Shown here: piece after piece, positions 1 to 64,000 of the stretch
Layout of the letters: each line of letters opens with the position of its first letter
How positions within the stretch are numbered: position 1 is the first letter of the stretch
Assembly (NCBI GenBank): GCA_000004985.1
Contig: GG738851.1
Origin: Naegleria gruberi
Taxonomy: Eukaryota
Direction: 5' to 3' (one strand)
Length of the DNA: 64,000 nt
Program-made: the position numbers and the translations under genes
The notes under the pieces: model-generated
The model's database searches: none
The model's input: the letters and a program-made list of their open reading frames with translations, nothing else
Told to the model about the DNA's origin: nothing

Positions 1-19
1 ATTTCAAAAGACCCATATC

Positions 20-760
20 ACCAACATATTTCGCTCCTTCATTACCAATATTGTTGGTCCGAATATTGAGGAATAATAACTGTTTAGTTCACTAATGTAT
101 TTTGCACCTTTAGAACTATCATTGTATTATTGATTAAGATTAGTTAATTACTTTTTTTCACAGATAAGTTCCTTCGTCACCAATCCTATTTGAACAAATA
201 TTAAGCTCAGTTACTTGTTTCAATATACTAATATATTTAGCTCCTTACTTGCAAAGATTATTAAAACTAATATTAAGGTTAGTTAATTGCTTCATTTCAG
301 TGAGATAGTTAGCTCTGTCTTTATTAATATGATTTCAGCTAATATCGAGATTAATCAATTGTTTCAGGTTAGTAAGAAGCTCAACTCCGTCATCAATACT
401 ATATCCACAAATAAAAAGTTCAGTCAATTGATTCATGCTGCTGATAGATTTAGCTCCTATACAACCATCAGGATTACAAGCAATATATTAAGACGCGGTA
501 AAGATTTCATTTCGCTGCTGAAATATTAAAGTCCTTCAGCACCTATATAGTTATTATCAAGTATAGTTAAACGGATCAATTTGCTTATAAATTGAGCTCC
601 TTCATTAACGATATCATTGAATCCAATATCAAGACTAATCTATTTATCCATTTTGATTACCAATTTAGCTCCTTTTGCTCCAATCGTATTTCCAATAGAA
701 AGTTGCATATTTGTGAAATGAAACATCGTAAAGAAACTAATGCACAATCCATTATCAATA
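20..760 (-). pseudogene. Decayed LRR-repeat gene copy (MKQLTxLNI / IGxEGAxxIS repeat family)
   Basis: The reverse-complement translation gives a recognisable series of approx 24-aa LRR units (e.g. LTNLKQLINLDIS, NEGAQFISKLIRLTILDNNYIGAEGL, LTEMKQLTNLNI) from the same family as the genes at 948, 6982 and 8532. They are interrupted by several stops and frameshifts, and there is no long ORF. Confidence 0.55.
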
Positions 761-947
761 AATTTAACATTATCCTAATGAAAAATTAAAATTTCATAAA
801 GGATATCATCGGGTAGGAAATTGTTAAATTCTGAAATGCAAGTTGAAAAATTATTTGATGATTTTTCAAGGGTTTCGTCCAGTGATTTTTACAAGAGTTT
901 TGGTCAACCGAGTTTGTTCAGCAATACGAAAATAATAATTAAAAAAA

Positions 948-2504
948 ATGGTAAATTCTGCAAGGGAGCATCAAGAAGGTTTATTTTCCAACGACGTTTG
1001 TTTTGAAATATTGTCATTTCTTGATGGTTGGACTATTATTCGAAACTGCGCTTTAATTTCTAAACAGTGGTTTGAAATTATTAGAAATTATTCGAAACTT
1101 GATCTTGAGGTAATGAGTAAACTTTCCACGGAAAGAATCACCATGTTATCCGAAAGTCAATTCTTGAATAGAATTATTGGCTTCAAAGTTGGAAAGTATG
1201 CAGCTTCCGAATTTGTATTATTCGAAAGCTCAAACCTTGAACAATTATGGGAAACTATTGGTTCAATGTCTCAATTGACTAAACTTGATGTTGGCAAGAC
1301 TGGATTACATACTTTTCCCATTTCAATTTTACCTAATTTGGAAAATTTAACAGAATTAAACTTGACATTTTTGGAAATATTTGACCAAGGAGCAAAAATA
1401 ATAAGTCAACGATTGAAATTCATAACCAAACTCAGCGTCGATTATTGTGGAATTGGAATTGAAGGAGTACAAGCAATTGGAAATATGAAACAATTGACTT
1501 TTTTGAATATTAGTGAAAATGAAATGAGAAATGAAGAGATTGAATTGATTGGAACACTTGATCAACTCAAATATTTGAGTATTCGAAATATTACACGTGA
1601 GAATAACAGTGTTGATGATTATCTAGATTTTAATTCTCTGAAAAATCTGAAATTGTTGACCTACCTCAATATTGGTGAAAATAGAATTTCAGATGAGATT
1701 GGTTTACAATTTTTGAGAGAAATGAAACAATTGACTCATCTCAATGTTGCAAACATGGAAATTGGAAGTATTGGGGCTAAAATAATCAGTGAAATGACAC
1801 ATTTAGTTAAACTAAATATTGGACGAAATGATATTGGAAGAACTGGAATTGATTATATAGGTGAAATGAAACAATTGACCTCATTGAATGTTCAAAACTG
1901 CAATTTAATGGAATGTAAATTTTTATGTGGAATGAAACAATTACAATATTTGAATATTAGCGAAAATACAATTAGAAATGAAGGAGTGGATTTAATTTGT
2001 AAAGAACTATCTCAATTGAAATTTCTGAACATTTCTGAAATATTGTCAAGACCCTATCAATTTAGAAATGTACTCCCCATAAAATTGGAGAATTTACCTC
2101 GCCTTAATCAATTAACTGAGCTCGATCTTAGTAGTGATCGAGTGAATGAAGAAAGTTTGATTTTTCTTCTTGAATTGAAATGTTTAACCTCACTGAATGT
2201 CAGAAGAAATAGCATTACTTGTAATTGTGCTAAAATCATTAGTGGAATGAGCCAATTAACCAAACTGAATATCAGTGAGACACAAGTTGATGAATTGGTG
2301 ATGGAATATATTTGTGGAATGAAAGAGTTGCGAGTGTTGTATATGCAAAAGAATTATTTAGAAAATGATTCAGAGGTTGTTGACTTGATTGAGAAAATGG
2401 AAAGTTTGACTGAACTTGATATTAGTGATTGTTATATCAGTATTGAAAATGAAACCAAATTAAGAGAAATTAAGAAATTAAGGAAGCTTGTATTATTTGC
2501 TTAA
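948..2504 (+). CDS. F-box-like / leucine-rich-repeat protein (518 aa)
   Basis: ATG ORF. The N-terminus carries the motif SNDVCFEILSFLDG..NCALISKQWF, shared with the paralogs at 6982 and 8532. The body is about 20 LRR units with recurring MKQLTxLNI(S/G)xNxI. Confidence 0.85.
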   Translation: MVNSAREHQEGLFSNDVCFEILSFLDGWTIIRNCALISKQWFEIIRNYSKLDLEVMSKLSTERITMLSESQFLNRIIGFKVGKYAASEFVLFESSNLEQLWETIGSMSQLTKLDVGKTGLHTFPISILPNLENLTELNLTFLEIFDQGAKIISQRLKFITKLSVDYCGIGIEGVQAIGNMKQLTFLNISENEMRNEEIELIGTLDQLKYLSIRNITRENNSVDDYLDFNSLKNLKLLTYLNIGENRISDEIGLQFLREMKQLTHLNVANMEIGSIGAKIISEMTHLVKLNIGRNDIGRTGIDYIGEMKQLTSLNVQNCNLMECKFLCGMKQLQYLNISENTIRNEGVDLICKELSQLKFLNISEILSRPYQFRNVLPIKLENLPRLNQLTELDLSSDRVNEESLIFLLELKCLTSLNVRRNSITCNCAKIISGMSQLTKLNISETQVDELVMEYICGMKELRVLYMQKNYLENDSEVVDLIEKMESLTELDISDCYISIENETKLREIKKLRKLVLFA

Positions 2505-2606
2505 CATGAAATAACACTCAATTTCAAAATATTTCTCAACAGCTTAGATTATTAAACTATCTGGATTAGATTTATAATCTTATTCTAAACAACACAAACA
2601 ACACAA

Positions 2607-2677
2607 GGGGCGGTGGTGTAATGGTAACATCGCAGCCTCCAAAGCTGTGGCCGGGGGTTCGATTCCCCCTCGCCCCC
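2607..2677 (+). tRNA. tRNA-Trp: tRNA-Trp (anticodon CCA)
   Basis: The 71-nt sequence folds as a cloverleaf. Acceptor GGGGCGG/TCGCCCC, D-loop GTAATGGTAA, anticodon stem GCAGC/GCTGT with loop CTCCAAA, T-arm GGGGG-TTCGATT-CCCCC. Confidence 0.9.
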
Positions 2678-2924
2678 TGTCATTTTATTTTCCCAAATTA
2701 AGTAAACAAGATTTGATAATACAGGTTAAAGAGTAAAAAATTGGATGCTGTCAATGCGTAACAAGATCTTATTTAAGAAATTTTTAATTACAAGCCAGCT
2801 CGTTGTAAACATTTATTTGACTATTCAAAATTTGCCAAATTAGTATGTATGACATTTTTAAATCAGGTTGACTTTATTGGAAAAATGCTAATGCCTCTAA
2901 TACTGAAAGGTTTGTTAAACAAAA

Positions 2925-4403
2925 ATGCAGAATGACACATCCTCATCTATTCCATCAGTACTTACCAATGTTTTTCGGATTGACCCTCTCATTGTTTCAT
3001 ACATTGAAATTTCTTTGGCAATCGCTGCACTTTTCCTCTCGTTGTCACTTGTCGTGTATATCATCTACTTTTATCTCAAAAAACATCACACAATCACAAA
3101 GAACCACAAGAGAATGATTATTGGAGTGCTCATCATGTGTATTATGGAGTGTTTCGTCTTGATTTTCAGAATTATTTACGATAGTTTGAGTATTTCCTTT
3201 GGATTGAGATTTCAGAAATATGCTTCCACACTTGCATTGAAAAATTCCACAACTCTGGAGGGATTTGATACCTTCTTGTGGTATAACAATACTCTGGGAA
3301 TTACTCCATATGATGTGGGAATAAGTATGGAAGAAATTGTTATTTTCATAATTTCTGTAGCAGCCGAATTATTCATTGTTCTTATGGATATTCAAGTGAT
3401 GGTCATTATTGTTTGGTTTGTTACACTGGTCTTTGTGGAAACGTTTAGATTGTCGAGTGGATTGTTAAATTCAAGAAAAGTGCACTATTTTGTAAATATT
3501 GTCACAATTTTCACAATTATCAACTCGATTGGATTGTTGGTCATTAATTTAGTGACGACAATTCTGACCATTGTACAGAGATTGGGATATATCAGTGCCG
3601 AATCCATTACATATGTCTATGGATTGTGTCTATTACTGTTCCTAATTGAAATTCTCTCCCAAATAACCTTATTAATTGTAAGTAATTCAACAATATGACC
3701 TAGTTCAATATTGTGTTAAATCCGAATCAACAATTCCAATATTGTATTAAATCCGAATCAGATTGCTGCAACAATTGTTCTCCAAACAATTTCCAAAATC
3801 TCCATAGAAAATCAAAACAAGAGAAGAACCATCATTAAAATTCTCATATTACAAAGTGGATTATTTGGTTGTTTCCTATTCGAAGCTTTTGCAGCAGCCT
3901 CTGGAGTACTCGCCCAAGGAGTTGAAGCACATTTTGCTTTAGGCTACTCAACTGGTAATTCTCTTGGAATCTTGATATTTGCCTGCACTGCTCTGACTTT
4001 GTATACTCCTTTCCGAGCCCTGAATACAAAGGCCAATAGTGAAGATCATCAAGTGAATGATTCACTTCATAGTAGGTTAAAGTCATCATCATCAAATAAT
4101 AATTCCATGATGATGATGGAAAAGAAACAATATAGTTCGCTGAGTAATGGAACAACAACTACAACACCTACATCTTTAGTGAGAGTAGGAGAAATACCTC
4201 CTCGTTTGATGATGATAGAATTGGAGGAGGCTGGTATGAGCAATGATTGTTGTATTCAAAGCAGCTCCGGAAATGATGAAAACATGTTGATGGAAAAGGT
4301 TATTGTTGTTGATGAAAAGACAAAACAACAACAACTACCACAATCAACATTAGTAATTACTACCATTCCATGCAACGAACTAGAGAGCATGATCTTGAAA
4401 TAA
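2925..4403 (+). CDS. Multi-pass (approx 8-9 TM) membrane protein with a Ser/Asn-rich C-terminal tail; 2 exons (2925..3677, 3762..4403)
   Basis: ORF 2925..3698 ends at a canonical GTAAGT donor (3678), and AG at 3760-3761 restores the frame into ORF 3972..4403 with no stops in between (..ITLLI|IAATIVLQTIS..). The intron is 84 nt and contains an imperfect 24-nt direct repeat (3706-3729 / 3737-3760). The function is unknown. Confidence 0.65.
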
Positions 4404-4732
4404 TGTAATAATCTTTTTGTATCTCCATTTTGGGAGCATCCGAGAGAACAAATAGAAAAGAAATTACATTTACTCCCAGTTTGCTTTATTTTTTTAATTT
4501 TTTTTTGTTTTTTAAAAAAATTGTAAAAATTATCTTTTCTAATTTCAAATATTTTTATCGGTATTTCGGATTGAACAGTTTCAGATTCGTTCTGAAGAAT
4601 TTATGTGTTAATCTTTTGCTTGCTTCAATTGCAACGGGTATTGTAAGATTAGATCATCACCCAAACATCATGTGGGTGATGTGATGAAATATCATCTTTC
4701 GAATAAAAATTATCGTTCGAAATTAAAAAAAA

Positions 4733-5608
4733 ATGCAAATCCAACAACGACACATTGTTGCTGCTGCAGTTACCATCTTTCTCTTGGTGATTGTCTTTTC
4801 TCTAATGCCAAAAGCCACCGATGACAACTCCAAATACAACAATCATCATCAACAACAACCACAAATCTTGAATGCCAAACAATGTCCTCCATGTCCAACA
4901 ACAGCTGTTCAACAACAACAACAACAGACTTTCAAATCAGGTTCTTGTCCACCTGTTCAAGAATGTAAATGTTACTCTCTGACAGATGCCCCACCAACAG
5001 AACATGGTGATGGACAAGTTACAATGGCCACAACATTTGGTAAAGCACTTAACAAACTTGCTAAACAAGATGATGTGAATACAGTATTGGAAATTGGTAC
5101 TTGGTTTGGTGGTGGTTCTACTCAATGTATTGCCAAGGGATTGAAGGAATCAGGCTCTCATAAAAGATTATACACATTGGAATTATACGAACCTGCTTGG
5201 CAATATGCTAGAAAGACCTATTCACACATGCCAATTTACTTTATTTTGGGAGGAACAGTGCCAACTGATAAATATTTGGCACCAGATGAAATTCCACACA
5301 AGGACGATCACTTTAAATTATATTATCAGAGAGATATTGAATTATCAAAGAAGAATATTCCATGGTTGATGCCATTGTGTTTAGCAACTAGATTTGATGC
5401 TGTTTTGATTGATGGTAATGAATATACTGGTTGGGCTGAATATGAAATTGTTAATGATCATTGTAAACCAAAATATTTAATGTTGCATGATGTTGGTACT
5501 TTAAAGACAAATAAGATTGAAAAGGTTATTAAACAAGGTGGAACTGTTTGGGAATTGATAGATGAAGGTCAAGATGCTGCCAGATGGCAAATTTATAAGA
5601 GAAAATAA
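4733..5608 (+). CDS. Type II membrane protein with a class I SAM-methyltransferase-like motif (VLEIGTWFGGGSTQCIAKGL); poly-Q tracts; 291 aa
   Basis: ATG ORF with an N-terminal signal-anchor (VAAAVTIFLLVIVFSL) and a Gln-rich, Cys-containing linker. The motif hhEhGtxxGxST resembles motif I of TylF-type O-methyltransferases. The assignment rests on the motif only. Confidence 0.45.
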   Translation: MQIQQRHIVAAAVTIFLLVIVFSLMPKATDDNSKYNNHHQQQPQILNAKQCPPCPTTAVQQQQQQTFKSGSCPPVQECKCYSLTDAPPTEHGDGQVTMATTFGKALNKLAKQDDVNTVLEIGTWFGGGSTQCIAKGLKESGSHKRLYTLELYEPAWQYARKTYSHMPIYFILGGTVPTDKYLAPDEIPHKDDHFKLYYQRDIELSKKNIPWLMPLCLATRFDAVLIDGNEYTGWAEYEIVNDHCKPKYLMLHDVGTLKTNKIEKVIKQGGTVWELIDEGQDAARWQIYKRK

Positions 5609-5806
5609 TTGATAAAATTATTATGAAATAAATCCAAGAATAATATTAATTATTGACAATGTCTTCTATTAACAATTTTAGGTAATTTTAATTGTGATGT
5701 AGCTGCTTGGATTTCATGGCTAAAATCTGTGAAATAGAAATGTTTCCTTTGTTTAGAGGCAGTTATTTATTTTTTATAGGGACGTCATTTTCAATATGAA
5801 CAAGAA

Positions 5807-5879
5807 GCCCGTCTAGCTCAGTCGGTAGAGCGCAAGGCTCTTAACCTTGTGGTCGTGGGTTCGACCCCCACGGTGGGCG
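5807..5879 (+). tRNA. tRNA-Lys: tRNA-Lys (anticodon CTT)
   Basis: GCCCGTCTAGCTCAGTCGGTAGAGCGCAAGGCTCTTAACCTTGTGGTCGTGGGTTCGACCCCCACGGTGGGCG, 73 nt. The anticodon loop is CTCTTAA and the B-box is GGTTCGACCCC. Confidence 0.9.
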
Positions 5880-5999
5880 TTTCCTTTTGGTTTAATTTTT
5901 TTTTGCTCTATTTTGCAGAGTGATTTTGAATTAATTGAGACAAGGTCCTCAAATCCTGAAAATAAGGTATCTACATAGCTAGAAAAAGCAAGGCTTCTG

Positions 6000-6480
6000 C
6001 TCCGAATACATCAACAAGCTTTTTTCCACTTTAAATGCAACACTCCAAAACGATACAAGTGATGAAGCCCTTGGTCTTCGTACACAACATGATCCAGAAG
6101 CTAGTACATCATTAACACCAGAAGAAGATGAGGATGAACTTGAGGGGGATGAGGAAAACTCTCCAATATCACAACCAACACCTTGGACAAGACCTAGGCA
6201 TCCAAACTATGGAATGAAAACAGTTTCATCTAATAATCCAAATGAAAAACGAAAAAGAAAGCAAAGGTGGCTTCAAGAAATTCGAAAATATCAAAAATCA
6301 ACTTGGAATCTCATTAATCTAACAAGTTACTGCTGAATTATCTGAGAAAGTTCCATACATTAGACAGCATGTTGGTGAAGGTGCAATTCGATGGAGAAAG
6401 GATGCTCTTGCTGCTCTCCAGCAGCAGAAGATTATTTACATGAAGTTTTATCACTCGTGTTGGTTGTTCTTCTTTATTGA
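6000..6480 (+). pseudogene. Histone H3 / CenH3-like remnant (acidic N-tail, alphaN, alpha1, part of alpha2), frameshifted and truncated
   Basis: Frame 1 reads ..EEDEDELEGDEENSP..KRKRKQRWLQEIRKYQKSTWNLINLT (compare H3 [21 protein letters not shown] and CENP-A GWLKEIRKLQKST). After a +1 shift the next frame reads AELSEKVPYIRQHVGEGAIRWRKDALAALQQ (compare DFNWQAQALLALQEA). The next frame reads AAEDYLHEV and then loses the histone fold. There is no intact ORF. Confidence 0.4.
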
Positions 6481-6981
6481 CCACCCGAGTATCTTGTTCA
6501 TTAATAATTTCAATAACTTCTTGTGGGTGAACATTTGGAGAAGTGTTTTCTCTATTGTTGGATGGGGTATTTCTAAGACAAGTAGTTTCGTCTAGATCCA
6601 ATAACTCCATTTCGTATCCTCGGCCTGACTGCAATATTTTCTTGGTTAATAGTAGATCTATTTGTAGGTTGTTCAAGATTTTCATTTCTTCTATTCTCAG
6701 TGCTAATTTTGTTCAAGATTCCCATTTACAACATTATAATTCCATACAATCGGATTTGGAATCTTTAATAACCAGTTGACCTCATTAAACAATATCCAAT
6801 ATATGATTCCAATCAATTCAATTGCACTTCTTTTAAAATAAAACATGTATTATTATTTTAGAACATGACGGAACTTCAATTATTGTACAACATGTTTAAT
6901 GTAAAGTGGCATGGTATTGTTGCTTGTGATATTAATCAGAAAAAACTGCCAATATTTCAGCTATCATCAATTATCATCATT

Positions 6982-8326
6982 ATGATGGAGGTAAAACAAG
7001 AAGGTTGGTATTTTCGAATCGATATTTTCAAAATAATAATAATAATTAATGAATTGAATTGTTAATTAATAGAGAAGGTTATATTTTCGGATGATGTTTG
7101 TTTTGAAATTATTTCCATGATTGATGATTCGTGGTTTATTTTGAATAATTGTTCTTTAATTTCAAAACAATGGTTTAATGTGATCAAGGAACGTTCAAAA
7201 CTTGTTATTCAATTTAAAAAACAATTAACAGAAAAAAGAATTGAATTGTTAATGAAAAGTCAATTCATGAATAGTATTGTAAATGTTAAGTTTTATTATG
7301 GGTTGCTTAACTCTTCAGATAAACTTAAATTCATAAGTGGAATGAAATCATTAACATCACTTAATATTGGTCATAATGAAATTGGTGTAGAAGGAGCCAA
7401 ATTCATAAGTGAAATGAAACATGTAACATCACTTTATATACATTACAATGAAATTGGTGTAGAAGGATCCAAATTTATAAGTGAAATGAAACAATTAACA
7501 TCACTTAATATTGCTGACAATGAAATTGGCGTAGAAGGATCCAAATTCATAAGTGAAATGAAACAATTAACATCACTTAATATTGATTACAATGAAATTG
7601 GTGTAGAAGGAGCCAAATTCATAAGTGAAATGAAACAATTAACATCACTTAATATTGCTCGACAATGAAATTGGCGTAGAAGGATCCAAATTCATAAGTG
7701 AAATGAAACAATTAACATCACTTAATATTGGTGGCAATGAAATTGGTGTAGAAGGAGCCAAATACATGAGTGAAATGAAACATTTAACATCACTTGATAT
7801 ACATCGCAATGAAATTGGTGTAGAAGGATCCAAATTCATAAGTGAAATGAAACATTTAACATCACTTAATATATATTACAATGAAATTGGTGTAGAAGGA
7901 TCCAAATACATAAGTGAAATGAAACATTTAACATCACTTAATATTGGTGATAATGAAATTGGTGTAGAAGGATCCAAATACATAAGTGAAATGAAACAAT
8001 TAACATCACTTAATATTGCTGACAATGAAATTGGCGTAGAAGGATCCAAATTCATAAGTGAAATGAAACATTTAACATCACTTTATATATATTACAATGA
8101 AATTGGTGTAGAAGGAGCCAAATTCATAAGTGAAATGAAACATTTAACATCACTTAATATTTCTGGCAATCAAATTGGTGATGAGGGATCCAAATTCATA
8201 AGTGAAATGAAATCATTAACATCACTTAATATTGGTGATAATGAAATTGGTGTAGAAGGAGCCAAATTCATAAGTGGAATGAAACAATTAACATCACTTA
8301 ATATTGATGACAATGAATTGGTGTAG
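6982..8326 (+). CDS. F-box-like / LRR protein carrying about 13 near-identical 72-bp (24-aa) tandem repeats; contains a 1-nt frameshift (possible pseudogene or assembly error)
   Basis: ORFs 7117..7668 and 7655..8326 are the same repeat array split by one extra C (gctCgacaatg near 7660 versus gctgacaatg in the other units). The N-terminal motif DDVCFEIISMIDDSWFILNNCSLISKQWF lies upstream of the first ATG with no in-frame ATG before it. A mini-exon ATGATGGAG (6982..6990) plus an 81-nt GTAAAA..AATAG intron (6991..7071) would supply the start; that is inference. The repeat unit is NEIGVEGSKFISEMKQLTSLNIxx. Confidence 0.6.
7375..8320 (+). repeat. Tandem array of about 13 copies of a 72-bp coding repeat (over 90 percent identical)
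   Basis: aatgaaattggtgtagaaggatccaaattcataagtgaaatgaaacaattaacatcacttaatatt recurs with a period of 72 nt (7381, 7453, 7525 ...). Confidence 0.9.
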
Positions 8327-8392
8327 AATAAAACGTGAAACTTTATTAATGTCTCTTATATCAATAACAGCCTTGATGACATTTGGTAGGTC

Positions 8393-8432
8393 TCATATCT
8401 TAAGGTCGTGAGTTCGACCCCCATGGTGGGCG
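8393..8432 (+). pseudogene. Orphan tRNA 3'-half fragment, derived from tRNA-Lys(CTT)
   Basis: tcttaaggtcgtgagttcgacccccatggtgggcg matches the 3' half of the tRNA-Lys at 5807 (T-arm plus acceptor 3' strand) with 2 substitutions. No matching 5' half or acceptor strand lies upstream. Confidence 0.5.
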
Positions 8433-8531
8433 ATTCAATTTTTGTTGATCACAATTATCGTAGTGGTTGCTGATGATGAACTTTGTCCTATTATTAGGTT
8501 CACTAAGTCTTTCTAATTATTTAAAAAAAAA

Positions 8532-9884
8532 ATGATGATCAATTACGAATCAGTCTCCAATTCCATCAATTCCTCCCATTCCACAATATTCTCTGATGAT
8601 ATTTGTTATGAAATTCTATCCTATTTCCATGAGGAAAATGATGGAAAATTTATTCTACTAAATTGTTCGTTAATTTCCAAACAGTGGATGATGAATGTGA
8701 AGAAATTCGGAAAGATTTCAATTAATATTCGAAATAGAGTTTCGGATTCATTGATAGAACCAATCAAGAGAAATCAATTTTTGGAATGTTTTGTGAAATT
8801 TGGAATTTATTCGCAAGATTTCAAGTTTCATGAAATAATTAAAATGATGAAGAATTTAAAAAGTCTTTCTATTGGAAATTGTTCTATTGGAGAGGAGGAT
8901 TTGAAATTTATCGGAGAAATGAATCATTTAACTGAACTTGAATTGTGTGAATGTTTGACTGGAGATAAAGATATTAGACCAATTAGTAGAATGTCTCAAT
9001 TGACTAAATTAAATATTAGTAAGAATGCAAAATACCATTTAAGCGATATCTTTGACATGAAGCAATTAAAAATACTAGAAATTGGAGAAAATTTCATAGG
9101 AGATGAACAAGCTGAACTGCTTTCCAATCATTTGAAACAATTGACCATTTTACGAATTAATAACAACTTAATTCATTCTCAAGGTGTTAAACATTTGAGT
9201 AAATTGGATCAATTGACTGAATTAGATTTAAGTGGAAATGCTTTTAATGATACAATTGGCTCTGAAATTGCAAAAATGGAACAATTGAAAACTCTTCACG
9301 TTAACAAACTTGCAAGACATCGAATGGGATCACGGTTGGGTTCACAATTTGGAAACTTATTTCAATTGACCAGTCTTAGTATAAGTAATAATTATATTGG
9401 AGATGAAGGAGCCAACGAAATTAGTAATTTAACACAATTGACTGAATTATATGTACATGGAGCTGAAATTGGATATAGAGGAGCCAGATCATTAAGTGTT
9501 TTACACCAGTTGACCAAACTAGATATCAGTACAAATCATATTGGAGATGAGGGAGTTAGATTATTCAAACAATTATCAAAATTAACAGAACTTGTTGTGT
9601 TTAATAATAGAATTGGAGATGTTGGAGCACAACTTATTAGTGAAATTCCTCAATTGACCTCTCTTGTTGTTAGTAGCAATCAAATTGGAAACGAAGGGGC
9701 AAAATCAATTAGTCAAATGTCAAAATTGAAATATCTTTCGATTAATGGAAATCAAATTGGTGATCAAGGAGCTAAATTATTAAGTGAAATGAATCAATTA
9801 AGAAGAATTGAAGTTTATGGAAATAATATTAGTAATGAGATATTTCAATTATTTGGAATTAAAATTCAAAATAAATTGAAATAA
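8532..9884 (+). CDS. F-box-like / leucine-rich-repeat protein (450 aa)
   Basis: ATG ORF. The N-terminus reads SDDICYEILSYF..LLNCSLISKQW, and LRR units (LTxLxISxNxIGDEGA) fill the rest. Confidence 0.85.
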   Translation: MMINYESVSNSINSSHSTIFSDDICYEILSYFHEENDGKFILLNCSLISKQWMMNVKKFGKISINIRNRVSDSLIEPIKRNQFLECFVKFGIYSQDFKFHEIIKMMKNLKSLSIGNCSIGEEDLKFIGEMNHLTELELCECLTGDKDIRPISRMSQLTKLNISKNAKYHLSDIFDMKQLKILEIGENFIGDEQAELLSNHLKQLTILRINNNLIHSQGVKHLSKLDQLTELDLSGNAFNDTIGSEIAKMEQLKTLHVNKLARHRMGSRLGSQFGNLFQLTSLSISNNYIGDEGANEISNLTQLTELYVHGAEIGYRGARSLSVLHQLTKLDISTNHIGDEGVRLFKQLSKLTELVVFNNRIGDVGAQLISEIPQLTSLVVSSNQIGNEGAKSISQMSKLKYLSINGNQIGDQGAKLLSEMNQLRRIEVYGNNISNEIFQLFGIKIQNKLK

Positions 9885-9954
9885 AGGAAGTGATTACAAT
9901 AAACAAAAGTGGAATATTATATCCAAATGATTAAGGATGTTAAGGTAAAATGAA

Positions 9955-10027
9955 GCTGGCGTAGCTCAGTCGGTAGAGCGTTGGTCTAATAAGCCATTGG
10001 TCGCCGGTTCGATCCCGTCCGTCAGCA
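9955..10027 (+). tRNA. tRNA-Ile: tRNA-Ile (anticodon AAT)
   Basis: GCTGGCGTAGCTCAGTCGGTAGAGCG..CTAATAA..GGTTCGATCC..CGTCAGCA. The acceptor pairs at 7/7, and the anticodon loop CTAATAA is typical of eukaryotic tRNA-Ile(AAU). The T stem has one mismatch. Confidence 0.75.
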
Positions 10028-10135
10028 GCTGTTTTATTGCCATGTTTTGGAGAGTGTAATTTGATCATTCACAGAAATCCGCATCAGAAAGCAAACCATG
10101 AGAGATTCACTCATCGATAAAACAAGATCCAAATT

Positions 10136-11544
10136 TTGCAACCACCCTTCATATGTGATGCTGATCATTTCGACCTTTTAACATATTCTCTCGATGTAAC
10201 ATTTACCAATTATCCAACCATTACGAAAACAATTTCAACCATTCGAAAATTATTATTAAACGAGACGAATAGGGAAATAATGATTCGAGTTGGTATTCCA
10301 GAAAAATTAATGCAACTATTGGATCAGGCATGTGTTTCTAAAAGTTACAAAAATTCACATGGATGTGAAATTTCCAGTGAGAAATTGAATTTACTTTGCA
10401 TACAGTCAATTAGAACACTAAGTTCCATAGCATCTAGGCCTAATCAATCAGAATATTTAGTTTCATTAGGCTGCATTCCAATGATCAATTCTCTATTGAA
10501 AAATTCTTTATTGAATTCAGTTATAATATATGAATGTTCTAAATTATTGTCTATTCTCATTTCTGATTCATTTTCAGTGAGATTGCAAATTTTGGAGGAA
10601 GTTTTACCAACATTATTGAACCATTTGAATAATTGCGAGAGAATTCCAATGGAAATTGTAAAATGGGGTAAGTTTATTGTCAGTTTGAATTGAATTTTCA
10701 ATATTTGAGAAGAAACAGAGTTATTGGCTGGTTTTATGAGAAAGAAGGAAAAACTTCCTGTTGAATATTTGAAAATAATGTTGCCTACTGTTGGCAAATT
10801 ATTGTTGGCACTTGACACTTCTGATGTTGGTTTTTTAACACAGATTATGTTTTGTCTGAGTGCTATTACGAGTGAAGCTGAACTAGTTCCAATATTTATG
10901 GAAATGAATTTAACGAATCGAATTATATCTTTATGTCGTAACCAGGATTATTTGAATCTCTTAATAGTGTAAGTAATCATCTGATTTGGAAATTTGAAAG
11001 ATATTGGAATAGAGTTTCGTATAAGACCATTAAGAATGTCATCATGACAGAAAAAAGGAATTATATCAAAATAATCCTTAATCAAGAATTTTTTTCAATA
11101 TTGAAACAATTACACTTTCCAACAAGAATTCAATTTCATGTCAAGGAAGTTTGTTGGTATATTTCCTTTTTTATTTCCAAGAATTTCATCAAAGAGTTGA
11201 AAGAATCCGAGTTGGTTCCATGGCTATTTGATTCCATTCTCAAAAAAGTGGAAAATCTTCCAGCAAAATCAGAAATGATTACCAGCATTATAGATTGGTG
11301 CAAGGATGTCACAAATGTGGAGATAATGAACTATTTATTGGAAATGAATATTGTCCAAGTGATAGGTGAAGAAATTAGAGAAAATTATGTATTGAGAGGA
11401 ATGTGTGGAAAAGTTTTATTGCAATTCCTGAAATTCAACAAGGAAAAAGTATCACTCTTAATGAATAATTTTGAAATAATTGAATTGGAAGATTTACATT
11501 ATCAACGTGAAAGATATGATAATAGAAAGAGAGTGGAATACTAG
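10136..11544 (+). CDS. Armadillo/HEAT-like helical-repeat protein, function unknown; at least 3 exons (10136..10667, 10710..10968, 11013..11544); 5' end unresolved
   Basis: Three consecutive ORFs are joined by GTAAGT donors (10668, 10969) and frame-restoring AG acceptors (10708-9, 11011-12); the introns are 42 and 44 nt. The first ORF begins at TTG in the track, and the first in-frame ATG is at about 10283 (MIRVGIPEKLMQLL), so the true start or a 5' exon is uncertain. Confidence 0.5.
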
Positions 11545-13313
11545 AATCATGGTTTCCTTTCTGAAAATATAACCAAAATTCCAGTACATATTCAGGAGCT
11601 CTTTTCTGAAACCATCTTCCATCAATATCATTTTAATCAAGTAGTAACTTGAAACTGCAGACTCATTGGCAGAGATGAACATTCTATCGGTCATGTAGCC
11701 CATCATTGGAGAAATTAACTTTTTCCACCACAAATTCTTGGAATATTTTGCAAAATCATATCTCATATCAGTAGTGGAACACAACATCCATGGAACGCGA
11801 TTGGAATTCCTGACAGAATGACGATCTAAATACTTGTTGAGGAGTTGCAACATTCTTTTTCAATTCATCCTTAATCATTTCATCATGAAGGAGTACTGAA
11901 TCAACAGCCATGGTAACACCCTGTCCATAAATAGGATTAAGACTTCCTATTTTGTTTGTTAATTAATCAATTATCACATTCGAAATATTAATCCAACAGT
12001 GAAATACTTTAAATACAACTTACCAACGACATCTCCAACAGCAATGAAATCTCTCACTCCCTTCAATTTCTCAAAGTGAACATATTCACTGCCACTCTTC
12101 TCAAAGAATGGAATAATTTTCTTTGGAGTATCTTTGAACTTTTCAAGAACAACCTTAACTTGTCTCTCCATTCTTGGATTATACTTTACAAAATCCATGA
12201 TTTGTTCCTTAGCAGTTTCGTATTGAACTGGGTCAATTTTTTCATTGTAGGTTGTCAATAAGAAAAGGAAGGTATTACCACTGTATGGCATGGCAAGGAA
12301 ACCTCTTCTATGTGGATAGGATAACAAATAATAGAGGAGATAGTAAGGATCATTGAGTTTTCTATTTTCTTGCTCAGTTTCGGATAAATCTTCTCTGTAA
12401 ATGGCAACTTTACCTTCACTATCATAGGAAGAATCTTTTGGTTCCAATAGAATGGTTTGGTAACCAATCTTACAGTCAATTGAAGATTTTGTGAGGAGTT
12501 TCTTGTTTGGTGAAATTTCATTTTCCAAATTTTTCATCAAATTACTTGAGCCAAGTCCTGCACAATTGACCAACAAATTACATTCGATTGTCTTGCTGGA
12601 ATTATCAGAAACATTGGAGATTGTAACGGATTTAACACGAGTAACCTGTTGTCCATTCTCTGAAATACTTTCAACCTTAATTCCACTCGATGACACCTGA
12701 TAGCCATCAAGGAATTCAATAGACTTGGACAACTCTTTCTCAATCTTATCTCTCAAAACAGTTTCAACCTGTGCTCTCGATGCCATAATATTCGGAGTCT
12801 TTCTATATTCCAAATGATTAGAAACTCCATACCTCTCCTTATAGTAATATTTCACTTGAGAGGCAGGAAGAACCATTTGATTGAGTTTGCTTGTTTTCAA
12901 ATGCTCTTTCAATTCATTCAAGAATCCTGGAAGTAATCTATCCCACACCAACATTGAACGATAGGAAATGAGGTGAGCTTGTTCTCCCTGTCTGCTCTTC
13001 ACAATGGATTCATCTCGAATGAATTTGGAACGTTCCACAATGATTACTCTTTTATAATACTTGCTGAGGATGATGGCAGAGGTGAGACCTGCAAATGAAC
13101 CACCAATGACAATAGCTGTTTCACCGAGTGATGCTTTCCTATTTTCCTCCTTAAGGACGCTATCAATCCTCCTATGTTTGTATGCAATCTAGAATTAGAT
13201 TTACAGTAATTTCACAATTATTTAATCCCGAGGGAGGAAGAAATTTTAATGCTGATAATTACCTCAATAAAAATCGATTCTTTTTTATTGAGTGTGGACC
13301 ACACTTGTAACAT
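11494..13313 (-). CDS. FAD-dependent monooxygenase (Rossmann GxGxxG and GD..G..GQG motifs); at least 3 exons; frame discontinuity in the last exon
   Basis: Exon 1 (13263..13313) reads MLQVWSTLNKKESIFIE. A 74-nt intron (GTAATT..CTAG) follows. Exon 2 (12024..13188) reads IAYK..ETAIVIGGSFAGLTSAIIL..FIAVGDVV. A 77-nt intron (GTAAGT..AAATAG) follows. Exon 3 starts at 11946 and reads GSLNPIYGQGVTMAVDSVLLHDEMIKDELKKN. That frame then stops at about 11768 while an overlapping frame (ORF 11494..11853) stays open. A 1-nt indel therefore lies between about 11770 and 11859. Confidence 0.6.
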
Positions 13314-13355
13314 TCCAAAATGAGGCAATTTCTAAAATTGCCAAGAAATAGAAAA

Positions 13356-15683
13356 TTAAACTTCAATTGCATTTTTCTGTTGCACTCTGAAAGTTTCCTC
13401 CCAAACGGTGTACTCGTTGGTCAACACTAATCTGCTGAATGTGTCCATAATGTTCATTAAGAGTGGGGAAAGGAGAATATCATTCAAATTTCTTAAAGTG
13501 ATGGTTTCGTCTCGCTTCTCTAACTTTTCATAAAGAATATTGAATTGCTTTCTCACATCGGATGGAATGTTGAGCTCGTGAATGGATCCAATCTTGATAA
13601 AATCACTTTCCAATTCACTCAATAATTCGCTATTCAATTTTCCTTCACTTCCTCCAACTTGATTTGTAATTTTCATTATCAATTTGTAAGCATTGATATT
13701 TTCCAAAGACATTTCCTTTTCTGAATAATCTTCAAAGAGTTGCATAAAGTCATTGTTACTCAAATATTTTGTAATTTCCACATCTTCATCCTCTTGTCTG
13801 ACGATATTATCCTTCGATTTCCTTCTAAATCTAATCTTGTTAATCAGCTCTATAATCATTGCAGAACCTCCACAAATCATGATAAAGAAACAATTAATTA
13901 AGAATCTTGGAATTGGTTCAGCAGCCCTTCCTGGATTGTTTTCGCTAGTGGTGGATACAACGATTATATTAATAATAACCAGAATGAGAATGGCCACCAA
14001 TTGAATTAAATCAATTCTGATATGGAATGGATCGTCGAAAAACATAAACTTTCCAAGACCATTCTTTTGAATATTCTTATAATTCATAACAGAATCAAAG
14101 ATGATGCACAAGACACCCACCAAAGTTCCAAATAAAAGGTAGGCAGCAATGGATTCATTGTGAAGAAAAACACCATTCGAAGTAACCATCGCCACACCAT
14201 GAATGGACAGGAATATGGACAAGACAATCGAAAAGAGGCCTGTAAATAGGAATCCAAACCTTACAGAGGCCAGCATTTTGAAAATCTTGAAATGTTTCTT
14301 ATACTTTCTAATTAAGGAATACAAATTCTTCAAATAGTAAAATCTAATAATAGTAAATGAATAAATACACACACATGTGCATATTAAAAACATCTCAACC
14401 CACACAAAAGCACTACTACAAACATTCTTCCACACATTCAAATGGAAGAATTCATACCAAATAATTAAAACTGGAAGATAGGCCATCAATAATCTTCTTA
14501 CAATAAATGGTTTTAAAAATGATTTTGAAATGAATAAACAGCCAAAGTAAATGACCACAATTAAAATATTGGGAATGTACCAATAGTCACCATCCTTGAA
14601 ATTCATTTCAGTGCAAGTGCTTGATAGACACCAATGGCAAGAGGAAGGAAGAAGTAAATTACCAATTTGATCGTATGATCTTGGTTGATTGAATGTGAAA
14701 TTATGAAATTCTTTCCAGAGAGATTCCAAATTTTCTCTAAGAGAATCATTGAAAGATGCTTTAACTCCATACAAATCGAATACATATTCCATAAATTGTC
14801 TTTCAATCTTGCTAATCTTTCCAAAAGAAGAATACAAATTAAATGTTACCATATCTGAAGTGAATCCTTTGAATTCTGTATCAGTAATATAACATTCACC
14901 TGGTTTAGCATAACTTGTCGTAGCATTATTAATTTTGGTATAGTCCATCAATACTACATCACTTGGAAAAAGTGGAACAAAGAAGAAATCACTCGTGTTG
15001 ATGAATTGTCCACTCAATTTCCTTCCTCCACTAGTTTGAGCATCTCTATAATATCTCACATTATAACTGAGAAAATAACCTGTTGTGATGATAATGTCAA
15101 ATTCCTCAAAAACGTTCATAGGTCTACATTGTTCGTAATAGAAGCGAATTGGTGAAAGTTTCTGGTTGACTGCACTTGTTAAATTATAAAAATTGGTGAT
15201 GAAGGCGAATGTTGTTGATTCAATGGCAGTATCAATGGCAATCTTTAGATTCGAATACTTGTTAGTGTAGAACAACAAGTCCACTGCCAATTTTCTCATA
15301 CTGTCAATGGCATCTTCATCGAGAATGGAACTACTATTAGGTAAGAGTTGATTCCTCAGAGCATCCAGAGATTCTTTCACCTCTGACATGTTTCGTCCAA
15401 AATTATTGAAGGCCAATCCCTCTTGCGAAAGAGTCATATTCTTCCACATGAAGAGAAATACTCTATCTCTAGTCATGGCCACTTGATTATTACTACCAGT
15501 AAAGATGCTCTTATCGAAATTATTGAAAACAGTCTTGTAGAGTACAATTTGGCCATCATCAGAAGTTTGGCCATTGACTAGCAGCTGCAAGGAAACATGC
15601 AAGGATATGAGAACAATAATGAAGGTTACCAACCAATTGTTGCTGTTGTGGTGGTGGAAGAATCTCATTCCAATTATTCTCAT
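13356..15683 (-). CDS. Signal peptide, large extracellular domain, 7 TM helices and a C-terminal RGS domain (7TM-RGS protein), 775 aa
   Basis: ATG ORF. The N-terminus is hydrophobic, followed by an approx 330-aa N-glycosylation-rich domain. Seven hydrophobic segments run from IPNILIVVIYFGCLFI to FLINCFFIMICGGSAMIIELI. The C-terminus reads NDFMQLFEDYSEKEMSLENINAYKLIMKI..IPSDVRKQFNILYEKL..LLMNIMDTFSRLVLTNEY, matching the RGS box pattern. Confidence 0.7.
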   Translation of the reverse strand: MRIIGMRFFHHHNSNNWLVTFIIVLISLHVSLQLLVNGQTSDDGQIVLYKTVFNNFDKSIFTGSNNQVAMTRDRVFLFMWKNMTLSQEGLAFNNFGRNMSEVKESLDALRNQLLPNSSSILDEDAIDSMRKLAVDLLFYTNKYSNLKIAIDTAIESTTFAFITNFYNLTSAVNQKLSPIRFYYEQCRPMNVFEEFDIIITTGYFLSYNVRYYRDAQTSGGRKLSGQFINTSDFFFVPLFPSDVVLMDYTKINNATTSYAKPGECYITDTEFKGFTSDMVTFNLYSSFGKISKIERQFMEYVFDLYGVKASFNDSLRENLESLWKEFHNFTFNQPRSYDQIGNLLLPSSCHWCLSSTCTEMNFKDGDYWYIPNILIVVIYFGCLFISKSFLKPFIVRRLLMAYLPVLIIWYEFFHLNVWKNVCSSAFVWVEMFLICTCVCIYSFTIIRFYYLKNLYSLIRKYKKHFKIFKMLASVRFGFLFTGLFSIVLSIFLSIHGVAMVTSNGVFLHNESIAAYLLFGTLVGVLCIIFDSVMNYKNIQKNGLGKFMFFDDPFHIRIDLIQLVAILILVIINIIVVSTTSENNPGRAAEPIPRFLINCFFIMICGGSAMIIELINKIRFRRKSKDNIVRQEDEDVEITKYLSNNDFMQLFEDYSEKEMSLENINAYKLIMKITNQVGGSEGKLNSELLSELESDFIKIGSIHELNIPSDVRKQFNILYEKLEKRDETITLRNLNDILLSPLLMNIMDTFSRLVLTNEYTVWEETFRVQQKNAIEV

Positions 15684-17806
15684 AAGTTGTTTGTTGTTGT
15701 TTTTTGTTGTGAATTATGTGAAAGTCCAAATGGTGTTCTACAAGTCAATCAGAATGTTGGCATCACGAGCTGGAACCTAAAACTCTCAAAAGGGATATTG
15801 GACCAATTAGCTTGGTTGTAAGATATTCCGCTGTGGAAAAGAGATCACGCTCAAGTAAATCAGGATTTTCAATCAACTCCGAAGTTGCCATATTATTGAC
15901 TGTCAAAAGAATCTGCTTGTTCAAGTTGAATAATCCACGTTCCTAATTACAATAGGTCATCAGCTATTAAATTAACCTCCAAGTTATTATTTTGATGATA
16001 TTTATGATGGCACGGAACTGTTGAAAGCAATTATGTTACTATCACTTATCACGATACGGGTAAATGGCCACGTTTGACTTGAAGCTAACAATGTGATAAT
16101 TTATAGTAACTATTATCAATTTGTTGTGGCTGCATTAAAAACGATTAGGTTGCAGATTTTTTTTTAATTTTTTTTGCTTTTTATTTTTGGAGGGAAATGG
16201 TGTTAGATATTAGTTGAAAGTTTATAGGGGTCCATCTTCGATTGAAAACGATACTTTGTTTGTACCTGTTAAAATCAAATCTGATCTGTGATGATTGTCA
16301 ATATCCAACATGTCTCTATACCATCATATGAAAAAGAGAGTATGTGGTGGAAGAGTGATTTGGTACACTTGCTCTTCGATATCGATCTTGTAGAGTTGTT
16401 TTCAACTTTAATACACAAATCATTATCATCTTGATCATAGTAATTGGACTGTACCCATCAAAAGAAGTTAATTGTATGACCCTATAATGCCAATAAAGCG
16501 GATGAGCATTGACAATTATTAATAAATATAATCACTTGTTTTTGTTGATGGAAATTTGATGATGAAATATTTTTAATCACACAAAAATATTTTACTTCAC
16601 ACCAGTTATACATCCAACTAAAGATCTATTTGATCAACAATAAGAATGGCAAATAAAAGATGTTAGAATATATACAATCTTTATTATTCAAATACAAATT
16701 GGTACATCTAGAAAACTATTCAAAGTTAAATAATTGTTTTTCTCCCGAGAAATGAAGAAGGTTCTCCACATATTTGCTGCCTCTTGGGGAGTATAGATAA
16801 CCTGCAACCAATACGTTATCTATAGAGGGGGTGGAAGGAATTTCAATTTGTTCACGGACAGCAAAAAAAGCATTGAATTCTGACATTTTTTAATTAATAA
16901 AAACACAATGGATTTACAACGAAATAAGGCCATTGTTTAGTGATGTATCTATTGGCTTAGGAACTTTGAAAGTTGTAAACTGTTTGAAACGTGAAGTTAA
17001 AATGGACCAAATAGATATGGGTGTTTTATACAACAGGTTTTTAAGGGCAAAATATCTGTTTGGAAATGAAACACTAAACTTGCAAATAAACCTAATTGGT
17101 AAATTGGTGATTTCAATTGGGAGTATGAAAACACGAATAGTAATTTCATGGAGAGTGAACGATCTTCTTTATTGATTTTGTTGATTCACAGACACAGACT
17201 CGAAGAAATTGGTATGTTTCAATATACACTGTTAATATGTACAATTTACAAGAAATCGTCTCTGATATTTAAGAGTAATACATCTATATGAGAACAGAAG
17301 AAAAATATAGTAGTAAATTGGCTGCCAACACACGGTACACACAAATTCATCAAATGATGATCAATAGGTTTTTTATTAAATTATAAATATCAAAAATTGT
17401 TTGAAAGACTTCGTTCTAAGTAGATTCAAGGCGATACTTTATAGGATCTGTTTGAATGGTGTTAGACTGTGTATTTAAACAACATAATAGCTGATAATAT
17501 TGGCTCCGAATTTCTATGGATCATTGGATCATCATGATGAATAAATTTTTGCAATCCACAAAACTTTCTTTTTTATTTCCGATAAATGTTTCTAGTACCG
17601 TAATAACAGCAACGATGACAAAACTTGACAATAATTGATCAAAACTTGATAAATAGGACTGTAATAACAACACGATAGAACAATGGAATAAAACTTTTAA
17701 TTAATATTATTTATACACAATTGTTATTGAGTGTGTACAAATTCGGAAGCAAAAACAGATTAAACAGATTGAATGACAAGAAAGATATGAAACAACGTTA
17801 CTTTTA

Positions 17807-18115
17807 TTAATCTTCTTCATAATTAAAAACCACAGGAAGGATACCAATTTCCTCAAATTGACAGTAGTCAATTTCATTCAGCAAACATTGGTAAAATAAC
17901 CCAACGTTTGCTAATTCCCTATCAATTTTCAAAAAAGTTACAACATGAGCAGCCAATATGTTGTAATATTCAATGATTCTCCTTTCATTTGGTCTTCTTG
18001 CAAGTACCGAGAGATTCTTATCGTGATCAAAAAAAATGTTGTCTTTTGACAACTGGAGAGAATGATCACAAGAGTGACAAAATCCACTGAAGAAGCAGAA
18101 AGGGCAGGGTGTCAT
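17807..18115 (-). CDS. Hypothetical small Cys-rich protein (102 aa); may be non-coding
   Basis: This is the only sizeable ATG ORF in a 3.3-kb gene-poor stretch. It has no recognisable domain. Confidence 0.2.
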   Translation of the reverse strand: MTPCPFCFFSGFCHSCDHSLQLSKDNIFFDHDKNLSVLARRPNERRIIEYYNILAAHVVTFLKIDRELANVGLFYQCLLNEIDYCQFEEIGILPVVFNYEED

Positions 18116-19060
18116 GTTGTTGAGTATTTTTTGTTGTATGGAATGTTCAGTGTCGCACGTTTGAGCACCGTTTGAATTTACCGAAAACGCTTGTTTGTAA
18201 AAATGAAAATTCGTTTGACGAAGTAATCAGTTAGTGGAAAACTCTCTCGCTGTTTTTGTCTGTTGTCTATCAGATTTTAGTTAATAGTAAATATTGTTTA
18301 TAATAATGATCAAAGAAAGCAAGCAAACTGTAATAAGACAAACATGCAAGCAAGACAACACGTTGTTGCTCGAATTCCTAACCATTCAATAGCAAGGAAG
18401 AAACAAAGCATACCCGTTTTCAAATTGATATTACTTATTTAAACAACAATGATCAAAATTGCTCCTTTTCAACTTATTTCAGTAAGATTTTTTTTTTCTA
18501 GCTTTTTTTCCATAAAAATTTTTTTTTTAACCATTAAGCAAAACTTTTTCCTTATTCCATTGAACACCTTATGGCTTTGGCGGTTATTCGTTAAAAATTG
18601 AAGGAATTAATGTGATGAAGATATAGCTGCTGTTGAATGTATTTTGAATTTCACAGTAGAGAGTGCATTGTAATGATTCATAAAAGAATTGATGATTTCT
18701 ACTCATGCGTTACCCAATAAATTTATTAGGATCAATAAACACCTAAATCAAAGAGGTTTGAGAATTCTGACAAGAGCAGTAACAATCTACTAATCTGAAT
18801 CCATTTCTAATTATTTATTCCAAATAATTTTTTTGATTCCTCCTTCTTGAATTGTACAGTGCGGTCATTTACTATTCATTACCCGTAGTGATAATCAGCA
18901 AACGAAAAAAAACTAAACTTTCCAAATATAATAACAATCGGGATTTTCAATAGAACTCACTCATGGCAAAGAAGTGTCTTTAGGACAATTATTTGGAATA
19001 AACCACTCAGCATTACTCTGTTATGGATTCTTTTCATAATCAAAAAAAACGAAACTCCTC

Positions 19061-20581
19061 ATGAAAGCCACTTCAAGCAGCACTGATTTAGTGATTTCAC
19101 CTTCAACCAATTCAACAAATATTCTGACAACAGTTTCTTCTTCACAAGATGTCGCAACATTCATTGAAATGACACCAACCTCTCCAACCAGTATTGTAAA
19201 ACAAAGCAATTACTCAACTGGAATACAAAAAAGAGATTCTCTTCATAAATCTGTAACTGGAAAGAGTTTACCATCCTCCATGAAAACGCCAATGACCAGT
19301 TCGGTGACTGGTTTTCATTCAAAAACCTTCAAAATTTACACTTGTTGCGGAGTATTGGAATTGAACTGTCTCAAGTTGACCAGTTTTGCTGCACTTGGTA
19401 TTAGTATCTTTGCCTTTCTGTGTCTAATCATTATCATTTCCATTAACTTTTCCATTGTAAACTTGCTTCATACCAAGCTCAATCATTTGGACACTTCAGG
19501 AACCTTTGACAGAGATTTAATGATTTTGGCATGTCGAGTTTCTGTCACTAATCAATATAACAGAAGTCTATCATTGGAATATGCCAAATTATATAGTGAA
19601 TATTCTGATAGATATTACGAATCTTTGAATAATTTGGTTGCGAATGTGCCTCCTGAAATACTTTACTGGAATCAACATGGCATGTCAAGAGAAGATGTCA
19701 AATCAAGAAGAGCTGTCAAACAGGAACTTGCCATGATTGAATTAGTCAAGAGTGGCAATTATTCAAGTGCAATTTCAATTTTAGATTCAAGTCAATATAA
19801 GGAATTACTCACTGGATATCAAGACGAAGTTCAAAGTATTTTTGATTATGTTGAGAGTTTGAAACAAGAAAATTCTGATTTGGATTTGGCAACGACTACC
19901 ACTTCATTGATTATTATTTGTGTTTCACTTGTTGTAGTGATTCCTGTATTGTTGGTATTTGTCATGTTGAGTATTCGAAAGGATAATTCGAAAGAGAAAC
20001 AATTGAGACTTGTTAGAAAGTATATGATTATGGACACTATCAATGATGTGAAATTATCCGAACAATTCAAAGAGTTTTGTAAACAAGAGAGAAGTGAAGA
20101 TAACTTTGTGCTATTGGAAAAAATCAACGAATATAAGAAACTGTGCGAAAGAAGTTATGATATTCAGGTGTTTTTATACGATACAGACATTTTGAGTAGC
20201 TCAGCTTCCTCATCTACCTCAAGTACAGACGATTCTTCCAAAAAGAAGAATAAGAAAGGTTTCTCTGAAAAGGATGTAGTAGAAATTGAAAAGAAAAAGT
20301 TTGAAATTGCATTCGAAATCTTTACCGATTTTCTCGATGTTACTGGTGATAGATCAGTGAACATTAGCAAGCACTTGGCAGATTTTGTCAAACAACACTT
20401 GGATTTCTTTGCTAAAGGAGAGAATGAGTCCATGCCAGAGAATTTATTCGAAACAATTGAATGTGAAATGTGTGTCTTGATGATGGACACGCATCATAGA
20501 TTCAAGCAGTTCATTGAAACTCAATTAAGAGAAAAGAAGATGAAAATTCGTTCCGTTCACATTGTTTCAATAAAGAAGTAA
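19061..20581 (+). CDS. Ser/Thr-rich N-terminus, 2 TM helices and a C-terminal RGS domain; 506 aa
   Basis: ATG ORF. Hydrophobic segments are LTSFAALGISIFAFLCLIIIISI and LIIICVSLVVVIPVLLVFVMLSI. The RGS-box pattern reads LSEQFKEFCKQERSEDNFVLLEKINEYKKL..KKKFEIAFEIFTDFLD..FVKQHLDFF..FETIECEMCVLMMDTHHRFKQF. Confidence 0.7.
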   Translation: MKATSSSTDLVISPSTNSTNILTTVSSSQDVATFIEMTPTSPTSIVKQSNYSTGIQKRDSLHKSVTGKSLPSSMKTPMTSSVTGFHSKTFKIYTCCGVLELNCLKLTSFAALGISIFAFLCLIIIISINFSIVNLLHTKLNHLDTSGTFDRDLMILACRVSVTNQYNRSLSLEYAKLYSEYSDRYYESLNNLVANVPPEILYWNQHGMSREDVKSRRAVKQELAMIELVKSGNYSSAISILDSSQYKELLTGYQDEVQSIFDYVESLKQENSDLDLATTTTSLIIICVSLVVVIPVLLVFVMLSIRKDNSKEKQLRLVRKYMIMDTINDVKLSEQFKEFCKQERSEDNFVLLEKINEYKKLCERSYDIQVFLYDTDILSSSASSSTSSTDDSSKKKNKKGFSEKDVVEIEKKKFEIAFEIFTDFLDVTGDRSVNISKHLADFVKQHLDFFAKGENESMPENLFETIECEMCVLMMDTHHRFKQFIETQLREKKMKIRSVHIVSIKK

Positions 20582-20673
20582 TGCTATGTAAATTTTGTAC
20601 TGTTGTTGGACAAGTGAAAGCTCTGATGGAAACCTGTTAAATCTGAATTTAATATTTCTAGTCTTAAAAAAGT

Positions 20674-20747
20674 TACGCCGTAAGGGAGTCGAACCCTTGA
20701 CCTTCAGCGTGTAAAGCTGACGATCTAACCAACTGATCTAACGGCGC
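20674..20747 (-). tRNA. tRNA-Val: tRNA-Val (anticodon TAC)
   Basis: The reverse complement is GCGCCGTTAGATCAGTTGGTTAGATCGTCAGCTTTACACGCTGAAGGTCAAGGGTTCGACTCCCTTACGGCGTA, with the anticodon loop TTTACAC and a full cloverleaf. Confidence 0.85.
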
Positions 20748-20955
20748 TTGATGAAGCAAAAGAAAGAATTAAGGAGCAGTGTTGATAATTACCAGTTTAC
20801 ATGTTGGCCAACTCTGATTTTTAACAATTCAATGCATACCATACTGTACTTTGAGTTTATTGAGAATCCCTTTTAACAAACAAAAATGGAAACAGATTAC
20901 AGTCATTACAACGTTTCCAGGCATCAATTTTGAAAATAATTGATTTTCGATGAAA

Positions 20956-21027
20956 GGGACCATGGTCTAGTGGTATGATTCTCGCTTTGGGTGCGAGAGG
21001 CCGTGGGTTCGATTCCCACTGGTCCCC
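20956..21027 (+). tRNA. tRNA-Pro: tRNA-Pro (anticodon TGG)
   Basis: GGGACCATGGTCTAGTGGTATGATTCTCGCTTTGGGTGCGAGAGGCCGTGGGTTCGATTCCCACTGGTCCCC. It has the GTCT/GATT D-stem typical of tRNA-Pro and the anticodon loop TTTGGGT. Confidence 0.9.
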
Positions 21028-21095
21028 ATTTCCTTTTTAAATTGCAATTGTAATTTCCTTTCTTTGGAATTGAAACAGTTTGAATGCAAAATCTT

Positions 21096-21118
21096 GGTGC
21101 GATTCCCACTGGTCCCCA
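21096..21118 (+). repeat. Partial duplicate of the tRNA-Pro 3' end (B-box remnant plus acceptor 3' strand) about 70 nt downstream of the gene; extra-B-box-like element
   Basis: ggtgcgattcccactggtcccca is gggtgcga[16-nt deletion]ttcccactggtcccca of the tRNA-Pro at 20956. Confidence 0.6.
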
Positions 21119-21590
21119 ATCCATTTTATTTTGTTCTACATTATCTATTTATCAAAATTGGTATGAGTATACCACTCACCAAATGATTAGAATTAAAAGG
21201 AAAACTACCAATAGAGAATCGAATTAGTGGGAATGATTCATACATATTCACCCTTTTCGAGCTTCCTTTTCACACTCAAATTCAAATTATCAACAAATGT
21301 CAAAAGGTGAAATACATTTCTTGAATTTCAGCTCCTTCACTCATCAGCGACAACACTTTCCAATTCGACTTCTCATAAACGACATTCCTTGTATCTAAAA
21401 GCGCGCAACGAAACTAACACTCAAAACAAAGTACATGCGCTCATTCCTTCTTCTTACCATTTAAATTGCATCACCATTTCGCTCAACATTTTGAAAAAAA
21501 CAAGACAACAATATCACTGAGACAAATCTCAATAACAACAACAACAATACTAGTTTTACATCTAGTTTTTGAAAAAAGAACAGAAACAAT

Positions 21591-22238
21591 ATGGCTATTA
21601 GCACAAATTTAAAGAATCTCGTTCAAAAGTTGCCACTGGTTGGTCAACATGCTCAACATGCATTGGATGATCTTGGTATTGGTGGTGGAAATCATCAAGA
21701 AAAGAGAAAGTCACAAGCCAAAATTGTCATTATTGGTTTGGAAAATTCAGGAAAATCAAGTATTCTCTCCAAACTTAGAAAGATGAAGAAACAATTGTGG
21801 AACAAGTTGAAGAAACAAAAGAATGAATTGCCAGAAACTAATCCAACTCTTGGTTTCAATGTTGATATGTTCAAGTATCATGACACTTCATTTACTTGCT
21901 TTGAAATTGGTGGAAAGTTCTTGAAAACTAAACAATTGGCAAAACATTACTTTGAAAATAATCATGCAGTGATTTTTGTGATTGATTCAACTGACAGAAA
22001 TAAGATTCAAGAAGCTAGAGATACTATTCATTCAGTAATGCAAGATCCACTCCTTTCTGGTTGTAAATTATTAGTCTTGGCTAATAAGCAAGATTTATCC
22101 GAATCTATGGAAATGGACGAAATGGTCAAACAATTGAAATTGAACGATATCAAACAAAAATGGAATATTTATGCAACAAGTGCCAAGAATGGAATGGGAT
22201 TATTTGCAAGCTTTGATTGGATTTCTTTGGCCGATTAA
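21591..22238 (+). CDS. ARF/ARL-family small GTPase with a divergent switch II (FEIGGK instead of WDVGGQ) and a 22-aa insertion after the P-loop; 215 aa
   Basis: The ATG ORF has the family motifs KIVIIGLENSGKSS (P-loop), PTLGFNV, LLVLANKQDL (NKxD) and TSAK. The catalytic Gln is Lys, and there is no N-terminal Gly2. Confidence 0.75.
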   Translation: MAISTNLKNLVQKLPLVGQHAQHALDDLGIGGGNHQEKRKSQAKIVIIGLENSGKSSILSKLRKMKKQLWNKLKKQKNELPETNPTLGFNVDMFKYHDTSFTCFEIGGKFLKTKQLAKHYFENNHAVIFVIDSTDRNKIQEARDTIHSVMQDPLLSGCKLLVLANKQDLSESMEMDEMVKQLKLNDIKQKWNIYATSAKNGMGLFASFDWISLAD

Positions 22239-22803
22239 GAATTTCACAAATTTCCACAAACAAATCCTTCGATTATGGAATTGTAATTTGGCCTTAAACT
22301 CTGCAAATCAAGAAAACTCGAAATTATTCAGGAAATTATCAAAACAACAACTTGATACCAAAAATTGATATGCAAATCAATTCATCAATCATTTCAATTA
22401 CCTTAAAAACGAATAAATCATGAAATTGTAACAATTCTCAAAATGTTTAGTTCTTTGTTTGAAAAGGAGTTCAAAAACTTCCTTATCTATTTCCTATCGA
22501 TCAATTTCCATTCTTAATATTCCTTCCTTCCATTCAATATTCCAAAATATTAAATAATCTTTAAAAATATTTAAAAATTTTGTAAGAAAAAATAGCTCGT
22601 CATCAACATCACCCGACTTTTATGGAAACTCTGCAAAATAATCAATCATCAGAGTTGGGATAAAGTTCTGGAATGGACCATTCCCCATAGATATTGTGTT
22701 CAACATTTCCCTCTCTCGTTCAAATTCCTTTTATTATTTTGATGATGATGAATTTTAATATTACACTAATTGAAAAAGAAGGAGAACACAGGTCGGATCA
22801 TAG

Positions 22804-24942
22804 ATGAAGAATCAATCAGGACCAGTAGCTACCATAGTAGGGCTGATACTACTTTCAACCTCCTCCTCTCCGAGTCATAATTACAAATCTATTAATTATT
22901 ATTATAAGAGTTTGATAATTTATTTAATATTTACGATTTTTCAAAGTTTAATAACAGTACATGCCCAACAAACATTTCCACCAACGTTAAATTATCAAGG
23001 CTATCAACTACTCCTTTCCAAGAATCAACTCCTCATCAGAGCAACTACCTCCACTCTACTCACTTCCAATAATTTGGGAGCAAGTCTTTCATCACCATCC
23101 GAAATTCAAGGTGGTTTTGTCATTCAGAATACTGTGTTTTATGTACAGAATGTTATTGGAGGAAGTTTTGAATTGGTAACTACCACTACTAGTGGTACAA
23201 ATAGTTCGAGTGTTGTTACATCCTTTTCTTCAGAGGCTATTCAACAGGGAAGAGTTTACTTTGTGCCAAATGTTGGATTGGATATTAATTTGAAACCTTC
23301 GTATAGTGTTTGGGCTCAAGGCTTGTTGGTCAATTCATCTACCTTACTTAGTGTTGCATTGTTAAATAGTACAACAATTTCGAGTGCTCAAGTGACCTTT
23401 ACGAGATGGAATACAGGATTGATTGGAGCTCCAAAACCAGTTGTGTTCAATAGGTCAAATTCAACTCACGTCATTATTGAAGTGAACATGTTCAAGAGAA
23501 ATATCGATGGACCTCCAGCTTCTTCCTTTATGGTTGGTCTAGCCAACAGTGCTACTTGTACCAGTGATTATAATACTGTATTGAACTCTCTGTCTGATGG
23601 TTTTGTAAAAAGTGCAGAGACTGAAACGTATCAGACCTTTGTCCTCATTCAGACAATTGCTGCTCACTTGGCCAATCCAAATGTTGTCAAGATTTCTAAG
23701 GGAATTTACATTGATGTTAGGGTTTCTGTATTTATGACTTATATGATTACAAATCCAGGCAGTTCATGTCAGAGAATTCAATATACGGAAGATTTAATTA
23801 CTCAAGCCAATTTGATAGCTCAACAGAATGGTAATTCTAATACTCCTCAAATGAGTCTCACTCCAACACGATTGATAGTTTCAGATTCGAGTCAGTTGCT
23901 ACTTTCACTTCTTCTCACTGTTACTGGTTTGAATACTGCAAATTTATTCAATTGGCAACTCACTGGTCCTAAAGCATTCACTCTCAATTATCCAATTTTG
24001 GCTGATGTCCAAGGAGATACCAAATATTGGCAATTTTCATTCGCATCCAACTCTGTATCAGATGGTGAGGATTTTAGTGGAACGTATACATTTAAATTCG
24101 AGGCACAAGTGAGTGGTGAAGCTACATCAAAATTTTACCAGCTCTCAATTACTCTGCAATATTCTATACCAGATGGTGAAGGTGTTTCAGGAGGAGGTGG
24201 ATTACCATTCGACACTGAAATTAACACTTATTATGATAATAATTTTGGTACAAATCAACCCCAGACTCAGATCAAGAAGACACAGCAAGCATTTATCAAA
24301 GTTTCCACAGTGCTCATTTCAACATCGTTGGGTACTGTCTCACCAATTCCAAGTTCAAAACAAATTGCGCCATACAACATATTTATTTGTTGCACCAAGA
24401 ATTTCCAGGCAATGCCATCCAATCAATGTAGACAATACGATGCAACCGTCATGACCTACCAGAAACAGCTGATGATCAATGGAACGATAAGTTCAGACTC
24501 TGATGTTGTTTCTAAATTCAAACTGAAATCTCCAGAGACTATTAAAGGAATCACAGATTGGGGTACTCTCAGACACATTTATGCATTCAGTATGTATATG
24601 ACTGCTCTTGTAACAGGAGTGGATAAGAGATGCTATCTTGCCATAGATACCTATTTGGTGAATGCTGACCTACCAGTTCTTAGAGGTTTGCAAGCTAACA
24701 CTCTCTCTGCAGCCTCTAACATTTCTACCTCAACCAGAGCTTTTGATTTGATTGAAGTGATTGCTGCAACTTCATCCTCCAAGAAACCACAAAAGAGTGT
24801 GCATGCATCTGCATCGAAAAAGAACGGATTTGGCTCTGTGGACTACATTTGTGATAGCAGTGCTCCATCTACCATGAGGTATAATTACCACATTGTAGTT
24901 GTGATAATCTTTACTTTGATATTGGTAAACGTTATCACTTAA
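22804..24942 (+). CDS. Ser/Thr-rich secreted or GPI-anchored surface glycoprotein (hypothetical), 712 aa
   Basis: ATG ORF with an N-terminal hydrophobic segment, many NxS/T sequons, and a C-terminal hydrophobic tail (YNYHIVVVIIFTLILVNVIT) consistent with a GPI signal. Confidence 0.55.
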   Translation: MKNQSGPVATIVGLILLSTSSSPSHNYKSINYYYKSLIIYLIFTIFQSLITVHAQQTFPPTLNYQGYQLLLSKNQLLIRATTSTLLTSNNLGASLSSPSEIQGGFVIQNTVFYVQNVIGGSFELVTTTTSGTNSSSVVTSFSSEAIQQGRVYFVPNVGLDINLKPSYSVWAQGLLVNSSTLLSVALLNSTTISSAQVTFTRWNTGLIGAPKPVVFNRSNSTHVIIEVNMFKRNIDGPPASSFMVGLANSATCTSDYNTVLNSLSDGFVKSAETETYQTFVLIQTIAAHLANPNVVKISKGIYIDVRVSVFMTYMITNPGSSCQRIQYTEDLITQANLIAQQNGNSNTPQMSLTPTRLIVSDSSQLLLSLLLTVTGLNTANLFNWQLTGPKAFTLNYPILADVQGDTKYWQFSFASNSVSDGEDFSGTYTFKFEAQVSGEATSKFYQLSITLQYSIPDGEGVSGGGGLPFDTEINTYYDNNFGTNQPQTQIKKTQQAFIKVSTVLISTSLGTVSPIPSSKQIAPYNIFICCTKNFQAMPSNQCRQYDATVMTYQKQLMINGTISSDSDVVSKFKLKSPETIKGITDWGTLRHIYAFSMYMTALVTGVDKRCYLAIDTYLVNADLPVLRGLQANTLSAASNISTSTRAFDLIEVIAATSSSKKPQKSVHASASKKNGFGSVDYICDSSAPSTMRYNYHIVVVIIFTLILVNVIT

Positions 24943-24946
24943 TAAA

Positions 24947-26767
24947 TTAGTCAGTTACTACTTTATTCCTTTGGTTAAGCAATGCTATGCAACAGCGGTA
25001 AAGCAAAGCCAATCGTTCCTCAGAATCAAGAGCACAATTTTGAAAATCCAAACAATCAGGATATTTCTCGTAGAACGTTTTGCAATGTTCTTCAAATGGC
25101 ACACCATTGATTTGGATGCATTTGATAGCAAATTCAAATGCATCCCATTTTTCTTTAGTGATTCTGTTTGAATCAGTAATTATATCTGTGCATAAATCCT
25201 CTATTGTTGAAGCTCCCAAAATTGAAGGTTTGAAACATTTGACAGCAGTTTCTAGGATTCTTTCAAATTCCGAACTATTAGCATACCAATAAATAAATAA
25301 TGTTCTAATAGTCGACCTAACATGCTCTGCATAATAACTTATATCTCTATTTTTCTCATTCAATTTTTCCATCAACTTTTCCAAATCAAATGGCCCATAT
25401 TCCTCATAGAAATCCTTAAAATAATACATAATATTGCAATTGTAGGTTTTAAAAAACGATTCCACAAAATGTGAAGGTCCTACAAGTCCTTCAAAATATT
25501 CTAGCTCGTAAGGATCAAAATCGTTCACCAATTTGATTAATTTCATTGGATTTGCCTGTCTAAAAGTATAAGTATGCAAAATTCTCTTAATATCTGTCAT
25601 ATTTATCAATCCATGTTTGTATAACTCTTCTATTAACTCATAATCATTGACATTTCTGCATATTAAAAAAAGAATATTCTCTGAGAATAGTTCCATCTTG
25701 TCCACTTTCACAATCTCACAATATTTTCTTACAAATTCAAAGTTAAGATATGATGATGATTCACTTAAGTGGACAAGTCTGTTATTATGTCTATAACCAA
25801 AATTCTTCGTGCAACTGTCAAATATTTTGACGGACAAACCAGGATAAATAATTTCCATACAATTAAACCAACATTCCAATCCCAGCAGAGAACTTGCAAT
25901 ATGATGGAGAGGTATTTGAAGTTTGGATATGTCATTTGATTTTTCTACATTTCCATCAATGGAAATATATTCTTGGATGAATTTCAATAATTTTTCTTCG
26001 TCTTTGTGAATGACAATGTAATTAGCCAGCGAGTAATCATCCATTATCGGTTTGAATTTGTTGATAAATTCGATCGAATCATCGTATGTGAGTTCAGAAA
26101 TAGCAACATTGAATATGGATTTTGAGAAACGTTTCCAATAGTCTTGAGCTCTCAATCCTTCCATCACTCTGCCATCTTTTGTGAATTTCTTGGCATGCGA
26201 CAAGAAATATTGGGCTATAACTCCCGTGTGTATATATTCTACAACACTGGGTTGAAAATCTTTTGAGATTTCTTCTAATCCTTTGCTCATCATTAATGAA
26301 AAATTAGCATTCAAAGCAGACGGAATCAATTTCTTAAATCTCGTTCCAAAAACTGTTGATCTTTCCATTTCATCCTCGTCTCTATCCATAAACTCCATAA
26401 ACGAATGCTTGTTCACCTTCTTTTCATTCAAAATCTGAGTAGTGTGAAACTTTCTCGTCACATCCGCAAGATTCCTATAAATTTTGTATTGTGTAGAGTT
26501 TTTAGCACAAGATTCCATCATCTTTTCATAATAATCAATTTTTAATAGCAACCAATTGGATAGCAGTGTTTTCCAGACCATTTCAAACCGATCCAATTGA
26601 TACCAATTTTTACAAGTCAACACACAGGATAGACCGTCCTTCAAACCAATATATTCCATCACGTGAAAGAGAGTGTCCGGGTGAAGTTCATGTTGTGGCA
26701 TTTTTTTTTTCTGTTGTAAATGATTTCTTCCACTGGTCAACCCAAAACCAATGCAAATTGTCTGCAT
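24947..26767 (-). CDS. F-box domain protein (hypothetical), 606 aa
   Basis: ATG ORF. The N-terminus LHPDTLFHVMEYIGLKDGLSCVLTCKNWYQL fits the F-box consensus (LPxEIL..IF..L...DL.....VCK.W..L). The rest has no recognised domain. Confidence 0.6.
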   Translation of the reverse strand: MQTICIGFGLTSGRNHLQQKKKMPQHELHPDTLFHVMEYIGLKDGLSCVLTCKNWYQLDRFEMVWKTLLSNWLLLKIDYYEKMMESCAKNSTQYKIYRNLADVTRKFHTTQILNEKKVNKHSFMEFMDRDEDEMERSTVFGTRFKKLIPSALNANFSLMMSKGLEEISKDFQPSVVEYIHTGVIAQYFLSHAKKFTKDGRVMEGLRAQDYWKRFSKSIFNVAISELTYDDSIEFINKFKPIMDDYSLANYIVIHKDEEKLLKFIQEYISIDGNVEKSNDISKLQIPLHHIASSLLGLECWFNCMEIIYPGLSVKIFDSCTKNFGYRHNNRLVHLSESSSYLNFEFVRKYCEIVKVDKMELFSENILFLICRNVNDYELIEELYKHGLINMTDIKRILHTYTFRQANPMKLIKLVNDFDPYELEYFEGLVGPSHFVESFFKTYNCNIMYYFKDFYEEYGPFDLEKLMEKLNEKNRDISYYAEHVRSTIRTLFIYWYANSSEFERILETAVKCFKPSILGASTIEDLCTDIITDSNRITKEKWDAFEFAIKCIQINGVPFEEHCKTFYEKYPDCLDFQNCALDSEERLALLYRCCIALLNQRNKVVTD

Positions 26768-26777
26768 CTAAAATTGC

Positions 26778-28032
26778 TTATAATTGAGTTGGTGGCGAGG
26801 AGGTCTCTGGAGTGAAGAGAGTATTTATAAAGTTATTCCTATTACTGGGAAGAGAATTTGAAAGCAGTTCTTCATTGCTGATGATTGAAGAGGGCGAGTT
26901 GAGTGTTGAAAGATAATAGGGCGATATTGGTGTTGTTGATTGCTTTGATTGATTTGCCAGTTTGAGGACACCACTATTGGTAGAAGATTTTGGTTCCTTG
27001 TAGGTTGAAACTGTGGTTATAGTATCAGTTTCTTGTTGTTTCTTTTTCATTTCGAATGAAATATTGTCAAGTGGTCCAAATGCAAACGTTACCAGAAGGC
27101 ACAATATTCCAATAGATACTTTGTGGATAATAGAGGAAGCAAGAAGGATTTTGGCTGGAGAGAATATAATTTTCAACATTAGTATTATATTTGAAATAAT
27201 ATTCAAGAGTGAAGTTAATAATTGTCCTATTGAAAGTGCAATCAATTTACGACAAGCTGTTTTTCTCTCCTTAGAGATGGGTCTATTTTCTGGCAAGAGT
27301 TTCCTTACCAGAGCCCCTACGCTTACTACATTCAAAATTGTGAAATATAACATTCCTAATGAAACAAATAATCCTAATGTAGAACTGACAGTCTCGGCCT
27401 GTTCACTTATCAAGATGGTCATTGCTGTTTCTGCATATCTTAGCATGAATAGTGTGCATACAGTTACAATAAAGAGCAGCAGTAAAATGTTTAGAATAAT
27501 CACAAGAGAAATACTCGAAATTTTGACAAACTTTCCCCAAGTTTGATTCATTCGATTTTTCCTCATCCAAGATTGTGTCTTATTGAAATAAATATTGTAA
27601 ATTATCTTTGCTATGGTAGCCTGACTGTTCATACACAGAGTTACAGAAATCATCATGCCAGACGTTTCAAAGGCATGAAAAAATGTCCAAAACCAACCCT
27701 GCATTGCAGTGATTAATCCAACCGTGTATGTTATTCCAAAACATTGAAAAACTATTTGATTAAGACAAATAAGTATCAATAGAATGTACAACAATCTCTT
27801 ATTAAATACCATATGCTTCCACTTTGATACAAGTAGAAATCCCATCGGCAATAGAAGAACCATAAAGAAGAGAAGACCTGTAATATGCACTCCGAGAATT
27901 CCATAAATACAATCGTCGATTGATGATGGTTGTATCATTACGGAGCTATTGAATCCATATTGTGATGAATTAAAGAATGAAGAAGATAATGATGATGATG
28001 GCGGTTGTGGCAAATTGATAGAAATCAACATT
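26778..28032 (-). CDS. 7-TM (GPCR-like) membrane protein with a Ser/Thr-rich C-terminal tail
   Basis: The track ORF (26778..28121) starts at TTG, and I take the first in-frame ATG (MLISINLPQ..) at about 28032. There are seven hydrophobic segments. A GTAAGT sits inside the TTG-initiated leader, so an unrecognised 5' exon is possible. Confidence 0.55.
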
Positions 28033-28151
28033 AAATTTCTTTTTAAAATTCTTTTTAATTTGATTTGTACTAATATTGACAAAAAACTTACAGAGATATT
28101 GACTGGTAGTGAAGACCTCAAATTATAAGAAAAATAATATCAAAAAGCACA

Positions 28152-28226
28152 TGCTACCCGCGCGGATCGAACGCACATCTTCTTACTCCCGATAAGCAAG
28201 ACGCCCTACCATTAGACCAGAGCAGC
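28152..28226 (-). tRNA. tRNA-like gene of uncertain identity (possible tRNA-Ile TAT with a 4-nt intron, or a pseudogene)
   Basis: The minus-strand sequence is GCTGCTCTGGTCTAATGGTAGGGCG TCTTG CTTATCGGGAG TAAGA AGAT GTGCGTTCGATCCGCGC GGGTAGCA. The acceptor, D-arm and T-arm are good (B-box GTTCGATCC). The anticodon stem TCTTG/TAAGA encloses 11 nt rather than 7, so either a 4-nt intron or an expanded loop is present. Confidence 0.5.
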
Positions 28227-28262
28227 TAACGAATAATTTCTAAAAATAGGTGGATACTTCAT

Positions 28263-29477
28263 TCAAGCATTAAGATACTCCATCAAAAAGAAAAACCACA
28301 GTGGAACTGTGTTGTGCTCCAATAATTTGGAGCTAATCTCAATATAGGGAACTGTGTGTGTAGCCAATCGATTGTAGAGTCTTTGATTTGTAATCTTGTA
28401 TTCTGAACTGTGATCTGACTGCATACCAACAATGGCCATGATACATGAGGGGACTAACTTTCTAACCTGCTCTATAAAGAAACGAATATTTAGTAAGGTG
28501 GCTTTGCTTGTCAAGTCAAAAGCAATGATGCAATATTTGGAATCATTCAAAAAAGAATTTCTTGGTACGTATATTTGTTCTCCTCCTGCCCAGTCCCATA
28601 ATGCAATGTTCAAGCTTTCAGTCTGATTCAATTGTGTTGACAAATTGAAAACTGAGACAGTACAACCAATGGTTGGTAAATACTTTTGGTGTGGTTTGAA
28701 TTTTGAAACATCTAAGGATTTACAAAATGTTGTCTTGCCAACTGCACCACAGCCCAAAACACAACACTTTGCCAACTTGATATCCTTCCACTTGGAAAAG
28801 GTTTCATCGGTGAGTGAAAATTTTCTAACTCTAAGGAGAGCTGCTTCCTCTTCCACAATCTTCTTACCACTATTCTTCAGGAAGGATTTGTAAACTTGAA
28901 ATTGTTTCATCAAACTCTCGAATAATAATAAATCATCGGGTTGATGAGTCTTATCTGCCACTGTGGATGATGATGAAGAATTATCATCCTCTTTCAAATT
29001 CAAGACAATGTGTTGCCATAGACCCTTTTCACTCCACTCCTTCTCACACTCCTTCAACATGTTCATAACATATTGTTGAAAGCAAAATTCGTAGAATCCA
29101 ACTTTTTCTGCAGCCAAGTCTAGGAAGGATTCTGAAGTTGGTGGCTTATTCTCTTCAAAATCATCATCACCATCCTCTTGATATTTCATCAATGCTAGCC
29201 AATATAAATCACTCTCTGTATAATTAATACTAATATTCAATGATGTCTTATGGTTCTGCAACTTGATGATTTTCCTTTGGATATACTCTTCGACAAGTCT
29301 TCGGGAAAGCTTACAACACTTGGAGATGCCAAAAAACAAATCCAAAGGATTGAGAAACTCCAATATTGAAAACAACCATACATCATTATTAATTCCCATC
29401 AATTCGTGTTGTTCATCCTTTTCCTCGTTGTCGGCTTTTATTCTTAAGCTTGATTCTGTATTGTTCTTGTTATTCAT
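28263..29477 (-). CDS. F-box-like N-terminus fused to a degenerate Ras-superfamily GTPase domain (no NKxD, no switch-II Gln)
   Basis: The track ORF starts at TTG (29615), and the first ATG gives MNNKNNTESS.. at about 29477. The F-box-like segment is DVWLFSILEFLNPLDLFFGISKCCKLSRRL. The GTPase-like segment has the P-loop LGCGAVGKTTF and DxxG as WDWAGGEQ. There is no NKxD, and GMQSD sits in its place. Confidence 0.55.
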   Translation of the reverse strand: MNNKNNTESSLRIKADNEEKDEQHELMGINNDVWLFSILEFLNPLDLFFGISKCCKLSRRLVEEYIQRKIIKLQNHKTSLNISINYTESDLYWLALMKYQEDGDDDFEENKPPTSESFLDLAAEKVGFYEFCFQQYVMNMLKECEKEWSEKGLWQHIVLNLKEDDNSSSSSTVADKTHQPDDLLLFESLMKQFQVYKSFLKNSGKKIVEEEAALLRVRKFSLTDETFSKWKDIKLAKCCVLGCGAVGKTTFCKSLDVSKFKPHQKYLPTIGCTVSVFNLSTQLNQTESLNIALWDWAGGEQIYVPRNSFLNDSKYCIIAFDLTSKATLLNIRFFIEQVRKLVPSCIMAIVGMQSDHSSEYKITNQRLYNRLATHTVPYIEISSKLLEHNTVPLWFFFLMEYLNA

Positions 29478-29768
29478 CCTCCTATTTTTTAATGCAAGCT
29501 TGAAGGTTGTGGATTTTAAGAGGAGGTGTGAGATTGCCAAGTTGTTGTTGGTGTTACATGGAGTGTTGATGAAGAATTCTTTTTTGTTGAATTGTTTCTT
29601 CTTTTTCACCGCCAAACTAACCGTTAGACCGGTTATTAAATATTTTAATTTTTAAAATAAAAAAAATGTAAATGTATCATCACTTCCTAATGGAAGTAAT
29701 ACTTCAATTGTCATTGAGCGGATAGTTTGCTCATACCGCACGACAATGCAAATAACAAAGAAGAAAAA

Positions 29769-31586
29769 ATGTTGATGATCCTATTGGTGGCCTTGATGGT
29801 CATTGTTATTTCTCTGATGATCAACATTGCCTTCAAACTTTATAATAATTATAAGAAGGGTATGTTGTTTTTTCTTTTCAAAATTTAATGATGATTAATT
29901 TTACCAAAATCGATTGGTTACCACAGTTGCTCATATTCCTGGTACTTTTCAATTGACATTTACTCCGTGGAGAATTCCTTTAATTTCACCTGTTTGGTAT
30001 TTGGGAAATGTTGGTACAATTGTTGATGATGTTAGAAAGTATGGTGATGCTGAGAATAAAATCATGAGAATTACTTATCCTGATGCTAATATGGTGCTAG
30101 TTTCTGATCCAGACATGTTGAAAGAGTTCTACCTGACCAAGGGAAATACATTTGACAAGTCGAGTTATGTCTATGACATGTTCAATGTTTATGGAGAGAG
30201 TATCTTGTCAGCTAAAGATACCGAAACATGGAGAAAGCATTTCAAGTAAGTTTTACAATTTTTTACAACAATTTGTGTAATTAACTGATTATAGAGTTGT
30301 TTCACCTGCATTCTCTCCAAAGAATTTGCAATACATGTGTAAGGTTTGCATTGACAGTTCAAAATTATTATTCAACAGATGGGAATCAAAATTGAAAGGA
30401 AAGGAATATTTCATATTGGATTTAGGTGATTTCCCAGATGTTACATTGGATGTTCTTGGAACTAGTGCTTTTGGTATTGATTTTGGCACTTTTTCAGGTG
30501 AACACAACACATCAGAATCAAAATTCAGAAGAGCAATGGAAAAGGTAATTTCACATCAATTCCTAATTAGAAGATTCTTTTTAGAGGTTCCATGGCTTTG
30601 CAAGTTTTTGGAGAGTGTTACTGGAGCAGGAGAAGCAACCAAGTTTTGTGGAGATTATTTGGATAAGGTCATTAAGGATAGAACAAAATTGGTAGAGAGC
30701 TATACTTCATCAACAACTGACGATGAGAAAAAGCATGATGTGTTTACATTGTTAGTGGAGGCTAACATTCTTGACAAGCAATTGACAGATGGAGAATTGA
30801 AGAGTAATGCCTTGATTTTCTCGTAAGTATTATTAATATTTGTATATTTATCAAATACGTATAGAGCTGCTGGACATGAAGTAAGTATCAATTAGATTTC
30901 ACATTCTCATTTTAAATACCATAATAATAGACAACTGCAACCTTACTAAAGTGGACCTTTTATGAAATCTCTAAAAGACCTGAAGTTCAAAACAAAATGT
31001 ATCAAGAAATTGTGGAAAAAATTGGTGATCGTCCAATAGAATACGAAGATTTTGGTAAGATGGACTATGTTTACTCTACCATTCTAGAGGTGTTGAGATT
31101 TAACCCTCCTGTCGTTTGGGTCTCTCGAGAATGTAACAAGAGCACAACTATTGGAAAGTATCACATTCCAAAAGGAACCAGAGTAAATGCTCTCATCAAA
31201 CAAGCTCACAGTAATGAAAAGAATTGGACCAGGCCAGAAGAATTCAATCCAGAACGTCTCTTCAACAATCCAGAGCTCAGAGACAAGGTTCAACAGGATA
31301 TGTCATTCATTGGATTTTCTATGGGAAATCGTAAATGTAAGTGTTTAGATTATCATATTTTTTTACTAATTTAAACAATCCAAACAAATGGACAAATACC
31401 ACATCTCTAGGTATTGGATATAAATTTGCTTTATTAGAAGCAATGATGCTTATTTGCACATTCTTAAAGAGCTATGAATTTAAATTGGAAAATGATGAAA
31501 CTATTGATCCAGTCCTACCAAAGAAAGGTATCGTAAATGTTCCAGGTGATAACATGAGAATCAGAGTCTTCCACAGAACCAAATAA
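29769..31586 (+). CDS. Cytochrome P450, 6 exons (29769..29859, 29927..30245, 30295..30822, 30865..30880, 30931..31336, 31411..31586), 511 aa
   Basis: All five introns have GTAAGT or GTATGT donors and AG acceptors, and the summed exon length of 1536 nt keeps one frame. The product has an N-terminal membrane anchor, the I-helix motif AAGHETT (split by a 16-nt exon), an ExxR region, and the heme loop FSMGNRKC|IGYKFA split by the last intron. Confidence 0.85.
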
Positions 31587-31739
31587 ACCAAATTTAAATT
31601 TCAACAACTATTACAATAATTGTACTCTAAATCCAATCACCAGCCACAATCCACGTAAAACACGTGTTCTTCCATTGTTATTCCAAATTAAAAGCAACCA
31701 TTGTTAACCATTTCTTAATTATTCCAAATATCAAAAAAA

Positions 31740-33623
31740 ATGAAACCCAACTTGTTTCTTCTGGCAATCTACCTGTGTGGTGTCTTGCTATTCGTATCAT
31801 CCATTGATCCGAGTGAAGAAAAGCCAACCATGATCCTATTCCACACTGATCTCAATTCATCCGATTCAAGATTGGTGTTACATGCCAATGGATCAGCCAC
31901 TGTTGAGAGAATATTTTCCATTAACGACATGGAAATGATTAAAGCCTTTGTTGATCAAGATAGGATGCAAATTAGATTGGATGGATTATCATCATGGATT
32001 GATCCGAAGAGTTTTATGGCCACTGTTCAACAAGATACAATCATGATGGACAAGATGAAACAACAAGAAATACAAGTTGATGCTGGTGGAAATCGTCTTA
32101 AGAAGGTTAATACTGATAATAATTATTTAATGTTTAAGGAACAAGTGTATACTAAAGTTCCAGATGATAGAGAAATGAAGAAGAGAATGAAAGAAAAGTT
32201 GGTCGCTGAACAAAAAGTTATTCAAAAGAAGATTGTTTCGTATGAGAATATGAAGAAGCAAATTGTAGAATCCAAGTTTGAATTGGATCAATTTGAGCAA
32301 AAGTTAAAATTGGTTGATGAGTTGATGGAACTAATGGAGAAGAATCAAATTAAAGTGGATGAATTGGAAGAGAAGATTCAAGAAATTGGAAAGACTCAAT
32401 TGTCATCTTCCATGTATTTTGAATTTTCATCAAAAGTTCCAGAATTTGTTAGGGCAGATCCAAAACCATTCATTCTTAAGATTAAGTATATTATCAGCAA
32501 GGGAAGATTCAATTGGACTCCTCAATATTTACTCTCAGTTGATAGTAGTACTCAAACTGGACAATTAATGTTTATGGCGAATGTAGTTCAAAAGACTGGT
32601 GAGAATTTCACAAATGCTCTGGTTGAATTATCGACAGATGAATTAGGACAAGCTCCAAGCATGCCAGAATTCAATCTGTTGACTTTGGATCAGACAGACA
32701 TTTACAAATATCTCCGTAAAACGAACAGTCCACACACATTTGCTGGGTCATCATTTATTAGCCTTACTTCTAAGAAACTTATGAGTGACCAAAGAAACTA
32801 TCAAAATCAATTTGAGGGTGCGAATATTGAATCAAATCAAATGGATCAAAACTCACAGGTTTCCACAGATGTTATCAGATCTACCACTTCTTACATGATT
32901 GCTGAGAGAGCTTCATTTATCACTGATTCAAATGGGTCAGACAAGACAGTTTCATTACTCATTGCCAAGATTAATCTCGAATCAAAGTGGTATCATAAAG
33001 TCATTCCAAAACAATCCTCAAGAGTCTACACAATCATGGCCATTAAGAACAAATCCAAATATCAACTAATCCCAGGTGATGTTAATATTTTCATTAATAA
33101 TGTTCTTTCCACACAATCAAGAATCAAATCAGATGTCTTTCCAGATGATGTCTTCCAATTAGATATCGGTATTGATAGAATGGTCTCTGTGAAACTCAAT
33201 GATCACAATAAGAATGAACAAGAATCAGGTTGGTTCTCCAAAACCAATTCCATCACTGAAAATTCACAAATTACCATTGAAAACAAGAAGGATGTTCCAA
33301 TCAATATTACAGTTATCAATGCTTTACCATTCACAGAAGATTGGCATACAGACGATAAGTTACAAATCATCCTCACTCAACCAAAGACAGACCAAGGAAA
33401 GGATATTGATTTACATGAAATTTTCCTTCCAAAACCAGGTCCAGATGGAAAGGACACATTCTATCCAACTGAATATCAATTCAACACCAAGGTTGGTAAA
33501 AAGGATATGAAATGCAAGATTAAAAAGAGAAATCATGCATTAGAACGAAACTTTTCCATTTCTTCAAAGGAATCAATTGTATTGCCATTGTCTTTTCAAA
33601 TGTGCGTCACTCTTGCAAAATAA
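31740..33623 (+). CDS. Secreted protein with a central coiled-coil (hypothetical), 627 aa
   Basis: The ATG ORF has a signal peptide (MKPNLFLLAIYLCGVLLFVSS) and a K/E-rich heptad-like region (ELDQFEQKLKLVDELMELMEKNQIKVDELEEKIQEI). It has no catalytic motif. Confidence 0.55.
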   Translation: MKPNLFLLAIYLCGVLLFVSSIDPSEEKPTMILFHTDLNSSDSRLVLHANGSATVERIFSINDMEMIKAFVDQDRMQIRLDGLSSWIDPKSFMATVQQDTIMMDKMKQQEIQVDAGGNRLKKVNTDNNYLMFKEQVYTKVPDDREMKKRMKEKLVAEQKVIQKKIVSYENMKKQIVESKFELDQFEQKLKLVDELMELMEKNQIKVDELEEKIQEIGKTQLSSSMYFEFSSKVPEFVRADPKPFILKIKYIISKGRFNWTPQYLLSVDSSTQTGQLMFMANVVQKTGENFTNALVELSTDELGQAPSMPEFNLLTLDQTDIYKYLRKTNSPHTFAGSSFISLTSKKLMSDQRNYQNQFEGANIESNQMDQNSQVSTDVIRSTTSYMIAERASFITDSNGSDKTVSLLIAKINLESKWYHKVIPKQSSRVYTIMAIKNKSKYQLIPGDVNIFINNVLSTQSRIKSDVFPDDVFQLDIGIDRMVSVKLNDHNKNEQESGWFSKTNSITENSQITIENKKDVPINITVINALPFTEDWHTDDKLQIILTQPKTDQGKDIDLHEIFLPKPGPDGKDTFYPTEYQFNTKVGKKDMKCKIKKRNHALERNFSISSKESIVLPLSFQMCVTLAK

Positions 33624-33768
33624 AAGGTCTTACTAGTTCAATGGTGCCTCATTAGAATGTTGAAATTATGCGTTTTCAATCAATTTCATTGTTACTCCAT
33701 CAAAGTCCGTCAATGTCCACAACATTAGTTTGCTTTCGAATTGTTTGAATTGAAATTATGAAAAAAAA

Positions 33769-34194
33769 ATGTTAGAAACAACTCAAGCTGACATTTTCAA
33801 ACCAGTCTTTGCCATGTTTGGCTTGACCATTGGTGTTTGGTTCTATTTGTACTTTAGACGAATCACATTCTTCAATCAGCAAAAAATTGATCCTGACACT
33901 GTTACTGCAGAAAAATTGAACGCAATTTCTCCGCCACAAGTTTCTAATCCCTCAGATAATTTCAAGAATTTATTCGAAGTTCCTGTTATTTTCTATGCCT
34001 TTGCTGTGTATTTATTCGTTTCGAATAGAGTGAGTGGTTTTTATTTGTGGGGTTCTTGGATTTTCGTCTTGTTTCGTCTTGGACATAGTTTAGTTCATTG
34101 TACATTCAATAGGGTTACTTTGAGATTTGCATTGTATATGATTTCAACATTTAGTTTGTGGATTATGATTGCAGTGGCAGCATTTTCATTATAA
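33769..34194 (+). CDS. Small 3-4 TM membrane protein (141 aa), family unassigned
   Basis: The ATG ORF has hydrophobic segments (FAMFGLTIGVWFYLYF, VPVIFYAFAVYLFV, LWGSWIFVLF, FALYMISTFSLWIMIAVAAF). I considered a MAPEG-like fold but found nothing to support it. Confidence 0.4.
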   Translation: MLETTQADIFKPVFAMFGLTIGVWFYLYFRRITFFNQQKIDPDTVTAEKLNAISPPQVSNPSDNFKNLFEVPVIFYAFAVYLFVSNRVSGFYLWGSWIFVLFRLGHSLVHCTFNRVTLRFALYMISTFSLWIMIAVAAFSL

Positions 34195-34331
34195 TAAAGC
34201 TATGCATGAAATGAAACTAATCAAAATGAAAGAAAGTTTACAACAAGATTCTTTCGGAAAATTAATGGACAATTTCATAGCTTTTAAGGACGGGAAATTT
34301 CTCCTGGATTGTGTTTTTAAACAGTTTCAAT

Positions 34332-35207
34332 ATGAAAAAAATGTTCAAACTATTCGAATCAAGCCAACATACCAATCTTTATTCCAAGTTTCGTCCAACT
34401 TATCCTTCCACTTTATACGACAAGATCTTTCCTCTAATTTCTTCCACAAATTCCGAAGCTGGACTAAACATTTTAGATGTTGCTTGTGGAAGTGGTCAAG
34501 CTTCCTTTGATTTGGCTCAGAGAAATTGTAAAGTTTTGATCGGAGTTGATCCTTCGAATAATCAAATCGTCAATGCACAAGAAAAATTGAAAGAATGTCC
34601 ATTAGATTCTACCAAGATTTATTTTGAAGTGGGCAAGGCAGAAGAATTAGATACTATCGTTCAAAAATATTCGAATGAATTGAAAGTGGACGAAAGTAGT
34701 GATGAGCAAGGAGTTTTTGATTTAATTACAGTTGCACAGGGTTTGCATTGGTTTGATTTCCCTCAATTCTTCCAACAAGTTGACAAGTATCTCAAGAAGG
34801 GAGGTGTTTTTGCTGCCTGGTGTTATGTTGGAAATAGATTCGACTCGGAGAAAGCTCAGCAAGTTCGTAATTCGTTTTATGATGGCGAAGAATTGAAACC
34901 ATTCTGGAGTGAGAGAAGAGAATTGGTCGATTTGGAATATAAAACTATTCCACATGTTCCTTATCCAGAGAATGTTAAATTCGATATTGAATGGAAACAT
35001 ACAAAGATGAGTATGAGAAATTATATGAATTATATTAATACGTGGAGTTCTGTCAATTCGTATGGAGAAAAACATGGTATTGAAGCAAAAAACAAATTAT
35101 TGGAAGATTATCAAAATAGATTGATGGAAGCTTTTGGTTTTACTGACATTGATCAAGAATTTGATTATCACATTCCTTATCATTTACTTACAACAAGAAA
35201 ACCTTAA
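34332..35207 (+). CDS. Class I SAM-dependent methyltransferase (Methyltransf_11-type), about 291 aa
   Basis: Motif I reads LNILDVACGSGQAS and the post-I acidic residue is in VLIGVDPS. The track ORF begins at GTG (34311), and the first ATG is at 34332. Confidence 0.75.
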   Translation: MKKMFKLFESSQHTNLYSKFRPTYPSTLYDKIFPLISSTNSEAGLNILDVACGSGQASFDLAQRNCKVLIGVDPSNNQIVNAQEKLKECPLDSTKIYFEVGKAEELDTIVQKYSNELKVDESSDEQGVFDLITVAQGLHWFDFPQFFQQVDKYLKKGGVFAAWCYVGNRFDSEKAQQVRNSFYDGEELKPFWSERRELVDLEYKTIPHVPYPENVKFDIEWKHTKMSMRNYMNYINTWSSVNSYGEKHGIEAKNKLLEDYQNRLMEAFGFTDIDQEFDYHIPYHLLTTRKP

Positions 35208-35237
35208 TTATATCTTTTGATTATGGATATTGTGTAA

Positions 35238-38172
35238 TTAGATTGTAATAAAAAGTGTAATTATAAAGAAAATAAGCAAGGAATAGGACAAGACAATTCG
35301 GCCTGTTCCAGAAATGATTATGTCATCTGCTGGAATATCTATAGGACTTGCTGGAGTTTCAGTTCGAGAAACATCTCCAGTAATCACCATACTGAAAGTT
35401 TGAATACCCTTGTTTGTTGGTTTGGCACCAACTCTGATGGCAATGGATGTATCTTTGGCAATGCCTGGAACAGTGATACCTTCAACAGTATTCAATACAT
35501 CAATACTGGTTCCATTGTTACCGAAATAATTGATACCTCCTAAACTGACAATAAGATTAAGATCATTGATTAACTTCTTTTCCTTAACTGTTGAGCTGGT
35601 TTCAACTTGGGAAGATAAATCATACCAAGTCATTGTTACCTTAAGAGTGGTGGCTGAATTGGCAACAAATTTCATTTTGATTTGTTTGTTGGCATCTAGA
35701 GAATATCTGTTGACAAGATGAATTTCCTTAATTCTGTTAACACTTGAGGGGTCAGAGTCAATCTTGAGAACATTTAACAAATCGATTCTTCCGTATCCAT
35801 TGTACTTATTTGGAGAGCCAAATTGTGAGAGAGGAACATTAACAGAGTTAATTTGAACTGTTCCTTTCATTGTATCTGCAGAATGAATGGCCATGGCCTT
35901 AACCAACGTTCCAGCCAAAGTCTGTGAAGCATCCTTATTAAAAATATTATAATCAATCAACTTTTTCTTGTTGTCTTTTAACAAGTAATGTCTAATAAGA
36001 GCCAATCCTCCAGACTATAATATTATAAAAATTAATTAGAATTACCAAAGAGAACACTTACCACTCCAGGAGTACTAACAAACCACAAAGCACAGTATTA
36101 ATATGTAGATAACAGTTTGTTAAATAATTCTATTAAAGGGTTAAAATCAGTACATACCTCATTGATGTACCAGTCATTTGCTGAACTCCACATGAATCCA
36201 CATTACTTGCACTCATTATCCCATAACCAGGGGCAACAACTAAATGGTTCAATTACAAGAATAAATAAGAAACATACTATCAGGTTTGATTCTCTCATCA
36301 TACGTAGGTCCTCTACTCGATAACCCCCAAACATTTTCAAAGTTGTACAACGTGGTCCATGCATTATTGAAGAATTTCTTATAATAAGCTAATGTTGCAT
36401 AAGAGGCTCCGACTGTTATGACATTCTTTGCAGTTGCTGGAGCTCCCAATGTCCTATCAGAAGCGGATGTACCTTCATTTCCTGCAGCCACAACCACAGT
36501 CACTTCATCATTGGCATTCAAGAATGAATCCATAATAGCACTATCTGTATCATAGGCATTACAATAGTGACAACAACGAACACCTGAATCTTTGATGCAT
36601 TGATCATCTGATATCTTTTCTTTAGTATTATCACTTTTCACAATGTAGCAATCACAATCAAAATCACACTATAATGAAATTGTTATTTCATCTTCAAACT
36701 TTTTGAAATATTGAAATACTTACAGTATATGGAAGTGCACATCCCCAACTATTGCTTGAAATTTTTGCACCTGCCTTAAAGGCATTCTTTAAATTTGCTG
36801 TTATATCTCCTACATACAGACTTCCATAGGCTTCCTTCTGGGCATCCAAAGCATAGATTTTTGCATCCTTGGCCACACCATAATTTGAGGAAACAAATTC
36901 TGAGGTTGGTATTGTCTGTGGATAGCCAGCAATAGTTCCAACTACGTGTGTACCATGTCCATTAGTATCACTCAAATCAGTCTTATCAGCATCAGCTTTT
37001 CCATAGTAGATAATCTTTCTGTAGTTAGCATTGAGAGTGGTCTTGGTGCTTGGCTCATTAGTTCCAGTGAAAAAACAGTGATCTGTTGAAACACCAGTGT
37101 CAATGACAAGAACAATTTCAGAGGCGCCAGTAATTCCGTTATCCCATAAATAAGTATAATTAGAACCACCTCCATTTTGAATTACTTGATTAGTTCCATA
37201 ATTCTTAATTTCATAACTCAATTGTCTGGAGACCATATCCACTGAATCGTCATTGGTTAAAAATTCCAGGAATGCCTGCCCAACACCTTCTGATAATTCT
37301 CTAATAAATCTTCCAAGTGATGAACTTCTTTCAAATACCTTTTGAACTTGCTCTCTCTTTGTCAAGGATTCAACCAATGGATGATCGAATTTCCTTTGTT
37401 TTATCAATTTCCAAACTCCATAATCAAAATTTGCAAGAGTGATTTGAAGTCCTTGACTATCCACATTCCAATCCATTGAAAATAAAGAGTCTGTTTGTTC
37501 TTTCAAGAATTCCTTAACCTCGAATGTGTTTCTCTTATTATTCGAATACTCTAACTGACTAATATCTTCAGACTGAATTAAAACCGATGACATTAAATTT
37601 GACATGGTTCTTGTATAAGTTGAAGAGTACCAATTTTTCAATCGATTCATGGTTTGCAACCTCTCCATTTCATTCAATTTAGTATCAAGCTTGATTCTCA
37701 AACCATAAAGTTTTAAAGATTCTAATGAAAGATTTGAAAATGATCGTTTGTCAGAGTTGGTTACCTTCTTGATCCATTCAATAGATTTCTTTGCAAAATA
37801 ACTTTTAGTGAGTTCCTTAATTTGTTGATGAGAAAGCCTTGTTGTGAAAACAGAGACATCGGAATGAAATTGAAATTCCTTATAATTTTCAACCTTCATC
37901 AATGTTGCCATTCTACTCAAAAATTCATCATTCATAACAATATAATCCCACACCTTCACATGAACCAACATTCTATTATTTAAACTCTTCTCATCAGGTG
38001 TATTCACTCTAAACTTGTTCATCAAATTTTCCTCAGTGGCGTATCGTTCTACAATAGACGATCCTTTTGCTGAGGCCTCCAAAATTGCCATCAGAAAAAA
38101 CAATAAAAACACTGCTATCAATGTGATACACACACTGATTTTTCTCGCTGAAAATTCCCGAGTCATTTTCAA
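35238..38172 (-). CDS. Subtilisin-like serine protease (peptidase S8) paralog A, 5 exons (36724..38172, 36278..36668, 36158..36239, 36062..36074, 35238..36014), about 903 aa
   Basis: It has a signal peptide and a propeptide. The Asp motif is VIDTGVSTDHC, the His motif is GHGTHVVGTIAG, the Asn motif is VVAAGNEG, and the Ser motif is GTSM|STPGV|SGGLALI (split over three exons). A C-terminal beta-rich domain ends in a hydrophobic tail. Introns are 55, 38, 83 and 47 nt, all GT..AG, and the exon sum of 2712 nt is in frame. Confidence 0.8.
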
Positions 38173-38732
38173 TAACGATGAACCTTAATGCCTTTTTTTT
38201 CAATTTATTAAAATGACTTTCCCGCGCATTTTTCCTTAATTGAATATTTTCGACCAACAGAAAGATTATGAACTTTTATTTGTTTATCTTTCGGGAATTG
38301 TTTTTTCTTTGACACCAAGATCATCATGCTTTTTCCTTTTTTTAAACTTTAAGGTCATATGCTAATGAGTTGTGCATCTACAGATATTCGAACACTGTAG
38401 ATTATTCGGTAAAGAGGTTTCGAATATTGAATCATGAAACATCTGCAAGGATGAAAAAGGGAAATCTATGAATTAATATTTTAAGTTACTGAATGACCAA
38501 ATTGAAATTAACTAGTTTTATTAGTGTGGGTTAGTAATACATTCTTTCCAAATGCATGATTTGTTTGATGCCACATCTCAGGAGATATGATTTTAAGCAA
38601 TTTGGAAAACAACTTTTTTGTGTTTTAAAGTGCTTTATTTTGAAACAACACAAGAAATCAAACAATCTTTTGATAATTAGTTGAAGATTCAGCCAACTAT
38701 GATATCTTTTCAAAGAACATCAAGTCTTTATT

Positions 38733-38972
38733 CTATAATTGTCTAATCCTTAAAATTTTCATCTCACTTTCCAGCAAGAACCGTAAAAAACCTTTCGGAT
38801 TGAAGAGGTGAATAGTAGCTGTTGTGTTCGTACGAATACGATCTGTACATGTATTACTCTCGACATGTGCTGCTCGCGTCCCAGTTTCATAAACAAAGTA
38901 TTCTATTGGAGGTTGTATGACAGGCCTTTCACCTCCCTTGATGGCTTCTACAGCTACAACCTCAAACAACAT
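38733..38972 (-). CDS. Hypothetical small ORF (79 aa) in a locally GC-richer patch; may be non-coding
   Basis: ATG ORF (MLFEVVAVEAIKGGERPVIQPPIEYFVYETGTRAAHVE..) with no recognised motif. Confidence 0.2.
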   Translation of the reverse strand: MLFEVVAVEAIKGGERPVIQPPIEYFVYETGTRAAHVESNTCTDRIRTNTTATIHLFNPKGFLRFLLESEMKILRIRQL

Positions 38973-39078
38973 TAGTCTTAATTCGTATTTTTCAGATGTT
39001 GTATGAGTATAGGGGATTACACCTTAAACTTTTTATCTCCAAACACTAAAAGAAACTAAAAAACAAAAAAACAAGACG

Positions 39079-42000
39079 ATGATATCAACTCGAAATTTCA
39101 TCTCTGTCAATTGTGGTAAGATGATTACTATCAGCTGCAGCAACCAATGTTTATCGTATGTCCTCATGTTGAGCATGCTTCTTTCCATACTTATTGTTTC
39201 AACAACTGTGGCTCAGGAAAGCTTTGTTTCAACTATTGCAGGTGGAGGTGTATGTGATGGTTATTTAGCAACTCAAGCCTCATTGGCATATCCTGGATCA
39301 CCAACTATTGGTCCAGATGGTTCAATTTATATAGCAGATAGTTCAAATCACAGAGTTCGTCAAGTTTATCCGAATGGTACCATTACTACCATTGCAGGAA
39401 CTGGAATTTCAGGTTATAATGGTGATGTCATTCCAGCAACGAGAGCTCAATTGAAAAATCCTGTATCAGTTGCTGTTAATTCGATTGGAGAAGTTTTCAT
39501 AAGTGATAATGGAAACAATAGAATTAGAAAAGTATTGACTAATGGTACAATTATTACTTTTGCAGGAAGTGGACAGACAACTTTTTCAGGAGATTATGGA
39601 TTGGCCACCAATGCAGGAATTAACTATCCCTATGGTATTGCACTCACTAGTATTGAAGAATTGATTATTTCCGATGTAAATCATAATAGAATTCGTAAAG
39701 TTTTAACCAATGGAACCATCTATACCATTGCAGGAAACAATATTCAAGGTTACAATGGAGATAACAAGTTGGCAACAAGTGCTTCCTTGTTTCTGTCCTT
39801 TGGTGTTAGTGTTGATGCAAATGATAATGTCTACATTGCGGACACTGACAATGATAGAATTCGTAAAGTTTTAACCAATGGAACCATCTATACCATTGCA
39901 GGTATTGGAAATAGTGGATTTTCTGGGGATGGAGGTTTGGCAACTGCAGCCAAGATTAGCTCTCCTGAAGGCGTTTCAGTTTCTCCTGAAGGCGAAGTTT
40001 ATTTTGCAGGTTTGTAATTCTTTCTATTCGAAACTTTAACTTTACAAGATACAAGTAATAACAGAATTCGAAAAATTTTGACAAATGGTACAATTTTAAC
40101 TGTTGCAGGAACTAGTTATGGATTCTTAGATAACACAACTGCCAGTCTTGCACTGCTAGGAAATCCTGGACAAATGTTCATTGACAAGAATAGTGGAGAT
40201 GTGTATTTTGCTGATAAAGGAAGTCACAGAATTAGAAAGATTTCTAATGGATTTATTACTTCTGTTGCTGGTTCAGGTTCTGCAACTTTTTGTGGCGAAA
40301 ACATTGCTTCAAGTGCATGTGCTTTAGCTAAACCAAAAGGTGCAGTCATTGATTCATTAGGAAATATTTATATTGCTGGTAAGTTTTATTATAACATAAT
40401 CATACGAATCCTCTTCTTTGCAATATATAGATACAAACAATAATCGTGTGAGAAAGATATCATATTTGGATGGTACCATTAACACCATTGCTGGAACAGG
40501 AAGCAATGGTTATAATGGAGATGGTATCTTGGCAACAAGTGCACAACTTAACAGACCTTCAAGTGTTGCTATGGATTCGGTTGGTAATGTGTTTGTTGCA
40601 GGTATGTACTTCTTTCTATTGGAAACTTTAAATTTCTACAAGATACAAGTAATAACAGAATTCGAAAAATTTTGACAAATGGTACAATTGTAACTGTTGC
40701 AGGTGTTGGATCTAGTGGTTTTAATGGTGATATTTTGGCAACAGATGCAAAATTGAGCAACCCTGTTTCAGTCACTATTGATTCGAATGATAATGTTTAC
40801 ATTGCCGATACTTACAATCATAGAATTCGAAAGATTTTACAGAATGGAAATCTAACAACAATTGTTGGATTAGGATCGAGTGGTTTTAATGGTGATTATC
40901 TATTATCAAACGGAACCAAATTAAACTATCCACAATCCATAGCATTTGATTCGAATGGTAACATGTATATTGCAGGTAAGTTGTTTTTTGTAAACAACTA
41001 ATCAAGTGAAAAATTGATTCCACTAATGACACAGATATGAACAATAATCGAATTAGAAAAATGTTAACTAATGGAACTATTATCACAGTAGCAGGAACAG
41101 GCGTTTCAGGTTATAACGGAGATGGAATATTGGCAACTGTTGCTCAACTCAAATATCCACAAGGAATTGCAATTGAAAATGATGAATTGATTATTGCTGA
41201 TTCTTCAAATCATAGAATTCGTAAAGTATTAACAAATGGAACAATTATCACCCTTGTAGGAACAGGTACTTTGGGATACAGTGGAGATGGTCTGGTTGGA
41301 GCCAATTCACAAATTAATAACCCATCAGGAGTCGTTGTAAAACAAAATGGTGAACTAATTGTTATTGATTCGGATAATAGTAGACTCAGATTGATTTCCA
41401 CACCTCGTCAATGTAATGGAACATTGGCAAGTGATTCAAATGTGTGTAGTGGTGTTGGTATTTGTAGTGCACCTGAGACATGTGATTGTGGAAACTTGTT
41501 TGGTGGTCAATTCTGTGAATATTCCAAATGTTTCGGTATTCTTTCGAATTCATCAAGTGTTTGTTCATCACATGGAATGTGTATTTCCCCAAATACTTGT
41601 TCTTGTAATTCTGGTTTTTATGGATTGAATTGTCAAGTTATGAAATGTTTTGGAATTGAAAGTAATGACACTTTAGTTTGTTCTGGAAATGGAAAGTGTG
41701 TTTCTATTGATTCATGCCAATGTTCAAATGGTTGGTCAGGTTCAGATTGTTCAATTCTTTCATGTTTTAATATCATGGCCAATGATACTGCTCAAGTTTG
41801 CAGTGGACATGGTAATTGCTCAAGTGTGGATAAATGTGATTGTGAATTTGGATGGTCAGGATTGAATTGTTCTGTAAACTCCACAATTCCAGAAACCAGC
41901 AACTCCACAATTCCTAATAACGACACCTCAATCAATACCAATGGTACTATTTTAAACAATTCTTCCACTACTAATGCCACTAGTTCAAATACTACCATCC

Positions 42001-42548
42001 CAACTACTAATCAAACTTCACCTCACTTGAATAATTCTTCAACAATTCCAGAAACAAGCAACTCCACAATTCCAAATAACGACACCTCAATCAATACCAA
42101 TGGTACTATTTCAAATAATTCTTCCACTACTAATGCAACTAGTTCAACAAATAATTCTTCCACTACTGATAGCAATAACAGTACACAAACAAATTCCACT
42201 CTTACTGGACAAAATTCGTGGAAATGTTTCGACATTCCAAATTCGGATTCGACAGTTTGTGGAGGTCATGGAATTTGCATTTCTCAAGATGTTTGTCAGT
42301 GTAAGGCCACTTCAGAAGATGGATATTGGACTGGATCAAATTGTACTTCATGTCAAACTAATTATTGTGGAAGTGGATGTAGAAGTAACATTTGTTCGAC
42401 CAATAATAACATGTATGCATTATTTACCTTAATGGCTGTTCCAGTAGTTGGAGGAATTGGATTAATAGCAGGTTTGGCATTTGGATTGAGATGGTGGTTA
42501 TTGAAACGTCCACAAATGATGAAAACTTCCACCCCTTCTGTAGTTTAA
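39079..42548 (+). CDS. Type I membrane protein: signal peptide, about 11 NHL repeats, 5 Cys-rich EGF-like repeats, a Ser/Thr/Asn-rich stalk and a TM helix; 5 exons (39079..40009, 40049..40378, 40431..40601, 40643..40975, 41035..42548), about 1092 aa
   Basis: Five consecutive ORFs are linked by phase-1 introns (39-59 nt; donors GTTTGT/GTAAGT/GTATGT; acceptors ACAAG|/ATATAG|/ACACAG|). Each intron sits at the same point of the NHL unit (..IAG|DTxNNRIRKxLTNGTI..), and the exon sum is 3279 nt. The EGF-like units read CSGxGxCxxxxxCxCxxGWSGxxCS. The C-terminal TM reads FTLMAVPVVGGIGLIAGLAFGLRWWLL. Confidence 0.75.
41881..42200 (+). repeat. Two tandem copies of a 159-bp coding repeat (53 aa, Ser/Thr/Asn-rich with many NxS/T sequons)
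   Basis: STIPETSNSTIPNNDTSINTNGTI(L/S)NNSSTTNATSS.. occurs twice, with the DNA copies near-identical. Confidence 0.8.
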
Positions 42549-42876
42549 AAGGAGTTTCAATAAATTATATTATTATTAATCCAATCGATTATATATTTTC
42601 GCATTTTGCAATAATCTGGCAACAATTTAAATTGTGTTGTTACATGAGAAAGATAATAATCAAAATGATAATCTATTCACTACAATATTTTAACCTTTGA
42701 AACCTTCAAGAAACGCCGGAACAAGAGAACCACCAGTTTTTCTGAAGCAAATCTTCTCGTTTCTACTTTCGCGCTTTTTTCAACGTTTCCGCCTTTTTTA
42801 AATTTTTAATTTAAAAAAATTTGGCTTCTGGTATGGCCTTTGTTATGTTGTTCCACTTGATGAAAAAAAAGCAAAG

Positions 42877-44244
42877 ATGAAACGAACCTCTTCCGAAGAC
42901 AACTCTCTCGATACTTTTTCATCATCAAAAAAGCAAAAATCCAATCAATTATTGGAAATGAAACCTCTAAATATTCTCGTTTGTCGGTATGATCCATTTG
43001 TTTTGGGTCATGTATTCAAGTTTTGTTCGCCAATGGATTTGCCATCACTTGCTGTGGTGTGTAAGGATTGGCATGATTTGTACTTTTCCCGTGAGAAGAT
43101 CGTACTCATTCTGAAGGAGTGGGTCGATACTCAATGGAATAACAAGATTTGTTCAGGAAAATTGACATGGACTTGGTCTGTGGAATATAACCCAGAGAAT
43201 GAATATCATTCATTGGCATATTGGTTAAGATTGTTGAATGTATTGAAGGAAGTGAATATAATGATCACAGATGAGCAAGGGAAAAAAGATGATAATGATG
43301 AAGAAGAAGAAAACGAAGAGGAACATGATGACGAAGAGGAAGAACAAGACGTAGAGGAAGATGAAGAGGAAGATGACCAAGAAGATGAAGGAGAGGATGA
43401 AGAAAATGATGAACATGATGATACTGAGGATTTAAAGAAGATATCACATTCTGTAGAGTTTATTGAGATGGGCAATACGAAACTGTGTAAAATCACAACA
43501 TCCTCAAATAGATTTCTCCTAGTTTCGAATAATGGGAATATTATCCGTTTCAAAAGGAAGAAGAAGGAATTGTTATGCTCTTTTTATGGAGGTTTATCAT
43601 ATCCAAGTTTTGAAAATTGTAATTATAGAAGTGATTATTGGGTTTCCCTTGTTCCAGGTAAAAAGGGAATTTTAGTTTTGCAATTAAAACAAATGGTGAA
43701 ATATTTGGGATTTGATGATGAATATTTAGTAGCATGCAATCTCATTGACATTATTGGATTGAAAAAAGCGAAGGTTTCTAATTCAAAGTATACAGATTAC
43801 CCTTGGGATCAAGGAGAAGCTGACGGAATAATAGAATTTGTGCCTTGGGAAATTGTAACTGCGTGCACAACAAGTGATTATGACATATCGCATATTTGTG
43901 AATGTTTGGATGATCGATTTTTCAATAGTTTCGACTTATTCTGCAAGTTAATAGAAGTCAGTACTACCATGTACACTGAATCCATAATCAAGAATATTTC
44001 TCTCAAAGTTGACAGTGAATTTTTCAAGAATAGAGGGTTGTTGAAATATTGTCGTCAGGAAAGAAAATTATTCAAGTTATTGGATGAGTCATTGAGACAT
44101 GATAAGGAATTCCTTAAAGAGGCTCTAAGAGTCAACCCATCCATTCTCAAGTATCTTTTTAAAAAGGAATATACGGATATCATTGAAATTGATAGAGAGC
44201 TGATTTTAGACTGCTTGAATCGTTTAAGTGTAGCTCAGCAATAA
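42877..44244 (+). CDS. Hypothetical protein with an N-terminal F-box-like segment and a long acidic (D/E) tract, 455 aa
   Basis: ATG ORF. The F-box-like segment is LNILVCRYDPFVLGHVFKFCSPMDLPSLAVVCKDWHDL. The acidic run EEEENEEEHDDEEEEQDVEEDEEEDDQEDEGEDEENDEHDD is encoded by a GAA/GAT/GAG-rich DNA tract at 43290-43440. Confidence 0.55.
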   Translation: MKRTSSEDNSLDTFSSSKKQKSNQLLEMKPLNILVCRYDPFVLGHVFKFCSPMDLPSLAVVCKDWHDLYFSREKIVLILKEWVDTQWNNKICSGKLTWTWSVEYNPENEYHSLAYWLRLLNVLKEVNIMITDEQGKKDDNDEEEENEEEHDDEEEEQDVEEDEEEDDQEDEGEDEENDEHDDTEDLKKISHSVEFIEMGNTKLCKITTSSNRFLLVSNNGNIIRFKRKKKELLCSFYGGLSYPSFENCNYRSDYWVSLVPGKKGILVLQLKQMVKYLGFDDEYLVACNLIDIIGLKKAKVSNSKYTDYPWDQGEADGIIEFVPWEIVTACTTSDYDISHICECLDDRFFNSFDLFCKLIEVSTTMYTESIIKNISLKVDSEFFKNRGLLKYCRQERKLFKLLDESLRHDKEFLKEALRVNPSILKYLFKKEYTDIIEIDRELILDCLNRLSVAQQ

Positions 44245-44373
44245 AGGGATATTTACTGTATTTCCATGCTCGAATTACTGTTGTGGCTAAACATCTGGTT
44301 GTGGTGTGTTGAAATTTTTAAATTGAGATTTATTCCAATAATATAACAAAAAGCAGTGTGTTATTGCATTAAT

Positions 44374-47357
44374 TTACATGAGAAAGTTAATAATCGAAAT
44401 GATCAAGATTAAGATAAGTGAACATCTAACATTTGTAGATTGTCCAACAACAGGATTTGAAAGAGAAGATGTGGCATTGATAACTTCAGTAAATGGACTA
44501 CCAGTTGATGGAATGGTAGTTGGAGCAGATGGTTTCTCTGCTAAGGTAACATCCCCAGTAATGACCATACTGAATGCTTGTTTTCCCTTATTGGTGGATT
44601 TGGCTCCAACCTTGACTGTGAAATTACCTTGTGGTAAATTGGAAATTACAATACTTTCTGCAGTGTTGACCGTATCGAGAGTGTTGCCTGTGATGGCTCC
44701 ATTTCCATAATAATATTTCTTTCCAACAACTGCGACAACACTAATGTCGTTGATGAGTTTCTTGGTTTTTACAGAGCTAAGTGTATCAGCAGCAGATGGT
44801 AAATCGTACCAAGCAATGGTAACTTTCAGTGTGGTTACAGAATTGGCCTTCAAAGGAATGTCAACTTGTTGATTGGCATCAAGTGAATATCTATTGGCTA
44901 CGAGAATATTCTTAATTCTGTTCACACTTGCTGAATCAGTGTCAATCTTCAAGACATTTTGTAAATTGATTCTTCCAAAACCATTGTACTTGTTTGGTGA
45001 GTTGAATTGACTCAAATACAAATCAGTACCTCCAATTTGCACAAATCCCTTCATGACTTCTCCTGAGTGCAGAATCATGGCTTTGACCAAAGTCCCTGAC
45101 AAGGTTTGAGAAGGTGAACTATTGAAAATATTGTAATCGACTAATTTCTTCTTATTATCCTTTACCAAGTAGTGTCTTACCAAAGCTAATCAATTATTGA
45201 AACATTAAATGTAAATAATTAAATAAAATCAATGCCAACTACTTACCTGCTGCTCCAGAAACTGCAGGAGTTGCCATACTATATATGCATTGAAAAAGAA
45301 ATGTTAAATAACAAAGCTACACATCTCAAAAGCACTTACCTAGTTCCAGATTTTCCTACAGGATCACAAGAAGCAGTATTCAAAGAACTGATTGTACTGT
45401 AACCTGGTGCAGCAACTGAAAAGATTAATGTTAAGCTTTCAATTGTCAATGAGTGAAATACTTACTATCTGGTTTGATTCTATTATCATAGGTAGGTCCT
45501 TTTCCAGAAAAACTAGCCATATTCTCAAATTCAAAAACGGTATAATTTCTGCTTGTAAAGAACTGCTTGTAATAGGAAGATGGTGCATAGGAAGCGCCAA
45601 CTGTCAATGAATTCTTTGATGTGGATGGATCTCCCAAATTGGAATCAGTTGAGTATTCACCATCGTTACCAGCAGCCATTACAACAGTCACTTCATCATT
45701 TGAACTCAAAAAAGTGTCAACTCTATTACTGTCATATCCATAAAGATTACAATAGTGACAACATCTGGTACCAGTCAATGCCATACAAGAGGCATCAGTG
45801 ACAGCAGCACCTCGAGTATTATCAGAATTCAATTCATAGCATTTACAATCATAATCACACTAATAATGAGATTCAAGTTGACTGATTTTTCATATTATGA
45901 AAACTTACATCATAAGGATTACCACATCCCCAACTGTTACTTGAAATTTTAGATCCAGCATTGGTAAATGCATTAGACAAAACGGTATTCATATCACCAA
46001 TGTATAATCCTCCATTTGCTCCTGCTTGCACATCCACTGCATAGAGTTTGGCATCCTTGGCCACACCAACATTCTTATCCATGACTGTGGTTCCAAGTGT
46101 TTGTGGATATCCAGCAATGGTTCCTGCTACGTGAGTGCCATGACCTTCTCCATCTGTCAAATCACCATACTGTCCATTCTTATTATAGTAAACGACCTTT
46201 CTATAATTCAAATTAACACTTGTCTTGGTGCTTGGTTCACTACTGCCAGTAAAGAGACAATGTCCAAGAGTTATTCCAGTATCGATAACTGAAACAACCT
46301 CAGAGGCACCTGTAATTCCATTATTCCACATGTAGGTATAATTGGATCCACCTCCATTTTGAATCACTTGATTGGCTCCATAATTCTTAATCTCATGAAT
46401 ACGTTGACGAATGACCACATCTACAGAATCATCACTCGACAAGTAATTTAACAATTCCTGACCCATCTCACTTGACATGTCCTCTATTAATCCTTCAAGT
46501 TCTTGATTCATCTTGAAGAACTTTTGAATTTCTTCTCTTCTTTTCAATGATTGAACAATTGGAGAATCAAATTTTCCTTCTTTGATCAATTTCCAAACTC
46601 CGTAATCAAAGTTTGCGAGTGTGACTTGAACAGCATGAGTTTCACTTTGCCAATCGAGGTCGAATAGAGAGTTGGCTTGATCTCTGATGAATTCACGAAT
46701 GATAGTTTCGTCTTGTTGAGTGGAAAGTGCAGTTTCGGCAAGTTTCGAATTATGAATGGATTGTTGAATTTGTTGAATGTTTAGTTTGGACAAGGATCGA
46801 GTCATTTTTTGAGTATAACTGGAAAGGTACCAATTTCTCAATCTATTCATCGTTTGCAATCTTTCCATTTCGTTTAGTTTACTATCTAATACAATCTTCA
46901 AGCCACCAAGTTTCAACGAATCCAAACTAAGTTTCGTAAATGATTTCTTATCTGAATTCGAAACCTTCTTGATCCATTCAATATTCAATTTAGCAAAATT
47001 ATTATTCGAAAGCTCTTGAATCTGAAGTGTTGTGAGTCTTGTAGTAAAAACTGGAATGTCGGAATGAAATTGAAATTCCTTGTAATTGTCAACCTTCATC
47101 AATTGTGCCATTCTATTGAGAAAGTCATCTGTCATGATGGTATTATCACGTATTTTGACATGTACGAGCATTCTTTGGGTGTTTGAAATTGTTTGTGTGG
47201 TTTGTACATTTAATTTTGGAGTGTTGGAAACTGTTTCGAATAAATTTTCTACATGGTTGTATGTTTCCAATAGTTTGGAAGGTTCTTGTTGTAGTGAGAA
47301 TCCAATGCAACAAAGGAGTGCTGCAAAAAGTATCAATTTGGCAGCACCTAATGTCAT
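44374..47357 (-). CDS. Subtilisin-like serine protease (peptidase S8) paralog B, 5 exons (45909..47357, 45466..45859, 45340..45415, 45247..45278, 44374..45185), about 920 aa
   Basis: It has the same architecture as paralog A. The Asp motif is VIDTGITLGHC, the His motif is GHGTHVAGTIAG, the Asn motif is VVMAAGNDG, and the Ser motif is GTS|MATPAVSGAA|ALVRHYL. Introns are 49, 50, 61 and 61 nt with GTAAGT donors, and the exon sum of 2763 nt is in frame. Confidence 0.8.
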
Positions 47358-47666
47358 GTTGTTATTTTTTTTAATGATGATTTATTCTGAAACAGCTGAC
47401 AGATATGCTTCTTAGAAAGGAAAGCGAACCCATGAAAATATTCGAATATTTCCCTATCTGACTGTGAGATAACATTACAAAAACATGTGAAAACCAACCA
47501 TAACCAACTAAAAACGAATGAAATAACAATTTACAATTCCTTGTTTGAAATGAAAGATAATTTGTTGTGTTGGATTTTGTTAGAAGAATAATGAATGAAT
47601 GTATTCTAATAATTCAAAGTTGTTAAAAAGCATTCAAGTTTCATGAAGATCAGATCGGTTACGGAT

Positions 47667-50600
47667 CTAGTAAAACGATTTCCTACATAGTCCAACAACT
47701 ACGTTACAATCTTCTGGTAAATCTTCTCCTTCGTTTCGTAATTCTTCGTAATCCAATAATTGATTTTTAACTTCCACTAGGTCTCTGAATAATAGATCTG
47801 AACTGTTTGGATAGAGTGGATGGTCACTGGAATAGAGAACTTTAAAAGCAATAAAATTAACCCTTTCGTATGGTGAAATTTCTACCTCAACTGGTTTTCC
47901 TAAAAACAAAAATTGTCTATATAGTTTTTCAATTCTGTTTGAAATATCAGGAGGATATAATTCCACTTTGAGTAGCTGTTTTTCGAATCCCCTCCGAAAC
48001 CTGATGTTAGTGATATTAACTGAGTTGGCTGAATCCTCCCTTACTGGTTTGCACCATTTTTGTATTTGTAATTTTTTTTCCTCACGTCTCAAATCGTCCA
48101 ATAAAAGTAAATCCTTTGGTTGAACTGGATGGTAGGCGTCATGATAGAAATTTCTCGTAATTGGATTAAAACTACCAACTCTTTGAGTGCTTGGTTCTAT
48201 TGTTATCCATTGAATTCTATTCGATACGTCTGATTTATCCAAGGAATCGGTAGCATTGAGAATATAGTCCAAATCATTGAGAGAATGAATAAGGAATTTA
48301 CACTTATTTTTCTGCAAGGTTTTATCCAACATTTTAGGTGTGAACTTGTCGTACTTTAAAATAGTTAGATCCAGATAGTCTGATTTCTTTTCTACAATTT
48401 CTTTAGACAATTCCAAATGCTTGGATCTCAAAGATTCATCATTATAGTAGGAGCCAAGGAGCAACTTGGGATTTCTGCTTCTGTATTTAATTGTAATTAA
48501 AGAATTGAATTCAAGAAGAAACATACCTGCAAGCAAAGTCATAGAGAAGCAGTTTTGCCAATCCCTCAAGTTTGTCCTTCAAGTGTGAGCACACAACTCT
48601 TCTAGGATAATGCAAATATTGATTTTTTACCAAACTATGATGGTATCCTGGTACTGCACAAGAGAATCCTCTTTTAGCATACTGTAGATGAAAAAAATTA
48701 TTATATATACAAATGATCTCCTTAATCTCGTTGATATATGACTTACCTTAAACAGCCTATAAGTATAAGTAGTAGATTGCCTATCTACATCAACAAGATT
48801 TGTTCTGTGTGAAAGAGCTCTAATAGCTCTATCGCTGCACCAAACAGTTGATCCATCAAATCCTATTGTACAACTATCTACATCAAATCCCAAAAGTATT
48901 TCTAAAAGAATCATAAAATTAACCATAAAAAGCATAATTGAAATACATACCAGCTGGTGATTTGTATATACGAAGTACTATTTGAATAGGAGGTAATCTA
49001 TACATGTAAAAAGTAACAGCATATTTTGTTCGAACAACCAAAATGTCATCATTGATGAATTCTTGTTTTGCTTCACCGAAATATTGAGATACCTTACTTT
49101 TTTCTCCCCAAATTATATACTTTTCTTCTCTTACAAACCTAGTGTCTGATGATTTGAGAATGGACAAGTTTTGTTTAACAACCTGATAAATGTGCTTAAT
49201 TTTCAGTTCTGCTTCTTCCTCAGTCATGGCATAGAGGAATAAATCAATATCTGATTTTTTAAAGGCATGAGGAATATTAGGATCTGCTACTTCTCTCGCA
49301 TTTGGGACAGAATCTATGCTAGTTGTTGATAAGTTTTTAGAGTCTATTGTTTTGCGGCTATTATGATTGAAAAATTCAAATCTGTGCAAATGGTCATTCT
49401 CAACAAAAAAGCTCTTTCTGAAACTAGCTCCAACAACGTAAAAAGTATCAGAATCTTTGAATTCTTTATCCTTAAGTCCTTCGATATCGTTTTCAATTTT
49501 AACAGGTGTTGCTTGTGCAATAAATGCTTGATCTTCTACTGGAATTTCTTTCAAACAACATCCCAAGACACTACCTCCTAATTTAAATATTAAAAAAACA
49601 AATTGAGGAACAAGATTAACAATACTACGTACCTGCAACGAAAACACCAGACCAATCCATGCCATCCAACAATCTCTTAGTTAAATTCGAAAAATTATGT
49701 TTGAAGGTTTCCAAATTAGAAACAAGACATGTTTTTGGAGCTTGTTTGGAATAGGTTGTGACATCACATAAATTCAATAGCTTTGGACAATCAGAAAAAT
49801 TGATTTTAAACTTTCCCTTTGACTGAATCACATCTTTGACTTCAAAGAGAGGAGATAGGAACAGATAGGGAACTTTCAATAATTCATTATTCCTATCTTT
49901 CACAAATAATTCTCTTAATTTGTCTTCTCGTTCTTTGAGTCTAATGTTTTCTATAGAGAGCAATTCAATAGGATATCTGCATGGATCCAGATAATCCTTG
50001 GTCATAGTCTCCAATCCATAAAACTTGGCTTCCAAAAAGAGTTGACTTTTTCTTTCATTTGACATACTACGTGGGAAATGGTTGAATTTACCATGTGAAA
50101 TTAAGTATCCATGAATCAGTCTGAATAAATCCGGATTTCTATCAATGAAAATTTGTCCCTTATGATTGAGCTTGAAGGATGGTGATTGGATATATTTGGT
50201 AATAAGAAAATTGTCAAATTTTGCCAAAGAAGAAAAGGGTATGGAATAGAGCTGACCTGATACATTCACATTTACACTTGCATCTTGTGAGTTGTGATTA
50301 ATAAAATTTTGGTACTTTTCAGCAAGTTGCTTGGCAAGTAATTGCGAACTTTCTCTAGATTTTTCTGTTTGAGAATTCATATTTCTAATAGATTGATCCA
50401 ATAATTCTGTATTAACTCTATCTTTAACAATCTTGTCGCATTCACTTCTATCAGCATTGCACTCATTCAAATGATACTTGACAATCAAGTCAGCAATATA
50501 TTCCTTCAATTCGTTCAATTTGAAAAATTCTGCCTCCTTTTCAATATCTCTCAATTGATCATAATTTAACACATCAATGCCAATGGCATCAACTTGTCTA

Positions 50601-51013
50601 CTCCTCAAATATTCCAAAATAAACTCAAAAACATGTGGATTTCTATCTTTCAAATCCGAAACTTGCACCTCAGCAATTTCCTTCACCGTATTTCTGCATG
50701 TATGAAACTCTACATTGCCAACTTGTAAAATCATCATATCATCCTGCATGGTACGCAACCTATTAACTATCATCATTTCTTTTTCAGAATCTTCATCATC
50801 ACAACCATCATTAATATTATTATTTAATTTTCCCAAAATCCTTTCCGATTGCTGAATTTCTTCTTGATCATGAATATAAATTCTATGAAACCGATCGATC
50901 AATTCGCTCGTATAACTCTCTCCCGAAGGTTCTTGTTGTTCACCATTATCACGATCATCTGTTTTGAAATCTTGTATAGACTGCTGAGAATTCGCTTCAA
51001 GATGTCGCTTCAT
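47667..51013 (-). CDS. Tandem BTB/POZ (T1/KCTD-type) domain protein with a large uncharacterised C-terminal region; 5 exons (49633..51013, 48951..49577, 48747..48901, 48527..48681, 47667..48480), about 1043 aa
   Basis: Four consecutive minus-strand ORFs are joined by GT..AG introns of 55, 49, 65 and 46 nt (donors GTACGT/GTATGT/GTAAGT/GTATGT), and the exon sum is 3132 nt. The BTB-like segments are MILQVGNVEFHTCRNTV..NPHVFEFILEYL and QLYSIPFSSLAKFDNFL..FIDRNPDLFRLIHGYL. The C-terminal part contains EILLGFDVDSCTIGFDGSTVWCSDRAIRAL of unknown family. Confidence 0.65.
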
Positions 51014-51243
51014 TTTTTTTACATTTAAAAATTTCCACAGAATATTGGAAAATCAAACATTTTACAATGGACCATTTAATTTACAATTAATGGCCAATAC
51101 CAACATAAATTTATGATTCTGGAATTGCCTGGTTAGTACCTTTTTATACTCCCAACTTCCAGCTCGGAGTTGACAATCGGAGAATGAATAGTTTTAAATT
51201 AACTTAATCTATTGTGAACTCGTCATTTCTTGCTTTTAAAAAA

Positions 51244-52557
51244 ATGAAATCACTTCTCCTCCCTCTCACCATTCTCCTCTTTTTAATTTCATCCCATGTC
51301 CTGTCGCAAGTCAATGTCAAATCAGTCAATTGGCTTCAAGGTAATCATGACGAATTTCAAACAAATCGTCTTCAATTATTGAAATCAACTCCAAATTTTA
51401 ACATTACACTTCAGGGTAGTCCAACAATTTATTTTGACAATTTTTTAGTGATTGCTGACGTTCAGAGAAATATTTTACTCACGAATTATGCAGTTTACGA
51501 TGGTGAAAAGTTTCCACAATTAATGGATTTTGGTTTGGTTAAGGTTGATTTGACAAGTGGCAATTTGATTAAATTGAATTTTGACACTGACAGACCAGCT
51601 TTTAGTTTTTCAGCAGTTTCTCATGCAGTGATGAGTCCACAAGGTGTTTATTACTTTGCACTTTCTAGACAACATGCTGGATTGAATTTTGTCTTTTCAT
51701 ATAATTTGACAGGTGGCAGTAATAACTTGGGTTATTCCAATTATTTTTCAATTCCTGATGGTGTTGAAGTAGATGGACTTGCATTTGTTGATAACACTCT
51801 TTATGTGTCAAATGCCATTGCAATTGAAGCTTATACACCTGACATGATCATGAAATGGAGAATGCCAACAGGTTTCACATATGGACCTGCATCCAATTTG
51901 ATTACTACTCAAGAAAATGGAAAGAATATTCTCTATTATGCAGTTCAAAATACCATCTTTCGTTTAGATACTACGACAACAGTTGTTTCACAATATCAAA
52001 TTGGAAATGTTGGCGCCAAATTTATTTCCTATTTGGGAAGTGGTAATTTGTTGGTTGTTGCCAGTAATGATGATAGCAGTGAAGATTTCATCTATGCTGT
52101 AAATGTACTCAATAGAAGTACATTGAAATTACAAGTCAATCAATCTGAACTTGGTAGAATTGTCAAATGTTCCAATTCATTGAATATTCAAACAAGTCCA
52201 CTTTCAACTTTCTCAATTATTTCATGTGGAAAACATAAAGGAACTGAAAGAGACAAGAATGCAATTGGTATCTTACTTGATACAACTGGAAATCCAACAT
52301 TCTCAGTTGTCTGGCATTTACCAATTCAAGCAAATGATGTTCGCTTCTCAGCCACTCAAAATGATAAGCAAATTCTAATGACCAATGATTTTGGATATAT
52401 TGTCTTGGATATTCAAAGTGGAAAGATGATTTCTGCAAAGAAATCAACTATTGCCAATTCATCATGTAAGGTAATTACTGCAATCAATGGAAAATTCTAT
52501 TCAGTTTGTTCAAGTTCTTATAATGGCGTTGTTACTCTTGCCTCTGATTTGATTTAA
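51244..52557 (+). CDS. Secreted hypothetical protein (signal peptide MKSLLLPLTILLFLISSHVLSQ), about 437 aa
   Basis: The track ORF starts at GTG (51214), and the first ATG is at 51244 with a cleavable signal peptide. It has no recognised domain. Confidence 0.5.
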   Translation: MKSLLLPLTILLFLISSHVLSQVNVKSVNWLQGNHDEFQTNRLQLLKSTPNFNITLQGSPTIYFDNFLVIADVQRNILLTNYAVYDGEKFPQLMDFGLVKVDLTSGNLIKLNFDTDRPAFSFSAVSHAVMSPQGVYYFALSRQHAGLNFVFSYNLTGGSNNLGYSNYFSIPDGVEVDGLAFVDNTLYVSNAIAIEAYTPDMIMKWRMPTGFTYGPASNLITTQENGKNILYYAVQNTIFRLDTTTTVVSQYQIGNVGAKFISYLGSGNLLVVASNDDSSEDFIYAVNVLNRSTLKLQVNQSELGRIVKCSNSLNIQTSPLSTFSIISCGKHKGTERDKNAIGILLDTTGNPTFSVVWHLPIQANDVRFSATQNDKQILMTNDFGYIVLDIQSGKMISAKKSTIANSSCKVITAINGKFYSVCSSSYNGVVTLASDLI

Positions 52558-52896
52558 TTAAAATGTCTAATAAAGTCTGAAAAAAATTAAATTCTAAAAA
52601 GTAAAGTTAAATGAAATTGTGAAAAAAATTGGGATTTGGCAGAAAATATGTTATGATATTATTTTGTTTTTTGAAAATTTATGTTTTAACATTTAGAAGC
52701 CACGATGAACATGATAAACTTATCGCTTTAGGAAAAATGTAAAAAAATTACCTCCAAGACGAGGCTTCCAAATATGGAAATACAAAGAATTTTAAAAAAA
52801 TAAAAACGAAATTATTAAATCATTGGTGTATTCTATCATACCATTAAAGATGTATTTGTAAAAATATCATTATAAAGAGAAAATCAAAAATTATGA

Positions 52897-52967
52897 CTCG
52901 AGTGCCGGGAATTGAACCCGGGTCGCCAGAGTGACAGTCTGGAATGCTACCACTATACCACACCCGA
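52897..52967 (-). tRNA. tRNA-Asp: tRNA-Asp (anticodon GTC)
   Basis: The reverse complement is TCGGGTGTGGTATAGTGGTAGCATTCCAGACTGTCACTCTGGCGACCCGGGTTCAATTCCCGGCACTCGAG. The anticodon loop is CTGTCAC and a 5' T is typical of eukaryotic tRNA-Asp. Confidence 0.85.
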
Positions 52968-53056
52968 TTTCACATCAATATTATACTAGGTGTTGACTTT
53001 ATACTAATGGTGACATCTTAATTGTGCTTTCCATACCGACAATTTCAACAAAATTC

Positions 53057-54067
53057 AAGAAAAAAATGTCATCCTTCTCTACCTTTGCCGAACTTTACCA
53101 AAACGCCCTACGAGAATGTAAACTTCGAAAACACTCCCTGTTCAATATTAACGTATCAAAAATTGGATCAACCACAAACAAGAAACAAAACAATTACTCA
53201 CTCGGAAGGGATTTATTTCATCTGTGGAGTGGATTACGAGATACCATCCTATTGGATTATGCAGTCCTGAAAGATTCCGATTGTACTGACTTGCAAAATC
53301 TATCCAAACAATTATCAATATTGGAAAATAACAATTCGGAATTATTAAATAATTTTCCTCACACGAGTCATGAAAATGTTAATAAGTTAAATTTTGGAAA
53401 TATTGGAGTGATGATTATTAAATTCTGGATGTTTTTTGATGGAAAGAGAGAGGAAATGATTTTTAATTATTTGATAAATACTGAGAAATTGAAACAGAGA
53501 TTGGAAAAATTACAGAGTTGTGATTTGAATTTAATTTTCATTGATATTGATGCATTGGATCGAAAGGAACCATATCTGGAGTGTGGAGAAAAGATACAGA
53601 ATAATATTCAACCATTTATTCAATTAATTTCTAATCAAATAATTGAGAATTTCAATAATGGAAATGGAAAATGTGTTTTTGAAATTGATTTTTCCTCGCA
53701 TTTAACTCCATCACTGCCATTCCTTCCATTTGATGCAACTCTCATGAATGGAATTCTTCTTAATTATCCAATCATTCTATTTTATGGATCCAGATTTCCA
53801 ATTCAGCAAACATCCAACAAGAATTTGAAATTTTATGCCAATCATGTATTGAATAATATCGATCTGTACAGATATACCCTTTCTTGCACTCAAGAACATC
53901 AAGAAACTCTCCTCCAATTCATCATTCCTCAATCAATCTATTCAGAAAACTCACAAATGATTGATTCCACAATTGAACAGTGGCTATCCACTCAACAACA
54001 ATCCAACAAGAAACCTCATTTACAACTCTCCAAGGAAACCATTCAATACGACAATATAGTCCTCTAA
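53057..54067 (+). CDS. Hypothetical protein (about 336 aa), no recognised domain
   Basis: This is a long ORF with typical codon usage. The track starts it at GTG (53024), and the first ATG is at 53057 (MSSFSTFAELYQN..). Confidence 0.45.
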   Translation, partial: KKKMSSFSTFAELYQNALRECKLRKHSLFNINVSKIGSTTNKKQNNYSLGRDLFHLWSGLRDTILLDYAVLKDSDCTDLQNLSKQLSILENNNSELLNNFPHTSHENVNKLNFGNIGVMIIKFWMFFDGKREEMIFNYLINTEKLKQRLEKLQSCDLNLIFIDIDALDRKEPYLECGEKIQNNIQPFIQLISNQIIENFNNGNGKCVFEIDFSSHLTPSLPFLPFDATLMNGILLNYPIILFYGSRFPIQQTSNKNLKFYANHVLNNIDLYRYTLSCTQEHQETLLQFIIPQSIYSENSQMIDSTIEQWLSTQQQSNKKPHLQLSKETIQYDNIVL

Positions 54068-54168
54068 TAAACCCGAATTCGAATGCTCATTTGTTGTGTG
54101 AAAAAATTGATTGTGTAATTGAGCGCCAATTCAATCAACATGCAAAATTACCAAATTAATAGAAAAAA

Positions 54169-55398
54169 ATGCAAGCACAACAACGAATCACAGTGTTGGT
54201 ATGTGAGGTCGGAGAGGATATCTACTCGAAACAAATTCCTCGAGTGGGATCATCACATTTTGATGGAAATTTCGGAATTAAAAGTAAAAAGATGATGAAT
54301 GTATTGGTAAATGCTAGAGTTGGGGAAATTAGAGAGGACATTGCTAATAATATGTTTAATTATTCGGATCATGATTCAGAAACAGCTATTGTTGAATATT
54401 TACTTGGTATGAGAGATCAACAGGATGGAAGTTTTATTTGGTTTGAGGATGATGAAATGATTTTAGATCAAGATTTAGTATCAAGCCTTTGTGGACGTCG
54501 TTTGATGATTAAAAAGAAAACAACAAACAAGACAATCAAATCCGATTTATTCAGATTTCCCAAGTATAGTACTGAAAATGTTTTGAAATTGCTGAATAGT
54601 GGAAATTTGGAAAAGTATTCTCCTGAGGAACAGTTGATTAGAACAGAATTGGCTGCTTGCTATCGTTTGTTTGATTTGTTTGGATGGACTGATACTGTCT
54701 ATGGACATTTAACTGCAAGAGTTTCAGATGGTGAAAAGACTCATTTTCTCATTAATCCTTTCGGTCTTCATTATAGTGAAATTACTGCATCAAGTTTGGT
54801 TAAGGTTGATATTGATGGTGAAATTGTTGACCCTGGCTCAACAGGAGATTTGTTTGGAATTAATAGAGCTGGATATGTTATTCATTCAGCTGTTCATGAA
54901 GCTAGAGAGGATGTTCTCTGTGTCATGCACATGCACTATGCTCCATGTGCAGCTCTTTCATGTATTGAGAAGGGTTTTGATAAGACTCTCTCTCAGACCA
55001 GTTCAATTATTGGAGATGTTGCCTATCACAAAACTGAAGGAATTGCAGTCAATGAAGAAGAACGAAAGAGATTGCAAAACGATCTTGGATCCATCAAGAA
55101 GATTCTCATTTTGGAAAATCATGGTGTTGTGACATGTGGAGAAAGTGTTGGAGAAGCATTCCTCTCCATGTTCATCTTGTCTGAATCATGTAAAATTCAA
55201 AGTGAGGCCATGTCCATGAAATCAGGTATGAATTCACACATTATTCCAGTTGAGGAATCCATTTCCAACAAATCCTTCGATATTGCTCACGGTTTTACAA
55301 AGGAGGGTTTTGGAAGAAAGGAACTCTGCTCCTATATGAGATATTTAGATTACTTGTACCTTAGTAATTCTTCACCAATTCCACATTATAGAACCTAA
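54169..55398 (+). CDS. Class II aldolase/adducin-domain protein with an N-terminal extension, 409 aa
   Basis: The ATG ORF core reads GWTDTVYGHLTARVSDGEKTHFLINPFGLHYSEITASSLVKVDIDGEIVD..GYVIHSAVHEAREDVLCVMHMHYAPCAALS, matching the Aldolase_II fold (compare MTRu-1-P dehydratase and the adducin head). Confidence 0.65.
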   Translation: MQAQQRITVLVCEVGEDIYSKQIPRVGSSHFDGNFGIKSKKMMNVLVNARVGEIREDIANNMFNYSDHDSETAIVEYLLGMRDQQDGSFIWFEDDEMILDQDLVSSLCGRRLMIKKKTTNKTIKSDLFRFPKYSTENVLKLLNSGNLEKYSPEEQLIRTELAACYRLFDLFGWTDTVYGHLTARVSDGEKTHFLINPFGLHYSEITASSLVKVDIDGEIVDPGSTGDLFGINRAGYVIHSAVHEAREDVLCVMHMHYAPCAALSCIEKGFDKTLSQTSSIIGDVAYHKTEGIAVNEEERKRLQNDLGSIKKILILENHGVVTCGESVGEAFLSMFILSESCKIQSEAMSMKSGMNSHIIPVEESISNKSFDIAHGFTKEGFGRKELCSYMRYLDYLYLSNSSPIPHYRT

Positions 55399-55801
55399 AG
55401 GCAAAGATTAATAACAATAACGTGTATCATTATATATCTGTTGCAATTGACACAGTTTTGGAATTTATTACAATTCATCAAATAAATATCTTTTAGGGTG
55501 AGCCTCAAACAATTTACAGTATCGATTCCAAATAGAGAGAAAATAGAGTCATGAAACTCCTTTCAAACGGATAACTCCGAAGATCCTAACAACAACATCT
55601 TTCAAAACTAACCTATTCAATATTCACATATCATCTCCAATGCTCAGCACTGTCAAAAACCCCAATTTCCTTCTTTACTTTTTGTTCCTAGTGTAAGATT
55701 TCTTGCTCAGTTCGATATTGGAAGATACTTTGCTGGTTGTGATGTGTTGTCTTGTTGGAAAAAAGTCGATTTTTAAATTTTTTTTTCAAAATATAAAAAA
55801 A

Positions 55802-57368
55802 ATGAAATCCTTCTTCATCCTTGATAAACTCGGCGAGATTATTATCGAAAGACATTTCCTGGGAAATGTGAGTAGAAGTGTTGCCGAAGAATTCTACACT
55901 GAAATTATGAAGGAACAACATAAAGGAGGAATTTCTAATGTTTCTCCAATTATTTCTACACAAAAGTATTATGTTGCTCACGTGTTCCGTCATTCACTTT
56001 ATTTTGTTGGTGTTGTTGATAGGGAATTTCAACCTCTGATGATTATTGAAATGCTTCATCGTATTGTTGATACTTTGGAAATTTATATTGAAAAGGTCAA
56101 TGAACAAAATATTAAGAATAACTTTGTTGTTGTTTATCAGGTAAGTAATCATGATGATGATCAATTGTTGTGATTTGACAAATAATACTTGATTCCTATC
56201 AAAAACTATGATAATACTACGTGTACAAAATTTTACCACACCATCACAAAAATCTTCCTTTTTAACACAAACTTGATTATCCTCCACAACAACAAAATCG
56301 TGTGTTTATAATTATCCACTACTCTAATGTTGAAATATCATCATTACGTACACCACAATCAATTATTATTACTGCTTTATATTGTACAACAACATTATTT
56401 AACATAATTAATCATAATAATAATAACAACAGCTTCTTGATGAAATGATTGATGGTGGCTTCCCAATCACAACAGAAATTGCCTTGTTGAAGGATCTTGT
56501 CCGACAACCAGCATCCATAGCTAAACAATTAACAGGTGATATTGGTAAAACCACTGTTGGTATTGTTGGTCATAACAAGTCCATTGTTCCTTGGCGTAAA
56601 GCTGGTATCAAGTACATGAATAATGAAGTGTACTTTGATATTGTAGAAACACTCAACGTGATCGTTGATGTAAATGGTGGTTCTGCTGTTTCTGAAGTTT
56701 TTGGTGTCATCAAATCTAGTTGTAAATTATCTGGAACACCTGATTTGTTGTTCAATTTTAATGATCCAAATATTATTGAAGATATTTCATTCCATCCTTG
56801 TGTTCGTTATGCTAGATACGAACAAGATAAATCCATTTCCTTCATTCCTCCTGATGGTGATTTTGAATTGCTTTCCTACCGTATGTCAAATTTACCAATG
56901 CTTCCTATTTATTGCCGACCTCAAATTACATTCTATAGAGGTGGGGCTAATGTTAATGTCATGTTAAATTTGAGACACACTCACAACAAGTCATTGGATA
57001 ATGTTAGAGTTATTATTCCAATTCCTACAATTGATAATCAACAATTAACTACTACTGTTGGTTCAATTTCATATGAATCTAGCATTAAATCATTGGTTTG
57101 GAATGTTGGAAAATTGAGTCCACAAACTCAACAATCAAAGAGTCCAACTCCTTCATTATCAGGTAAAATAACCTTCCCATTAATGTCTGGAAAATCAGAA
57201 CATGAAATTTTGGCCTGTCCTGCTGTTCAAGTACAATTTGAATTGGATGGTGTTTCCATGTCTGGTTTAAAGGTAGAAAGTGTACAATTGAGAAATGAAA
57301 ACTACAAACCATTTAAGGGTGTAAGATATGTAACAACCTCAGGTAGATACGAAGTGAGAACTGTTTAA
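55802..57368 (+). CDS. Adaptor-protein (AP) complex mu subunit, 2 exons (55802..56140, 56433..57368), 424 aa
   Basis: The N-terminal longin-like domain MKSFFILDKLGEIIIERHFLGNV..NNFVVVYQ ends at a GTAAGT donor (56141). The AG at 56431-32 continues LLDEMIDGGFPITTE..WRKAGIKYMNNEVYFDIVE..ISFIPPDGDFELLSYR.., which closely matches AP mu-homology domains. The intron is 292 nt. Confidence 0.8.
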
Positions 57369-57390
57369 TTTATAATAAATTTTGTAAAAA

Positions 57391-59064
57391 ATGTCATCAG
57401 CAAATCATCAAGAATTTGATAACACGAGACCAACCTATGTTCCAACAGATACTCAATCAATCTATGATCAAATTGTGGCAGATAATACATCACCCTACAC
57501 TGTCTATTTTAGACAATTATTCATGACTTATCCATTTCTATTATTCTTGTGTTTTTTAATTTATTATTGTGTTCATTCGAATAGTTTATTTGATGAAGTT
57601 CGTGTTTACTTTTCTTCCGATGCTTCGAAAAACATGTCATCAGAAACAGCAATGAATAATTCAAATAATGATGATTATGAAGATGATGATTATCTTGGAG
57701 AGGGAGAGGATTTACAAGACAATCATGATAATAACAACACATCCGAGAGAAAGAAATTCAACTTTCAATCACTTGTAAAATTATGTCCATCAATGACTGG
57801 TAATCTATTGACTGAGAACTCTGCAGATTTTCTCAAATTATTTAACAATGATCCAATCAAACAGCAAATGGTCAATCAAGCTAATAACACTCTTCACAAC
57901 AAACCTTGGTCTTTCAATACGATATTGTTTGGACCAAATTCGTTTGATCAGACTTGTCTGTATCGATATCCAATGTTTTTTGGATGGTCTGGTTATGCTC
58001 AATCAATAATCTCTCGGTTTATGAAGGGAAGTTTGTGGAATTTAATATTTAACAGATTGAATTCAAAGAATGTTGAAGGAAAATTCAAGAATTGGACAAG
58101 TAAACAGATTACAATTGATAGGGATGGAATGAAATACTACTTTACTGTATTGGAAAGAAAGAAAATGAATGAGAATAGAGAGAAGGAAATTTCCTTCTTT
58201 ATTGTTCCAGACATTGATGGAGCTTTTGGAACAAATACTCCATATATTGATAATTTTGTAAATTACGTTTGTGGAGAATCCAATCCTTTGAAATTGGCCG
58301 AACACACCAAGAGTTCATTCAAGAGATTAATCATTTACAATAGGGAGGGAAGAGATTCCACATTGAAAATTATCAATCCAAATGAATTCATCATGCTAGG
58401 AAATGCTTCAGGATTATCTGAATGTCTAGCTGATTTGAAGCAAAAATTGGATTTGAATGAAAAGTTATTTGGAGTTGGTTGGGGGTTTGGAGCCAATTTA
58501 CTATTGAAATCACTTTCATTGAACAAGGAATTAGTCAATCAATTATTTATTGGAGCTATTTCCGTATCAAATCCATTCGATATTCACAAATGTTTCAAGA
58601 ATTTCAATAATAATTTCATTTACAACCACTTACTTCATTCCATGAAAAAGATTGTCGAACTCAATTGGTCAACTTTCCAAGATTCCAAACTTGACCTGAA
58701 ATCCATACTAAACTCCACCACCATTTCACAATTTGACAATCAATTTACCATGAAATTATTGCCAAACACCAATCAAGATCTTGATGATTTCTACAAGGAA
58801 CAAAGTTCTTGCAAAATTCTCTCCAATGAAATCCAAATCCCAATTCTTGCAATTCATGCCAATGATGATCCCTTGTGTGCGCCATCGGTTTTCAACAACA
58901 CGGTCATGCCTGCCTGCCTGTACGGAGATAACATTCTCCTCATTAAGACACTTAAGGGAGGAAATAGAGCATTCTTCTCATCGGGCTACATGTTGTTCAG
59001 TGCTAATATTTCATTTGATGAGAGAATTATTTTTGATTTTATTGAAACTCTTCCAAAACTTTAA
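57391..59064 (+). CDS. Alpha/beta-hydrolase (ABHD1/ABHD3-like) protein with the nucleophile elbow GVGWGFG (Ser replaced by Gly), 557 aa
   Basis: ATG ORF with an N-terminal TM helix. The C-terminal half aligns to the ABHD3-type pattern LLGVGVSMGGMLLL as LFGVGWGFGANLLL, and to the Asp motif xxADDPxxP as HANDDPLCAP. Confidence 0.55.
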   Translation: MSSANHQEFDNTRPTYVPTDTQSIYDQIVADNTSPYTVYFRQLFMTYPFLLFLCFLIYYCVHSNSLFDEVRVYFSSDASKNMSSETAMNNSNNDDYEDDDYLGEGEDLQDNHDNNNTSERKKFNFQSLVKLCPSMTGNLLTENSADFLKLFNNDPIKQQMVNQANNTLHNKPWSFNTILFGPNSFDQTCLYRYPMFFGWSGYAQSIISRFMKGSLWNLIFNRLNSKNVEGKFKNWTSKQITIDRDGMKYYFTVLERKKMNENREKEISFFIVPDIDGAFGTNTPYIDNFVNYVCGESNPLKLAEHTKSSFKRLIIYNREGRDSTLKIINPNEFIMLGNASGLSECLADLKQKLDLNEKLFGVGWGFGANLLLKSLSLNKELVNQLFIGAISVSNPFDIHKCFKNFNNNFIYNHLLHSMKKIVELNWSTFQDSKLDLKSILNSTTISQFDNQFTMKLLPNTNQDLDDFYKEQSSCKILSNEIQIPILAIHANDDPLCAPSVFNNTVMPACLYGDNILLIKTLKGGNRAFFSSGYMLFSANISFDERIIFDFIETLPKL

Positions 59065-59156
59065 TTTTATATGATAATTTGAAAATTAATATTAAATAAT
59101 ATTAAATAATATGGAAATTAAATAGTGGATTACAATTTTAAATTTCAAAAAAAAAA

Positions 59157-59684
59157 ATGAAAGAATTCTCCATTTCATATATTGAACCAGAGGATTTAAA
59201 AACACGAATCCTTCAACAGGATACTTCTTTTGCCATCATTGATGTTCGTGATTATGATTACGGAAGTGGACATATCAAAACACCAACACCACAACAATAT
59301 CATCACATTCCGATTGATGAATTAATTCAGCCTGAAAGAGCAAGACAATTACTCTCTGATTTGTCCCTTTCCAACAACAATCAAAACAACCAAAACAATG
59401 CTAAAAGTATGGATTTAATTTTCCATTGTTTCTATTCTCAACAGAGAGGACCGTACGGTGCTCAAAAGATGTCTTCCCTATTGGAGGATTTATACAACAA
59501 TGAAGATGATGGTGGTGATCACCAACAGGAATGGAATTTGAATGGAGTGAATGTAAAGGTACTGAGAGGAGGTTGGGGATTGTGGAGAACAAGGTTTTAT
59601 CTGGAAAGAGACTCTTTGATTGTTCCTTTGGAAAGTGATAGTAGTAGCAGTAGTAGTGAAAGCGAACAAGATGATGACGAATAA
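59157..59684 (+). CDS. Rhodanese-fold Cdc25/Acr2-like phosphatase (CX5R active-site loop), 175 aa
   Basis: The ATG ORF has IIDVRDYDYGSGHIKTP and IFHCFYSQQRGPYGAQ, the Cdc25-type HCxxSxxRG(P) loop. The C-terminus is acidic and Ser-rich. Confidence 0.65.
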   Translation: MKEFSISYIEPEDLKTRILQQDTSFAIIDVRDYDYGSGHIKTPTPQQYHHIPIDELIQPERARQLLSDLSLSNNNQNNQNNAKSMDLIFHCFYSQQRGPYGAQKMSSLLEDLYNNEDDGGDHQQEWNLNGVNVKVLRGGWGLWRTRFYLERDSLIVPLESDSSSSSSESEQDDDE

Positions 59685-60031
59685 GTATCTCAATCGAATA
59701 TGATAATTATTAGATAATTATTAGATAATTATTTAGATTTTTCAATGTCAATAGATAATTTGGATGATATTTAATATACTTTAGAGAAAATAGAGAAAAT
59801 TCCAAAGATTTTCATTAACCCAACAAGAATCTTCCAAACATTCGGAGCTTCCGAAAGGTTTTGATAATTTGATTCTCAACAATTCTCTTCAAATAAAAAT
59901 GAATGATAATAACTATGAAGATGATACTGATATTCATACGATAGGTTGGTTTCCTTCTTCATGATCCTTTAATATTTAAACAATGTTAATTATTATAATA
60001 TTTAAAATTAAATAATATTTACAATTCAATA

Positions 60032-62827
60032 ATGATGATAATAATAGAGGGATCATCATGGAAATCAATATGGAAGGCCCGAATTAAATCCATCAAGAAG
60101 GGAAATATCATTCTTGGTTGTTCATTAATTGTAGCCTTCTTGATCATTGTTGTGGCTGCTCTCGTTGGTTCCTACTTTTTCATTGGTAGTCAAGAACCAA
60201 TCATTAATGATGGTGGTTCTAGCACTGATCCGAGAGGAAAGAATTGTCTCCCAATTCCTAATTTCAAATTTGACTTTGATGAGGATAGAAATTTTACAAT
60301 GAATCAGAATATTCAGGAAAGTGCATATGTCTTGTTGAAGAATGTGAATTTGATTTCATCTTCAAATGTTGATGGAAAGGGAAAGGTAAAGATTTCAAAT
60401 GTGGATATCTTGTTGGAGAAGGGAAAGATTTCAAAGATTGCTAATCATGGATCTGATGAATTGAAGGCATATGAAGGTGTGGATTTGAATGGAAGATTTG
60501 TTACTGCTGGTATTGTGGATATGCATTCACATTTGGGTGTCATGTCTGATCCTTTGGACACTCGTGGACATGATGATGTGAATGAAGTGAGTCAACCTCT
60601 AACTCAAATGGTTAGATCAGTTGATGCATTGAATCCAAAAGATATTGCCATTTCTGAAATTAGATTCCATGGAGGTGTTACATCATCTTTGATTTTGCCA
60701 GGTTCTGCAAATGTTATGGGAGGTGAAGGTGCTTTTGTTAAATTGAAAACAGCAGCTGGAACTGTCAGTAGCATGTTAATTAGAGATGCTCCAAGAACTC
60801 TCAAGATGGCATGTGGTGAAAATCCAAAACGTGTCTATGGTAGAAGTTTCAAAACAATGCCATACTCTAGAATGGGTTCTGCTTTTTTAATGAGAAAAAT
60901 CTTTTCAGATTCTAAGAAACTCATGTTAGATCAAGATAATTGGGATTGTAATGAATCTGTGAGAAAGACAACTCCATCAAGACCATACGATCTTACTTTG
61001 GATCCAGTTGTTGGCCTCTTGAGAGGTGTTAATATTACTTTAAATGTTCACTGTTATGAAGTTCAAGATTTGGAAATGATGATTAGATTGTCAAAGGAAT
61101 TCGGATTCAAAATATCAGCATTCCACCATGCTCTTGAAGCATACAAGATTGCTGACATTTTGGAAAGAAATAAGATTACTGTTGCCACTTTTGCTGATTT
61201 ATTTGGATTTAAGGTTGAGGCCTATGAAGCCAGTGTTCATGCTCCAAGTATTTTGAGAAATAAGAATGTCAGAGTGGCCCTTAAATCAGATCACCCAGTT
61301 ATTCACAGCAAGTATCTCTTGTTAAATGCTGCAAAGAGTCACTTCTATGGATTGGATGAACAATCAGCTCTCAATTCTGTCACTTCTGTTCCAGCTGAAG
61401 CTATGGGATTAGGTAATAGATTGGGAAAGGTTGAGGTCAATTATGATGCTGATATTGTTGTTTGGGATCGTTTTCCACTCATGCTAGGTGCAAGACCACA
61501 CCAAGTATTTATTGATGGTAACAAGGTTGACGATCGTAATTTGCCAATTCACAGTACATTGGATCATGTTCCAAAATCAACCCAAACCATGAAGATTACT
61601 ATTAGAAAGGACGATAAGGATCAATCAACCACTGAAACTGAATTCTGTAGCTATGATCCAGAAACCTTTGGCAAGACACATACAGGAGGTTACACAATCA
61701 AGGGAGCCAAGATTTACACTATGCACAAGGAAAAGCCAATTATTGATGAAGGTAATGTCGTTGTTTCTGCCTCTGGACTTATTTCCTGTGTTGGAACTCA
61801 AGATGAATGCCCAATTCCAGAAACTGACGGACACGTCACCTATGAAATCGAGGACGGTATTGTTGTACCTGGACTCATTGAGTCAAGTACTTCACTAGGT
61901 CTCTATGAAATTGAAGCTGAACCAATTACTGAAGATGGAGATAATTACGGAATGAATACTGAGAGTATTTTCGGAATTCAAAGTAGATTTGGAGTTAGAA
62001 TGAGATCGAGAAATCTCAGAGCTGCTTGGAAGGCAGGTGTAACAACTTCAATTACTCATCGTCAAGGAAGATTATTGATTAATGGTCTCTCTAGTGTATT
62101 CACTTTGGAAGGATTAATTGTCAGTGATAGCTTAATCTCAAACTCTTCTGCACTCTATGTTACTATTGGTGCCAACTCAAAGGAGGGTGGAATTTCTGAT
62201 TCAATTTCTGCTCAAATCAATTATTTGAGAGAAGTTTTCCAAAGCTCAAAGGACATGGCCATCAAGAGAGTTTTGAATAGAGAAATCCCAGTCTCTGTAT
62301 TTGCCAATCAAGCTGATGATATTGGACAATTAATTGAGTTAAAGAATACCTTCGGATTTGATATGGTAATTATTGGTGGAGCTGAAGCTCACTTGATTGC
62401 TGATAAATTAGTTCAAAATAACATTCCTGTTATTTTAACACCACTCGCTGAAGATTTAAGTGACAAGCTCAATTGGGAAACCAAGAGAAGTAAGAATAAT
62501 TTTGGAGCTTCTGATTTATTCACTGCAGGAGTCAACTTAGGAATTGGTATGGGAACTTCAGCACACGATGTCAGAAATTTGAGATTTATTGCTGGTCTAG
62601 TTTCCACTGAAGGAGAAAAAGAATCCTCCATTCAATTCATGGATGCTCTCTCCTCAGTTACCAGTACAATTTCAGATATTTTCAAATTGGGTCAAGGTGT
62701 TGGTTACATTACCAAAAACTATCCAGCCAATTTGGTTTTATTCGATGGCAATCCACTCAATTTCTCTGGAAAACCAAAACTTGTTGCTGTGAAGAATACC
62801 GTTGATTGTAGTATTGTTCAATTTTAA
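60032..62827 (+). CDS. Membrane-anchored metal-dependent amidohydrolase-family protein, 931 aa
   Basis: The ATG ORF has an N-terminal TM helix (IILGCSLIVAFLIIVVAALVGSYFFIG). The amidohydrolase motif FVTAGIVDMHSHLG appears early, and a second amidohydrolase-like half follows (PGLIESSTSLGLYEIE..). Confidence 0.6.
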   Translation: MMIIIEGSSWKSIWKARIKSIKKGNIILGCSLIVAFLIIVVAALVGSYFFIGSQEPIINDGGSSTDPRGKNCLPIPNFKFDFDEDRNFTMNQNIQESAYVLLKNVNLISSSNVDGKGKVKISNVDILLEKGKISKIANHGSDELKAYEGVDLNGRFVTAGIVDMHSHLGVMSDPLDTRGHDDVNEVSQPLTQMVRSVDALNPKDIAISEIRFHGGVTSSLILPGSANVMGGEGAFVKLKTAAGTVSSMLIRDAPRTLKMACGENPKRVYGRSFKTMPYSRMGSAFLMRKIFSDSKKLMLDQDNWDCNESVRKTTPSRPYDLTLDPVVGLLRGVNITLNVHCYEVQDLEMMIRLSKEFGFKISAFHHALEAYKIADILERNKITVATFADLFGFKVEAYEASVHAPSILRNKNVRVALKSDHPVIHSKYLLLNAAKSHFYGLDEQSALNSVTSVPAEAMGLGNRLGKVEVNYDADIVVWDRFPLMLGARPHQVFIDGNKVDDRNLPIHSTLDHVPKSTQTMKITIRKDDKDQSTTETEFCSYDPETFGKTHTGGYTIKGAKIYTMHKEKPIIDEGNVVVSASGLISCVGTQDECPIPETDGHVTYEIEDGIVVPGLIESSTSLGLYEIEAEPITEDGDNYGMNTESIFGIQSRFGVRMRSRNLRAAWKAGVTTSITHRQGRLLINGLSSVFTLEGLIVSDSLISNSSALYVTIGANSKEGGISDSISAQINYLREVFQSSKDMAIKRVLNREIPVSVFANQADDIGQLIELKNTFGFDMVIIGGAEAHLIADKLVQNNIPVILTPLAEDLSDKLNWETKRSKNNFGASDLFTAGVNLGIGMGTSAHDVRNLRFIAGLVSTEGEKESSIQFMDALSSVTSTISDIFKLGQGVGYITKNYPANLVLFDGNPLNFSGKPKLVAVKNTVDCSIVQF

Positions 62828-63173
62828 ATTTTAACAAAACTTTAAATTAATTTATTATTATCCTTATTATGATATGAGCTTTTTTTATCCTTTTTAAGAA
62901 AGTCAATACAATCGCTCATGAAATTATACAAGCCTGGGATTCTAACAAGAGCTGTAATTTCAGATGAAGGAGACATCCGAATTAATTGACAACGAATTTT
63001 GTAAAATATTCCAACAACAATTCCAATAAAAATTCTCAAATTTATAACTGTAGTCGATAATAACCATCATTATCGAATTAAAAAAACTTTCTATTCAAAT
63101 ATTTCAAAAATTATTTCAAAAATTAAATCGTTTGACACAATTGCCAACACATCTTTCAATAAAATTACAAAAA

Positions 63174-64000
63174 TTACTGATTCAAAGCGACATTATTAAT
63201 TTCATCGCTATTGGTGGATTTGGCGAGGTCTGAAGTTGAAATTCCTTCTGGTTCAGGTTTTGGATTCTTCATCTTCTTTTCAGCTCGTTTAGCAAGAACA
63301 GTTGGAGATGTTTCCTGTAAAAGGAAAATGTATAAAAATAATCCAATTAATGAAATACCAGCAAATATAAACCAAGGAACAGCTTGATTAGTCAAAGTGA
63401 CGACTGGAATAAAGAAGAGTGAAAGAACAATTGTAGTTGACCACATAATCAATGTTGCCATTGAAGTTCCAATAACAATGACCTTCTCATTCTCTCCATT
63501 GAAAACTTCATGAGCCAGAATGTAACCGAGAGAACCAATACCACAATGGAAACCAATCAGATACAAACAAATGAAAAGAATGCAGAGAATGATTTTGTAA
63601 TCACTTCCATCTTGTCCAAATTGGAAGATGAAACCACAAGCCAAATCCATAATTAAACTCAAAGTGAACTATTTCAATTTTTCAATAAGAAATTCGATTA
63701 GTTTAGAATATAGATGTTTCAATTTTCAAACTTACTCCAAAAATGATAATTGGCTTTCTTCCCAAACGGTCAATTAAGAAAATTGTTGGGAAAATGCAAA
63801 AGATTTGCCAAACTGCAATACCAAATGAAGCAAGCTGTTGATTCAATGGATCAGAAACACCAGCAGATTCAATCAAACTTGGTAAAAACATGGTTGCACT
63901 CTGAATACCAGTCCATTCCAATGCAAAACATCCGAAACAAGCCAAGATGGTTCCTCGAATGGCCTTTGAGCAGAATAAACGTTTGAATGCAGCAAGAGTG
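63174..64000 (-). CDS. MFS sugar-transporter-like protein, 3' portion only (the gene runs past the window end); exons 63174..63668 and 63736..at least 64000
   Basis: Two minus-strand ORFs are joined by a 67-nt GTAAGT..AAATAG intron (63669..63735). The sequence reads ..FLIDRLGRKPIIIFG|FTLSLIMDLACGF..GIGSLGYILAHEVF..TSMATLIMWSTTIV.., which looks like a sugar porter C-terminal half. The 5' end is not in the window. Confidence 0.6.

What the first reader, a model, noticed from the sequence alone, without database searches (positions are those of the whole stretch)
1..10030. Cluster of F-box-like/LRR paralogs with a tRNA or tRNA remnant after each gene copy
The first 10 kb holds four members of one LRR family. 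They share an unusual N-terminal motif, DD(V/I)C(F/Y)EIL.....NC(S/A)LISKQW(F/M), and MKQLTxLNI repeat units. The members are a decayed copy on the minus strand (20-760), gene 948-2504, the frameshifted 72-bp-repeat gene 6982-8326, and gene 8532-9884. Each plus-strand copy is followed within about 100-150 nt by a tRNA (Trp, Ile) or a tRNA-Lys 3' fragment. An intact tRNA-Lys and an H3-like remnant sit between copies. This looks like repeated segmental duplication of an LRR-gene-plus-tRNA unit followed by differential decay. The cluster is a candidate fast-evolving recognition (F-box/LRR) locus.
Basis: partly seen in the sequence, partly recalled or inferred. Interest (0 to 1): 0.6.

Follow-up and report, generated by a model that had tools for sequence, protein, structure and literature searches.

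The report
F-box/LRR gene cluster beside tRNA genes
The first 10 kb of this Naegleria gruberi window really does hold four old, diverged members of an F-box/leucine-rich-repeat gene family with tRNA genes just after three of them, but they did not arise by copying a "gene plus tRNA" unit, so the locus is largely ordinary.

Summary
The window is Naegleria gruberi nuclear DNA. Four members of one F-box/LRR family lie in 1-9884 and nowhere else in the 64 kb:
- a decayed minus-strand copy;
- intact g2;
- g3, with a 14 x 72-bp repeat array and a +1 frameshift;
- intact g4.

Co-oriented tRNA-Trp and tRNA-Ile follow g2 and g4 by 102 and 70 nt. A 29-nt tRNA-Lys 3' fragment follows g3 by 77 nt.

The interpretation of repeated duplication of an LRR-plus-tRNA unit is not supported:
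- The three tRNAs are different isoacceptors.
- The flanks share no homology beyond the tRNA-Lys piece.
- g2, g3 and g4 are only about 28-46% identical.
- The g3 N-terminus is 74-85% identical to N. gruberi genes on other scaffolds.
- The N-terminal motif is a family-wide F-box, not specific to this locus.

Non-LRR genes in the window are also followed closely by co-oriented tRNAs, and the window is about five times richer in tRNAs than the genome average. The triple adjacency is still somewhat unlikely by chance: p is about 10^-4 to 4x10^-3 unconditioned and 0.13 given the local tRNA cluster. It could not be tested genome-wide. Low interest.

The parts
1..830 (-). Decayed F-box/LRR pseudogene (psi1). 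It lies head-to-head with g2 and its 3' end runs off the window's left edge.
   Evidence: tblastn hits of g2, g3 and g4 to 2-834 in frames -1 and -2. The three-frame translation shows 'DDILYEIL...' plus LRR units, interrupted by many stops and frame changes.
948..2504 (+). g2, an intact F-box/LRR gene of 518 aa. It is annotated as 'predicted protein [Naegleria gruberi]'.
   Evidence: ORF. 100% match to P0001. Pfam LRR_8, LRR_6 and others, plus F-box-like at 20.5 bits in the full-length protein and 25.6 bits (above the 24.3 cutoff) for the N-terminal segment alone.
2607..2677 (+). tRNA-Trp(CCA), 102 nt after the g2 stop codon.
   Evidence: ARAGORN. Rfam RF00005 57.5 bits.
2925..3698 (+). Interspersed unrelated ORF of 257 aa, a hydrophobic multi-pass membrane-like protein. 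It is not part of the family.
   Evidence: ORF. No Pfam hit. No similarity to the LRR genes.
4733..5608 (+). Interspersed unrelated methyltransferase-like gene. The source names it 'glycosyl transferase'. The intact tRNA-Lys lies 198 nt downstream of it.
   Evidence: Weak Pfam Methyltransf_24 hit. 100% match to P0129 of N. gruberi, with co-orthologs in N. lovaniensis.
5807..5879 (+). Intact tRNA-Lys(CTT).
   Evidence: ARAGORN. Rfam 66.4 bits.
6262..6440 (+). Possible histone-H3-fold remnant, frameshifted near 6335. Support is sub-threshold.
   Evidence: Pfam Histone 14.2 bits, E=0.054. tblastn with H3: 'LQEIRKYQKSTWNLI', 11/15 identities, E=0.36. Frame translations.
6982..8326 (+). g3, an F-box/LRR gene. 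Its features are an 84-nt intron (6991-7074), a 14-unit 72-bp (24-aa) LRR array (7327-8328), a +1 C insertion at 7660, and a stop codon created by a 1-nt deletion in the last unit. It is either a recent pseudogene or carries a sequencing error.
   Evidence: TRF period 72, 13.9 copies, 89% matches. Unit register. The repaired translation reads through. Pfam LRR_6 E=3e-43.
8404..8432 (+). tRNA-Lys 3' fragment (T-arm plus 3' acceptor strand), 77 nt after the g3 stop codon. It is followed by a T-rich trailer that loosely resembles the trailer of the intact gene.
   Evidence: blastn 5851-5892 vs 8404-8446, 86% over 43 nt. 27/29 identical to tRNA-Lys, against 13-18/29 to the other tRNAs. Upstream part not significant. 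No Rfam tRNA hit at E<=10.
8532..9884 (+). g4, an intact F-box/LRR gene of 450 aa.
   Evidence: ORF. Pfam LRR_6 E=5e-33. The AF2 model has three N-terminal helices plus an RI-like LRR horseshoe. Foldseek hits include RI, RipG4, FBXL2-SKP1, COI1 and TIR1.
9955..10027 (+). tRNA-Ile(AAT), 70 nt after the g4 stop codon.
   Evidence: ARAGORN. Rfam 59.9 bits.

Best explanation
This is a loose cluster of four anciently diverged members of a Naegleria-lineage F-box/LRR family. The proteins are presumed substrate receptors of SCF ubiquitin ligases: the N-terminal F-box would dock on Skp1 and the RI-like 24-residue LRR horseshoe would bind targets. The cluster lies in a compact, tRNA-dense stretch of the N. 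gruberi genome.

The cluster shows birth-and-death evolution. It holds one heavily decayed copy, one copy with a recently expanded 72-bp LRR array and a single frameshift, and two intact genes.

The tRNA genes are independent Pol III genes of different identities that occupy the short intergenic spacers. Their position just 3' of the LRR genes reflects short spacers and locally high tRNA density, not co-duplication of a gene-plus-tRNA unit. The tRNA-Lys 3' fragment is the scar of a truncated former tRNA-Lys gene beside g3.

Shown here: family membership, F-box and LRR domains, pseudogene states, lack of flank homology, different tRNA identities, and closer relatives of g3 on other scaffolds.

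Inferred: SCF function, and that the adjacency has no functional meaning.
For: Organism and family:
- N. gruberi is identified by 100% matches to P0001 and P0129, both on a 693,645-bp scaffold.
- The four LRR copies occur only in the first 10 kb.

F-box and fold:
- 14 of 16 family N-termini hit Pfam F-box-like (best E 1.1e-5; the g2 segment scores 25.6 bits against a 24.3 cutoff). 12 of 16 hit F-box (best E 2.6e-6).
- The AF2 model of g4 has pLDDT 80.9 and three N-terminal helices followed by an LRR solenoid.
- Foldseek top hits are ribonuclease inhibitor, the RipG4 LRR domain, FBXL2-SKP1, COI1-ASK1 and TIR1.

No duplicated unit:
- There is no flank homology and no shared flanking repeats.
- The tRNAs are different isoacceptors, 43-52/73 identical.
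- The copies are 28-46% identical, while the g3 N-terminus is 74-85% identical to P0121-P0123 on other scaffolds.
- The family is dispersed over many scaffolds. The F-box profile finds 76 representatives at E<=1e-3 and 20 at E<=1e-10 among 1.84 billion proteins.

tRNA placement:
- Five of the 8 tRNA-like elements in the window sit within 200 nt 3' of a co-oriented gene, and two of those genes are not LRR genes.
- All genes in 948-11544 are on the + strand, so the shared orientation adds little.
- The window has 7 tRNAs in 64 kb. The genome has 924 tDNAs in about 41 Mb (the genome size is from my own knowledge), or about 1 per 44 kb (PMC2888827).
- Four family or related LRR loci from other Naegleria-like assemblies (L001, L002, L003, L006) have no tRNA 3' of the LRR gene.
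Against: - Random placement of the window's 7-8 tRNA-like elements into its 35 spacers puts one in all three LRR 3' spacers rarely. With length weighting the frequency is about 8e-4 (n=8), or about 1e-4 if the same strand is also required. By my own calculation, with equal weight per spacer and n=7 it is about 4e-3, and it rises to 0.13 if one conditions on four elements falling among the five spacers of the 10-kb cluster. Pure chance is therefore not fully comfortable.
- The test is post hoc with n=3.
- The N. gruberi genome could not be queried, so no genome-wide test was made.
- The control loci are few and come from other species.
- Skp1 binding was not tested. The F-box helices in the model have only moderate confidence (pLDDT about 52-63).
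Confidence: 0.72

Rival explanations
1. One reading: an ancestral LRR-gene-plus-tRNA unit was duplicated repeatedly in place, and the copies then decayed differentially.
For: Three co-oriented LRR genes are each followed within 70-102 nt by a co-oriented tRNA or tRNA fragment. Two tRNA-Lys-derived sequences lie 2.5 kb apart.
Against: - The tRNAs are Trp, Lys and Ile, no more similar to each other than to unrelated tRNAs.
- The flanks share no homology.
- The copies are only 28-46% identical, and the nearest relatives of g3 are on other scaffolds.
- The intact tRNA-Lys follows a methyltransferase-like gene, not an LRR gene.
Confidence: 0.04
2. The association is real but not a copied unit. tRNA genes are fragile sites or rearrangement breakpoints, as is known for yeast synteny breakpoints and replication-fork pausing at tDNAs (from my own knowledge). 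Dispersed duplicates of this fast-turnover family preferentially land, or are retained, next to them. On this reading the tRNA-Lys 3' fragment is a breakpoint scar from the arrival of g3 or from rearrangement around it.
For: - The triple adjacency has low probability under random placement (8e-4 length-weighted; about 4e-3 with equal spacer weights by my own calculation).
- A truncated tRNA-Lys lies directly 3' of g3. The homology starts abruptly inside the tRNA.
- The closest relatives of g3 are on other scaffolds, which implies ectopic duplication.
- A pseudogene and an H3-like remnant sit in the same interval.
Against: - No target-site duplications, poly(A) tails or mobile-element genes lie around the LRR genes.
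- g3 keeps an intron, so it is not a retrocopy.
- Four LRR loci in other Naegleria-like assemblies lack an adjacent tRNA.
- Conditional on the local tRNA cluster, p is about 0.13.
- Synteny with N. lovaniensis is absent, so the ancestral state cannot be reconstructed.
Confidence: 0.2
3. Functional coupling: the downstream co-oriented tRNA acts as a 3'-end processing signal, terminator or insulator for the LRR transcripts, for example by RNase P/Z cleavage of a read-through transcript.
For: The only evidence is the geometry. The tRNAs are co-oriented and lie 70-102 nt past the stop codons. A Ras-domain gene shows the same arrangement at 36 nt.
Against: - After g3 there is only a 29-nt fragment that cannot fold as a tRNA.
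- Other family loci lack tRNAs.
- No transcript data are available.
- The arrangement is expected anyway in a compact genome.
Confidence: 0.03
4. An integrative-element signature: an intact tRNA-Lys and a direct repeat of its 3' end bracket a 2.5-kb insert (5880-8403), as happens when site-specific integration targets a tRNA gene.
For: The repeat is direct, 27/29 identical, in the same orientation, and the intact gene lies on the left.
Against: The interval contains only an H3-like remnant and the g3 LRR gene. It holds no integrase, recombinase or transposase ORF. The repeat has mismatches. No such tRNA-targeted integration mechanism is known to me for Naegleria nuclear DNA.
Confidence: 0.02

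Closest known systems
FBXL-type F-box/LRR substrate receptors of SCF ubiquitin ligases (e.g. Skp2, FBXL2, TIR1, COI1)
   Same: Both have an N-terminal F-box of about 40 aa followed by an LRR solenoid. The F-box matches Pfam F-box and F-box-like. Foldseek matches FBXL2-SKP1 (6o60_C), COI1-ASK1 and TIR1.
   Different: The LRR units are 24-residue ribonuclease-inhibitor/GALA-like units rich in 'NxIGxEGAKxIS'. The F-box is a lineage-specific variant (FSDDxCxEILSF...NCxLISKQW) that sits at or just below the Pfam cutoffs. Skp1 binding and substrates are unknown.
GALA/RipG F-box-LRR effectors of Ralstonia and the Legionella LegL/GALA-like LRR proteins
   Same: These are the best sequence-profile and near-best fold matches for the LRR part: 9j7j RipG4 (E=8.5e-15, Foldseek E=9.6e-16) and 4xa9 LegL1. 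They share the 24-residue units and the F-box-plus-LRR logic.
   Different: Those proteins are bacterial secreted effectors that mimic host F-box proteins. The genes here are the amoeba's own nuclear genes, one of them with an intron.
Birth-and-death LRR gene clusters (e.g. plant NLR and F-box clusters)
   Same: Shared features are clustering of diverged paralogs, pseudogenes, tandem-unit expansion, and variability concentrated at the exposed x positions of LxxLxLxxN.
   Different: This cluster is small, with four copies. The copies are interspersed with unrelated genes, and there is no evidence of recent local duplication.
tRNA-gene-associated genome dynamics (tDNA clustering in eukaryotes, PMC2888827; tDNA-linked breakpoints and retroelement targeting in yeast and Dictyostelium, from my own knowledge)
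   Same: tRNA density is locally high, and a truncated tRNA sits next to a recently changed gene.
   Different: No retroelement, target-site duplication or duplicated tRNA unit was found here.

Membership tests
F-box domain (Pfam PF00646 / PF12937) | An N-terminal motif of about 40-48 aa that matches the F-box profile at or above the curated cutoff. | tested here: met
   The g2 N-terminal segment scores 25.6 bits on F-box-like against a 24.3 cutoff, and 20.4 bits on F-box against 20.5. Of 16 family N-termini, 14 match F-box-like and 12 match F-box, with a best E of 2.6e-6. Full-length g2 scores only 20.5 bits, and g3 and g4 give no hit at E<=0.01. Membership therefore holds for the family but is marginal for individual genes.
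F-box domain (Pfam PF00646 / PF12937) | A three-helix F-box fold that binds Skp1. | tested here: inconclusive
   The AF2 model of g4 has helices at 22-31, 38-47 and 50-59 ahead of the LRRs, but their pLDDT is only about 52-63. A profile search of PDB sequences gives only FBXO42 at E=0.59. Skp1 binding cannot be tested with these tools.
Leucine-rich repeat proteins, ribonuclease-inhibitor-like (LRR_6) class | Tandem LxxLxLxxN-type units that form a curved solenoid. | tested here: met
   Pfam LRR_6, LRR_8 and LRR_4 at E from 1e-16 to 3e-43. AF2 shows alternating strand and helix units with pLDDT up to 98. Foldseek matches RI 2bex_A at E=5.6e-16 with TM 0.63.
tRNA genes (Rfam RF00005) | A full cloverleaf scoring above the gathering score. 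| tested here: met
   Trp 57.5, Lys 66.4 and Ile 59.9 bits against a 29-bit cutoff.
tRNA genes (Rfam RF00005), applied to the element at 8404-8432 | A full cloverleaf scoring above the gathering score. | tested here: not met
   There is no tRNA hit even at E<=10. Only the 3' 29 nt match tRNA-Lys, at 27/29. The upstream part is not significant. It is a fragment, not a gene.
Segmentally duplicated 'LRR gene + tRNA' unit | Homology between copies that extends through the spacer into the tRNA, with the same tRNA in each unit. | tested here: not met
   blastn with word size 7 finds no flank homology. There are no shared k-mers of 13 nt or more. The tRNAs are Trp, Lys and Ile, 43-52/73 identical.
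Segmentally duplicated 'LRR gene + tRNA' unit | The local copies are each other's closest relatives. | tested here: not met
   The g3 N-terminus is 85, 77 and 74% identical to P0123, P0121 and P0122 on other scaffolds, against 46% to g2 and 43% to g4.
tRNA-targeted integrative element (intact tRNA plus 3'-end direct repeat bracketing an insert) | A direct repeat of the tRNA 3' end, and an integrase or recombinase encoded in the insert. | tested here: not met
   The direct repeat is present. The 2.5-kb interval has no recombinase-like ORF. It holds only the H3-like remnant and g3.
Histone H3 fold (Pfam PF00125), applied to the remnant at 6262-6440 | A match to the Histone profile above the cutoff. 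| tested here: inconclusive
   14.2 bits against a 26.4 cutoff, E=0.054. tblastn with H3 gives 11/15 identities, E=0.36.

The most novel reading that the evidence does not exclude
In N. gruberi, members of this fast-turnover F-box/LRR family might be non-randomly sited immediately upstream of tRNA genes. tDNAs would then act as preferred breakpoints or landing sites for ectopic gene duplicates, or as boundary or 3'-end elements for them. The truncated tRNA-Lys next to g3 would be a footprint of one such event.
Probability: 0.12. Interest if true: 0.5.

Novelty: new member of a known kind. Interest (0 to 1): 0.15.

Why it matters
As it stands, this matters little. The locus is an annotated but uncharacterised cluster of F-box/LRR genes of a familiar kind, and the eye-catching tRNA pattern is not a duplicated unit. 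Two things are mildly useful. First, the work defines a compact Naegleria-lineage F-box variant: about 20-76 sequence clusters in 1.84 billion proteins. Its LRR units vary at the ligand-facing positions, so it is a candidate diversifying recognition repertoire in a free-living amoeba. Second, the truncated tRNA-Lys beside a recently remodelled paralog gives a concrete, cheap genome-wide test of whether tDNAs organise the turnover of this gene family.

Tried and rejected
- Fetching N. gruberi loci of paralogs to test LRR-tRNA adjacency genome-wide: the N. gruberi genome is not in the gene-position index.
- A metagenome scan with the family N-terminal profile: 168 pattern matches, none confirmed.
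- Synteny through the methyltransferase-like neighbour: two N. lovaniensis co-orthologs and one environmental relative share no other window gene and have no tRNA nearby. The ancestral arrangement could therefore not be reconstructed.
- Reading the element at 8370-8432 as a whole decayed tRNA-Lys: rejected. The 5' half is not significant and Rfam gives no hit.
- An LTR-retroelement primer-binding site as the origin of the fragment: rejected by inspection. There is no TGG/CCA complement, the match is 29 nt rather than about 18, and no LTRs were found.
- Retroposition of the LRR genes: rejected. There are no poly(A) tracts or target-site duplications, and g3 keeps an intron.
- An exact-sequence look-up of g4, g3a and the membrane ORF found no annotated models identical to my ORF calls.
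- A PDB profile search with the F-box segment alone was too weak to be useful.

Full report
**Identity of the window.** The g2 ORF (948-2504) is 100% identical to a 'predicted protein' of Naegleria gruberi on a 693,645-bp scaffold. The methyltransferase-like ORF 4733-5608 is 100% identical to another N. gruberi protein on a scaffold of the same size. GC content is 30-35% throughout, and most genes are long uninterrupted ORFs. This is compact eukaryotic nuclear DNA.

**Check of the observation: the LRR genes.** tblastn of the LRR proteins against all 64 kb gives hits only in 1-9884.
- The minus-strand copy is a genuine pseudogene. Its LRR units and an N-terminal 'DDILYEIL' motif are spread over two frames with many stops. 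It spans 1 to about 830 and runs off the left edge of the window.
- g2 and g4 are intact.
- g3 needs an 84-nt GT..AG intron (6991-7074) to join its ATG to the F-box exon.
- g3 holds a 72-bp array of 13.9 copies at 89% identity.
- g3 has one extra C at 7660 that shifts the frame, and it ends at a stop codon created by a 1-nt deletion in the last unit.

**Check of the observation: the tRNAs.**
- tRNA-Trp, tRNA-Lys(CTT) and tRNA-Ile are solid, at 57-66 bits.
- The tRNA-Lys 3' fragment is 8404-8432. It is 27/29 identical to the 3' end of the intact gene, against 13-18/29 to the other tRNAs.
- Sequence upstream of the fragment is no more tRNA-like than shuffled sequence: 1142 of 5000 shuffles score as well. 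Rfam does not see a tRNA there even at E<=10.
- Gaps from stop codon to tRNA are 102, 77 and 70 nt.
- The H3-like remnant is only weakly supported.

**What the genes are.** The shared N-terminal motif is an F-box.
- Scanned on their own, 14 of 16 family N-termini match Pfam F-box-like and 12 of 16 match F-box. The g2 segment scores above the curated cutoff.
- One N. gruberi member (P0125) is already labelled as an F-box protein.
- The rest of each protein is RI-like LRR (LRR_6 E down to 3e-43).
- An AlphaFold model of g4 (pLDDT 80.9) shows three N-terminal helices followed by a regular strand-helix solenoid.
- Foldseek matches ribonuclease inhibitor, the Ralstonia RipG4 (GALA) LRR domain, FBXL2-SKP1, COI1-ASK1 and TIR1.
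- The best-supported mechanism is therefore an SCF substrate receptor. The F-box and LRR domains are shown. Skp1 docking and target binding are inferred.

Within the g3 array, almost all variation falls at codons 8, 13, 15 and 16, the exposed x positions of LxxLxLxxN. pN/pS is 1.6 there and 0.37 elsewhere. This pattern is typical of recognition LRRs, with the caveat that the comparison is between repeat units of one gene.

**Size and spread of the family.** An exhaustive HMMER search with the 48-position F-box profile finds 76 representatives at E<=1e-3 and 20 at E<=1e-10 among 1.84 billion proteins. The named ones are all N. gruberi proteins on many different scaffolds. The rest come from unnamed environmental contigs. 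The motif is therefore family-wide and not a peculiarity of this locus.

**Test of the duplication-unit idea.**
- The 3' and 5' flanks of the copies share nothing beyond the 43-nt tRNA-Lys match and generic tRNA similarity. No longer shared words or target-site duplications exist.
- The three tRNAs are different isoacceptors, 43-52/73 identical. That is the same range as their identity to unrelated tRNAs elsewhere in the window.
- g2, g3 and g4 are 28-46% identical.
- The g3 N-terminal 108 residues are 85, 77 and 74% identical to P0123, P0121 and P0122, which lie on scaffolds of 695,587, 160,583 and 326,815 bp. At least g3 therefore belongs to a dispersed, more recent subfamily and is not a local duplicate.

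**Is the tRNA adjacency more than chance?** The evidence is mixed.
- The window holds 7 tRNAs. One of them, at 28152-28226, is seen by Rfam only with lax filters (39.4 bits).
- N. gruberi has 924 tDNAs (PMC2888827) in about 41 Mb (the genome size is from my own knowledge). That is about 1 per 44 kb, so the window is roughly 5-fold enriched overall.
- Every tRNA lies within about 40-370 nt of an ORF end because the spacers are short.
- Five of the eight tRNA-like elements are directly 3' of a co-oriented gene, and two of those genes are not LRR genes.
- All genes in 948-11544 are on the + strand, so the shared orientation adds little.
- Random placement of 8 elements into the 35 spacers fills all three LRR 3' spacers with frequency about 8e-4 (length-weighted), or about 1e-4 if the same strand is also required.
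- By my own calculation the frequency is about 4e-3 with equal spacer weights. It is 0.13 if one conditions on four elements falling among the five spacers of the 10-kb cluster.
- The test is post hoc with n=3.

Control loci are few.
- Three loci carry genes with the family's N-terminal motif: L001, L003 and L006, from environmental or Logan assemblies. One locus carries a more distant LRR gene: L002, from N. lovaniensis. None has a tRNA 3' of the gene.
- About 89 kb of Naegleria-like control DNA holds a single tRNA.
- The N. gruberi genome itself could not be reached, so the decisive genome-wide count remains undone.

**The tRNA-Lys fragment.** It is a true 3' fragment with its own T-rich trailer, lying 2.5 kb downstream of the intact gene in the same orientation. 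The interval between them holds only the H3-like remnant and g3. It has no recombinase or transposase, so an integrative-element reading is unsupported. The simplest reading is a former tRNA-Lys gene truncated during the rearrangement that placed or remodelled g3. This is the one observation that keeps a tDNA-breakpoint association alive as a minority hypothesis.

**Synteny.** Two N. lovaniensis co-orthologs of the methyltransferase-like gene and one closer environmental relative share no other window gene and have no nearby tRNA. The arrangement is not conserved, and the ancestral state cannot be reconstructed from the data available here.

**Verdict.** The locus is a new, unremarkable instance of a known kind of gene family in a tRNA-dense, compact region. 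A small residual possibility of a real tDNA association is cheaply testable on the public genome.

Noticed in passing
window 28152-28226 (-): A tRNA-like gene that ARAGORN calls Pro(ggg) with the anticodon at position 37. The whole-window Rfam gathering run missed it, but it scores 39.4 bits with lax filters and has 7 nt where the model's anticodon loop has 3, so it may carry a very short intron or have an odd loop. It sits 36 nt after the stop codon of the Ras-domain gene 28263-29615 (-), on the same strand.
   Followed up: partly
window 6262-6440 (+): A possible histone-H3-fold remnant: 'LQEIRKYQKSTWNLI' followed, after a frameshift, by 'IRWRKDALAALQQQ'. An acidic tract lies upstream. All scores are sub-threshold (Pfam 14.2 bits; tblastn E=0.36). 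It could be a decayed H3 or CenH3-like variant.
   Followed up: partly
window 7660 and 8315-8319: g3 is disabled by a single extra C inside an otherwise clean 72-bp array, and it ends through a 1-nt deletion in the last unit. Either change could be an assembly or sequencing error in a repeat rather than real decay.
   Followed up: partly
window 35238-38172 (-) and 44374-47357 (-): Two pairs of ORFs whose translations are clearly paralogous. One pair reads 'MALIRHYLLKDNKKKLIDYNIFN...' and 'MVRHYLVKDNKKKLVDYNIFN...'. The other reads '...EWIKKVTNSDKRSF...' and '...EWIKKVSNSDKKSF...'. This looks like a duplicated two-exon gene about 9 kb apart, possibly protease-like.
   Followed up: no
window 39079-40017 (+) and 41037-42548 (+): Two ORFs share repeated 'NHRIRKVLTNGTI...AG.G..GY.GD' units that look NHL-like. 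The second continues into Cys-rich EGF-like repeats and a Ser/Thr/Asn-rich tract. They may be one split gene or a tandem pair.
   Followed up: no
window 42877-44244 (+) and 24947-26767 (-): Further F-box-containing genes outside the LRR family. The first has F-box at 26.2 bits plus DUF4116. The second has a weak F-box-like hit at 17.7 bits. Neither has an adjacent tRNA.
   Followed up: partly
window 20674-21027: A divergent pair of tRNA-Val(TAC) on the minus strand and tRNA-Pro(TGG) on the plus strand, 208 nt apart, between an RGS-domain gene and an Arf-like GTPase gene. This adds to the high tRNA density of the window, 7 in 64 kb against about 1 per 44 kb genome-wide.
   Followed up: partly
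window 4733-5608 (+); L004, L005, L007: The methyltransferase-like gene is labelled 'glycosyl transferase' in N. gruberi and 'O-methyltransferase' or hypothetical in N. lovaniensis. N. lovaniensis has two co-orthologs at 72-74% identity, and relatives are widespread in environmental contigs. No Pfam family reaches its cutoff.
   Followed up: partly

Follow-up and report, generated by a model that had tools for sequence, protein, structure and literature searches.

A probable pseudogene derived from part of a CenH3-class histone H3 variant gene in Naegleria gruberi

Introduction

Do the remains of a centromeric histone gene lie between a tRNA-Lys gene and an LRR repeat gene of Naegleria gruberi, and if so, from which gene do they derive? 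The question was raised by an earlier reading of a 64,000-nucleotide stretch of contig GG738851.1 (assembly GCA_000004985.1; this whole stretch is called the window throughout, with position 1 as its first letter), in which a decayed histone H3 or CenH3-like gene fragment was proposed at positions 6000–6480. CenH3 proteins differ from H3 in that loop 1 carries an insertion, the alpha1 glutamine is lost, and N-tail and histone fold are both divergent; these sequence criteria were used as restated in PMC7052976. Here, the extent, the reading frames and the lesions of the fragment were determined, the intact gene from which it derives was identified, and the remaining explanations of the locus were weighed.

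Location of the fragment

The homologous block was located at window 5978–6455 on the plus strand, starting slightly 5' of position 6000, where the original prediction had begun it; its features, its lesions and its immediate neighbours are collected in Table 1. Both of the neighbours named in that prediction, tRNA-Lys and the LRR array, are present on either side, and the spacer that holds the fragment between the tRNA-Lys gene and the F-box/LRR gene measures 985 nt. The G+C content lies at 30–37% throughout the window, and six long ORFs of the window correspond exactly to proteins of N. gruberi strain NEG-M in the range EFC48259.1 to EFC48278.1, all of them encoded on one scaffold of 693,645 bp.

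Two ORFs of the fragment region were looked up, one of 40 aa (6214–6336) and one of 115 aa on the minus strand (6338–6685), the latter partly antisense to the histone fragment. Both were absent from the protein collection, which fits the lack of an annotated gene at the fragment, and the fragment is apparently unannotated. The 115-aa ORF gave no Pfam family; at the base composition of the window, about one ORF of 115-codon length is expected by chance (estimate).

Further features were recorded in the surroundings. The downstream LRR gene has a probable GT..AG intron at about 6990–7076, an F-box-like N-terminus (DVCFEIISMIDDSWFILNNCSLISKQWFNVIK) and a long array of ~24-residue repeats (NEIGVEGAKFISEMKQLTSLNI), which is spread over the mechanically called ORFs 7117–7668, 7655–8326 and 8532–9884; this split among several ORFs suggests further introns or frameshifts. 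Seven dispersed tRNA genes were listed on both strands between window positions 2607 and 52967, and for one of them, tRNA-Pro(GGG) at 28152–28226, the anticodon was reported at position 37, as against positions 33–35 in the other six.

Table 1 Coordinates of the fragment, its lesions and its neighbouring genes in the window
Feature	Position	Strand	Basis or remark
tRNA-Lys(CTT) gene, context	5807–5879	+	99 nt 5' of fragment
Whole homologous block, probable pseudogene fragment	5978–6455	+	parent codons 13–205 of 282, L001 5645–6222; blastn, MAFFT, tblastn
Start of N-tail remnant	5978–6019	+	frame of 6002; tblastn 5969–6025, E 0.002
T6 run (parent T7), −1 nt frameshift	6020–6025	+	deletion at L001 5687
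Acidic Ser/Thr/Pro-rich N-tail remnant	6026–6240	+	frame of 6001
−54 nt, in frame	after 6056	+	RDFLNYFSLSEEDHQRS lost
−18 nt, in frame	after 6224	+	RQTSAS lost
alphaN region NEKRKRKQRWLQEIRKYQKSTWNL	6241–6312	+	alignment to parent
−23 nt, frameshift	after 6312	+	IPRASLIR (alpha1 start) lost
Nonsense codon, AAA to TAA, parent Lys159	6320–6322	+	alignment to parent
Remainder of alpha1, extended CenH3-type loop 1, start of alpha2 (QVTAELSEKVPYIRQHVGEGAIRWRKDALAAL)	6323–6418	+	frame of 6002
−4 nt, frameshift	after 6418	+	alignment to parent
Middle of alpha2 (AAEDYLHEVLS)	6419–6455	+	frame of 6001; homology stops at 6455, codon 205
F-box-like/LRR repeat gene, context	6865–9884	+	downstream of fragment; probable ATG 6865; probable intron ~6990–7076, read by eye

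Reading frames and histone match

Translation in the frame of position 6001 gave the acidic tail and NEKRKRKQRWLQEIRKYQKSTWNLI, that in the frame of 6002 gave QVTAELSEKVPYIRQHVGEGAIRWRKDALAAL, and AAEDYLHEVLS was again read from the frame of 6001. The open stretch in the frame of 6001 ends at a stop directly after STLNATLQNDTSDEALGLRTQHDPEASTSLTPEEDEDELEGDEENSPISQPTPWTRPRHPNYGMKTVSSNNPNEKRKRKQRWLQEIRKYQKSTWNLINLTSYC, the frame of 6002 continues the fragment with QVTAELSEKVPYIRQHVGEGAIRWRKDALAALQQ, and the resumed frame of 6001 runs to a stop after AAEDYLHEVLSLVLVVLLY. The peptides quoted in the original prediction (the acidic tail, the H3 alphaN/alpha1-like stretch and the AAEDYL of alpha2) were all recovered in place, and of its 'three frames' the three segments stand, whereas the frames in use are two (6001 and 6002).

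Upon joining of the three segments, the translation passed the Pfam Histone profile PF00125 (E = 4.2e-7; 30.7 bits versus a gathering score of 26.4), and the profile search that had been put forward as a means of disproving H3-family membership gave a significant match; the single frame segments lay below the PF00125 threshold (segment 1, E = 0.074). The best solved-structure match of the joined translation was human CENP-A (9e-10), then Cnp1 and Cse4, with canonical H3 behind. A complete alpha1-L1-alpha2-L2-alpha3 fold is not contained in any one ORF of the fragment, which has three frameshifts and one stop and is devoid of L2 and alpha3, and the copy is predicted from its sequence to be unable to encode a histone fold.

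The intact parent gene

When the joined translation was searched against the database, a single strong match came back, EFC48882.1/XP_002681626.1 (P0001), a 109-aa N. gruberi protein named 'histone H3, partial' that is encoded on another scaffold of 850,158 bp. The 90% cluster of EFC48882.1 includes the full-length protein of 282 aa (P0178), encoded on an ENA assembly contig, and at this locus (L001) the parent gene is an uninterrupted, intronless ORF of 282 codons at 5609–6457. The intact parent, for which a search had been advised, was thereby found. The contig (8.5 kb; ENA ERZ929261, run ERR1078381, project PRJEB11402) is filed as a metagenome, and the parent DNA used here is that of this 'metagenome' contig, not of the NEG-M scaffold.

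At L001, the parent gene is preceded by a SNF2-type helicase gene and followed by an ORF of 370 aa, for which Pfam gave no family, and then by an AAA/Vps4 gene. The SNF2 product is identical in 489 of 489 residues to EFC48881.1, which is numbered adjacent to EFC48882.1 on the NEG-M scaffold, and L001 can therefore be taken to represent the parent locus; the identity between L001 and NEG-M was established at the protein level, in this one neighbouring gene and in 108 of 109 histone residues (P0178 versus P0001). The presence on the contig of a SNF2 product 100% identical to that of NEG-M indicates that the sampled material contains N. gruberi or a near-identical strain. On these protein identities, L001 is assigned as the N. 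gruberi parent locus of the same or a nearly identical strain.

The parent protein (P0178 versus PF00125, E = 1.6e-21) has a 123-aa N-tail and, unusually for a CenH3, a charged C-terminal extension of ~50 aa (NRHSNNAGGKKQASFQERPARKRKDPKRKDLSESVPENSDDSMRDEESS) behind the histone fold. Measured against this 282-aa protein with its long N- and C-terminal extensions, the public model EFC48882.1 (109 aa, 'partial') is an under-call.

Lesions of the copy

In blastn, the sole homology between the window and L001 was that of window 5978–6455 with L001 5645–6222. Identity in this region is 96.2% (460 of 478 aligned nt), and five deletions have removed 100 nt of the parent sequence (MAFFT alignment A2). 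Three of the deletions shift the frame (−1, −23 and −4 nt), where at least two frameshifts had been predicted; beyond these, the fragment has two in-frame deletions (−54 and −18 nt) and one nonsense codon, and both gene ends are lost. The copy lacks about 36 nt of the gene on its 5' side and about 235 nt on its 3' side, and unrelated sequence stands in their place.

Upstream, the similarity of window 5880–5977 to the 5' end of the parent was no better than that of shuffles and the first 12 codons were unrecognisable, so that the start codon is gone. Downstream, window 6456–6864 had no significant similarity, on either strand, to the rest of the parent gene or to any part of L001, and parent residues 205–282 had no match anywhere on either strand of the 64-kb window (tblastn with P0178). 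The remainder of the fold had been described as missing, and the last ~78 codons, which comprise the end of alpha2, L2, alpha3 and the C-tail, are indeed absent. Introns as a rescue of the frame of the copy were considered and rejected, as the homologous segments lie directly next to one another and the parent has no introns.

Short microhomology was seen at some of the deletion junctions in alignment A2, with AAGCGAT/AAGTGAT for the deletion of 54 nt and ATT for that of 23 nt, in keeping with slippage or microhomology-mediated repair. Copy and parent are separated by 18 substitutions, of which 14 are nonsynonymous and 4 synonymous. The dN/dS value of 0.99 (Nei–Gojobori, 155 complete codons) stems from these 18 substitutions only and has to be read with the caveat that CenH3 genes evolve fast anyway; the substitution pattern looks like the neutral expectation for an unconstrained sequence. 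The fragment thus presents the marks of a pseudogene: its lesions are disabling when set against an intact parent, and constraint is relaxed.

CenH3 class of the parent

Relative to H3, loop 1 is longer by 12 residues in parent and fragment alike (SEKV/IPYIRQ..GEGAI; alignment A1), where an insertion of at least 1 residue marks a CenH3. In the column of H3 Gln68 in alpha1 the parent has Ile, i.e. the glutamine is absent; in the fragment, this position falls within the 23-nt deletion. The parent also has Trp at H3 Phe84 and Ser at H3 Thr107 (alignment A1). Its N-tail of 123 aa is acidic, Ser/Thr/Pro-rich and without similarity to the H3 tail, and thus divergent, and the remnant of this tail in the fragment spans window 5978–6240. 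The histone fold is likewise divergent, the parent being ~33% identical to human H3 (alignment A1). The top 13 solved-structure matches of the parent were all Cnp1, Cse4 or CENP-A (56.6–46.1 bits), with H3.3 at 45 bits, and its closest database relatives beyond Naegleria were plant and fungal CenH3. By these sequence features the parent is classed as a CenH3, and the CenH3 pattern recognised earlier, an acidic N-tail joined to a divergent H3 core, is borne out in the parent.

Other Naegleria homologues were not found in a word-indexed protein search with P0001, and relatives above 50% identity were not found in an exhaustive search of representative proteins. When proteins were searched with N. 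lovaniensis P0042, canonical H3 dominated the matches and N. gruberi CENP-A1 was not recovered. In a preprint on N. gruberi (10.64898/2026.08.18.745565), three CENP-A paralogues are given, of which CENP-A1 (XP_002682707.1) is the validated kinetochore histone and two are down-regulated in mitosis or undetectable. The parent is probably not the validated CENP-A1 but a paralogue, one of the two that are not mitotically upregulated.

Compared with EFC48882.1/P0178, the fragment is 96.2% identical at the nucleotide level over codons 13–205, and the acidic N-tail, the alphaN motif KRKRKQRWLQEIRKYQKST and the loop 1 insertion are common to both; it differs in lacking the start codon and the C-terminal third, in its five deletions and one nonsense codon, and in its unrelated context on another scaffold. 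Compared with human CENP-A, S. pombe Cnp1 and S. cerevisiae Cse4, the joined translation and the parent match CenH3 structures before canonical H3, and the longer loop 1, the Trp at H3 Phe84 and the long divergent N-tail are likewise present, but the window fragment would be unable to fold as a histone.

Alternative explanations

Window 5978–6455 is very probably a non-functional gene-fragment pseudogene of the CenH3-class H3 variant gene EFC48882.1/XP_002681626.1; this reading is carried by the homology and the lesions, by the loss of both ends, by the existence of a separate intact parent and by the neutral substitutions. Retention of the fragment for a function, be it as an RNA that regulates the parent CenH3 paralogue or as a short peptide from the 40-aa ORF, is improbable. 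Nothing direct speaks for it; the 96% nt identity to the parent would permit RNA–RNA pairing, and the 115-codon antisense ORF overlaps the fragment. A dN/dS of ~1 and a deletion bias typical of neutral decay argue against such retention, as do the Rfam scan of window 5600–7000, in which the tRNA alone was found, the lack of a Pfam match for the antisense ORF and the absence of both ORFs from the protein collection.

More speculative still is the notion that the fragment yields sense or antisense RNA modulating the CenH3 paralogue, or that its position reflects a tRNA-gene-targeted retroelement cDNA capture. As the fragment lies 99 nt from the tRNA gene, where Pol III or read-through transcription is possible, and is 96% identical to the parent, it could give rise to a modulating RNA. 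In Dictyostelium, some retroelements (TRE elements) target about this distance from tRNA genes. A retroelement signature was not seen near the fragment in window 5807–5978, a search for repeats or transposon signatures around the fragment gave only chance-level short matches, and no other copy or repeat of the fragment region was found within the 64-kb window. If true, tRNA-targeted cDNA capture would be the first hint of such targeting in Naegleria.

It is very unlikely that the locus is an intact, functional CenH3-like gene whose frameshifts and gaps are errors of sequencing or assembly. Frameshifts in short repeats can arise in this way and the −1 deletion does sit in a T-run, but the remaining lesions are deletions of 54, 18, 23 and 4 nt together with a point nonsense codon, and ~36 nt of the 5' and ~235 nt of the 3' part of the gene are swapped for unrelated sequence. 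Because the copy carries 18 substitutions relative to the parent, it does not consist of mis-assembled parent reads; the deletion sizes, the missing ends and these substitutions practically exclude sequencing error. The suggestion of an 'incompletely assembled' gene, offered in the original prediction as a second possibility, found no support, given the same substitutions, the five deletions and the unrelated flanks.

That the fragment is an allele or haplotype that has diverged from the parent locus might be considered for NEG-M, a strain described as tetraploid in 10.64898/2026.08.18.745565, and the aligned part is indeed 96% identical, but there is hardly any prospect of this being the case. 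The fragment neighbours glycosyl transferase, tRNA-Lys and LRR genes, the parent SNF2 helicase and AAA/Vps4 genes, and the flanks are without homology and no more alike than shuffles; with flanking genes so unrelated, an allelic relation is effectively excluded.

A chance or low-complexity likeness to H3/CenH3, in favour of which the compositional bias of the N-tail and the weak Pfam score of each frame segment by itself (segment 1, E = 0.074) could be cited, is ruled out by the tblastn match of the intact N. gruberi protein (P0178) to the window (E = 3.4e-46) and by the 96% nt identity over 478 nt to a specific N. gruberi gene.

Origin and status of the copy

For the pseudogene reading, we infer the mode of copying as follows. 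An internal piece of the intronless parent, codons 13–205 of 282, would have been copied into the spacer between tRNA-Lys and the F-box/LRR gene, either as a DNA or cDNA fragment captured at a break or as part of a larger duplicate that subsequently lost its ends to deletions. Free of constraint, the copy would then have decayed as small deletions, a single nonsense mutation and neutral substitutions built up. Flanking direct repeats that might represent target-site duplications were not found around the fragment. Since the parent is intronless, intron loss is uninformative on a retrocopy origin, and since the 3' end of the copy is missing, a poly(A) tract is not to be expected.

The copy most likely does nothing, and we likewise infer the absence of an RNA-level role. 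Of the two possibilities originally raised, that of a duplicated and decayed CenH3-like gene agrees with the data, i.e. a truncated, frameshifted fragment with a dN/dS of 0.99 and an intact parent elsewhere.

Significance

Gene-fragment pseudogenes are commonplace, and the fragment by itself matters little; it is an ordinary pseudogene that adds a small detail to the known multiplicity of Naegleria CENP-A paralogues. In practical terms, it constitutes a 96%-identical off-target of 478 nt on another scaffold for RNA-seq, ChIP and CRISPR-guide mapping to the EFC48882 paralogue.

Birth-and-death turnover of CenH3 paralogues occurs in other lineages, with Drosophila Cid and the plant CENH3 duplicates as examples. 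The Naegleria case would resemble these in its turnover and differs in two respects: the window copy is an internal fragment only, and a subfunctionalised intact copy plays no part. In N. gruberi, the CenH3/CENP-A-like family with its three reported paralogues has at least one dead fragment copy as well, which agrees with a birth-and-death turnover of centromeric histone genes in the Naegleria lineage.

Follow-up and report, generated by a model that had tools for sequence, protein, structure and literature searches.

The 72-bp tandem repeat studied here lies in a window of 64,000 nucleotides (the whole stretch of DNA that was analysed) from Naegleria gruberi contig GG738851.1. It belongs to an unannotated, ordinary member of an N. 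gruberi F-box-like/LRR family, and its array has recently expanded. In proteins of this family a short N-terminal domain with a weak resemblance to an F-box precedes 24-residue GALA/GL-type (CC-LRR) repeats. The locus is placed in an LRR family by its match to a Pfam LRR model, by its N. gruberi paralogues and by its fit to the GALA/GL-LRR pattern.

Gene identity and architecture

The window ORFs 948-2504 and 4733-5608 are identical to the N. gruberi NEG-M proteins EFC48259 and EFC48261 from a 693,645-bp scaffold. For the array locus there is no deposited protein model among the NEG-M proteins, and neither its 183-aa ORF nor the exon-joined 200-aa version of it has an exact-sequence match in the protein collection. 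All that can be read from this lack of a gene model is that the assembly has a frameshift at the locus. Literature searches found no published description of an N. gruberi LRR family with 24-residue repeats. The main parts of the gene are:

7075-7302, plus strand: N-terminal domain made up of an F-box-like motif (IFSDDVCFEIISMIDDSWFILNNCSLISKQWFNVI) and then a linker, located by tblastn and the family alignment
7303-7374, plus strand: first LRR unit, degenerate (LLNSSDKLKFISGMKSLTSLNIGH; 67% identity with the consensus of the units), modelled by AF2 as a strand and a helix
7375-8311, plus strand: 13 full 72-bp units encoding NEIGVEG(S/A)KFISEMK(Q/H)LTSLNIxx, spanning 937 nt including the extra C
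8312-8326, plus strand: incomplete last unit (AATGAA-TTGGTGTAG), with one nucleotide lost from its AAA run and a TAG stop

With the extra C at 7660 removed, the protein is 419 aa long, in perfect LRR register, and scores 202 bits against Pfam LRR_6 (PF13516; gathering threshold 23.4, E = 3.7e-62). On the plus strand one frame is open through all units and the other two have stops in each unit; the motif LTSLNIxxN is present in every one. The AF2 model, which covers the first units, shows a solenoid of alternating strands and helices, in which every 24 residues contribute a short strand and a 9-residue helix in regular order, and it has a pLDDT of 96-98 over the repeats. When this model was used in a fold search the top matches were all LRR proteins, and the closest solved structures were GALA-type LRR domains.

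The closest sequence matches are N. gruberi paralogues at 66-82% identity, and the N-terminus is common to all of them. The closest known systems are the paralogues P0001, P0003, P0004 and P0002, each deposited as 'predicted protein', and a relative from the ENA metagenomes, P0006. They share with our gene the N-terminal module (…IFSDDVCFEIISM(I/L)DDSWFILNNCSLISKQ(W/F)FNVIKERSKLVIQFKK…), which is 75-91% identical over 76 residues, and the 24-residue unit …GxKFISEMKQLTSLxIxxNxIGxE…; their arrays also end abruptly, without a C-terminal cap. However, the paralogues have about 4-7 units, whereas the array studied here has 14, two to three times more than the closest of them, and their lag-24 self-identity is 0.21-0.37 compared with 0.64. 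In the DNA of the metagenome relative the array comprises 4.1 copies with 77% identity; here the figures are 13.9 copies and 89%. Further, the paralogues are found on other scaffolds and have deposited gene models, while the present locus has none and is frameshifted. In tblastn the N-terminal match is unbroken from 7066 on, and the first 90 residues are 86% identical to P0001 on its other scaffold. The first-pass annotation had spoken of a young paralog; this is right for the array and wrong for the gene.

The F-box assignment was examined with the Pfam profiles PF00646 and PF12937. Five of eight family N-termini match the F-box-like model at E <= 1 (best E = 2.7e-5), and one matches PF00646 at 6.2e-4. 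The N-terminus of our gene reaches 12.6 bits (E = 0.12), below the gathering cutoff of 24.3 for F-box-like. An alignment of the family N-termini shows invariant F, S, D, C, E, I, N, C and LISKQ positions. A profile of these N-termini found no F-box chain at E <= 10 in the PDB, only chance-level matches to unrelated proteins. In the AF2 model the N-terminus forms helices at residues 6-14 and 19-40 with a pLDDT of only 64-86, and the first 20 residues are of low confidence. The F-box proteins FBXL2, FBXL17 and FBXL5 align over 166-168 of 195 residues; LRR proteins without an F-box cover similar lengths.

The 5' end is ambiguous. A TAA at 7063-7065 closes the paralogue-homologous ORF upstream, and no trace of the extension that the paralogues carry at their N-terminus (MSKRNRQD…) was seen ahead of our gene. 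Two gene models are conceivable here:

6982-6990, plus strand: putative first exon (ATG ATG GAG); a GT..AG join would give MME followed by KVIFSDD
6991-7074, plus strand: putative 84-nt intron (GTAAAA...ATAGAG), a candidate GT..AG pair
6982-7003 and 7004-7072, plus strand: exon 1 and intron of the alternative model, which would give MMEVKQE followed by EKVIFSDD

A degenerate direct repeat, 6999-7027 versus 7073-7099, has 24 of 27 matches, a score reached by none of 500 shuffles. It spans the 3' boundary of the putative intron (first copy intronic, second copy where exon 2 begins), and may alternatively mark a small 5' duplication.

The GALA/GL-LRRs are a 24-residue branch of the CC-LRR subfamily, with the RipG/GALA effectors of Ralstonia, LegL1 of Legionella and F-box GL-LRR proteins of protists and plants as members (Kajava et al. 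2008, PMC2244805). Their pattern has N (or C/T) at position 3, I/V at 5, G at 6, G/A at 9, A/L at 10 and apolar residues at 13, 19, 22 and 24, while position 16 is not conserved in GALA and is Leu in GL (PMC2244805). Our repeat has 24 codons (72 nt) in all 13 units, and in the register xxNEIGVEG(S/A)KFISEMKQLTSLNI the residues N3, I5, G6 and G9 are invariant and I13, L19, L22 and I24 are present. Position 10 fits in part (A in 5 of the 13 units, S in 8), and at position 16 all units have Met, which shares the apolar character of the GL type without being Leu, so that either sub-type may apply. The effectors of Ralstonia and Legionella are secreted bacterial proteins, whereas ours is a gene of the eukaryote itself; it also differs from the GALA/GL proteins in that its F-box is only weakly detectable and its units are near-identical at the DNA level. 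The eukaryotic F-box/LRR substrate receptors of SCF ubiquitin ligases (Skp2, FBXL2, FBXL17, FBXL5, COI1/TIR1) are also different: the canonical ones have 26-residue CC-LRRs and F-boxes above the Pfam thresholds, in contrast to 24-residue repeats and a sub-threshold F-box here.

Variation among the repeats and growth of the array

Tandem Repeats Finder reports a single array at 7327-8328 with a period of 72, 13.9 copies, 89% matches and a score of 1550. A 47-nt core of the unit has 12 matches at up to three mismatches, compared with none expected from shuffles. The first-pass annotation had described about 13 near-identical coding repeats, which agrees with the 13 full units found here, to which a degenerate first and a truncated last unit must be added. 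Its figure of over 90 percent identity between units is correct as an average (mean pairwise identity 90.2%) but not for every pair, as the range is 76-97%; to the consensus, the 13 units are 87.5-97% identical.

The differences between units are not evenly distributed. Half (50%) of the nucleotide diversity is found in 12 of the 72 columns, the last 12 of the unit, which encode exposed beta-strand residues (permutation p = 1.4e-4). At codons 21, 23 and 24 pN/pS is 1.9, compared with 0.5 elsewhere, values that are descriptive only, the repeat units being non-independent. Codon 23 occurs as six codon types, all differing at positions 1-2 and never at position 3. Units 3 and 5 are 3 nt apart, and all three differences fall in the two variable codons (x-x). 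The resulting diresidues include AD, DY, GG, HR, YY, GD, SG, DD and HY, one pair per unit, on the predicted binding face. Judged from the sequence, this pattern suggests that the array was under protein-level selection until recently. The earlier term satellite-like understates the structure of the array, the differences between units being mostly nonsynonymous and located at exposed beta-strand residues.

The expansion of the array is recent, as seen from a unit number above that of the paralogues, from the overall lag-24 self-identity of 0.64, the highest among the 95 family proteins compared, and from exact copies within the array, 109 nt at lag 2 and 89 nt at lag 7. This fits the earlier proposal of recent expansion or concerted evolution. 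The mean number of mismatches is flat over lags 1-12, and copied blocks are seen individually at lags 2, 5 and 7. A higher-order periodicity was considered and rejected, as the flat lag profile means that there is no fixed super-repeat.

We propose that the array grew recently to 14 units as blocks of one or two units were duplicated or spread by gene conversion, with unequal recombination or replication slippage as the likely means of block copying. Scaffold residues would thereby have been homogenised, while diversity at the exposed beta-strand residues (LTSL-N-I-x-x) would have been kept, probably by selection acting at the protein level.

From the last, partial unit (AATGAA-TTGG) an A is missing near 8317, so that the protein ends in ...NELV and a stop. 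If the A is restored it ends in NEIGVE and a TAA. As there is a stop at the end of the array with or without the missing A, the end of the protein is the end of the array, and the deletion is harmless. This second indel was overlooked in the first-pass annotation. On the 3' side of the array a tRNA-like remnant is found, recognised only by alignment to an intact tRNA-Lys gene; Rfam made no call on it in the stretch after the array.

The extra C and the break in the frame

The following features describe the break in the frame:

7660, plus strand: extra C (GCT-C-GAC) in unit 4, inside the two hypervariable codons; +1 frameshift
7666-7668, plus strand: premature TGA stop of the upstream ORF (…NIARQ, stop)
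7117-7668, plus strand: upstream ORF, 183 aa, ending in ...NIARQ
7655-8326, plus strand: downstream ORF, 223 aa, starting at TTG, with no ATG near its start and without the N-terminal domain

The two overlapping ORFs and the extra C that separates them are as first described. In contrast, the statement that all other units read GCTGACAATG at this place does not hold: only two others do, at the junctions 7513/7519 and 8018/8024, neither with an extra C, and the remaining units have different codons there. When the C is removed, 7621-7730 is identical over 109 nt to 7477-7585, two units upstream, and 89 nt of the same stretch are matched again seven units downstream. Since these 109 nt match the upstream copy exactly, the inserted base must be either of very recent origin or an error of the consensus. 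The first-pass annotation posed much the same choice, a real lesion or an assembly error, and posed it correctly. Signs of relaxed constraint, such as more stops and indels or substitutions scattered at random, are not seen; the downstream frame is open over 223 codons and the variation between units is still concentrated at the exposed LRR positions. The absence of any substitution in the 109 nt around the C, together with this open frame, would make the lesion a young one. The only other oddities of the locus are the terminal 1-nt deletion and the ambiguous 5' end. A cryptic intron that skips the extra C and keeps the LRR register was also considered and rejected, as no GT..AG pair of length 72k+1 spans the site.

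With somewhat more confidence than doubt, we take the extra C to be a real, very recent mutation rather than a consensus error, a judgement made on priors. The main competing explanation is a sequencing or assembly artefact, that is, an intact gene of about 419 aa and 14 LRRs for which the stacking of reads from near-identical units gave a faulty consensus, at the C at 7660 and perhaps also at the missing A near 8317. We rather doubt this, but it is a serious candidate. Apart from the C the ORF is pristine, without another clear disruption, and removal of this one base restores the 419 aa; the 109 nt around it are otherwise identical to the sister copy; and the variation between units still looks like that of a selected, functional gene, with no decay downstream. 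So clean a locus is as compatible with a consensus error as with a young mutation. Further, GCTCGAC equals a column-wise merge of GCT-GAC, from the units with AD, and CATCG-C, from the unit at 7736. Both endings occur in the array, so mis-stacked reads could give such a consensus. The second indel lies in an AAA run, which is a typical site for a base-calling slip.

Several observations nevertheless make us lean towards a real mutation. GCTCGAC is not part of a homopolymer. Between two units about 7 of the 72 bases differ, and no exact repeat is longer than 109 nt, so reads of several hundred bases, such as the long Sanger reads behind the N. gruberi assembly, should be placed unambiguously. 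There are hints that the locus is untidy elsewhere too, with an in-frame TAA at 7063, the degenerate 27-nt duplication in the irregular 5' end and the 1-nt deletion in the last unit, and abruptly ending arrays are common among the family members. The C may be present on only one allele of NEG-M, a laboratory strain long kept in axenic culture. There is one public N. gruberi genome, and two scans of metagenome DNA, for the junction with or without the C and for a conserved 27-nt core, gave 0 matches.

If the mutation is real, a single C would have been inserted at 7660, in the x-x codons of the most recently copied block, and the shifted frame would cut the product from 14 LRRs to the N-terminal domain, the degenerate first unit and five complete LRRs, about 200 aa. 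Such a protein is close in size and architecture to the annotated paralogues P0001 (236 aa) and P0004 (230 aa), and the earlier description of the lesion as inactivating was too strong. The sequence would then represent a fresh truncation allele or an incipient pseudogene, not an old dead gene.

A programmed +1 ribosomal frameshift at GCU-CGA-C, with the C real, is very improbable. Here a short five-LRR product and a full 14-LRR product (...NIAD NEIG...) would be made at a regulated ratio: with peptidyl-tRNA-Ala in the P site and the rare CGA in the A site, GAC would be read next, giving the trans-frame peptide …LTSLNIADNEIGVEGSK…. CGA is indeed a minor Arg codon (3.5 per 1000 codons, compared with 24.2 for AGA), the shifted reading gives exactly the NIAD/NEIG junction of the two sister copies, and the zero-frame stop (UGA) follows within two codons. 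The layout resembles the Ty3 shift site of yeast, GCG-AGU-U, which is a lead only. However, GCU-CGA-C is not a described site, and no known slippery heptamer and no stimulatory element was found. The sister units show an ancestral GCTGAC, so the C is a recent insertion rather than a conserved signal. To our knowledge no nuclear programmed +1 frameshifting has been described in Naegleria.

Finally, it is just as improbable that the break is meaningless because the repeat, which is long, regular, tandem and without a deposited gene model, is a non-coding satellite or part of two independent small genes: the satellite reading is effectively refuted by the coding signatures (the single open frame, the LRR_6 score and the confident fold prediction), its closest paralogues, which share its N-terminus, are annotated as proteins, the units differ mainly at the exposed codons 21, 23 and 24 as in a protein under selection, and the second of the two genes would have neither an ATG start nor an N-terminal domain.

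Possible function and meaning for the family

By analogy with F-box/LRR proteins, the gene probably encodes a recognition adaptor, which would hold a target protein on the concave beta-sheet of its LRRs and be docked through its N-terminal domain to a partner such as Skp1. Such a role as SCF adaptor depends on the F-box assignment, which is below threshold for this protein. Hypervariable residues on the concave face are general to LRR proteins. A near-invariant repeat scaffold with a few hypervariable positions is also known from the diresidues of TAL effectors, from lamprey VLRs and from the LRRs of plant NLRs. Our repeats are alike, by analogy only, in being almost identical with their diversity on two adjacent residues per unit. 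The likeness to these proteins is one of sequence pattern, and nothing found here points to a code of one repeat per ligand unit, somatic assembly or nucleic-acid binding. That the array is a modular recognition device, in which the two hypervariable residues of each unit contact one unit of a periodic ligand as TAL-effector diresidues do, is very improbable.

Nothing at this locus alters known LRR or F-box biology. The locus is a real gene that is absent from the N. gruberi NEG-M annotation because of a one-base break of the frame in the assembly. A frameshift in a repeat protein without a cap need not produce a null allele, as it may do no more than shorten the array to the length found in the paralogues. 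If the copy number of the array or the extra C varies among N. gruberi isolates, either would make a handy strain marker. For the family, the locus is a small and clean example of how an LRR array evolves, with block duplication or conversion homogenising the scaffold while the binding face stays diverse.

The array and the protein it encodes

Tandem Repeats Finder reports one strong array at 7327-8328 (period 72, 13.9 copies, 89% matches, score 1550), and no other array in the 64-kb window comes near this score. Its parts are as follows.

Layout of the 72-bp array in the gene at 6982-8326
7303-7374: degenerate first unit, 67% identity to the consensus
7375-8311: 13 full units, N-E-I-G register
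8312-8326: truncated last unit, N-E-I-G register

The mean pairwise identity of the 13 full units is 90.2% (range 76-97%), and a 47-nt core of the unit has 12 matches with at most three mismatches, compared with none in 100 shuffles. The near-identical 72-bp coding array described in the first-pass annotation is clearly present, and that finding as a whole is real and mainly well described. The extra C that it noted is found at 7660, but a second indel was overlooked: one A is absent from an AAA run in the last partial unit, which then reads NELV*. With the A restored it reads NEIGVE directly followed by TAA, so either way the gene ends where the array ends.

When the extra C is removed the product is 419 aa long and matches Pfam LRR_6 with 202 bits (E = 3.7e-62). 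Numbered as in Kajava et al. 2008 (PMC2244805), the 24-residue unit has the sequence xxNEIGVEG(S/A)KFISEMKQLTSLNI. It shows N3, I5, G6 and G9, either A or S in position 10, and an apolar residue in each of positions 13, 19, 22 and 24. Judged by this residue pattern, the repeat belongs to the GALA/GL-LRR branch of the CC-LRR subfamily, which occurs in protists and is frequently fused to an F-box (PMC2244805). For the part upstream of the frame break (7075-7659), which is intact, AlphaFold predicts a regular strand/helix solenoid with a mean pLDDT of 91, and 96-98 in the repeats. The nearest solved structures are the LRR domains of ribonuclease inhibitor, NLR and RanGAP.

Strong conservation across the family marks the N-terminal 45 residues, IFSDDVCFEIISMIDDSWFILNNCSLISKQWFNVI, which weakly suggest an F-box. 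Pfam F-box-like matches five of eight family N-termini (best E = 2.7e-5), while that of the target scores 12.6 bits, below the cutoff of 24.3. Further, a family N-terminal profile recovered no F-box chain from the PDB, and the first 20 residues have low confidence in the AlphaFold model. We therefore class the protein among the GALA/GL-type LRR proteins and call its N-terminus F-box-like, without taking it for a proven F-box protein. By analogy, it might act as an SCF adaptor.

Variation and homogenisation of the units

The differences between units are concentrated: columns 61-72 carry half of the nucleotide diversity (permutation p = 1.4e-4). At codons 21, 23 and 24 pN/pS is about 1.9, and elsewhere about 0.5; as the units cannot be treated as independent of each other, the ratios serve as description rather than as a formal test. 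Six codon types are found at codon 23, every one NNT, and the three base differences between units 3 and 5 all fall in the two hypervariable codons of the unit (xx in NEIGVEG...LTSLNIxx). In contrast, positions 2, 5, 10, 12, 13 and 19 vary freely among paralogue units and are frozen within the target. The x positions of LxxLxLxxN are solvent-facing on the concave sheet of an LRR. The picture is therefore that of a homogenised scaffold with a diverse predicted binding face.

The closest paralogues have roughly 4-7 repeats that are far less alike, compared with 14 units in the target, while a Naegleria-like metagenome contig has 4.1 copies at 77% identity. Repeat self-identity in the target (0.64) is the highest overall among the 95 family proteins compared, but some others hold locally homogenised stretches, so the uniformity is not unique. 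The array shows no fixed higher-order period. Without the extra C, 7621-7730 is an exact 109-nt match to 7477-7585, and a part of it, 89 nt long, recurs seven units downstream; all three copied blocks span the junction …NIAD|NEIGVEGSK…. Ordinary processes explain the finding: a coding LRR array, in a gene family specific to the lineage, was recently expanded and homogenised, and its frame shows a one-base break that may or may not be real.

In general, abrupt array ends seem to be common in this family. In the metagenome relative P0006 (2086-2877, + strand, of locus L001; ENA ERZ929261 k127_410811, a Naegleria-like contig of 4116 bp and 33% G+C), the N-terminus is 83% identical to that of the target. 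Its LRR array ends abruptly after about four units, a short way ahead of an amino-acid-transporter-like gene, and unrelated sequence follows it.

The frame break at 7660

The extra C lies in GCT-C-GAC and puts the units from 7663 on out of register by one base. As first described, it splits the gene into two overlapping ORFs, 7117-7668 (ending …NIARQ*) and 7655-8326. GCTGAC is not found in all other units, as had been claimed, but in just two. The extra C is located in the xx codons of unit 4, inside the most recently copied block. As the surrounding 109 nt otherwise do not differ from the sister copy and the downstream frame is open for all 223 codons, the lesion must be very recent if it is real at all. 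Splicing cannot bypass it, since no GT..AG pair removes 72k+1 nt with the register kept.

We lean modestly towards the insertion being real. It does not lie in a homopolymer. With about 7 base differences between units and no exact repeat longer than 109 nt, long Sanger reads, on which we take the N. gruberi assembly to be based, should be placed correctly. The untidy 5' end and the 1-nt deletion in the last unit also count in this direction. Upstream, the F-box-like ORF is closed by a TAA at 7063, and an ATG becomes available only through a putative intron of 69-84 nt, whose 3' boundary is straddled by a degenerate 27-nt direct repeat.

Degenerate direct repeat (24/27 matches, 2 gaps; score reached by 0 of 500 shuffles)
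6999-7027, +: copy in the putative intron
7073-7099, +: copy at the start of exon 2

The repeat may mark a small 5' duplication by which the ATG came to lie apart from the F-box-like coding sequence, i.e. a second lesion, or it may be a coincidence. Since the genus is mainly heterozygous diploid (PMC9928731) and NEG-M is a laboratory strain that has been long in axenic culture, an allele-specific lesion at 7660 is plausible.

A sequencing or assembly artefact is a possibility that we take seriously but do not favour. Apart from the extra C, its sole clear defect, the gene looks as if it were under selection, and GCTCGAC can be written as GCT-GAC merged with CATCG-C, the end of unit 7736; wrongly stacked reads could yield such a merger. 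The lack of a homopolymer, the divergent units and the untidy locus speak against it. N. gruberi has a single public genome, and two metagenome scans gave no second copy of the target.

Programmed +1 frameshifting at GCU-CGA-C is very improbable: CGA is a minor codon (3.5 per 1000 vs 24.2 for AGA) and the shift would restore the NIAD|NEIG junction, but sister copies give the ancestral sequence as plain GCTGAC and the site fits no recognised frameshift signal. A TAL-effector-like 'diresidue code' would be an analogy without supporting evidence, and the exotic readings together receive a few percent.

Genomic surroundings and consequences

The ORFs 948-2504 and 4733-5608 are identical to the NEG-M proteins EFC48259/XP_002681003 and EFC48261/XP_002681005 of a 693,645-bp scaffold. 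The base composition is 33% G+C, and one tRNA-Ile gene has anticodon AAT; both agree with a eukaryotic origin. No deposited protein matches the target locus: exact look-up of its plausible products in the protein collection found none, and the best database match is a paralogue with 82% identity on a different scaffold. The reference thus lacks an annotation of this gene, which would be the expected outcome of a gene caller meeting the broken frame.

LRR genes of the first 10 kb (948-10027) whose N-termini are F-box-like, and tRNA genes downstream of them
948-2504, +: LRR gene
2607, +: tRNA-Trp
6982-8326, +: LRR gene (target)
near 8404, +: tRNA-Lys remnant
8532-9884, +: LRR gene
9955, +: tRNA-Ile

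Each LRR gene has a same-strand tRNA gene or remnant 70-102 nt downstream. The N-termini of the other two are just 39-47% identical to that of the target, so the set does not stem from recent tandem duplication of one gene. The neighbour at 8532-9884 is an intact ORF of 450 aa, absent as such from the protein collection, and P0005 is the sole N. gruberi model from this scaffold among the database hits; either no model is deposited for the neighbour, or the deposited one departs from the simple ORF.

The remnant is a degenerate tRNA-Lys(CTT)-like 3' half at 8404-8433 (+), within 8355-8445 and 77 nt past the array end (GGTCGTGAGTTCGACCCCCATGGTGGGCG vs GGTCGTGGGTTCGACCCCCACGGTGGGCG of the intact tRNA-Lys gene at 5807-5879). 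Its 5' half is not recognisable, and neither ARAGORN nor Rfam calls it. Further, ARAGORN calls a 75-nt tRNA-Pro(GGG) at 28152-28226 (-), anticodon at position 37, which is probably a false positive; a gathering-threshold Rfam scan backs the other six tRNAs and not this one. An imperfect GAA/GAT-rich coding microsatellite at 43289-43413 (+; periods 12, 18 and 36, 72-79% matches) sits within the ORF 42877-44244 and would encode an acidic Glu/Asp run.

The lesion had been called potentially inactivating. The frame is indeed broken, but loss of the protein is not established. Joined to the putative first exon, the upstream ORF would encode 200 aa: the N-terminal domain, followed by the degenerate first unit and then five complete LRRs. 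Two annotated paralogues, P0001 (236 aa) and P0004 (230 aa), have roughly this architecture, and family members lack a C-terminal cap. Therefore a real frameshift would shorten the LRR array and need not abolish the protein. The target is an unannotated family member of a known protein type. It yields an annotation correction for the N. gruberi reference, and illustrates binding-face diversity on a homogenised LRR scaffold.

What the first reader, a model, noticed from the sequence alone, without database searches (positions are those of the whole stretch)
21591..22238. ARF-family GTPase lacking the catalytic switch-II glutamine (DVGGQ changed to EIGGK)
The P-loop, TxGFN switch I, NKxD and SAK motifs are intact, which places the protein in the ARF/ARL family. 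The invariant Gln used for GTP hydrolysis is Lys. A 22-residue basic insertion follows the P-loop, and the N-terminal myristoylation Gly is absent. The protein would probably be locked in the GTP-bound state or hydrolyse with altered kinetics, and may be an atypical regulatory ARL.
Basis: partly seen in the sequence, partly recalled or inferred. Interest (0 to 1): 0.5.

Follow-up and report, generated by a model that had tools for sequence, protein, structure and literature searches.

The report
Naegleria Arf1 paralog lacking catalytic glutamine
This is a real, selectively maintained gene of the amoeba Naegleria gruberi (already catalogued as NgrArf1i) for an Arf1-derived small GTPase. Its catalytic glutamine is replaced by lysine, which is an unusual but not unprecedented state for this protein family.

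Summary
ORF 21591-22238(+) encodes a 215-aa Arf-family GTPase (Pfam Arf E=6.8e-41). Its switch II reads EIGGK where Arf1 has DVGGQ, and three independent alignments agree on that register. The P-loop, switch-I Thr, NKQD and SAK motifs are intact and Gly2 is absent. One correction: the basic insertion is 13 residues, not 22.

The window is Naegleria gruberi NEG-M. The protein is XP_002681010.1, listed as 'NgrArf1i' (Arf1 group) in Vargova et al. 2021, which does not discuss the missing Gln.

It belongs to a Naegleria-restricted clade (99% NJ bootstrap) with a remodelled switch II, [DE]IG[GA]xF[LF]KTKQLA[KQ]HY. The Gln position in this clade is K, L or F. A syntenic ortholog (80% identity) gives dN/dS 0.13, so the gene is not a pseudogene.

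The most likely reading is a GTP-binding Arf1 derivative that canonical ArfGAPs cannot switch off. Membrane binding would rely on a polybasic amphipathic extension of helix alpha1 rather than on myristate. This is inferred, not shown.

Human TRIM23 also has Lys at this position and hydrolyses GTP, so 'GTP-locked' is not assured. Loss of the Gln is common: ARL10/13/15/16 lack it, and so do at least 10 other N. gruberi members. I file it as a new member of a known kind, of modest interest.

The parts
21591..22238 (+). Complete single-exon CDS (215 aa plus stop) of N. gruberi Arf-family GTPase NgrArf1i = XP_002681010.1 / EFC48266.1 / UniProt D2V3W1
   Evidence: ORF listing. Exact-sequence look-up. 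Pfam Arf E=6.8e-41. Listed as single exon in Vargova et al. Suppl. Table 1. dN/dS 0.13 against the syntenic ortholog.
21591..21704 (+). N-terminal region, aa 1-38. It starts Met-Ala (no Gly2). Residues 1-21 are conserved and weakly amphipathic (AISTNLKNLVQKLPLV). They are followed by a variable Gly/His-rich linker that has a 7-aa indel in the ortholog.
   Evidence: Alignment with P0002. N-terminal dN/dS 0.19. muH 0.39, shuffle p=0.085. AF2 pLDDT below 50 for residues 1-33.
21735..21758 (+). G1 / P-loop GLENSGKS (aa 49-56); intact GxxxxGK[ST]
   Evidence: Alignments.
21780..21818 (+). 13-residue insertion KMKKQLWNKLKKQ (aa 64-76) at the C-terminal end of helix alpha1. Together with its flanks (aa 58-80, net charge +8) it forms a cationic amphipathic helix extension.
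   Evidence: Gap placement in phmmer alignments to Arf1. AF2 helix 55-73, against about 11 residues in Arf1. muH 0.47, shuffle p=0.02. Conserved in ortholog P0002 and absent from paralog NgrArf1h.
21843..21860 (+). G2 / switch I PTLGFN (aa 85-90), including the Mg2+-binding Thr86 (= Arf1 T48)
   Evidence: Invariant columns P85, T86, G88, N90.
21903..21953 (+). G3 / switch II EIGGKFLKTKQLAKHYF (aa 105-121). E105 replaces the Walker-B Asp and K109 (AAG, 21915-21917) replaces the catalytic Gln. There is one extra residue, and A117 replaces Arf1 W78.
   Evidence: F110 to Y120 are invariant, except position 118 (K or Q), across the five clade members aligned.
22083..22094 (+). G4 NKQD (aa 165-168), the guanine-specificity motif, intact
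22179..22187 (+). G5 SAK (aa 197-199), intact

Best explanation
The ORF is the N. gruberi gene NgrArf1i. It is a lineage-specific, selectively maintained descendant of Arf1 and belongs to a small Naegleria-restricted subfamily (Arf1h/Arf1i).

Shown here: the Arf fold and all nucleotide-binding motifs are kept. The subfamily has lost the switch-II catalytic Gln, which is K in Arf1i, L in N. gruberi Arf1h, N. fowleri and a metagenome relative, and F in N. lovaniensis. The rest of switch II has become a new, nearly invariant sequence (F-[LF]-K-T-K-Q-L-A-[KQ]-H-Y) with one extra residue and without the Arf Trp78. Arf1i has additionally changed the Walker-B Asp to Glu, lost Gly2, and gained a 13-residue polybasic amphipathic extension of helix alpha1.

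Inferred: the protein still binds guanine nucleotide. It cannot be switched off by the canonical mechanism, in which the ArfGAP arginine finger acts together with the switch-II Gln. It would therefore behave as a slowly hydrolysing or non-hydrolysing, mostly GTP-bound Arf, controlled by expression, localisation or a dedicated partner that reads the remodelled switch II. It would attach to acidic membranes electrostatically through the basic amphipathic helix and the N-terminal helix, instead of through a myristoyl switch.
For: Identity: exact match to XP_002681010.1, and four neighbouring ORFs also match N. gruberi proteins. The protein is listed as NgrArf1i, group Arf1, with no myristoylation flag.

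Family and fold: Pfam Arf E=6.8e-41. PDB Arf1 matches at about 1e-33. The AF2 G domain has pLDDT above 90 and Foldseek top hits are Arf1 at E~1e-19.

Register of K109 and E105.

Clade: NJ bootstrap is 99% for the six-member clade and 100% for Arf1i plus P0002. Switch II is nearly invariant in the five-sequence alignment. The KTKQLA motif occurs only in NgrArf1h and NgrArf1i within the stored part of the 114-species dataset.

Selection and reality: dN/dS is 0.13 at dS 0.74 against a syntenic ortholog. The same codons appear in independent contigs.

Mechanism by analogy: the switch-2 Gln is critical for GAP-stimulated hydrolysis in ARFs and is required by the ArfGAP Arg finger (PMC6724607). Leu at this position is the standard GTP-form Arf1 Q71L used in many PDB entries. 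HRAS Q61K is among the strongest transforming codon-61 mutants (PMC6813200). ARL10/13/15/16 also lack the Gln, and several are discussed as pseudoGTPases (PMC12722892).

Membrane mode: Gly2 is absent. Paralog Arf1h keeps MGQ and is flagged as myristoylated. The insertion is helical in AF2 and is amphipathic with net charge +8.
Against: There is no biochemical data for this protein or any clade member.

Human TRIM23 has Lys at the same position (K458). It has measurable GTPase activity, and K458I is called GTPase-dead. A Lys here can therefore coexist with, or even serve, hydrolysis.

The Asp-to-Glu change in G3 is rare: 4 of 326 aligned domains, at least 2 of them this protein itself or its near-identical allele. 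It might weaken Mg2+ and nucleotide binding rather than leave it intact.

AF2 confidence is only 60-85 over the insertion and below 50 for the N-terminus. The amphipathicity of the N-terminal helix is not significant (p=0.085).

Placement inside the Arf1 group rests on similarity and a weakly supported NJ topology (46% for the grouping with Arf1b-e).
Confidence: 0.6

Rival explanations
1. Arf1i is a working GTPase with a non-canonical catalytic arrangement. Either Lys109 itself takes part in hydrolysis, as proposed for TRIM23 K458, or a dedicated GAP supplies the missing catalytic residue in trans, as RapGAP does for Rap, which lacks Gln61. The protein would then cycle normally.
For: TRIM23 naturally has DVGGK. 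Wild-type TRIM23 shows GTPase activity and K458I is 'GTPase-dead'. Lys is conserved in both Arf1i orthologs with the same AAG codon despite dS 0.74. Lys recurs at this column in about 10 other Arf-like domains among the 337 fetched. The strictly conserved new switch II suggests a specific partner.
Against: The position is L or F in the closest relatives, which share the same switch II, so it is not conserved for chemistry across the clade. Arf1i has no TRIM23-like N-terminal GAP region and is only 34% identical to the TRIM23 Arf domain. Ras Q61K and Q61R are strongly impaired in hydrolysis. The sample was selected by similarity to a Lys-bearing query, so it is biased.
Confidence: 0.22
2. Arf1i is a nucleotide-independent or weakly nucleotide-binding pseudoGTPase. 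The Walker-B Asp-to-Glu change plus the altered P-loop (GLENSGKS) would perturb Mg2+ coordination, so the protein would act as a static scaffold or adaptor rather than as a switch.
For: Glu at the G3 Asp position is very rare in the sampled Arf domains. It otherwise occurs in ARL16 (human ELGGC; N. gruberi EVGGG), which is one of the ARLs listed as atypical. ARL14 and ARL15 purify nucleotide-free.
Against: G1 Lys and Ser, G2 Thr, G4 NKQD and G5 SAK are all intact and under purifying selection. Paralog Arf1h keeps the Asp. Glu retains the carboxylate.
Confidence: 0.12
3. The gene is a decaying duplicate (pseudogene in the making), or the odd residues are sequencing or assembly errors.
For: It is one of 14 Arf1-group genes in N. 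gruberi. No Arf1i-type ortholog was retrieved from the N. fowleri or N. lovaniensis protein sets.
Against: The reading frame is intact. dN/dS is 0.13 overall and 0.12 over switch II at dS 0.74. Synteny is conserved with the tRNA-Pro gene and the downstream gene. Identical codons occur in two independent assemblies.
Confidence: 0.03

Closest known systems
NgrArf1h (XP_002682000.1) and its orthologs in N. fowleri (FDP41_009205) and N. lovaniensis (C9374_014643)
   Same: They fall in the same clade (99% NJ bootstrap) and share the remodelled switch II F[LF]KTKQLA[KQ]HY with one extra residue. All lack the catalytic Gln. They share the GKS/GKT P-loop, NKQD and SAK, and are 49-57% identical over the G domain.
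   Different: They keep the Walker-B Asp and have Leu or Phe instead of Lys. They keep Met-Gly, and Arf1h is flagged as N-myristoylated in Vargova et al.. They lack the 13-residue alpha1 insertion. The N. fowleri and N. lovaniensis proteins carry long low-complexity N-terminal and internal inserts.
Canonical Arf1 (human ARF1, NgrArf1a)
   Same: The fold is the same (Foldseek E~1e-19) and identity is 39-42%. G1, G2, G4 and G5, the interswitch layout and the C-terminal helix are shared. The protein was assigned to the Arf1 group by Vargova et al..
   Different: DVGGQ becomes EIGGK. W66 becomes F and W78 becomes A, and switch II has one extra residue. There is no Gly2 or myristate. The N-terminus is about 24 residues longer, and alpha1 has a 13-residue basic insertion.
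TRIM23 / ARD1 Arf domain (human NP_001647.1)
   Same: It is the only well-studied natural Arf domain I found with Lys at the Gln position (WDVGGK, K458). It also lacks N-myristoylation.
   Different: TRIM23 keeps the Asp and an otherwise canonical switch II (KHKLRPLWKHYY). [quoted passage not shown] It is holozoan-specific and only 34% identical to the query. The Lys is therefore convergent.
Gln-less ARLs (ARL13, ARL16, ARL10, ARL15) and class II pseudoGTPases (Rnd, RhoH)
   Same: The switch-II Gln is missing while the nucleotide-binding motifs are largely retained. ARL16 also has Glu in place of the G3 Asp (human ELGGC, N. gruberi EVGGG).
   Different: Arf1i is only 21-34% identical to N. gruberi Arl16 and Arl13 and is placed far from them in the tree. 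It has no Arl13-type C-terminal coiled-coil. The residue at the Gln position is Gly or Cys in those proteins, not Lys.
Arf1 Q71L / Ras Q61K, Q61L (engineered or oncogenic GTPase-deficient mutants)
   Same: The same position is substituted by the same residues (K in Arf1i, L in Arf1h). These mutants are GTP-form or GAP-insensitive.
   Different: Those are single substitutions in an otherwise native switch II. Here the whole switch II has been rebuilt and is conserved, so behaviour cannot simply be transferred from them.

Membership tests
ARF family (Pfam PF00025; Arf/Arl/Sar) | Significant match to the Arf family profile above the curated threshold | tested here: met
   E=6.8e-41, 140.1 bits against a cut-off of 22.3, covering profile positions 10-171 of 174.
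ARF family (Pfam PF00025; Arf/Arl/Sar) | Arf-type G-domain fold | tested here: met
   The AF2 model has pLDDT above 90 over most of the G domain. The Foldseek top 50 hits are all Arf, Arl or Arf6 structures, with a best E of 2.5e-19.
ARF family (Pfam PF00025; Arf/Arl/Sar) | G1 GxxxxGK[ST], G2 Thr in PT[IL]GFN, G4 NKxD, G5 SA[KT] | tested here: met
   GLENSGKS, PTLGFN, NKQD and SAK.
ARF family (Pfam PF00025; Arf/Arl/Sar) | G3 DxxGQ with a catalytic Gln (His in Sar1) | tested here: not met
   The motif is EIGGK. K109 aligns with Arf1 Q71 and E105 with D67 in three alignment methods. This feature is also unmet in accepted members (ARL13, ARL16, TRIM23), so it does not exclude family membership.
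Arf1 orthologous group (sensu Vargova et al. 2021) | Phylogenetic or similarity affiliation with Arf1 rather than with any other ancestral paralog | tested here: inconclusive
   Highest identity outside its own clade is to N. gruberi Arf1b, d, e and a (42-44%), against 35% or less to Arl1-Arl18. The NJ tree nests the clade among Arf1-group sequences, but with only 46% support for the grouping with Arf1b-e. The authors assigned it by 'SeqSim', not by phylogeny.
Arf1 orthologous group (sensu Vargova et al. 2021) | N-terminal Gly2 myristoylation plus amphipathic helix (myristoyl switch) | tested here: not met
   The N-terminus is Met-Ala-Ile, and there is no myristoylation flag in Suppl. Table 1. 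A weakly amphipathic N-terminal segment remains.
Class II pseudoGTPase (binds GTP, does not hydrolyse; e.g. Rnd, RhoH) | Nucleotide-binding motifs retained and catalytic residue substituted | tested here: met
   The class definition is from PMC12722892.
Class II pseudoGTPase (binds GTP, does not hydrolyse; e.g. Rnd, RhoH) | Experimentally shown GTP binding without hydrolysis | not testable with these tools
   This requires purified protein and GTPase or nucleotide-binding assays.
TRIM23 / ARD1 | [quoted passage not shown] | tested here: not met
   The protein has 215 aa, only GTPase-type Pfam matches and no RING, B-box or coiled-coil domain. It is 34% identical to the TRIM23 Arf domain.
ARL16 | Orthology to ARL16 (E/D-x-G-G-[G/C] G3, cilium-associated paralog) | tested here: not met
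   It shares the Glu in G3, but is only 21% identical to NgrArl16 and lies far from it in the tree.
Sar1 | DxGGH switch II and Sar1 orthology | tested here: not met
   It is 25-27% identical to NgrSar1a and NgrSar1b, which served as the outgroup in the tree.

The most novel reading that the evidence does not exclude
The Naegleria Arf1h/Arf1i proteins may form a previously undescribed Arf subfamily that has given up the canonical off-switch and rebuilt switch II (nearly invariant F-[LF]-K-T-K-Q-L-A) for a lineage-specific partner. Within it, Arf1i would have replaced the myristoyl switch with a polybasic amphipathic extension of helix alpha1 that sits next to switch I. Membrane contact could then be coupled to the nucleotide state in a way not described for any Arf. 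Lys109 might also have re-created a TRIM23-like, Gln-independent catalytic arrangement.
Probability: 0.15. Interest if true: 0.5.

Novelty: new member of a known kind. Interest (0 to 1): 0.25.

Why it matters
The practical value is modest. The result shows that natural 'Q71L/Q71K-like' Arfs exist as conserved, selected genes in a free-living amoeba and in its pathogenic relative N. fowleri. It adds a protist case to the growing list of atypical Arf-family GTPases that may not work as classical switches. The rebuilt, conserved switch II and the swap from myristate to a basic amphipathic helix give concrete, testable handles for finding a lineage-specific partner and membrane-binding mode. The result does not change what is understood about GTPase mechanism, because loss of this Gln recurs in the family and Lys at the position is already known from TRIM23.

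Tried and rejected
- Bacterial or viral origin. The tools default to code 11, so I checked this. It is rejected because five window ORFs match N. gruberi RefSeq proteins exactly and the context is eukaryotic: F-box, LRR, RGS, BTB, EGF.
It is rejected because three alignment methods agree. The nearby Q115 aligns with Arf1 P76.
- Membership of ARL16, ARL13, Sar1 or TRIM23. These are rejected on identity, tree position and domain content.
- Pseudogene or assembly artefact. This is rejected by dN/dS, synteny and independent contigs.
- Literature search for the accession or name (XP_002681010, D2V3W1, EFC48266, NgrArf1i) found no paper.
- The main text of Vargova et al. has no occurrence of 'glutamine', 'catalytic' or 'Naegleria'. 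The protein appears only in the supplementary tables and dataset.
- A Biopython BLOSUM bootstrap timed out. I replaced it with a numpy Kimura-distance NJ tree with 200 bootstraps. No maximum-likelihood tree could be made.
- The ancestral residue at position 109 could not be resolved. The codons are AAG (Arf1i) and TTA (Arf1h), which differ at all three positions.
- A search for other Arf genes in the window found none. The only other hit is a Ras/Roc-type domain at 28266-29651(-).

Full report
**Observation.** The ORF at 21591-22238(+) is 215 aa. It matches Pfam Arf (PF00025) at E=6.8e-41, 140 bits against a curated cut-off of 22.3. A phmmer search finds 249 PDB sequences, led by Arf1 from several eukaryotes at E~1e-33 to 1e-31.

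In those alignments the query segment FEIGGKFLKTKQLAKHYF pairs with Arf1 WDVGGQD-KIRPLWRHYF. K109 therefore sits at Arf1 Q71 and E105 at Arf1 D67. Switch II has one extra residue, and Arf1 W78 is Ala. A MAFFT alignment with 38 Arf-family sequences gives the same register, and so does hmmalign of 337 Arf domains. The nearest Gln (Q115) aligns with Arf1 P76.

G1 (GLENSGKS), G2 (PTLGFN), G4 (NKQD) and G5 (SAK) are intact, and the N-terminus is Met-Ala. One detail is wrong in the finding. The insertion after helix alpha1 is 13 residues (aa 64-76, KMKKQLWNKLKKQ), not 22.

**Source and prior knowledge.** The window has 31-35% GC, dispersed tRNA genes, and ORFs with F-box, LRR, RGS, BTB, EGF/NHL and Ras/Roc domains. 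An exact-sequence look-up identifies five window ORFs as Naegleria gruberi NEG-M proteins. The target is XP_002681010.1 / EFC48266.1 / D2V3W1, annotated 'ARF/SAR family small GTPase'.

Vargova et al. 2021 (PMC8358228) list it as NgrArf1i in their supplementary table. They place it in the Arf1 group 'by sequence similarity', as a single-exon gene, without a myristoylation flag. Its sequence in their dataset is identical to the window translation. The main text of that paper never mentions glutamine, catalysis or Naegleria, and no paper in the library cites the accession. The gene is therefore known and catalogued, but the switch-II peculiarity has not been discussed.

**Relatives.** The word-indexed search found three close relatives:
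- a 99% allele in a metagenome (P0001);
- an 80% ortholog (P0002, Logan run SRR25266757);
- a 56% relative (P0003), which is N. gruberi paralog NgrArf1h with one substitution.

The exhaustive HMMER scan of 1.84 billion representatives gave 10,488 hits, but only 11 at E<=1e-30. Of the single-domain hits among these, the ones with the highest identity to the query are P0046 and P0047.

A profile search named P0047 as N. fowleri FDP41_009205. It also added N. lovaniensis C9374_014643 (P0193).

All six proteins share the switch II pattern [DE]IG[GA]xF[LF]KTKQLA[KQ]HY. The residue at x differs:

| Protein | Residue at the Gln position |
|---|---|
| Arf1i (window and P0002) | K |
| N. gruberi Arf1h | L |
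| N. fowleri | L |
| P0046 (metagenome) | L |
| N. lovaniensis | F |

In the five-sequence alignment every residue from F110 to Y120 is invariant except position 111 (L or F) and position 118 (K or Q), while overall column identity is 52%. Within the stored part of the 114-species dataset, KTKQLA occurs only in NgrArf1h and NgrArf1i.

**Tree.** An NJ tree (Kimura distances, 173 columns, 200 bootstraps) gives these supports:
- 99% for the six-member clade;
- 100% for Arf1i plus P0002;
- 76% for Arf1h plus the N. fowleri and N. lovaniensis proteins.

The clade sits among Arf1-group sequences, nearest the Naegleria-specific Arf1b-e set. Support for that placement is only 46%. Those neighbours share F at Arf1 W66.

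No Arf1i-type protein was retrieved from N. fowleri or N. lovaniensis. Either the duplication is old and Arf1i was lost there, or Arf1i is a fast-evolving recent copy. This is not resolved.

**Is it a live gene?** P0002's contig is syntenic. It matches the window from the 3' end of tRNA-Pro (21000-21040), through the gene, and into the downstream gene (22891-22946).

Nei-Gojobori dN/dS between the two orthologs is 0.13 at dS 0.74. By region it is 0.12 for the G domain, 0.12 for switch II and 0.19 for the N-terminal 38 residues. The GAA (Glu105) and AAG (Lys109) codons are identical in the window, L001 and L002. The gene is under purifying selection and is not an assembly artefact.

**Structure.** AF2 with a 61-sequence alignment gives mean pLDDT 79.7, with above 90 over most of the G domain. 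Helix alpha1 runs from residue 55 to 73, about two turns longer than in Arf1, with moderate confidence (62-85). A loop (74-84) leads into switch I. Residues 1-33 are below 50. Foldseek returns Arf1, Arf6 and Arl1 structures at E~1e-19 to 1e-17.

The segment 58-80 has net charge +8 and a helical hydrophobic moment of 0.47 (shuffle p=0.02). The hydrophobic stripe is L62, M65, L69, W70 and L73. The N-terminal 2-17 segment is only weakly amphipathic (p=0.085).

- In N. gruberi alone, 11 of the 26 non-Sar members I aligned lack the Gln: Arf1g K, Arf1h L, Arf1i K, Arf1j L, Arf1k A, Arf1l N, ArlX4 G, Arl6b A, Arl13 G, Arl16 G and ArlX3 K. By eye, ArlX2 (DVGGS) and Arfrp1 (DIGGN) also lack it.
- A 2025 review states that ARL10, ARL13A/B, ARL15 and ARL16 lack this Gln, and it discusses several ARLs as pseudoGTPases (PMC12722892).
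That sample is biased towards the query.
- Human TRIM23/ARD1 has WDVGGK, with the Lys at residue 458.

The rarer feature is Glu in place of the G3 Asp. It occurs in 4 of 326 aligned domains, at least 2 of which are this protein itself or its near-identical allele. Otherwise it is seen in ARL16: human ELGGC and N. gruberi EVGGG.

**Mechanism.** The following are shown here:
- an intact nucleotide-binding scaffold;
- loss of the Gln;
- a rebuilt, conserved switch II;
- loss of Gly2;
- a basic amphipathic alpha1 extension;
- purifying selection.

The rest is inferred. The switch-2 Gln is critical for GAP-stimulated hydrolysis in ARFs, and the ArfGAP arginine finger requires it (PMC6724607). Leu at this position is the classic GTP-form Q71L (PDB titles). 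HRAS Q61K is among the strongest transforming codon-61 substitutions (PMC6813200).

From these I infer that the Arf1h/i clade cannot be inactivated by the canonical route and is likely to be long-lived in the GTP form. The position tolerates K, L and F while the next eleven residues stay essentially fixed. This suggests that residue 109 is not catalytic across the clade and that switch II is kept for partner binding. For Arf1i, the loss of myristoylation together with the gain of a polybasic amphipathic helix suggests electrostatic, peripheral membrane binding.

The main caveat is TRIM23. There a natural Lys at the same position coexists with measurable GTPase activity, and K458I is described as GTPase-dead (PMC12075517). 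A Gln-independent hydrolytic arrangement therefore cannot be excluded for Arf1i, in which the Lys is conserved between orthologs. A third possibility is that the Asp-to-Glu change weakens Mg2+ and nucleotide binding, making the protein a nucleotide-independent pseudoGTPase.

**Verdict.** The gene is a catalogued, lineage-specific Arf1 derivative of Naegleria, and it adds one more case to a known class of Gln-less atypical Arf-family GTPases. Its distinctive points are:
- the clade-wide rebuilt switch II;
- the rare G3 Glu;
- the apparent change of membrane anchor.

These make it a reasonable subject for a small biochemical study, but the result is not surprising. Interest is 0.25.

Noticed in passing
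window 20956-21027 (+) and 21097-21119: tRNA-Pro(TGG) lies about 560 nt upstream of the Arf gene. About 70 nt downstream of it there is a 23-nt near-copy of its own 3' end (ggtgcgattcccactggtcccca against gggttcgattcccactggtcccca). The tRNA-Pro/Arf1i linkage is conserved in the ortholog contig L002.
   Followed up: partly
window 19061-20581 (+): The immediate upstream neighbour on the same strand is a 506-aa protein (XP_002681009.1) with a Ser/Thr-rich N-terminus, hydrophobic segments and a weak C-terminal RGS domain (Pfam E=1.8e-5). It is a regulator of heterotrimeric G proteins sitting next to an atypical small GTPase. No functional link was tested.
   Followed up: no
window 28266-29651 (-): A 450-aa ORF has a C-terminal Ras/Roc-type GTPase domain (Pfam Ras E=7.8e-19, Roc E=2e-15) and a roughly 280-aa N-terminal region with no Pfam match. 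It is the only other small-GTPase-like gene in the window.
   Followed up: partly
window 36697-38172 (-) and 45876-47357 (-): Two paralogous ORFs of about 490 aa each match only the first ~119 of 288 positions of the subtilase (Peptidase_S8) profile, at their C-terminal ends. This suggests that the genes continue across introns, or are truncated duplicates about 9 kb apart.
   Followed up: no
window 28152-28226 (-): ARAGORN calls a 75-nt tRNA-Pro with anticodon GGG at the unusual position 37. GGG is not a usual eukaryotic Pro anticodon, so this may be a mis-call or an intron-containing or odd tRNA.
   Followed up: no
N. gruberi ARF family (sequences from PMC8358228 Suppl. dataset 1): At least 11 of 26 non-Sar N. 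gruberi Arf-family members lack the switch-II Gln (K, L, A, N or G). Three of them are BTB-domain fusions (Arf1j, k, l). Loss of the catalytic residue looks like a genome-wide tendency in this expanded family.
   Followed up: partly
database proteins P0144, P0139, P0098, P0182, P0181, P0230, P0088, P0135: Several otherwise canonical Arf1-like domains in the 50%-identity representative library read WDVGGKDKIRPLWRH, a clean Q71K in a native Arf1 switch II. They occur mostly in longer proteins (221-478 aa). Their origin and the validity of their gene models were not examined.
   Followed up: no
P0047 (N. fowleri FDP41_009205) and P0193 (N. lovaniensis C9374_014643): The Arf1h orthologs of the pathogenic N. 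fowleri and of N. lovaniensis carry long Ser/Asn-rich low-complexity inserts. One is at the N-terminus and one is inside the G domain, between alpha4 and beta6. These inserts are absent from the N. gruberi proteins.
   Followed up: no

What the first reader, a model, noticed from the sequence alone, without database searches (positions are those of the whole stretch)
28152..28226. tRNA-like gene with an 11-nt segment in place of the anticodon loop
The acceptor, D and T arms are canonical (B-box GTTCGATCC) and the anticodon stem TCTTG/TAAGA pairs 5/5, but 11 nt (CTTATCGGGAG) lie between the stem strands. This fits tRNA-Ile(TAT), which carries an intron in eukaryotes, with an unusually short 4-nt intron. 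It equally fits a non-functional variant. Either would be notable.
Basis: seen in the sequence. Interest (0 to 1): 0.5.

Follow-up and report, generated by a model that had tools for sequence, protein, structure and literature searches.

The report
Odd tRNA gene, four extra loop bases
A Naegleria gruberi nuclear tRNA gene is intact except for four extra bases in its anticodon loop; it is slightly more likely a damaged spare copy of the AUA-reading isoleucine tRNA than a record-short intron, and the available data cannot settle which.

Summary
On the minus strand at 28152-28226 there is a 75-nt cloverleaf. It has a 7-bp acceptor stem, a 4-bp D stem, a 5-bp anticodon stem (TCTTG/TAAGA), a 5-bp T stem, the B box GTTCGATCC, discriminator A and a T5 terminator. 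Its anticodon loop is 11 nt (CTTATCGGGAG) instead of 7.

The window is Naegleria gruberi nuclear DNA. Reports give this genome about 870-920 tRNA genes, 41 of them predicted pseudogenes.

Ile(UAU) is the only single-event reading that gives a canonical loop, but only if CGGG is removed between positions 36 and 37. Cutting at the canonical 37/38 site leaves C37. The loop is predicted to zip into an 8-bp hairpin, not a splice-competent bulge. Four nt is below the 6-133 nt range reported for nuclear tRNA introns.

Rfam scores the gene 39.4 bits, against 57-70 for its six neighbours. It also lacks the AA leader they share.

I could not reach other N. gruberi tRNA-Ile(UAU) copies or orthologues, so the decisive comparison is missing.

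My estimates are: aberrant non-decoding copy about 0.5, real ultrashort intron about 0.27, other explanations for the rest. Interest is modest.

The parts
28152..28226 (-). Complete 75-nt tRNA-like gene (tRNA position 1 = 28226, discriminator A73 = 28152); no encoded CCA
   Evidence: Sequence read. ARAGORN reports it. Rfam RF00005 scores 39.4 bits.
28220..28226 (-). Acceptor stem 5' strand GCTGCTC; pairs with GGGTAGC at 28153-28159 (7 bp, two of them G-U)
   Evidence: sequence; ARAGORN drawing.
28203..28217 (-). D arm GTCT-AATGGTA-GGGC (the A-box region TGGTCTAATGG begins at 28219)
   Evidence: G18 G19 and A14 are present.
28197..28201 (-). Anticodon stem 5' strand TCTTG
   Evidence: pairs 5/5 with TAAGA at 28181-28185.
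28186..28196 (-). 11-nt anticodon loop CTTATCGGGAG. C32 U33 and then T-A-T give the UAU reading. The 4 excess nt are either CGGG (28188-28191) or GGGA (28187-28190).
   Evidence: One search gives the sequence. The Rfam alignment puts 7 residues against 3 model positions. enumerates all deletions.
28181..28185 (-). Anticodon stem 3' strand TAAGA
28160..28176 (-). T arm GTGCG-TTCGATC-CGCGC, including the B box GTTCGATCC at 28164-28172
28142..28146 (-). T5 run, an RNA polymerase III terminator-type signal, starting 6 nt after the discriminator
   Evidence: All seven tRNA genes of the window have such a run within a few nt.
28227..28232 (-). 5' leader ...TCGTTA. It lacks the AA at -2/-1 shared by the six ordinary tRNA genes of the window.

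Best explanation
This is an aberrant, non-decoding member of the large nuclear tRNA gene family of Naegleria gruberi. Most likely it was once a tRNA-Ile(UAU) gene. Its anticodon loop now carries four surplus nucleotides. These came either from a small insertion (CGGG between positions 36 and 37) or from an imprecise deletion that removed A37 and most of an ancestral intron, leaving its 3' end (C)GGGA.

Shown: the internal A and B boxes and the T5 terminator are intact. The four stems and the tertiary-contact nucleotides are intact.

Inferred: the gene is probably still bound by TFIIIC and transcribed by RNA polymerase III, and its ends could be trimmed by RNase P and RNase Z. The anticodon arm of the transcript closes into an 8-bp hairpin with a 5-nt loop (a prediction). 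That fold offers neither a 7-nt anticodon loop to the ribosome nor bulged splice sites to the splicing endonuclease. The product would therefore be a dead-end RNA that is degraded, and AUA codons would be read by other, normal tRNA-Ile(UAU) genes elsewhere in the genome. The existence of those normal genes is also inferred; I have not seen them.
For: The anticodon loop is 11 nt in an otherwise perfect cloverleaf. The Rfam score is 39.4 bits, against 57.1-69.9 for the six other tRNA genes of the window. A cut at the canonical 37/38 position would leave C37, and only a non-canonical 36/37 excision restores CUUAUAG. The minimum-free-energy and centroid folds make a continuous 8-bp anticodon hairpin; the splice-competent fold (C32:G-3 pair plus 3-nt bulge) is 8.9 kcal/mol worse. 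Four nt is below the 6-133 nt range reported for canonical nuclear tRNA introns, and short insertions found in one of many synonymous eukaryotic tRNA genes are generally taken as pseudogenes (PMC4090602). N. gruberi has 924 tDNAs, 41 of them predicted pseudogenes (PMC2888827, supplementary file 2), so young damaged copies are expected. A truncated tRNA-Lys copy lies in the same window. All six normal genes have AA at -2/-1, and three of them (Ile, Lys, Pro) carry an exact ATGAA within 12 nt upstream, with a related GATGTGAAA at Asp; this gene has TCGTTA. ARAGORN cannot settle on an anticodon: it gives Pro-GGG, or Pro-CGG with a 2-nt 'intron'.
Against: Everything outside the loop is flawless, so the damage would have to be very recent, or the gene is under selection. 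The excess sits exactly where introns sit, in a tRNA species (UAU anticodon) that is among the most intron-prone in eukaryotes (PMC12168002); that is an unlikely coincidence for a random indel. A C32:G(-3) pair with a GA|G bulge, the signature of a eukaryotic 3' splice site, can be drawn. Very short tRNA introns (3 nt) are spliced in the Guillardia nucleomorph (PMC4090602).
Confidence: 0.5

Rival explanations
1. It is a functional tRNA-Ile(UAU) gene with an ultrashort 4-nt intervening sequence. The pre-tRNA is transcribed by RNA polymerase III. The four nucleotides are then excised and the halves are ligated. Excision would remove either CGGG at 36/37, giving the loop CUUAUAG, or GGGA at 37/38, giving CUUAUCG. 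The mature tRNA reads AUA. As in yeast, the intervening sequence might exist to direct modification of U34 and U36 before splicing.
For: Removal of CGGG gives the only canonical loop obtainable by a single event (U33, UAU, A37). The acceptor end (G1-C72, C2-G71, U3-A70, A73) is shared with the window's tRNA-Ile(AAU) and with none of the other five tRNAs. AUA codons are used at 9.5 per 1000 in window ORFs, so the cell needs this tRNA. tI(UAU) is the second most intron-rich tRNA (PMC12168002). C32 can pair with the intron nucleotide at -3, leaving a 3-nt bulge GA|G. The rest of the gene and the terminator are intact. There are precedents: 3-nt introns shown to be spliced in the Guillardia nucleomorph (PMC4090602), and an 11-nt, edited tRNA-Tyr intron in Trypanosoma brucei, which like Naegleria belongs to Discoba (PMC4931112).
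Against: Four nt is shorter than any canonical nuclear intron reported (6-133 nt; PMC4090602). It is too short for a bulge-helix-bulge motif. Canonical ruler-defined sites yield C37, whereas tRNAs that read ANN codons carry A37 (my own knowledge). The splice-competent fold is 8.9 kcal/mol less stable than the closed hairpin. Either product has a Watson-Crick C32-G38 combination, which is rare in tRNAs (my own knowledge). The leader lacks the motif of the neighbouring genes.
Confidence: 0.27
2. It is an unspliced tRNA-like RNA or DNA element with a role outside decoding. For example, it could be a TFIIIC/Pol III-bound element between two closely packed genes. It could also be a tRNA-like 3'-end processing signal for the Rab-like gene, whose stop codon lies 37 bp upstream on the same strand. 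In either case the anticodon arm is simply a closed hairpin.
For: The gene lies in the gap between the ORFs 28263-29615 and 26778-28121, both on the same strand as the tRNA. The A and B boxes and the terminator are intact while the decoding loop is not.
Against: There is no positive evidence. Ordinary tRNA genes of this window sit in equally tight gaps. I have no conservation data.
Confidence: 0.1
3. It is a tRNA of another identity, read in a different register. One option is Pro(CGG) or Pro(GGG), as ARAGORN reports. Another is Arg(UCG), if the central triplet of the 11-nt loop is taken with a 7-bp stem. A third is a tRNA that decodes with an expanded loop.
For: ARAGORN gives Pro-GGG and Pro-CGG with a 2-nt intron. 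A fold with a 7-bp stem and the 7-nt loop UAUCGGG is energetically good (-23.9 kcal/mol).
Against: The two ARAGORN calls disagree and need either a 3-bp D stem or a shifted anticodon stem. The body is unrelated to the window's own tRNA-Pro(UGG), which ends in C73. The 7-nt loop UAUCGGG has A, not U, at position 33. Known natural expanded loops have 8 nt, not 9-11 (PMC3113583 and frameshift suppressors).
Confidence: 0.06
4. It is a sequencing or assembly artefact: the four extra bases are not in the real genome.
For: None directly. Only one assembly could be read at this position.
Against: A clean 4-nt non-repetitive insertion is not a typical base-calling error (my own knowledge). The neighbouring 2.4 kb agree at 98.45% with an independent environmental contig, so the region is not misassembled on a large scale.
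Confidence: 0.03

Closest known systems
Eukaryotic nuclear tRNA-Ile(UAU) genes with a canonical 37/38 intron (yeast tI(UAU), human tRNA-Ile-TAT)
   Same: C32-U33-UAU anticodon context, class I body, discriminator A73, extra nucleotides 3' of the anticodon, and a possible C32:G(-3) anticodon-intron pair. The intron class is among the most conserved (PMC12168002, PMC4090602).
   Different: The excess is 4 nt, whereas reported introns are 6-133 nt. The nucleotide after the anticodon is C, not A37, so the canonical junction does not give a usable loop. No bulged splice sites appear in the predicted fold.
tRNA pseudogenes, or aberrant copies within multi-copy eukaryotic tRNA families
   Same: It is a single odd gene in a genome with about 900 tDNAs and 41 predicted pseudogenes (PMC2888827 supplement). 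Its covariance score is lower than its neighbours'. Short insertions in one of many synonymous genes are conventionally read this way (PMC4090602).
   Different: There is no other damage at all: all stems, tertiary nucleotides, promoter boxes and the terminator are intact. The lesion lies exactly at the intron position.
Ultrashort or non-canonical tRNA introns of the Guillardia theta nucleomorph and of red algae
   Same: These are very short intervening sequences: 3-24 nt (PMC4090602), or 1-24 bp (PMC3017389). Their excision was confirmed by RT-PCR, and the mechanism for the shortest ones is unknown.
   Different: Those occur in a reduced endosymbiont nucleus or in red algae, often in D or T arms and often with BHB motifs. 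The present gene is in a free-living heterolobosean nuclear genome, the excess is in the anticodon loop, and no BHB is possible.
Trypanosoma brucei tRNA-Tyr with an 11-nt edited intron
   Same: It is from a member of Discoba, it has a short intron, and its splicing depends on non-canonical steps (PMC4931112).
   Different: That intron is 11 nt, lies at the canonical position, has been shown experimentally to be spliced, and is in a different tRNA.
Natural tRNAs with an enlarged anticodon loop (yeast mitochondrial tRNA-Thr1, SufB2-type frameshift suppressors)
   Same: The anticodon loop is larger than 7 nt in an otherwise normal tRNA (PMC3113583).
   Different: Those have one extra nucleotide (8-nt loops) and decode. 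Here there are four extra, and the loop is predicted to close into a helix.

Membership tests
tRNA (Rfam RF00005, class I cloverleaf) | Score at or above the family gathering threshold (29 bits) | tested here: met
   39.4 bits, E = 3.7e-07 in the 281-nt scan. Not reported in the two whole-window scans, which I attribute to filter loss.
tRNA (Rfam RF00005, class I cloverleaf) | 7-bp acceptor, 4-bp D, 5-bp anticodon and 5-bp T stems, with the conserved U8, A14, G18 G19, GTTCRA, C61 | tested here: met
   All pairs form and all these nucleotides are present.
tRNA (Rfam RF00005, class I cloverleaf) | 7-nt anticodon loop with U33 and a purine at position 37 | tested here: not met
   The loop is 11 nt, CTTATCGGGAG; the nucleotide after the UAU triplet is C.
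Intron-containing nuclear tRNA gene (substrate of Sen/TSEN) | Intron inserted between positions 37 and 38, leaving a functional 7-nt loop after excision | tested here: not met
   Excision at 37/38 gives CUUAUCG with C37. Only excision at 36/37 gives CUUAUAG.
Intron-containing nuclear tRNA gene (substrate of Sen/TSEN) | Anticodon-intron (A-I) pair between position 32 and intron position -3, with the 3' splice site in a 3-nt bulge | tested here: inconclusive
   C32:G(-3) with a GA|G bulge can be drawn. That fold is -17.0 kcal/mol against -25.9 for the closed 8-bp hairpin, which is also the MFE and centroid fold.
Intron-containing nuclear tRNA gene (substrate of Sen/TSEN) | Intron length within the documented range (6-133 nt) | tested here: not met
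   The excess is 4 nt; the range is from PMC4090602.
Intron-containing nuclear tRNA gene (substrate of Sen/TSEN) | The intron is present in all or most gene copies of the isodecoder, and a spliced mature RNA exists | not testable with these tools
   The N. gruberi genome is not on record. Scans of the metagenome, prokaryotic-genome and viral collections gave only chance hits or none. No RNA data are available.
tRNA pseudogene / aberrant copy | Disruption of an element required for decoding, with a lower model score than bona fide genes of the same genome | tested here: met
   11-nt loop; 39.4 bits against 57.1-69.9 bits for the six neighbours.
tRNA pseudogene / aberrant copy | Intact synonymous copies exist elsewhere in the genome | not testable with these tools
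   Only this 64-kb window of N. gruberi could be read, and it holds no other UAU-anticodon gene.
BHB-dependent non-canonical tRNA introns (archaea, red algae, nucleomorphs) | Bulge-helix-bulge motif (two 3-nt bulges around a 4-bp helix) at the exon-intron junctions | tested here: not met
   A 4-nt insert cannot supply the 4-nt helix strand plus the bulge nucleotides. No such fold appears among those evaluated.
Expanded-anticodon-loop decoding tRNAs | 8-nt anticodon loop (one extra nucleotide) that remains open | tested here: not met
   The loop is 11 nt and is predicted to pair internally.

The most novel reading that the evidence does not exclude
All tRNA-Ile(UAU) genes of Naegleria gruberi carry a 4-nt intervening sequence. 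This would be shorter than any canonical nuclear tRNA intron on record. It would be removed at a junction (36/37) that the ruler mechanism of the eukaryotic splicing endonuclease should not use, implying a new way of excising mini-introns in a free-living eukaryote. Standard annotation pipelines would be systematically missing or mislabelling this essential tRNA.
Probability: 0.25. Interest if true: 0.65.

Novelty: new member of a known kind. Interest (0 to 1): 0.3.

Why it matters
If this is a damaged copy, it is one more tRNA pseudogene in a genome that has hundreds of tRNA genes. Its only practical lesson is that filtered covariance-model scans lose such genes and that ARAGORN mislabels them as tRNA-Pro.

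If the four bases are a genuine intron, it would be the shortest nuclear tRNA intron known. It would also lie at a junction that the current ruler model of the splicing endonuclease does not predict. That would be a useful natural test case for how splice sites are chosen, and a warning that mini-introns below the detection limits of the annotation tools may be hidden in other protist genomes.

Tried and rejected
1. Fetching the rest of the N. gruberi genome. The two flanking proteins are 100% identical to NCBI N. gruberi entries, but neither is on record in the contig index.

2. Synteny in another Naegleria species. The neighbouring P450 has a 36%-identical homologue in N. lovaniensis. Its 21-kb locus L002 has no tRNA, no detectable DNA similarity to the window and different neighbouring genes.

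3. A second strain. The ENA metagenome contig L003 matches window 29586-32021 at 98.45% but stops 1.36 kb short of the tRNA. Eight start variants of the adjacent 447-aa ORF are not in the protein collection.

4. Pattern scans. A 19-mer spanning the D stem to the anticodon, searched in metagenome contigs, gave one chance bacterial hit that is not a tRNA. Two 25-mers searched in viral contigs gave nothing. A 20-mer from the T arm and acceptor, searched in prokaryotic genomes, gave four chance hits with no tRNA.

5. Literature. I found no paper describing Naegleria nuclear tRNA introns or anticodon-level gene tables. The genome paper is not held. Supplements gave only totals: 872 genes with 45 Ile, and 924 genes with 41 pseudogenes.

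6. The ARAGORN identities Pro-GGG and Pro-CGG are rejected. They disagree with each other, they need distorted stems, and they do not fit the body or the discriminator.

7. Readings with a 9-nt or 7-nt loop on a lengthened stem are rejected as decoding forms, because position 33 is then not U.

8. A transposon footprint or tandem duplication as the source of the four bases is not supported. There is no duplication and no TTAA or TA footprint in CTTATCGGGAG (direct reading).

Full report
**What is there**

Reading the minus strand of 28100-28290 (plus strand) gives a 75-nt sequence at 28226->28152:

GCTGCTC TG GTCT AATGGTA GGGC G TCTTG CTTATCGGGAG TAAGA AGAT GTGCG TTCGATC CGCGC GGGTAGC A

- Every stem of a class I tRNA pairs: 7, 4, 5 and 5 bp.
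- The nucleotides used for tertiary contacts are present: U8, A14, A15/U48, G18 G19, G26/A44, G53 T54 T55 C56, A58, C61.
- There is no encoded CCA.
- A T5 run starts 6 nt after the discriminator, at 28142-28146.
- The only abnormal feature is that 11 nt, not 7, separate the two strands of the anticodon stem.

ARAGORN finds a tRNA at exactly these coordinates. The Rfam tRNA model gives 39.4 bits (gathering score 29, E = 3.7e-07) in a 281-nt scan and places the surplus in the 3' part of the anticodon loop.

Two caveats apply. Both whole-window Rfam scans, at the gathering threshold and at the permissive E-value threshold, list the six ordinary tRNAs of the window (57.1-69.9 bits) but not this one. 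A routine annotation run would miss it. Folding energy alone is also unremarkable (z = -1.24).

**Where it comes from**

The ORFs on either side are 100% identical to NCBI proteins of Naegleria gruberi. They are a Rab-family GTPase and NAEGRDRAFT_78456, both on a 693,645-bp contig. The window has 30-37% G+C, is gene dense and holds seven tRNA genes.

Published counts for this genome are:
- 924 tDNAs, of which 41 are predicted pseudogenes (PMC2888827, supplementary file 2).
- 872 genes, of which 45 are for Ile (PMC11761746, Table S8).

The gene sits between two ORFs of its own strand. It lies 37 bp after the stop codon of the Rab-like ORF (28263-29615) and about 30 bp before the longest reading of the next ORF (26778-28121).

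**Which tRNA**

I enumerated every deletion of 1-4 nt from the loop. Among single 4-nt deletions, only one gives a loop with U33, a purine at 37 and an anticodon that fits a short-variable-arm tRNA: CTTAT|CGGG|AG -> CUUAUAG, which is Ile(UAU).

The other deletions are less satisfactory:
- Some give a loop with no U33.
- Some give Pro anticodons with A37, on a body unlike the window's own tRNA-Pro(UGG), which ends in C73.
- One gives Leu(UAG) without a long variable arm.

Other evidence bears on the Ile reading:
- The first three acceptor pairs and A73 are shared with the window's tRNA-Ile(AAU) and with none of the other five tRNAs. This is weak support for Ile identity.
- AUA codons are used at 9.5 per 1000 in 16 window ORFs, so the organism needs a UAU-anticodon tRNA.
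- ARAGORN's own labels are unstable. It gives Pro-GGG without intron search and Pro-CGG with a 2-nt 'intron' when introns are allowed. Both rest on distorted stems, and I reject them.

**Is the surplus an intron?**

Points in favour:
- tI(UAU) is, after tY(GUA), the most intron-prone tRNA of eukaryotes (PMC12168002).
- The surplus lies on the 3' side of the anticodon.
- With a 37/38 junction (CUUAUC|GGGA|G), C32 can pair with the intron nucleotide at -3 and leave a GA|G bulge. This is the arrangement known as the A-I pair, which the eukaryotic endonuclease needs at the 3' site (PMC10485636).
- Very short introns (3 nt) are known to be removed in the Guillardia nucleomorph (PMC4090602; PMC3017389).
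- Trypanosoma brucei, also a member of Discoba, has an 11-nt tRNA-Tyr intron whose splicing needs unusual editing (PMC4931112).

Points against:
- The canonical junction leaves C at position 37. tRNAs reading ANN codons have A37 (my own knowledge). A proper loop needs a 36/37 junction, which the ruler mechanism (PMC4090602, PMC10485636) does not predict.
- Four nt is below the 6-133 nt range reported for canonical nuclear introns (PMC4090602). It is also too short to build a bulge-helix-bulge motif.
- The 11 nt are self-complementary: C-G, U-A and U-G extend the stem. Both the minimum-free-energy and the centroid structures have a continuous 8-bp anticodon hairpin with a 5-nt loop. That fold is -25.9 kcal/mol for the cloverleaf, against -17.0 for the A-I/bulge fold.
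- Either spliced product would carry a Watson-Crick C32-G38 pair, which is unusual in tRNAs (my own knowledge).
- The six ordinary tRNA genes all have AA at -2/-1, and Ile, Lys and Pro carry an exact ATGAA within 12 nt upstream (Asp has the related GATGTGAAA). This gene has TCGTTA. With only six genes for comparison, this is weak.

**Attempts to get the decisive comparison**

The test that would settle the matter is whether other tRNA-Ile(UAU) genes of N. gruberi and its relatives have the same loop. I could not reach them.
- The N. gruberi genome is not in the contig index.
- The N. lovaniensis homologue of the neighbouring P450 lies in a non-syntenic 21-kb locus without any tRNA.
- An environmental contig from a second N. 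gruberi-like strain (98.45% identical over window 29586-32021) ends 1.36 kb short of the gene. The adjacent ORF could not be found in the protein collection under any of eight start variants.
- Pattern scans of the metagenome, viral and prokaryotic collections gave only chance, non-tRNA hits or nothing.
- No paper or held supplement gives anticodon-level or intron data for Naegleria.

**Weighing the explanations**

A random small indel would rarely land at the intron position of an intron-prone tRNA while leaving everything else perfect. That keeps the intron reading alive. It also suggests a middle path: an ancestral intron-containing Ile(UAU) gene that lost A37 and most of its intron in one imprecise deletion, leaving (C)GGGA.

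On the other side, the splice-site geometry, the length, C37, the closed hairpin and the atypical leader all point to a copy that can no longer mature. A genome with about 900 tDNAs, 41 predicted pseudogenes and a truncated tRNA-Lys 20 kb away offers ample opportunity for such copies.

My estimates are:
- Aberrant non-decoding copy: about 0.5.
- Genuine mini-intron: about 0.27.
- tRNA-like element with a non-decoding role: about 0.1.
- Other identity: about 0.06.
- Artefact: about 0.03.

**Mechanism for the best explanation, with status of each step**

Shown:
- The A and B boxes and the T5 terminator are intact.
- The cloverleaf outside the anticodon loop is intact.

Inferred:
- The gene is still a TFIIIC/Pol III unit, and its transcript can be end-processed.
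- The anticodon arm closes into an 8-bp hairpin (a prediction, not a measurement).
- The RNA is neither spliced nor usable on the ribosome and is turned over.
- AUA is read by other, normal copies, which have not been seen.

**Novelty and interest**

On the favoured reading this is one more member of a known kind, an aberrant tRNA gene copy, and the interest is low to modest. The reading that the evidence does not exclude is a 4-nt nuclear tRNA intron excised at a non-canonical junction. That would be new for nuclear genomes and would bear on how the splicing endonuclease chooses its sites. It can be tested in an afternoon with the full genome and a tRNA-seq library. Overall interest: 0.3.

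Noticed in passing
window 8388-8432 (+): This is a truncated tRNA-Lys(CUU)-like fragment. The last 29 nt (8404-8432) match the 3' end of the intact tRNA-Lys gene at 5807-5879 at 27 of 29 positions and are followed by a T run. There is no 5' half, so it looks like a tRNA pseudogene remnant.
   Followed up: partly
window 28152-28226 (-): The Rfam tRNA model scores this gene above the gathering threshold (39.4 bits) in a 281-nt scan. Both whole-window scans (gathering and permissive E-value) omit it, so filtered covariance-model pipelines lose tRNA genes that carry small loop insertions.
   Followed up: yes
window: 5' leaders of the tRNA genes at 2607, 5807, 9955, 20747(-), 20956, 52967(-): All six ordinary tRNA genes have AA at positions -2/-1. 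Ile, Lys and Pro carry an exact ATGAA within 12 nt upstream, and Asp has the related GATGTGAAA. This may be a leader or initiation element of N. gruberi Pol III genes. The odd gene lacks it.
   Followed up: partly
window 1-64000; 20674-21027: There are seven tRNA genes in 64 kb, about five times the genome average implied by 924 tDNAs in 41 Mb. They include a divergent tRNA-Val/tRNA-Pro pair only 208 bp apart.
   Followed up: no
L003 = window 29586-32021: An ENA metagenome contig (ERZ929261, k127_126741, 2449 bp) is 98.45% identical to the window, with 21 mismatches and 6 gaps. A close relative or second strain of N. gruberi is therefore present in an environmental data set.
   Followed up: partly
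window 29914-31374 (+); L002: The window holds a multi-exon cytochrome P450 gene (three or more exon ORFs). Its best non-self homologue is an N. lovaniensis P450 at only 36% identity, in a non-syntenic locus. That locus also holds a piggyBac-type transposase (DDE_Tnp_1_7), an RNase H gene and TERT.
   Followed up: partly
window 28263-29615 (-): The open reading frame around the Rab-family GTPase is 450 codons. The NCBI protein is 308 aa and covers 68% of the ORF. The N-terminal extension may be untranslated or unannotated.
   Followed up: no
window 1109-1230 (-), 40669-40799 (+), 28593-28659 (+): There are weak sub-threshold Rfam hits: rliA at 32.4 bits (E = 0.011), MIR161, and SNORD63. All are far below their gathering scores and are most likely chance matches.
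   Followed up: no
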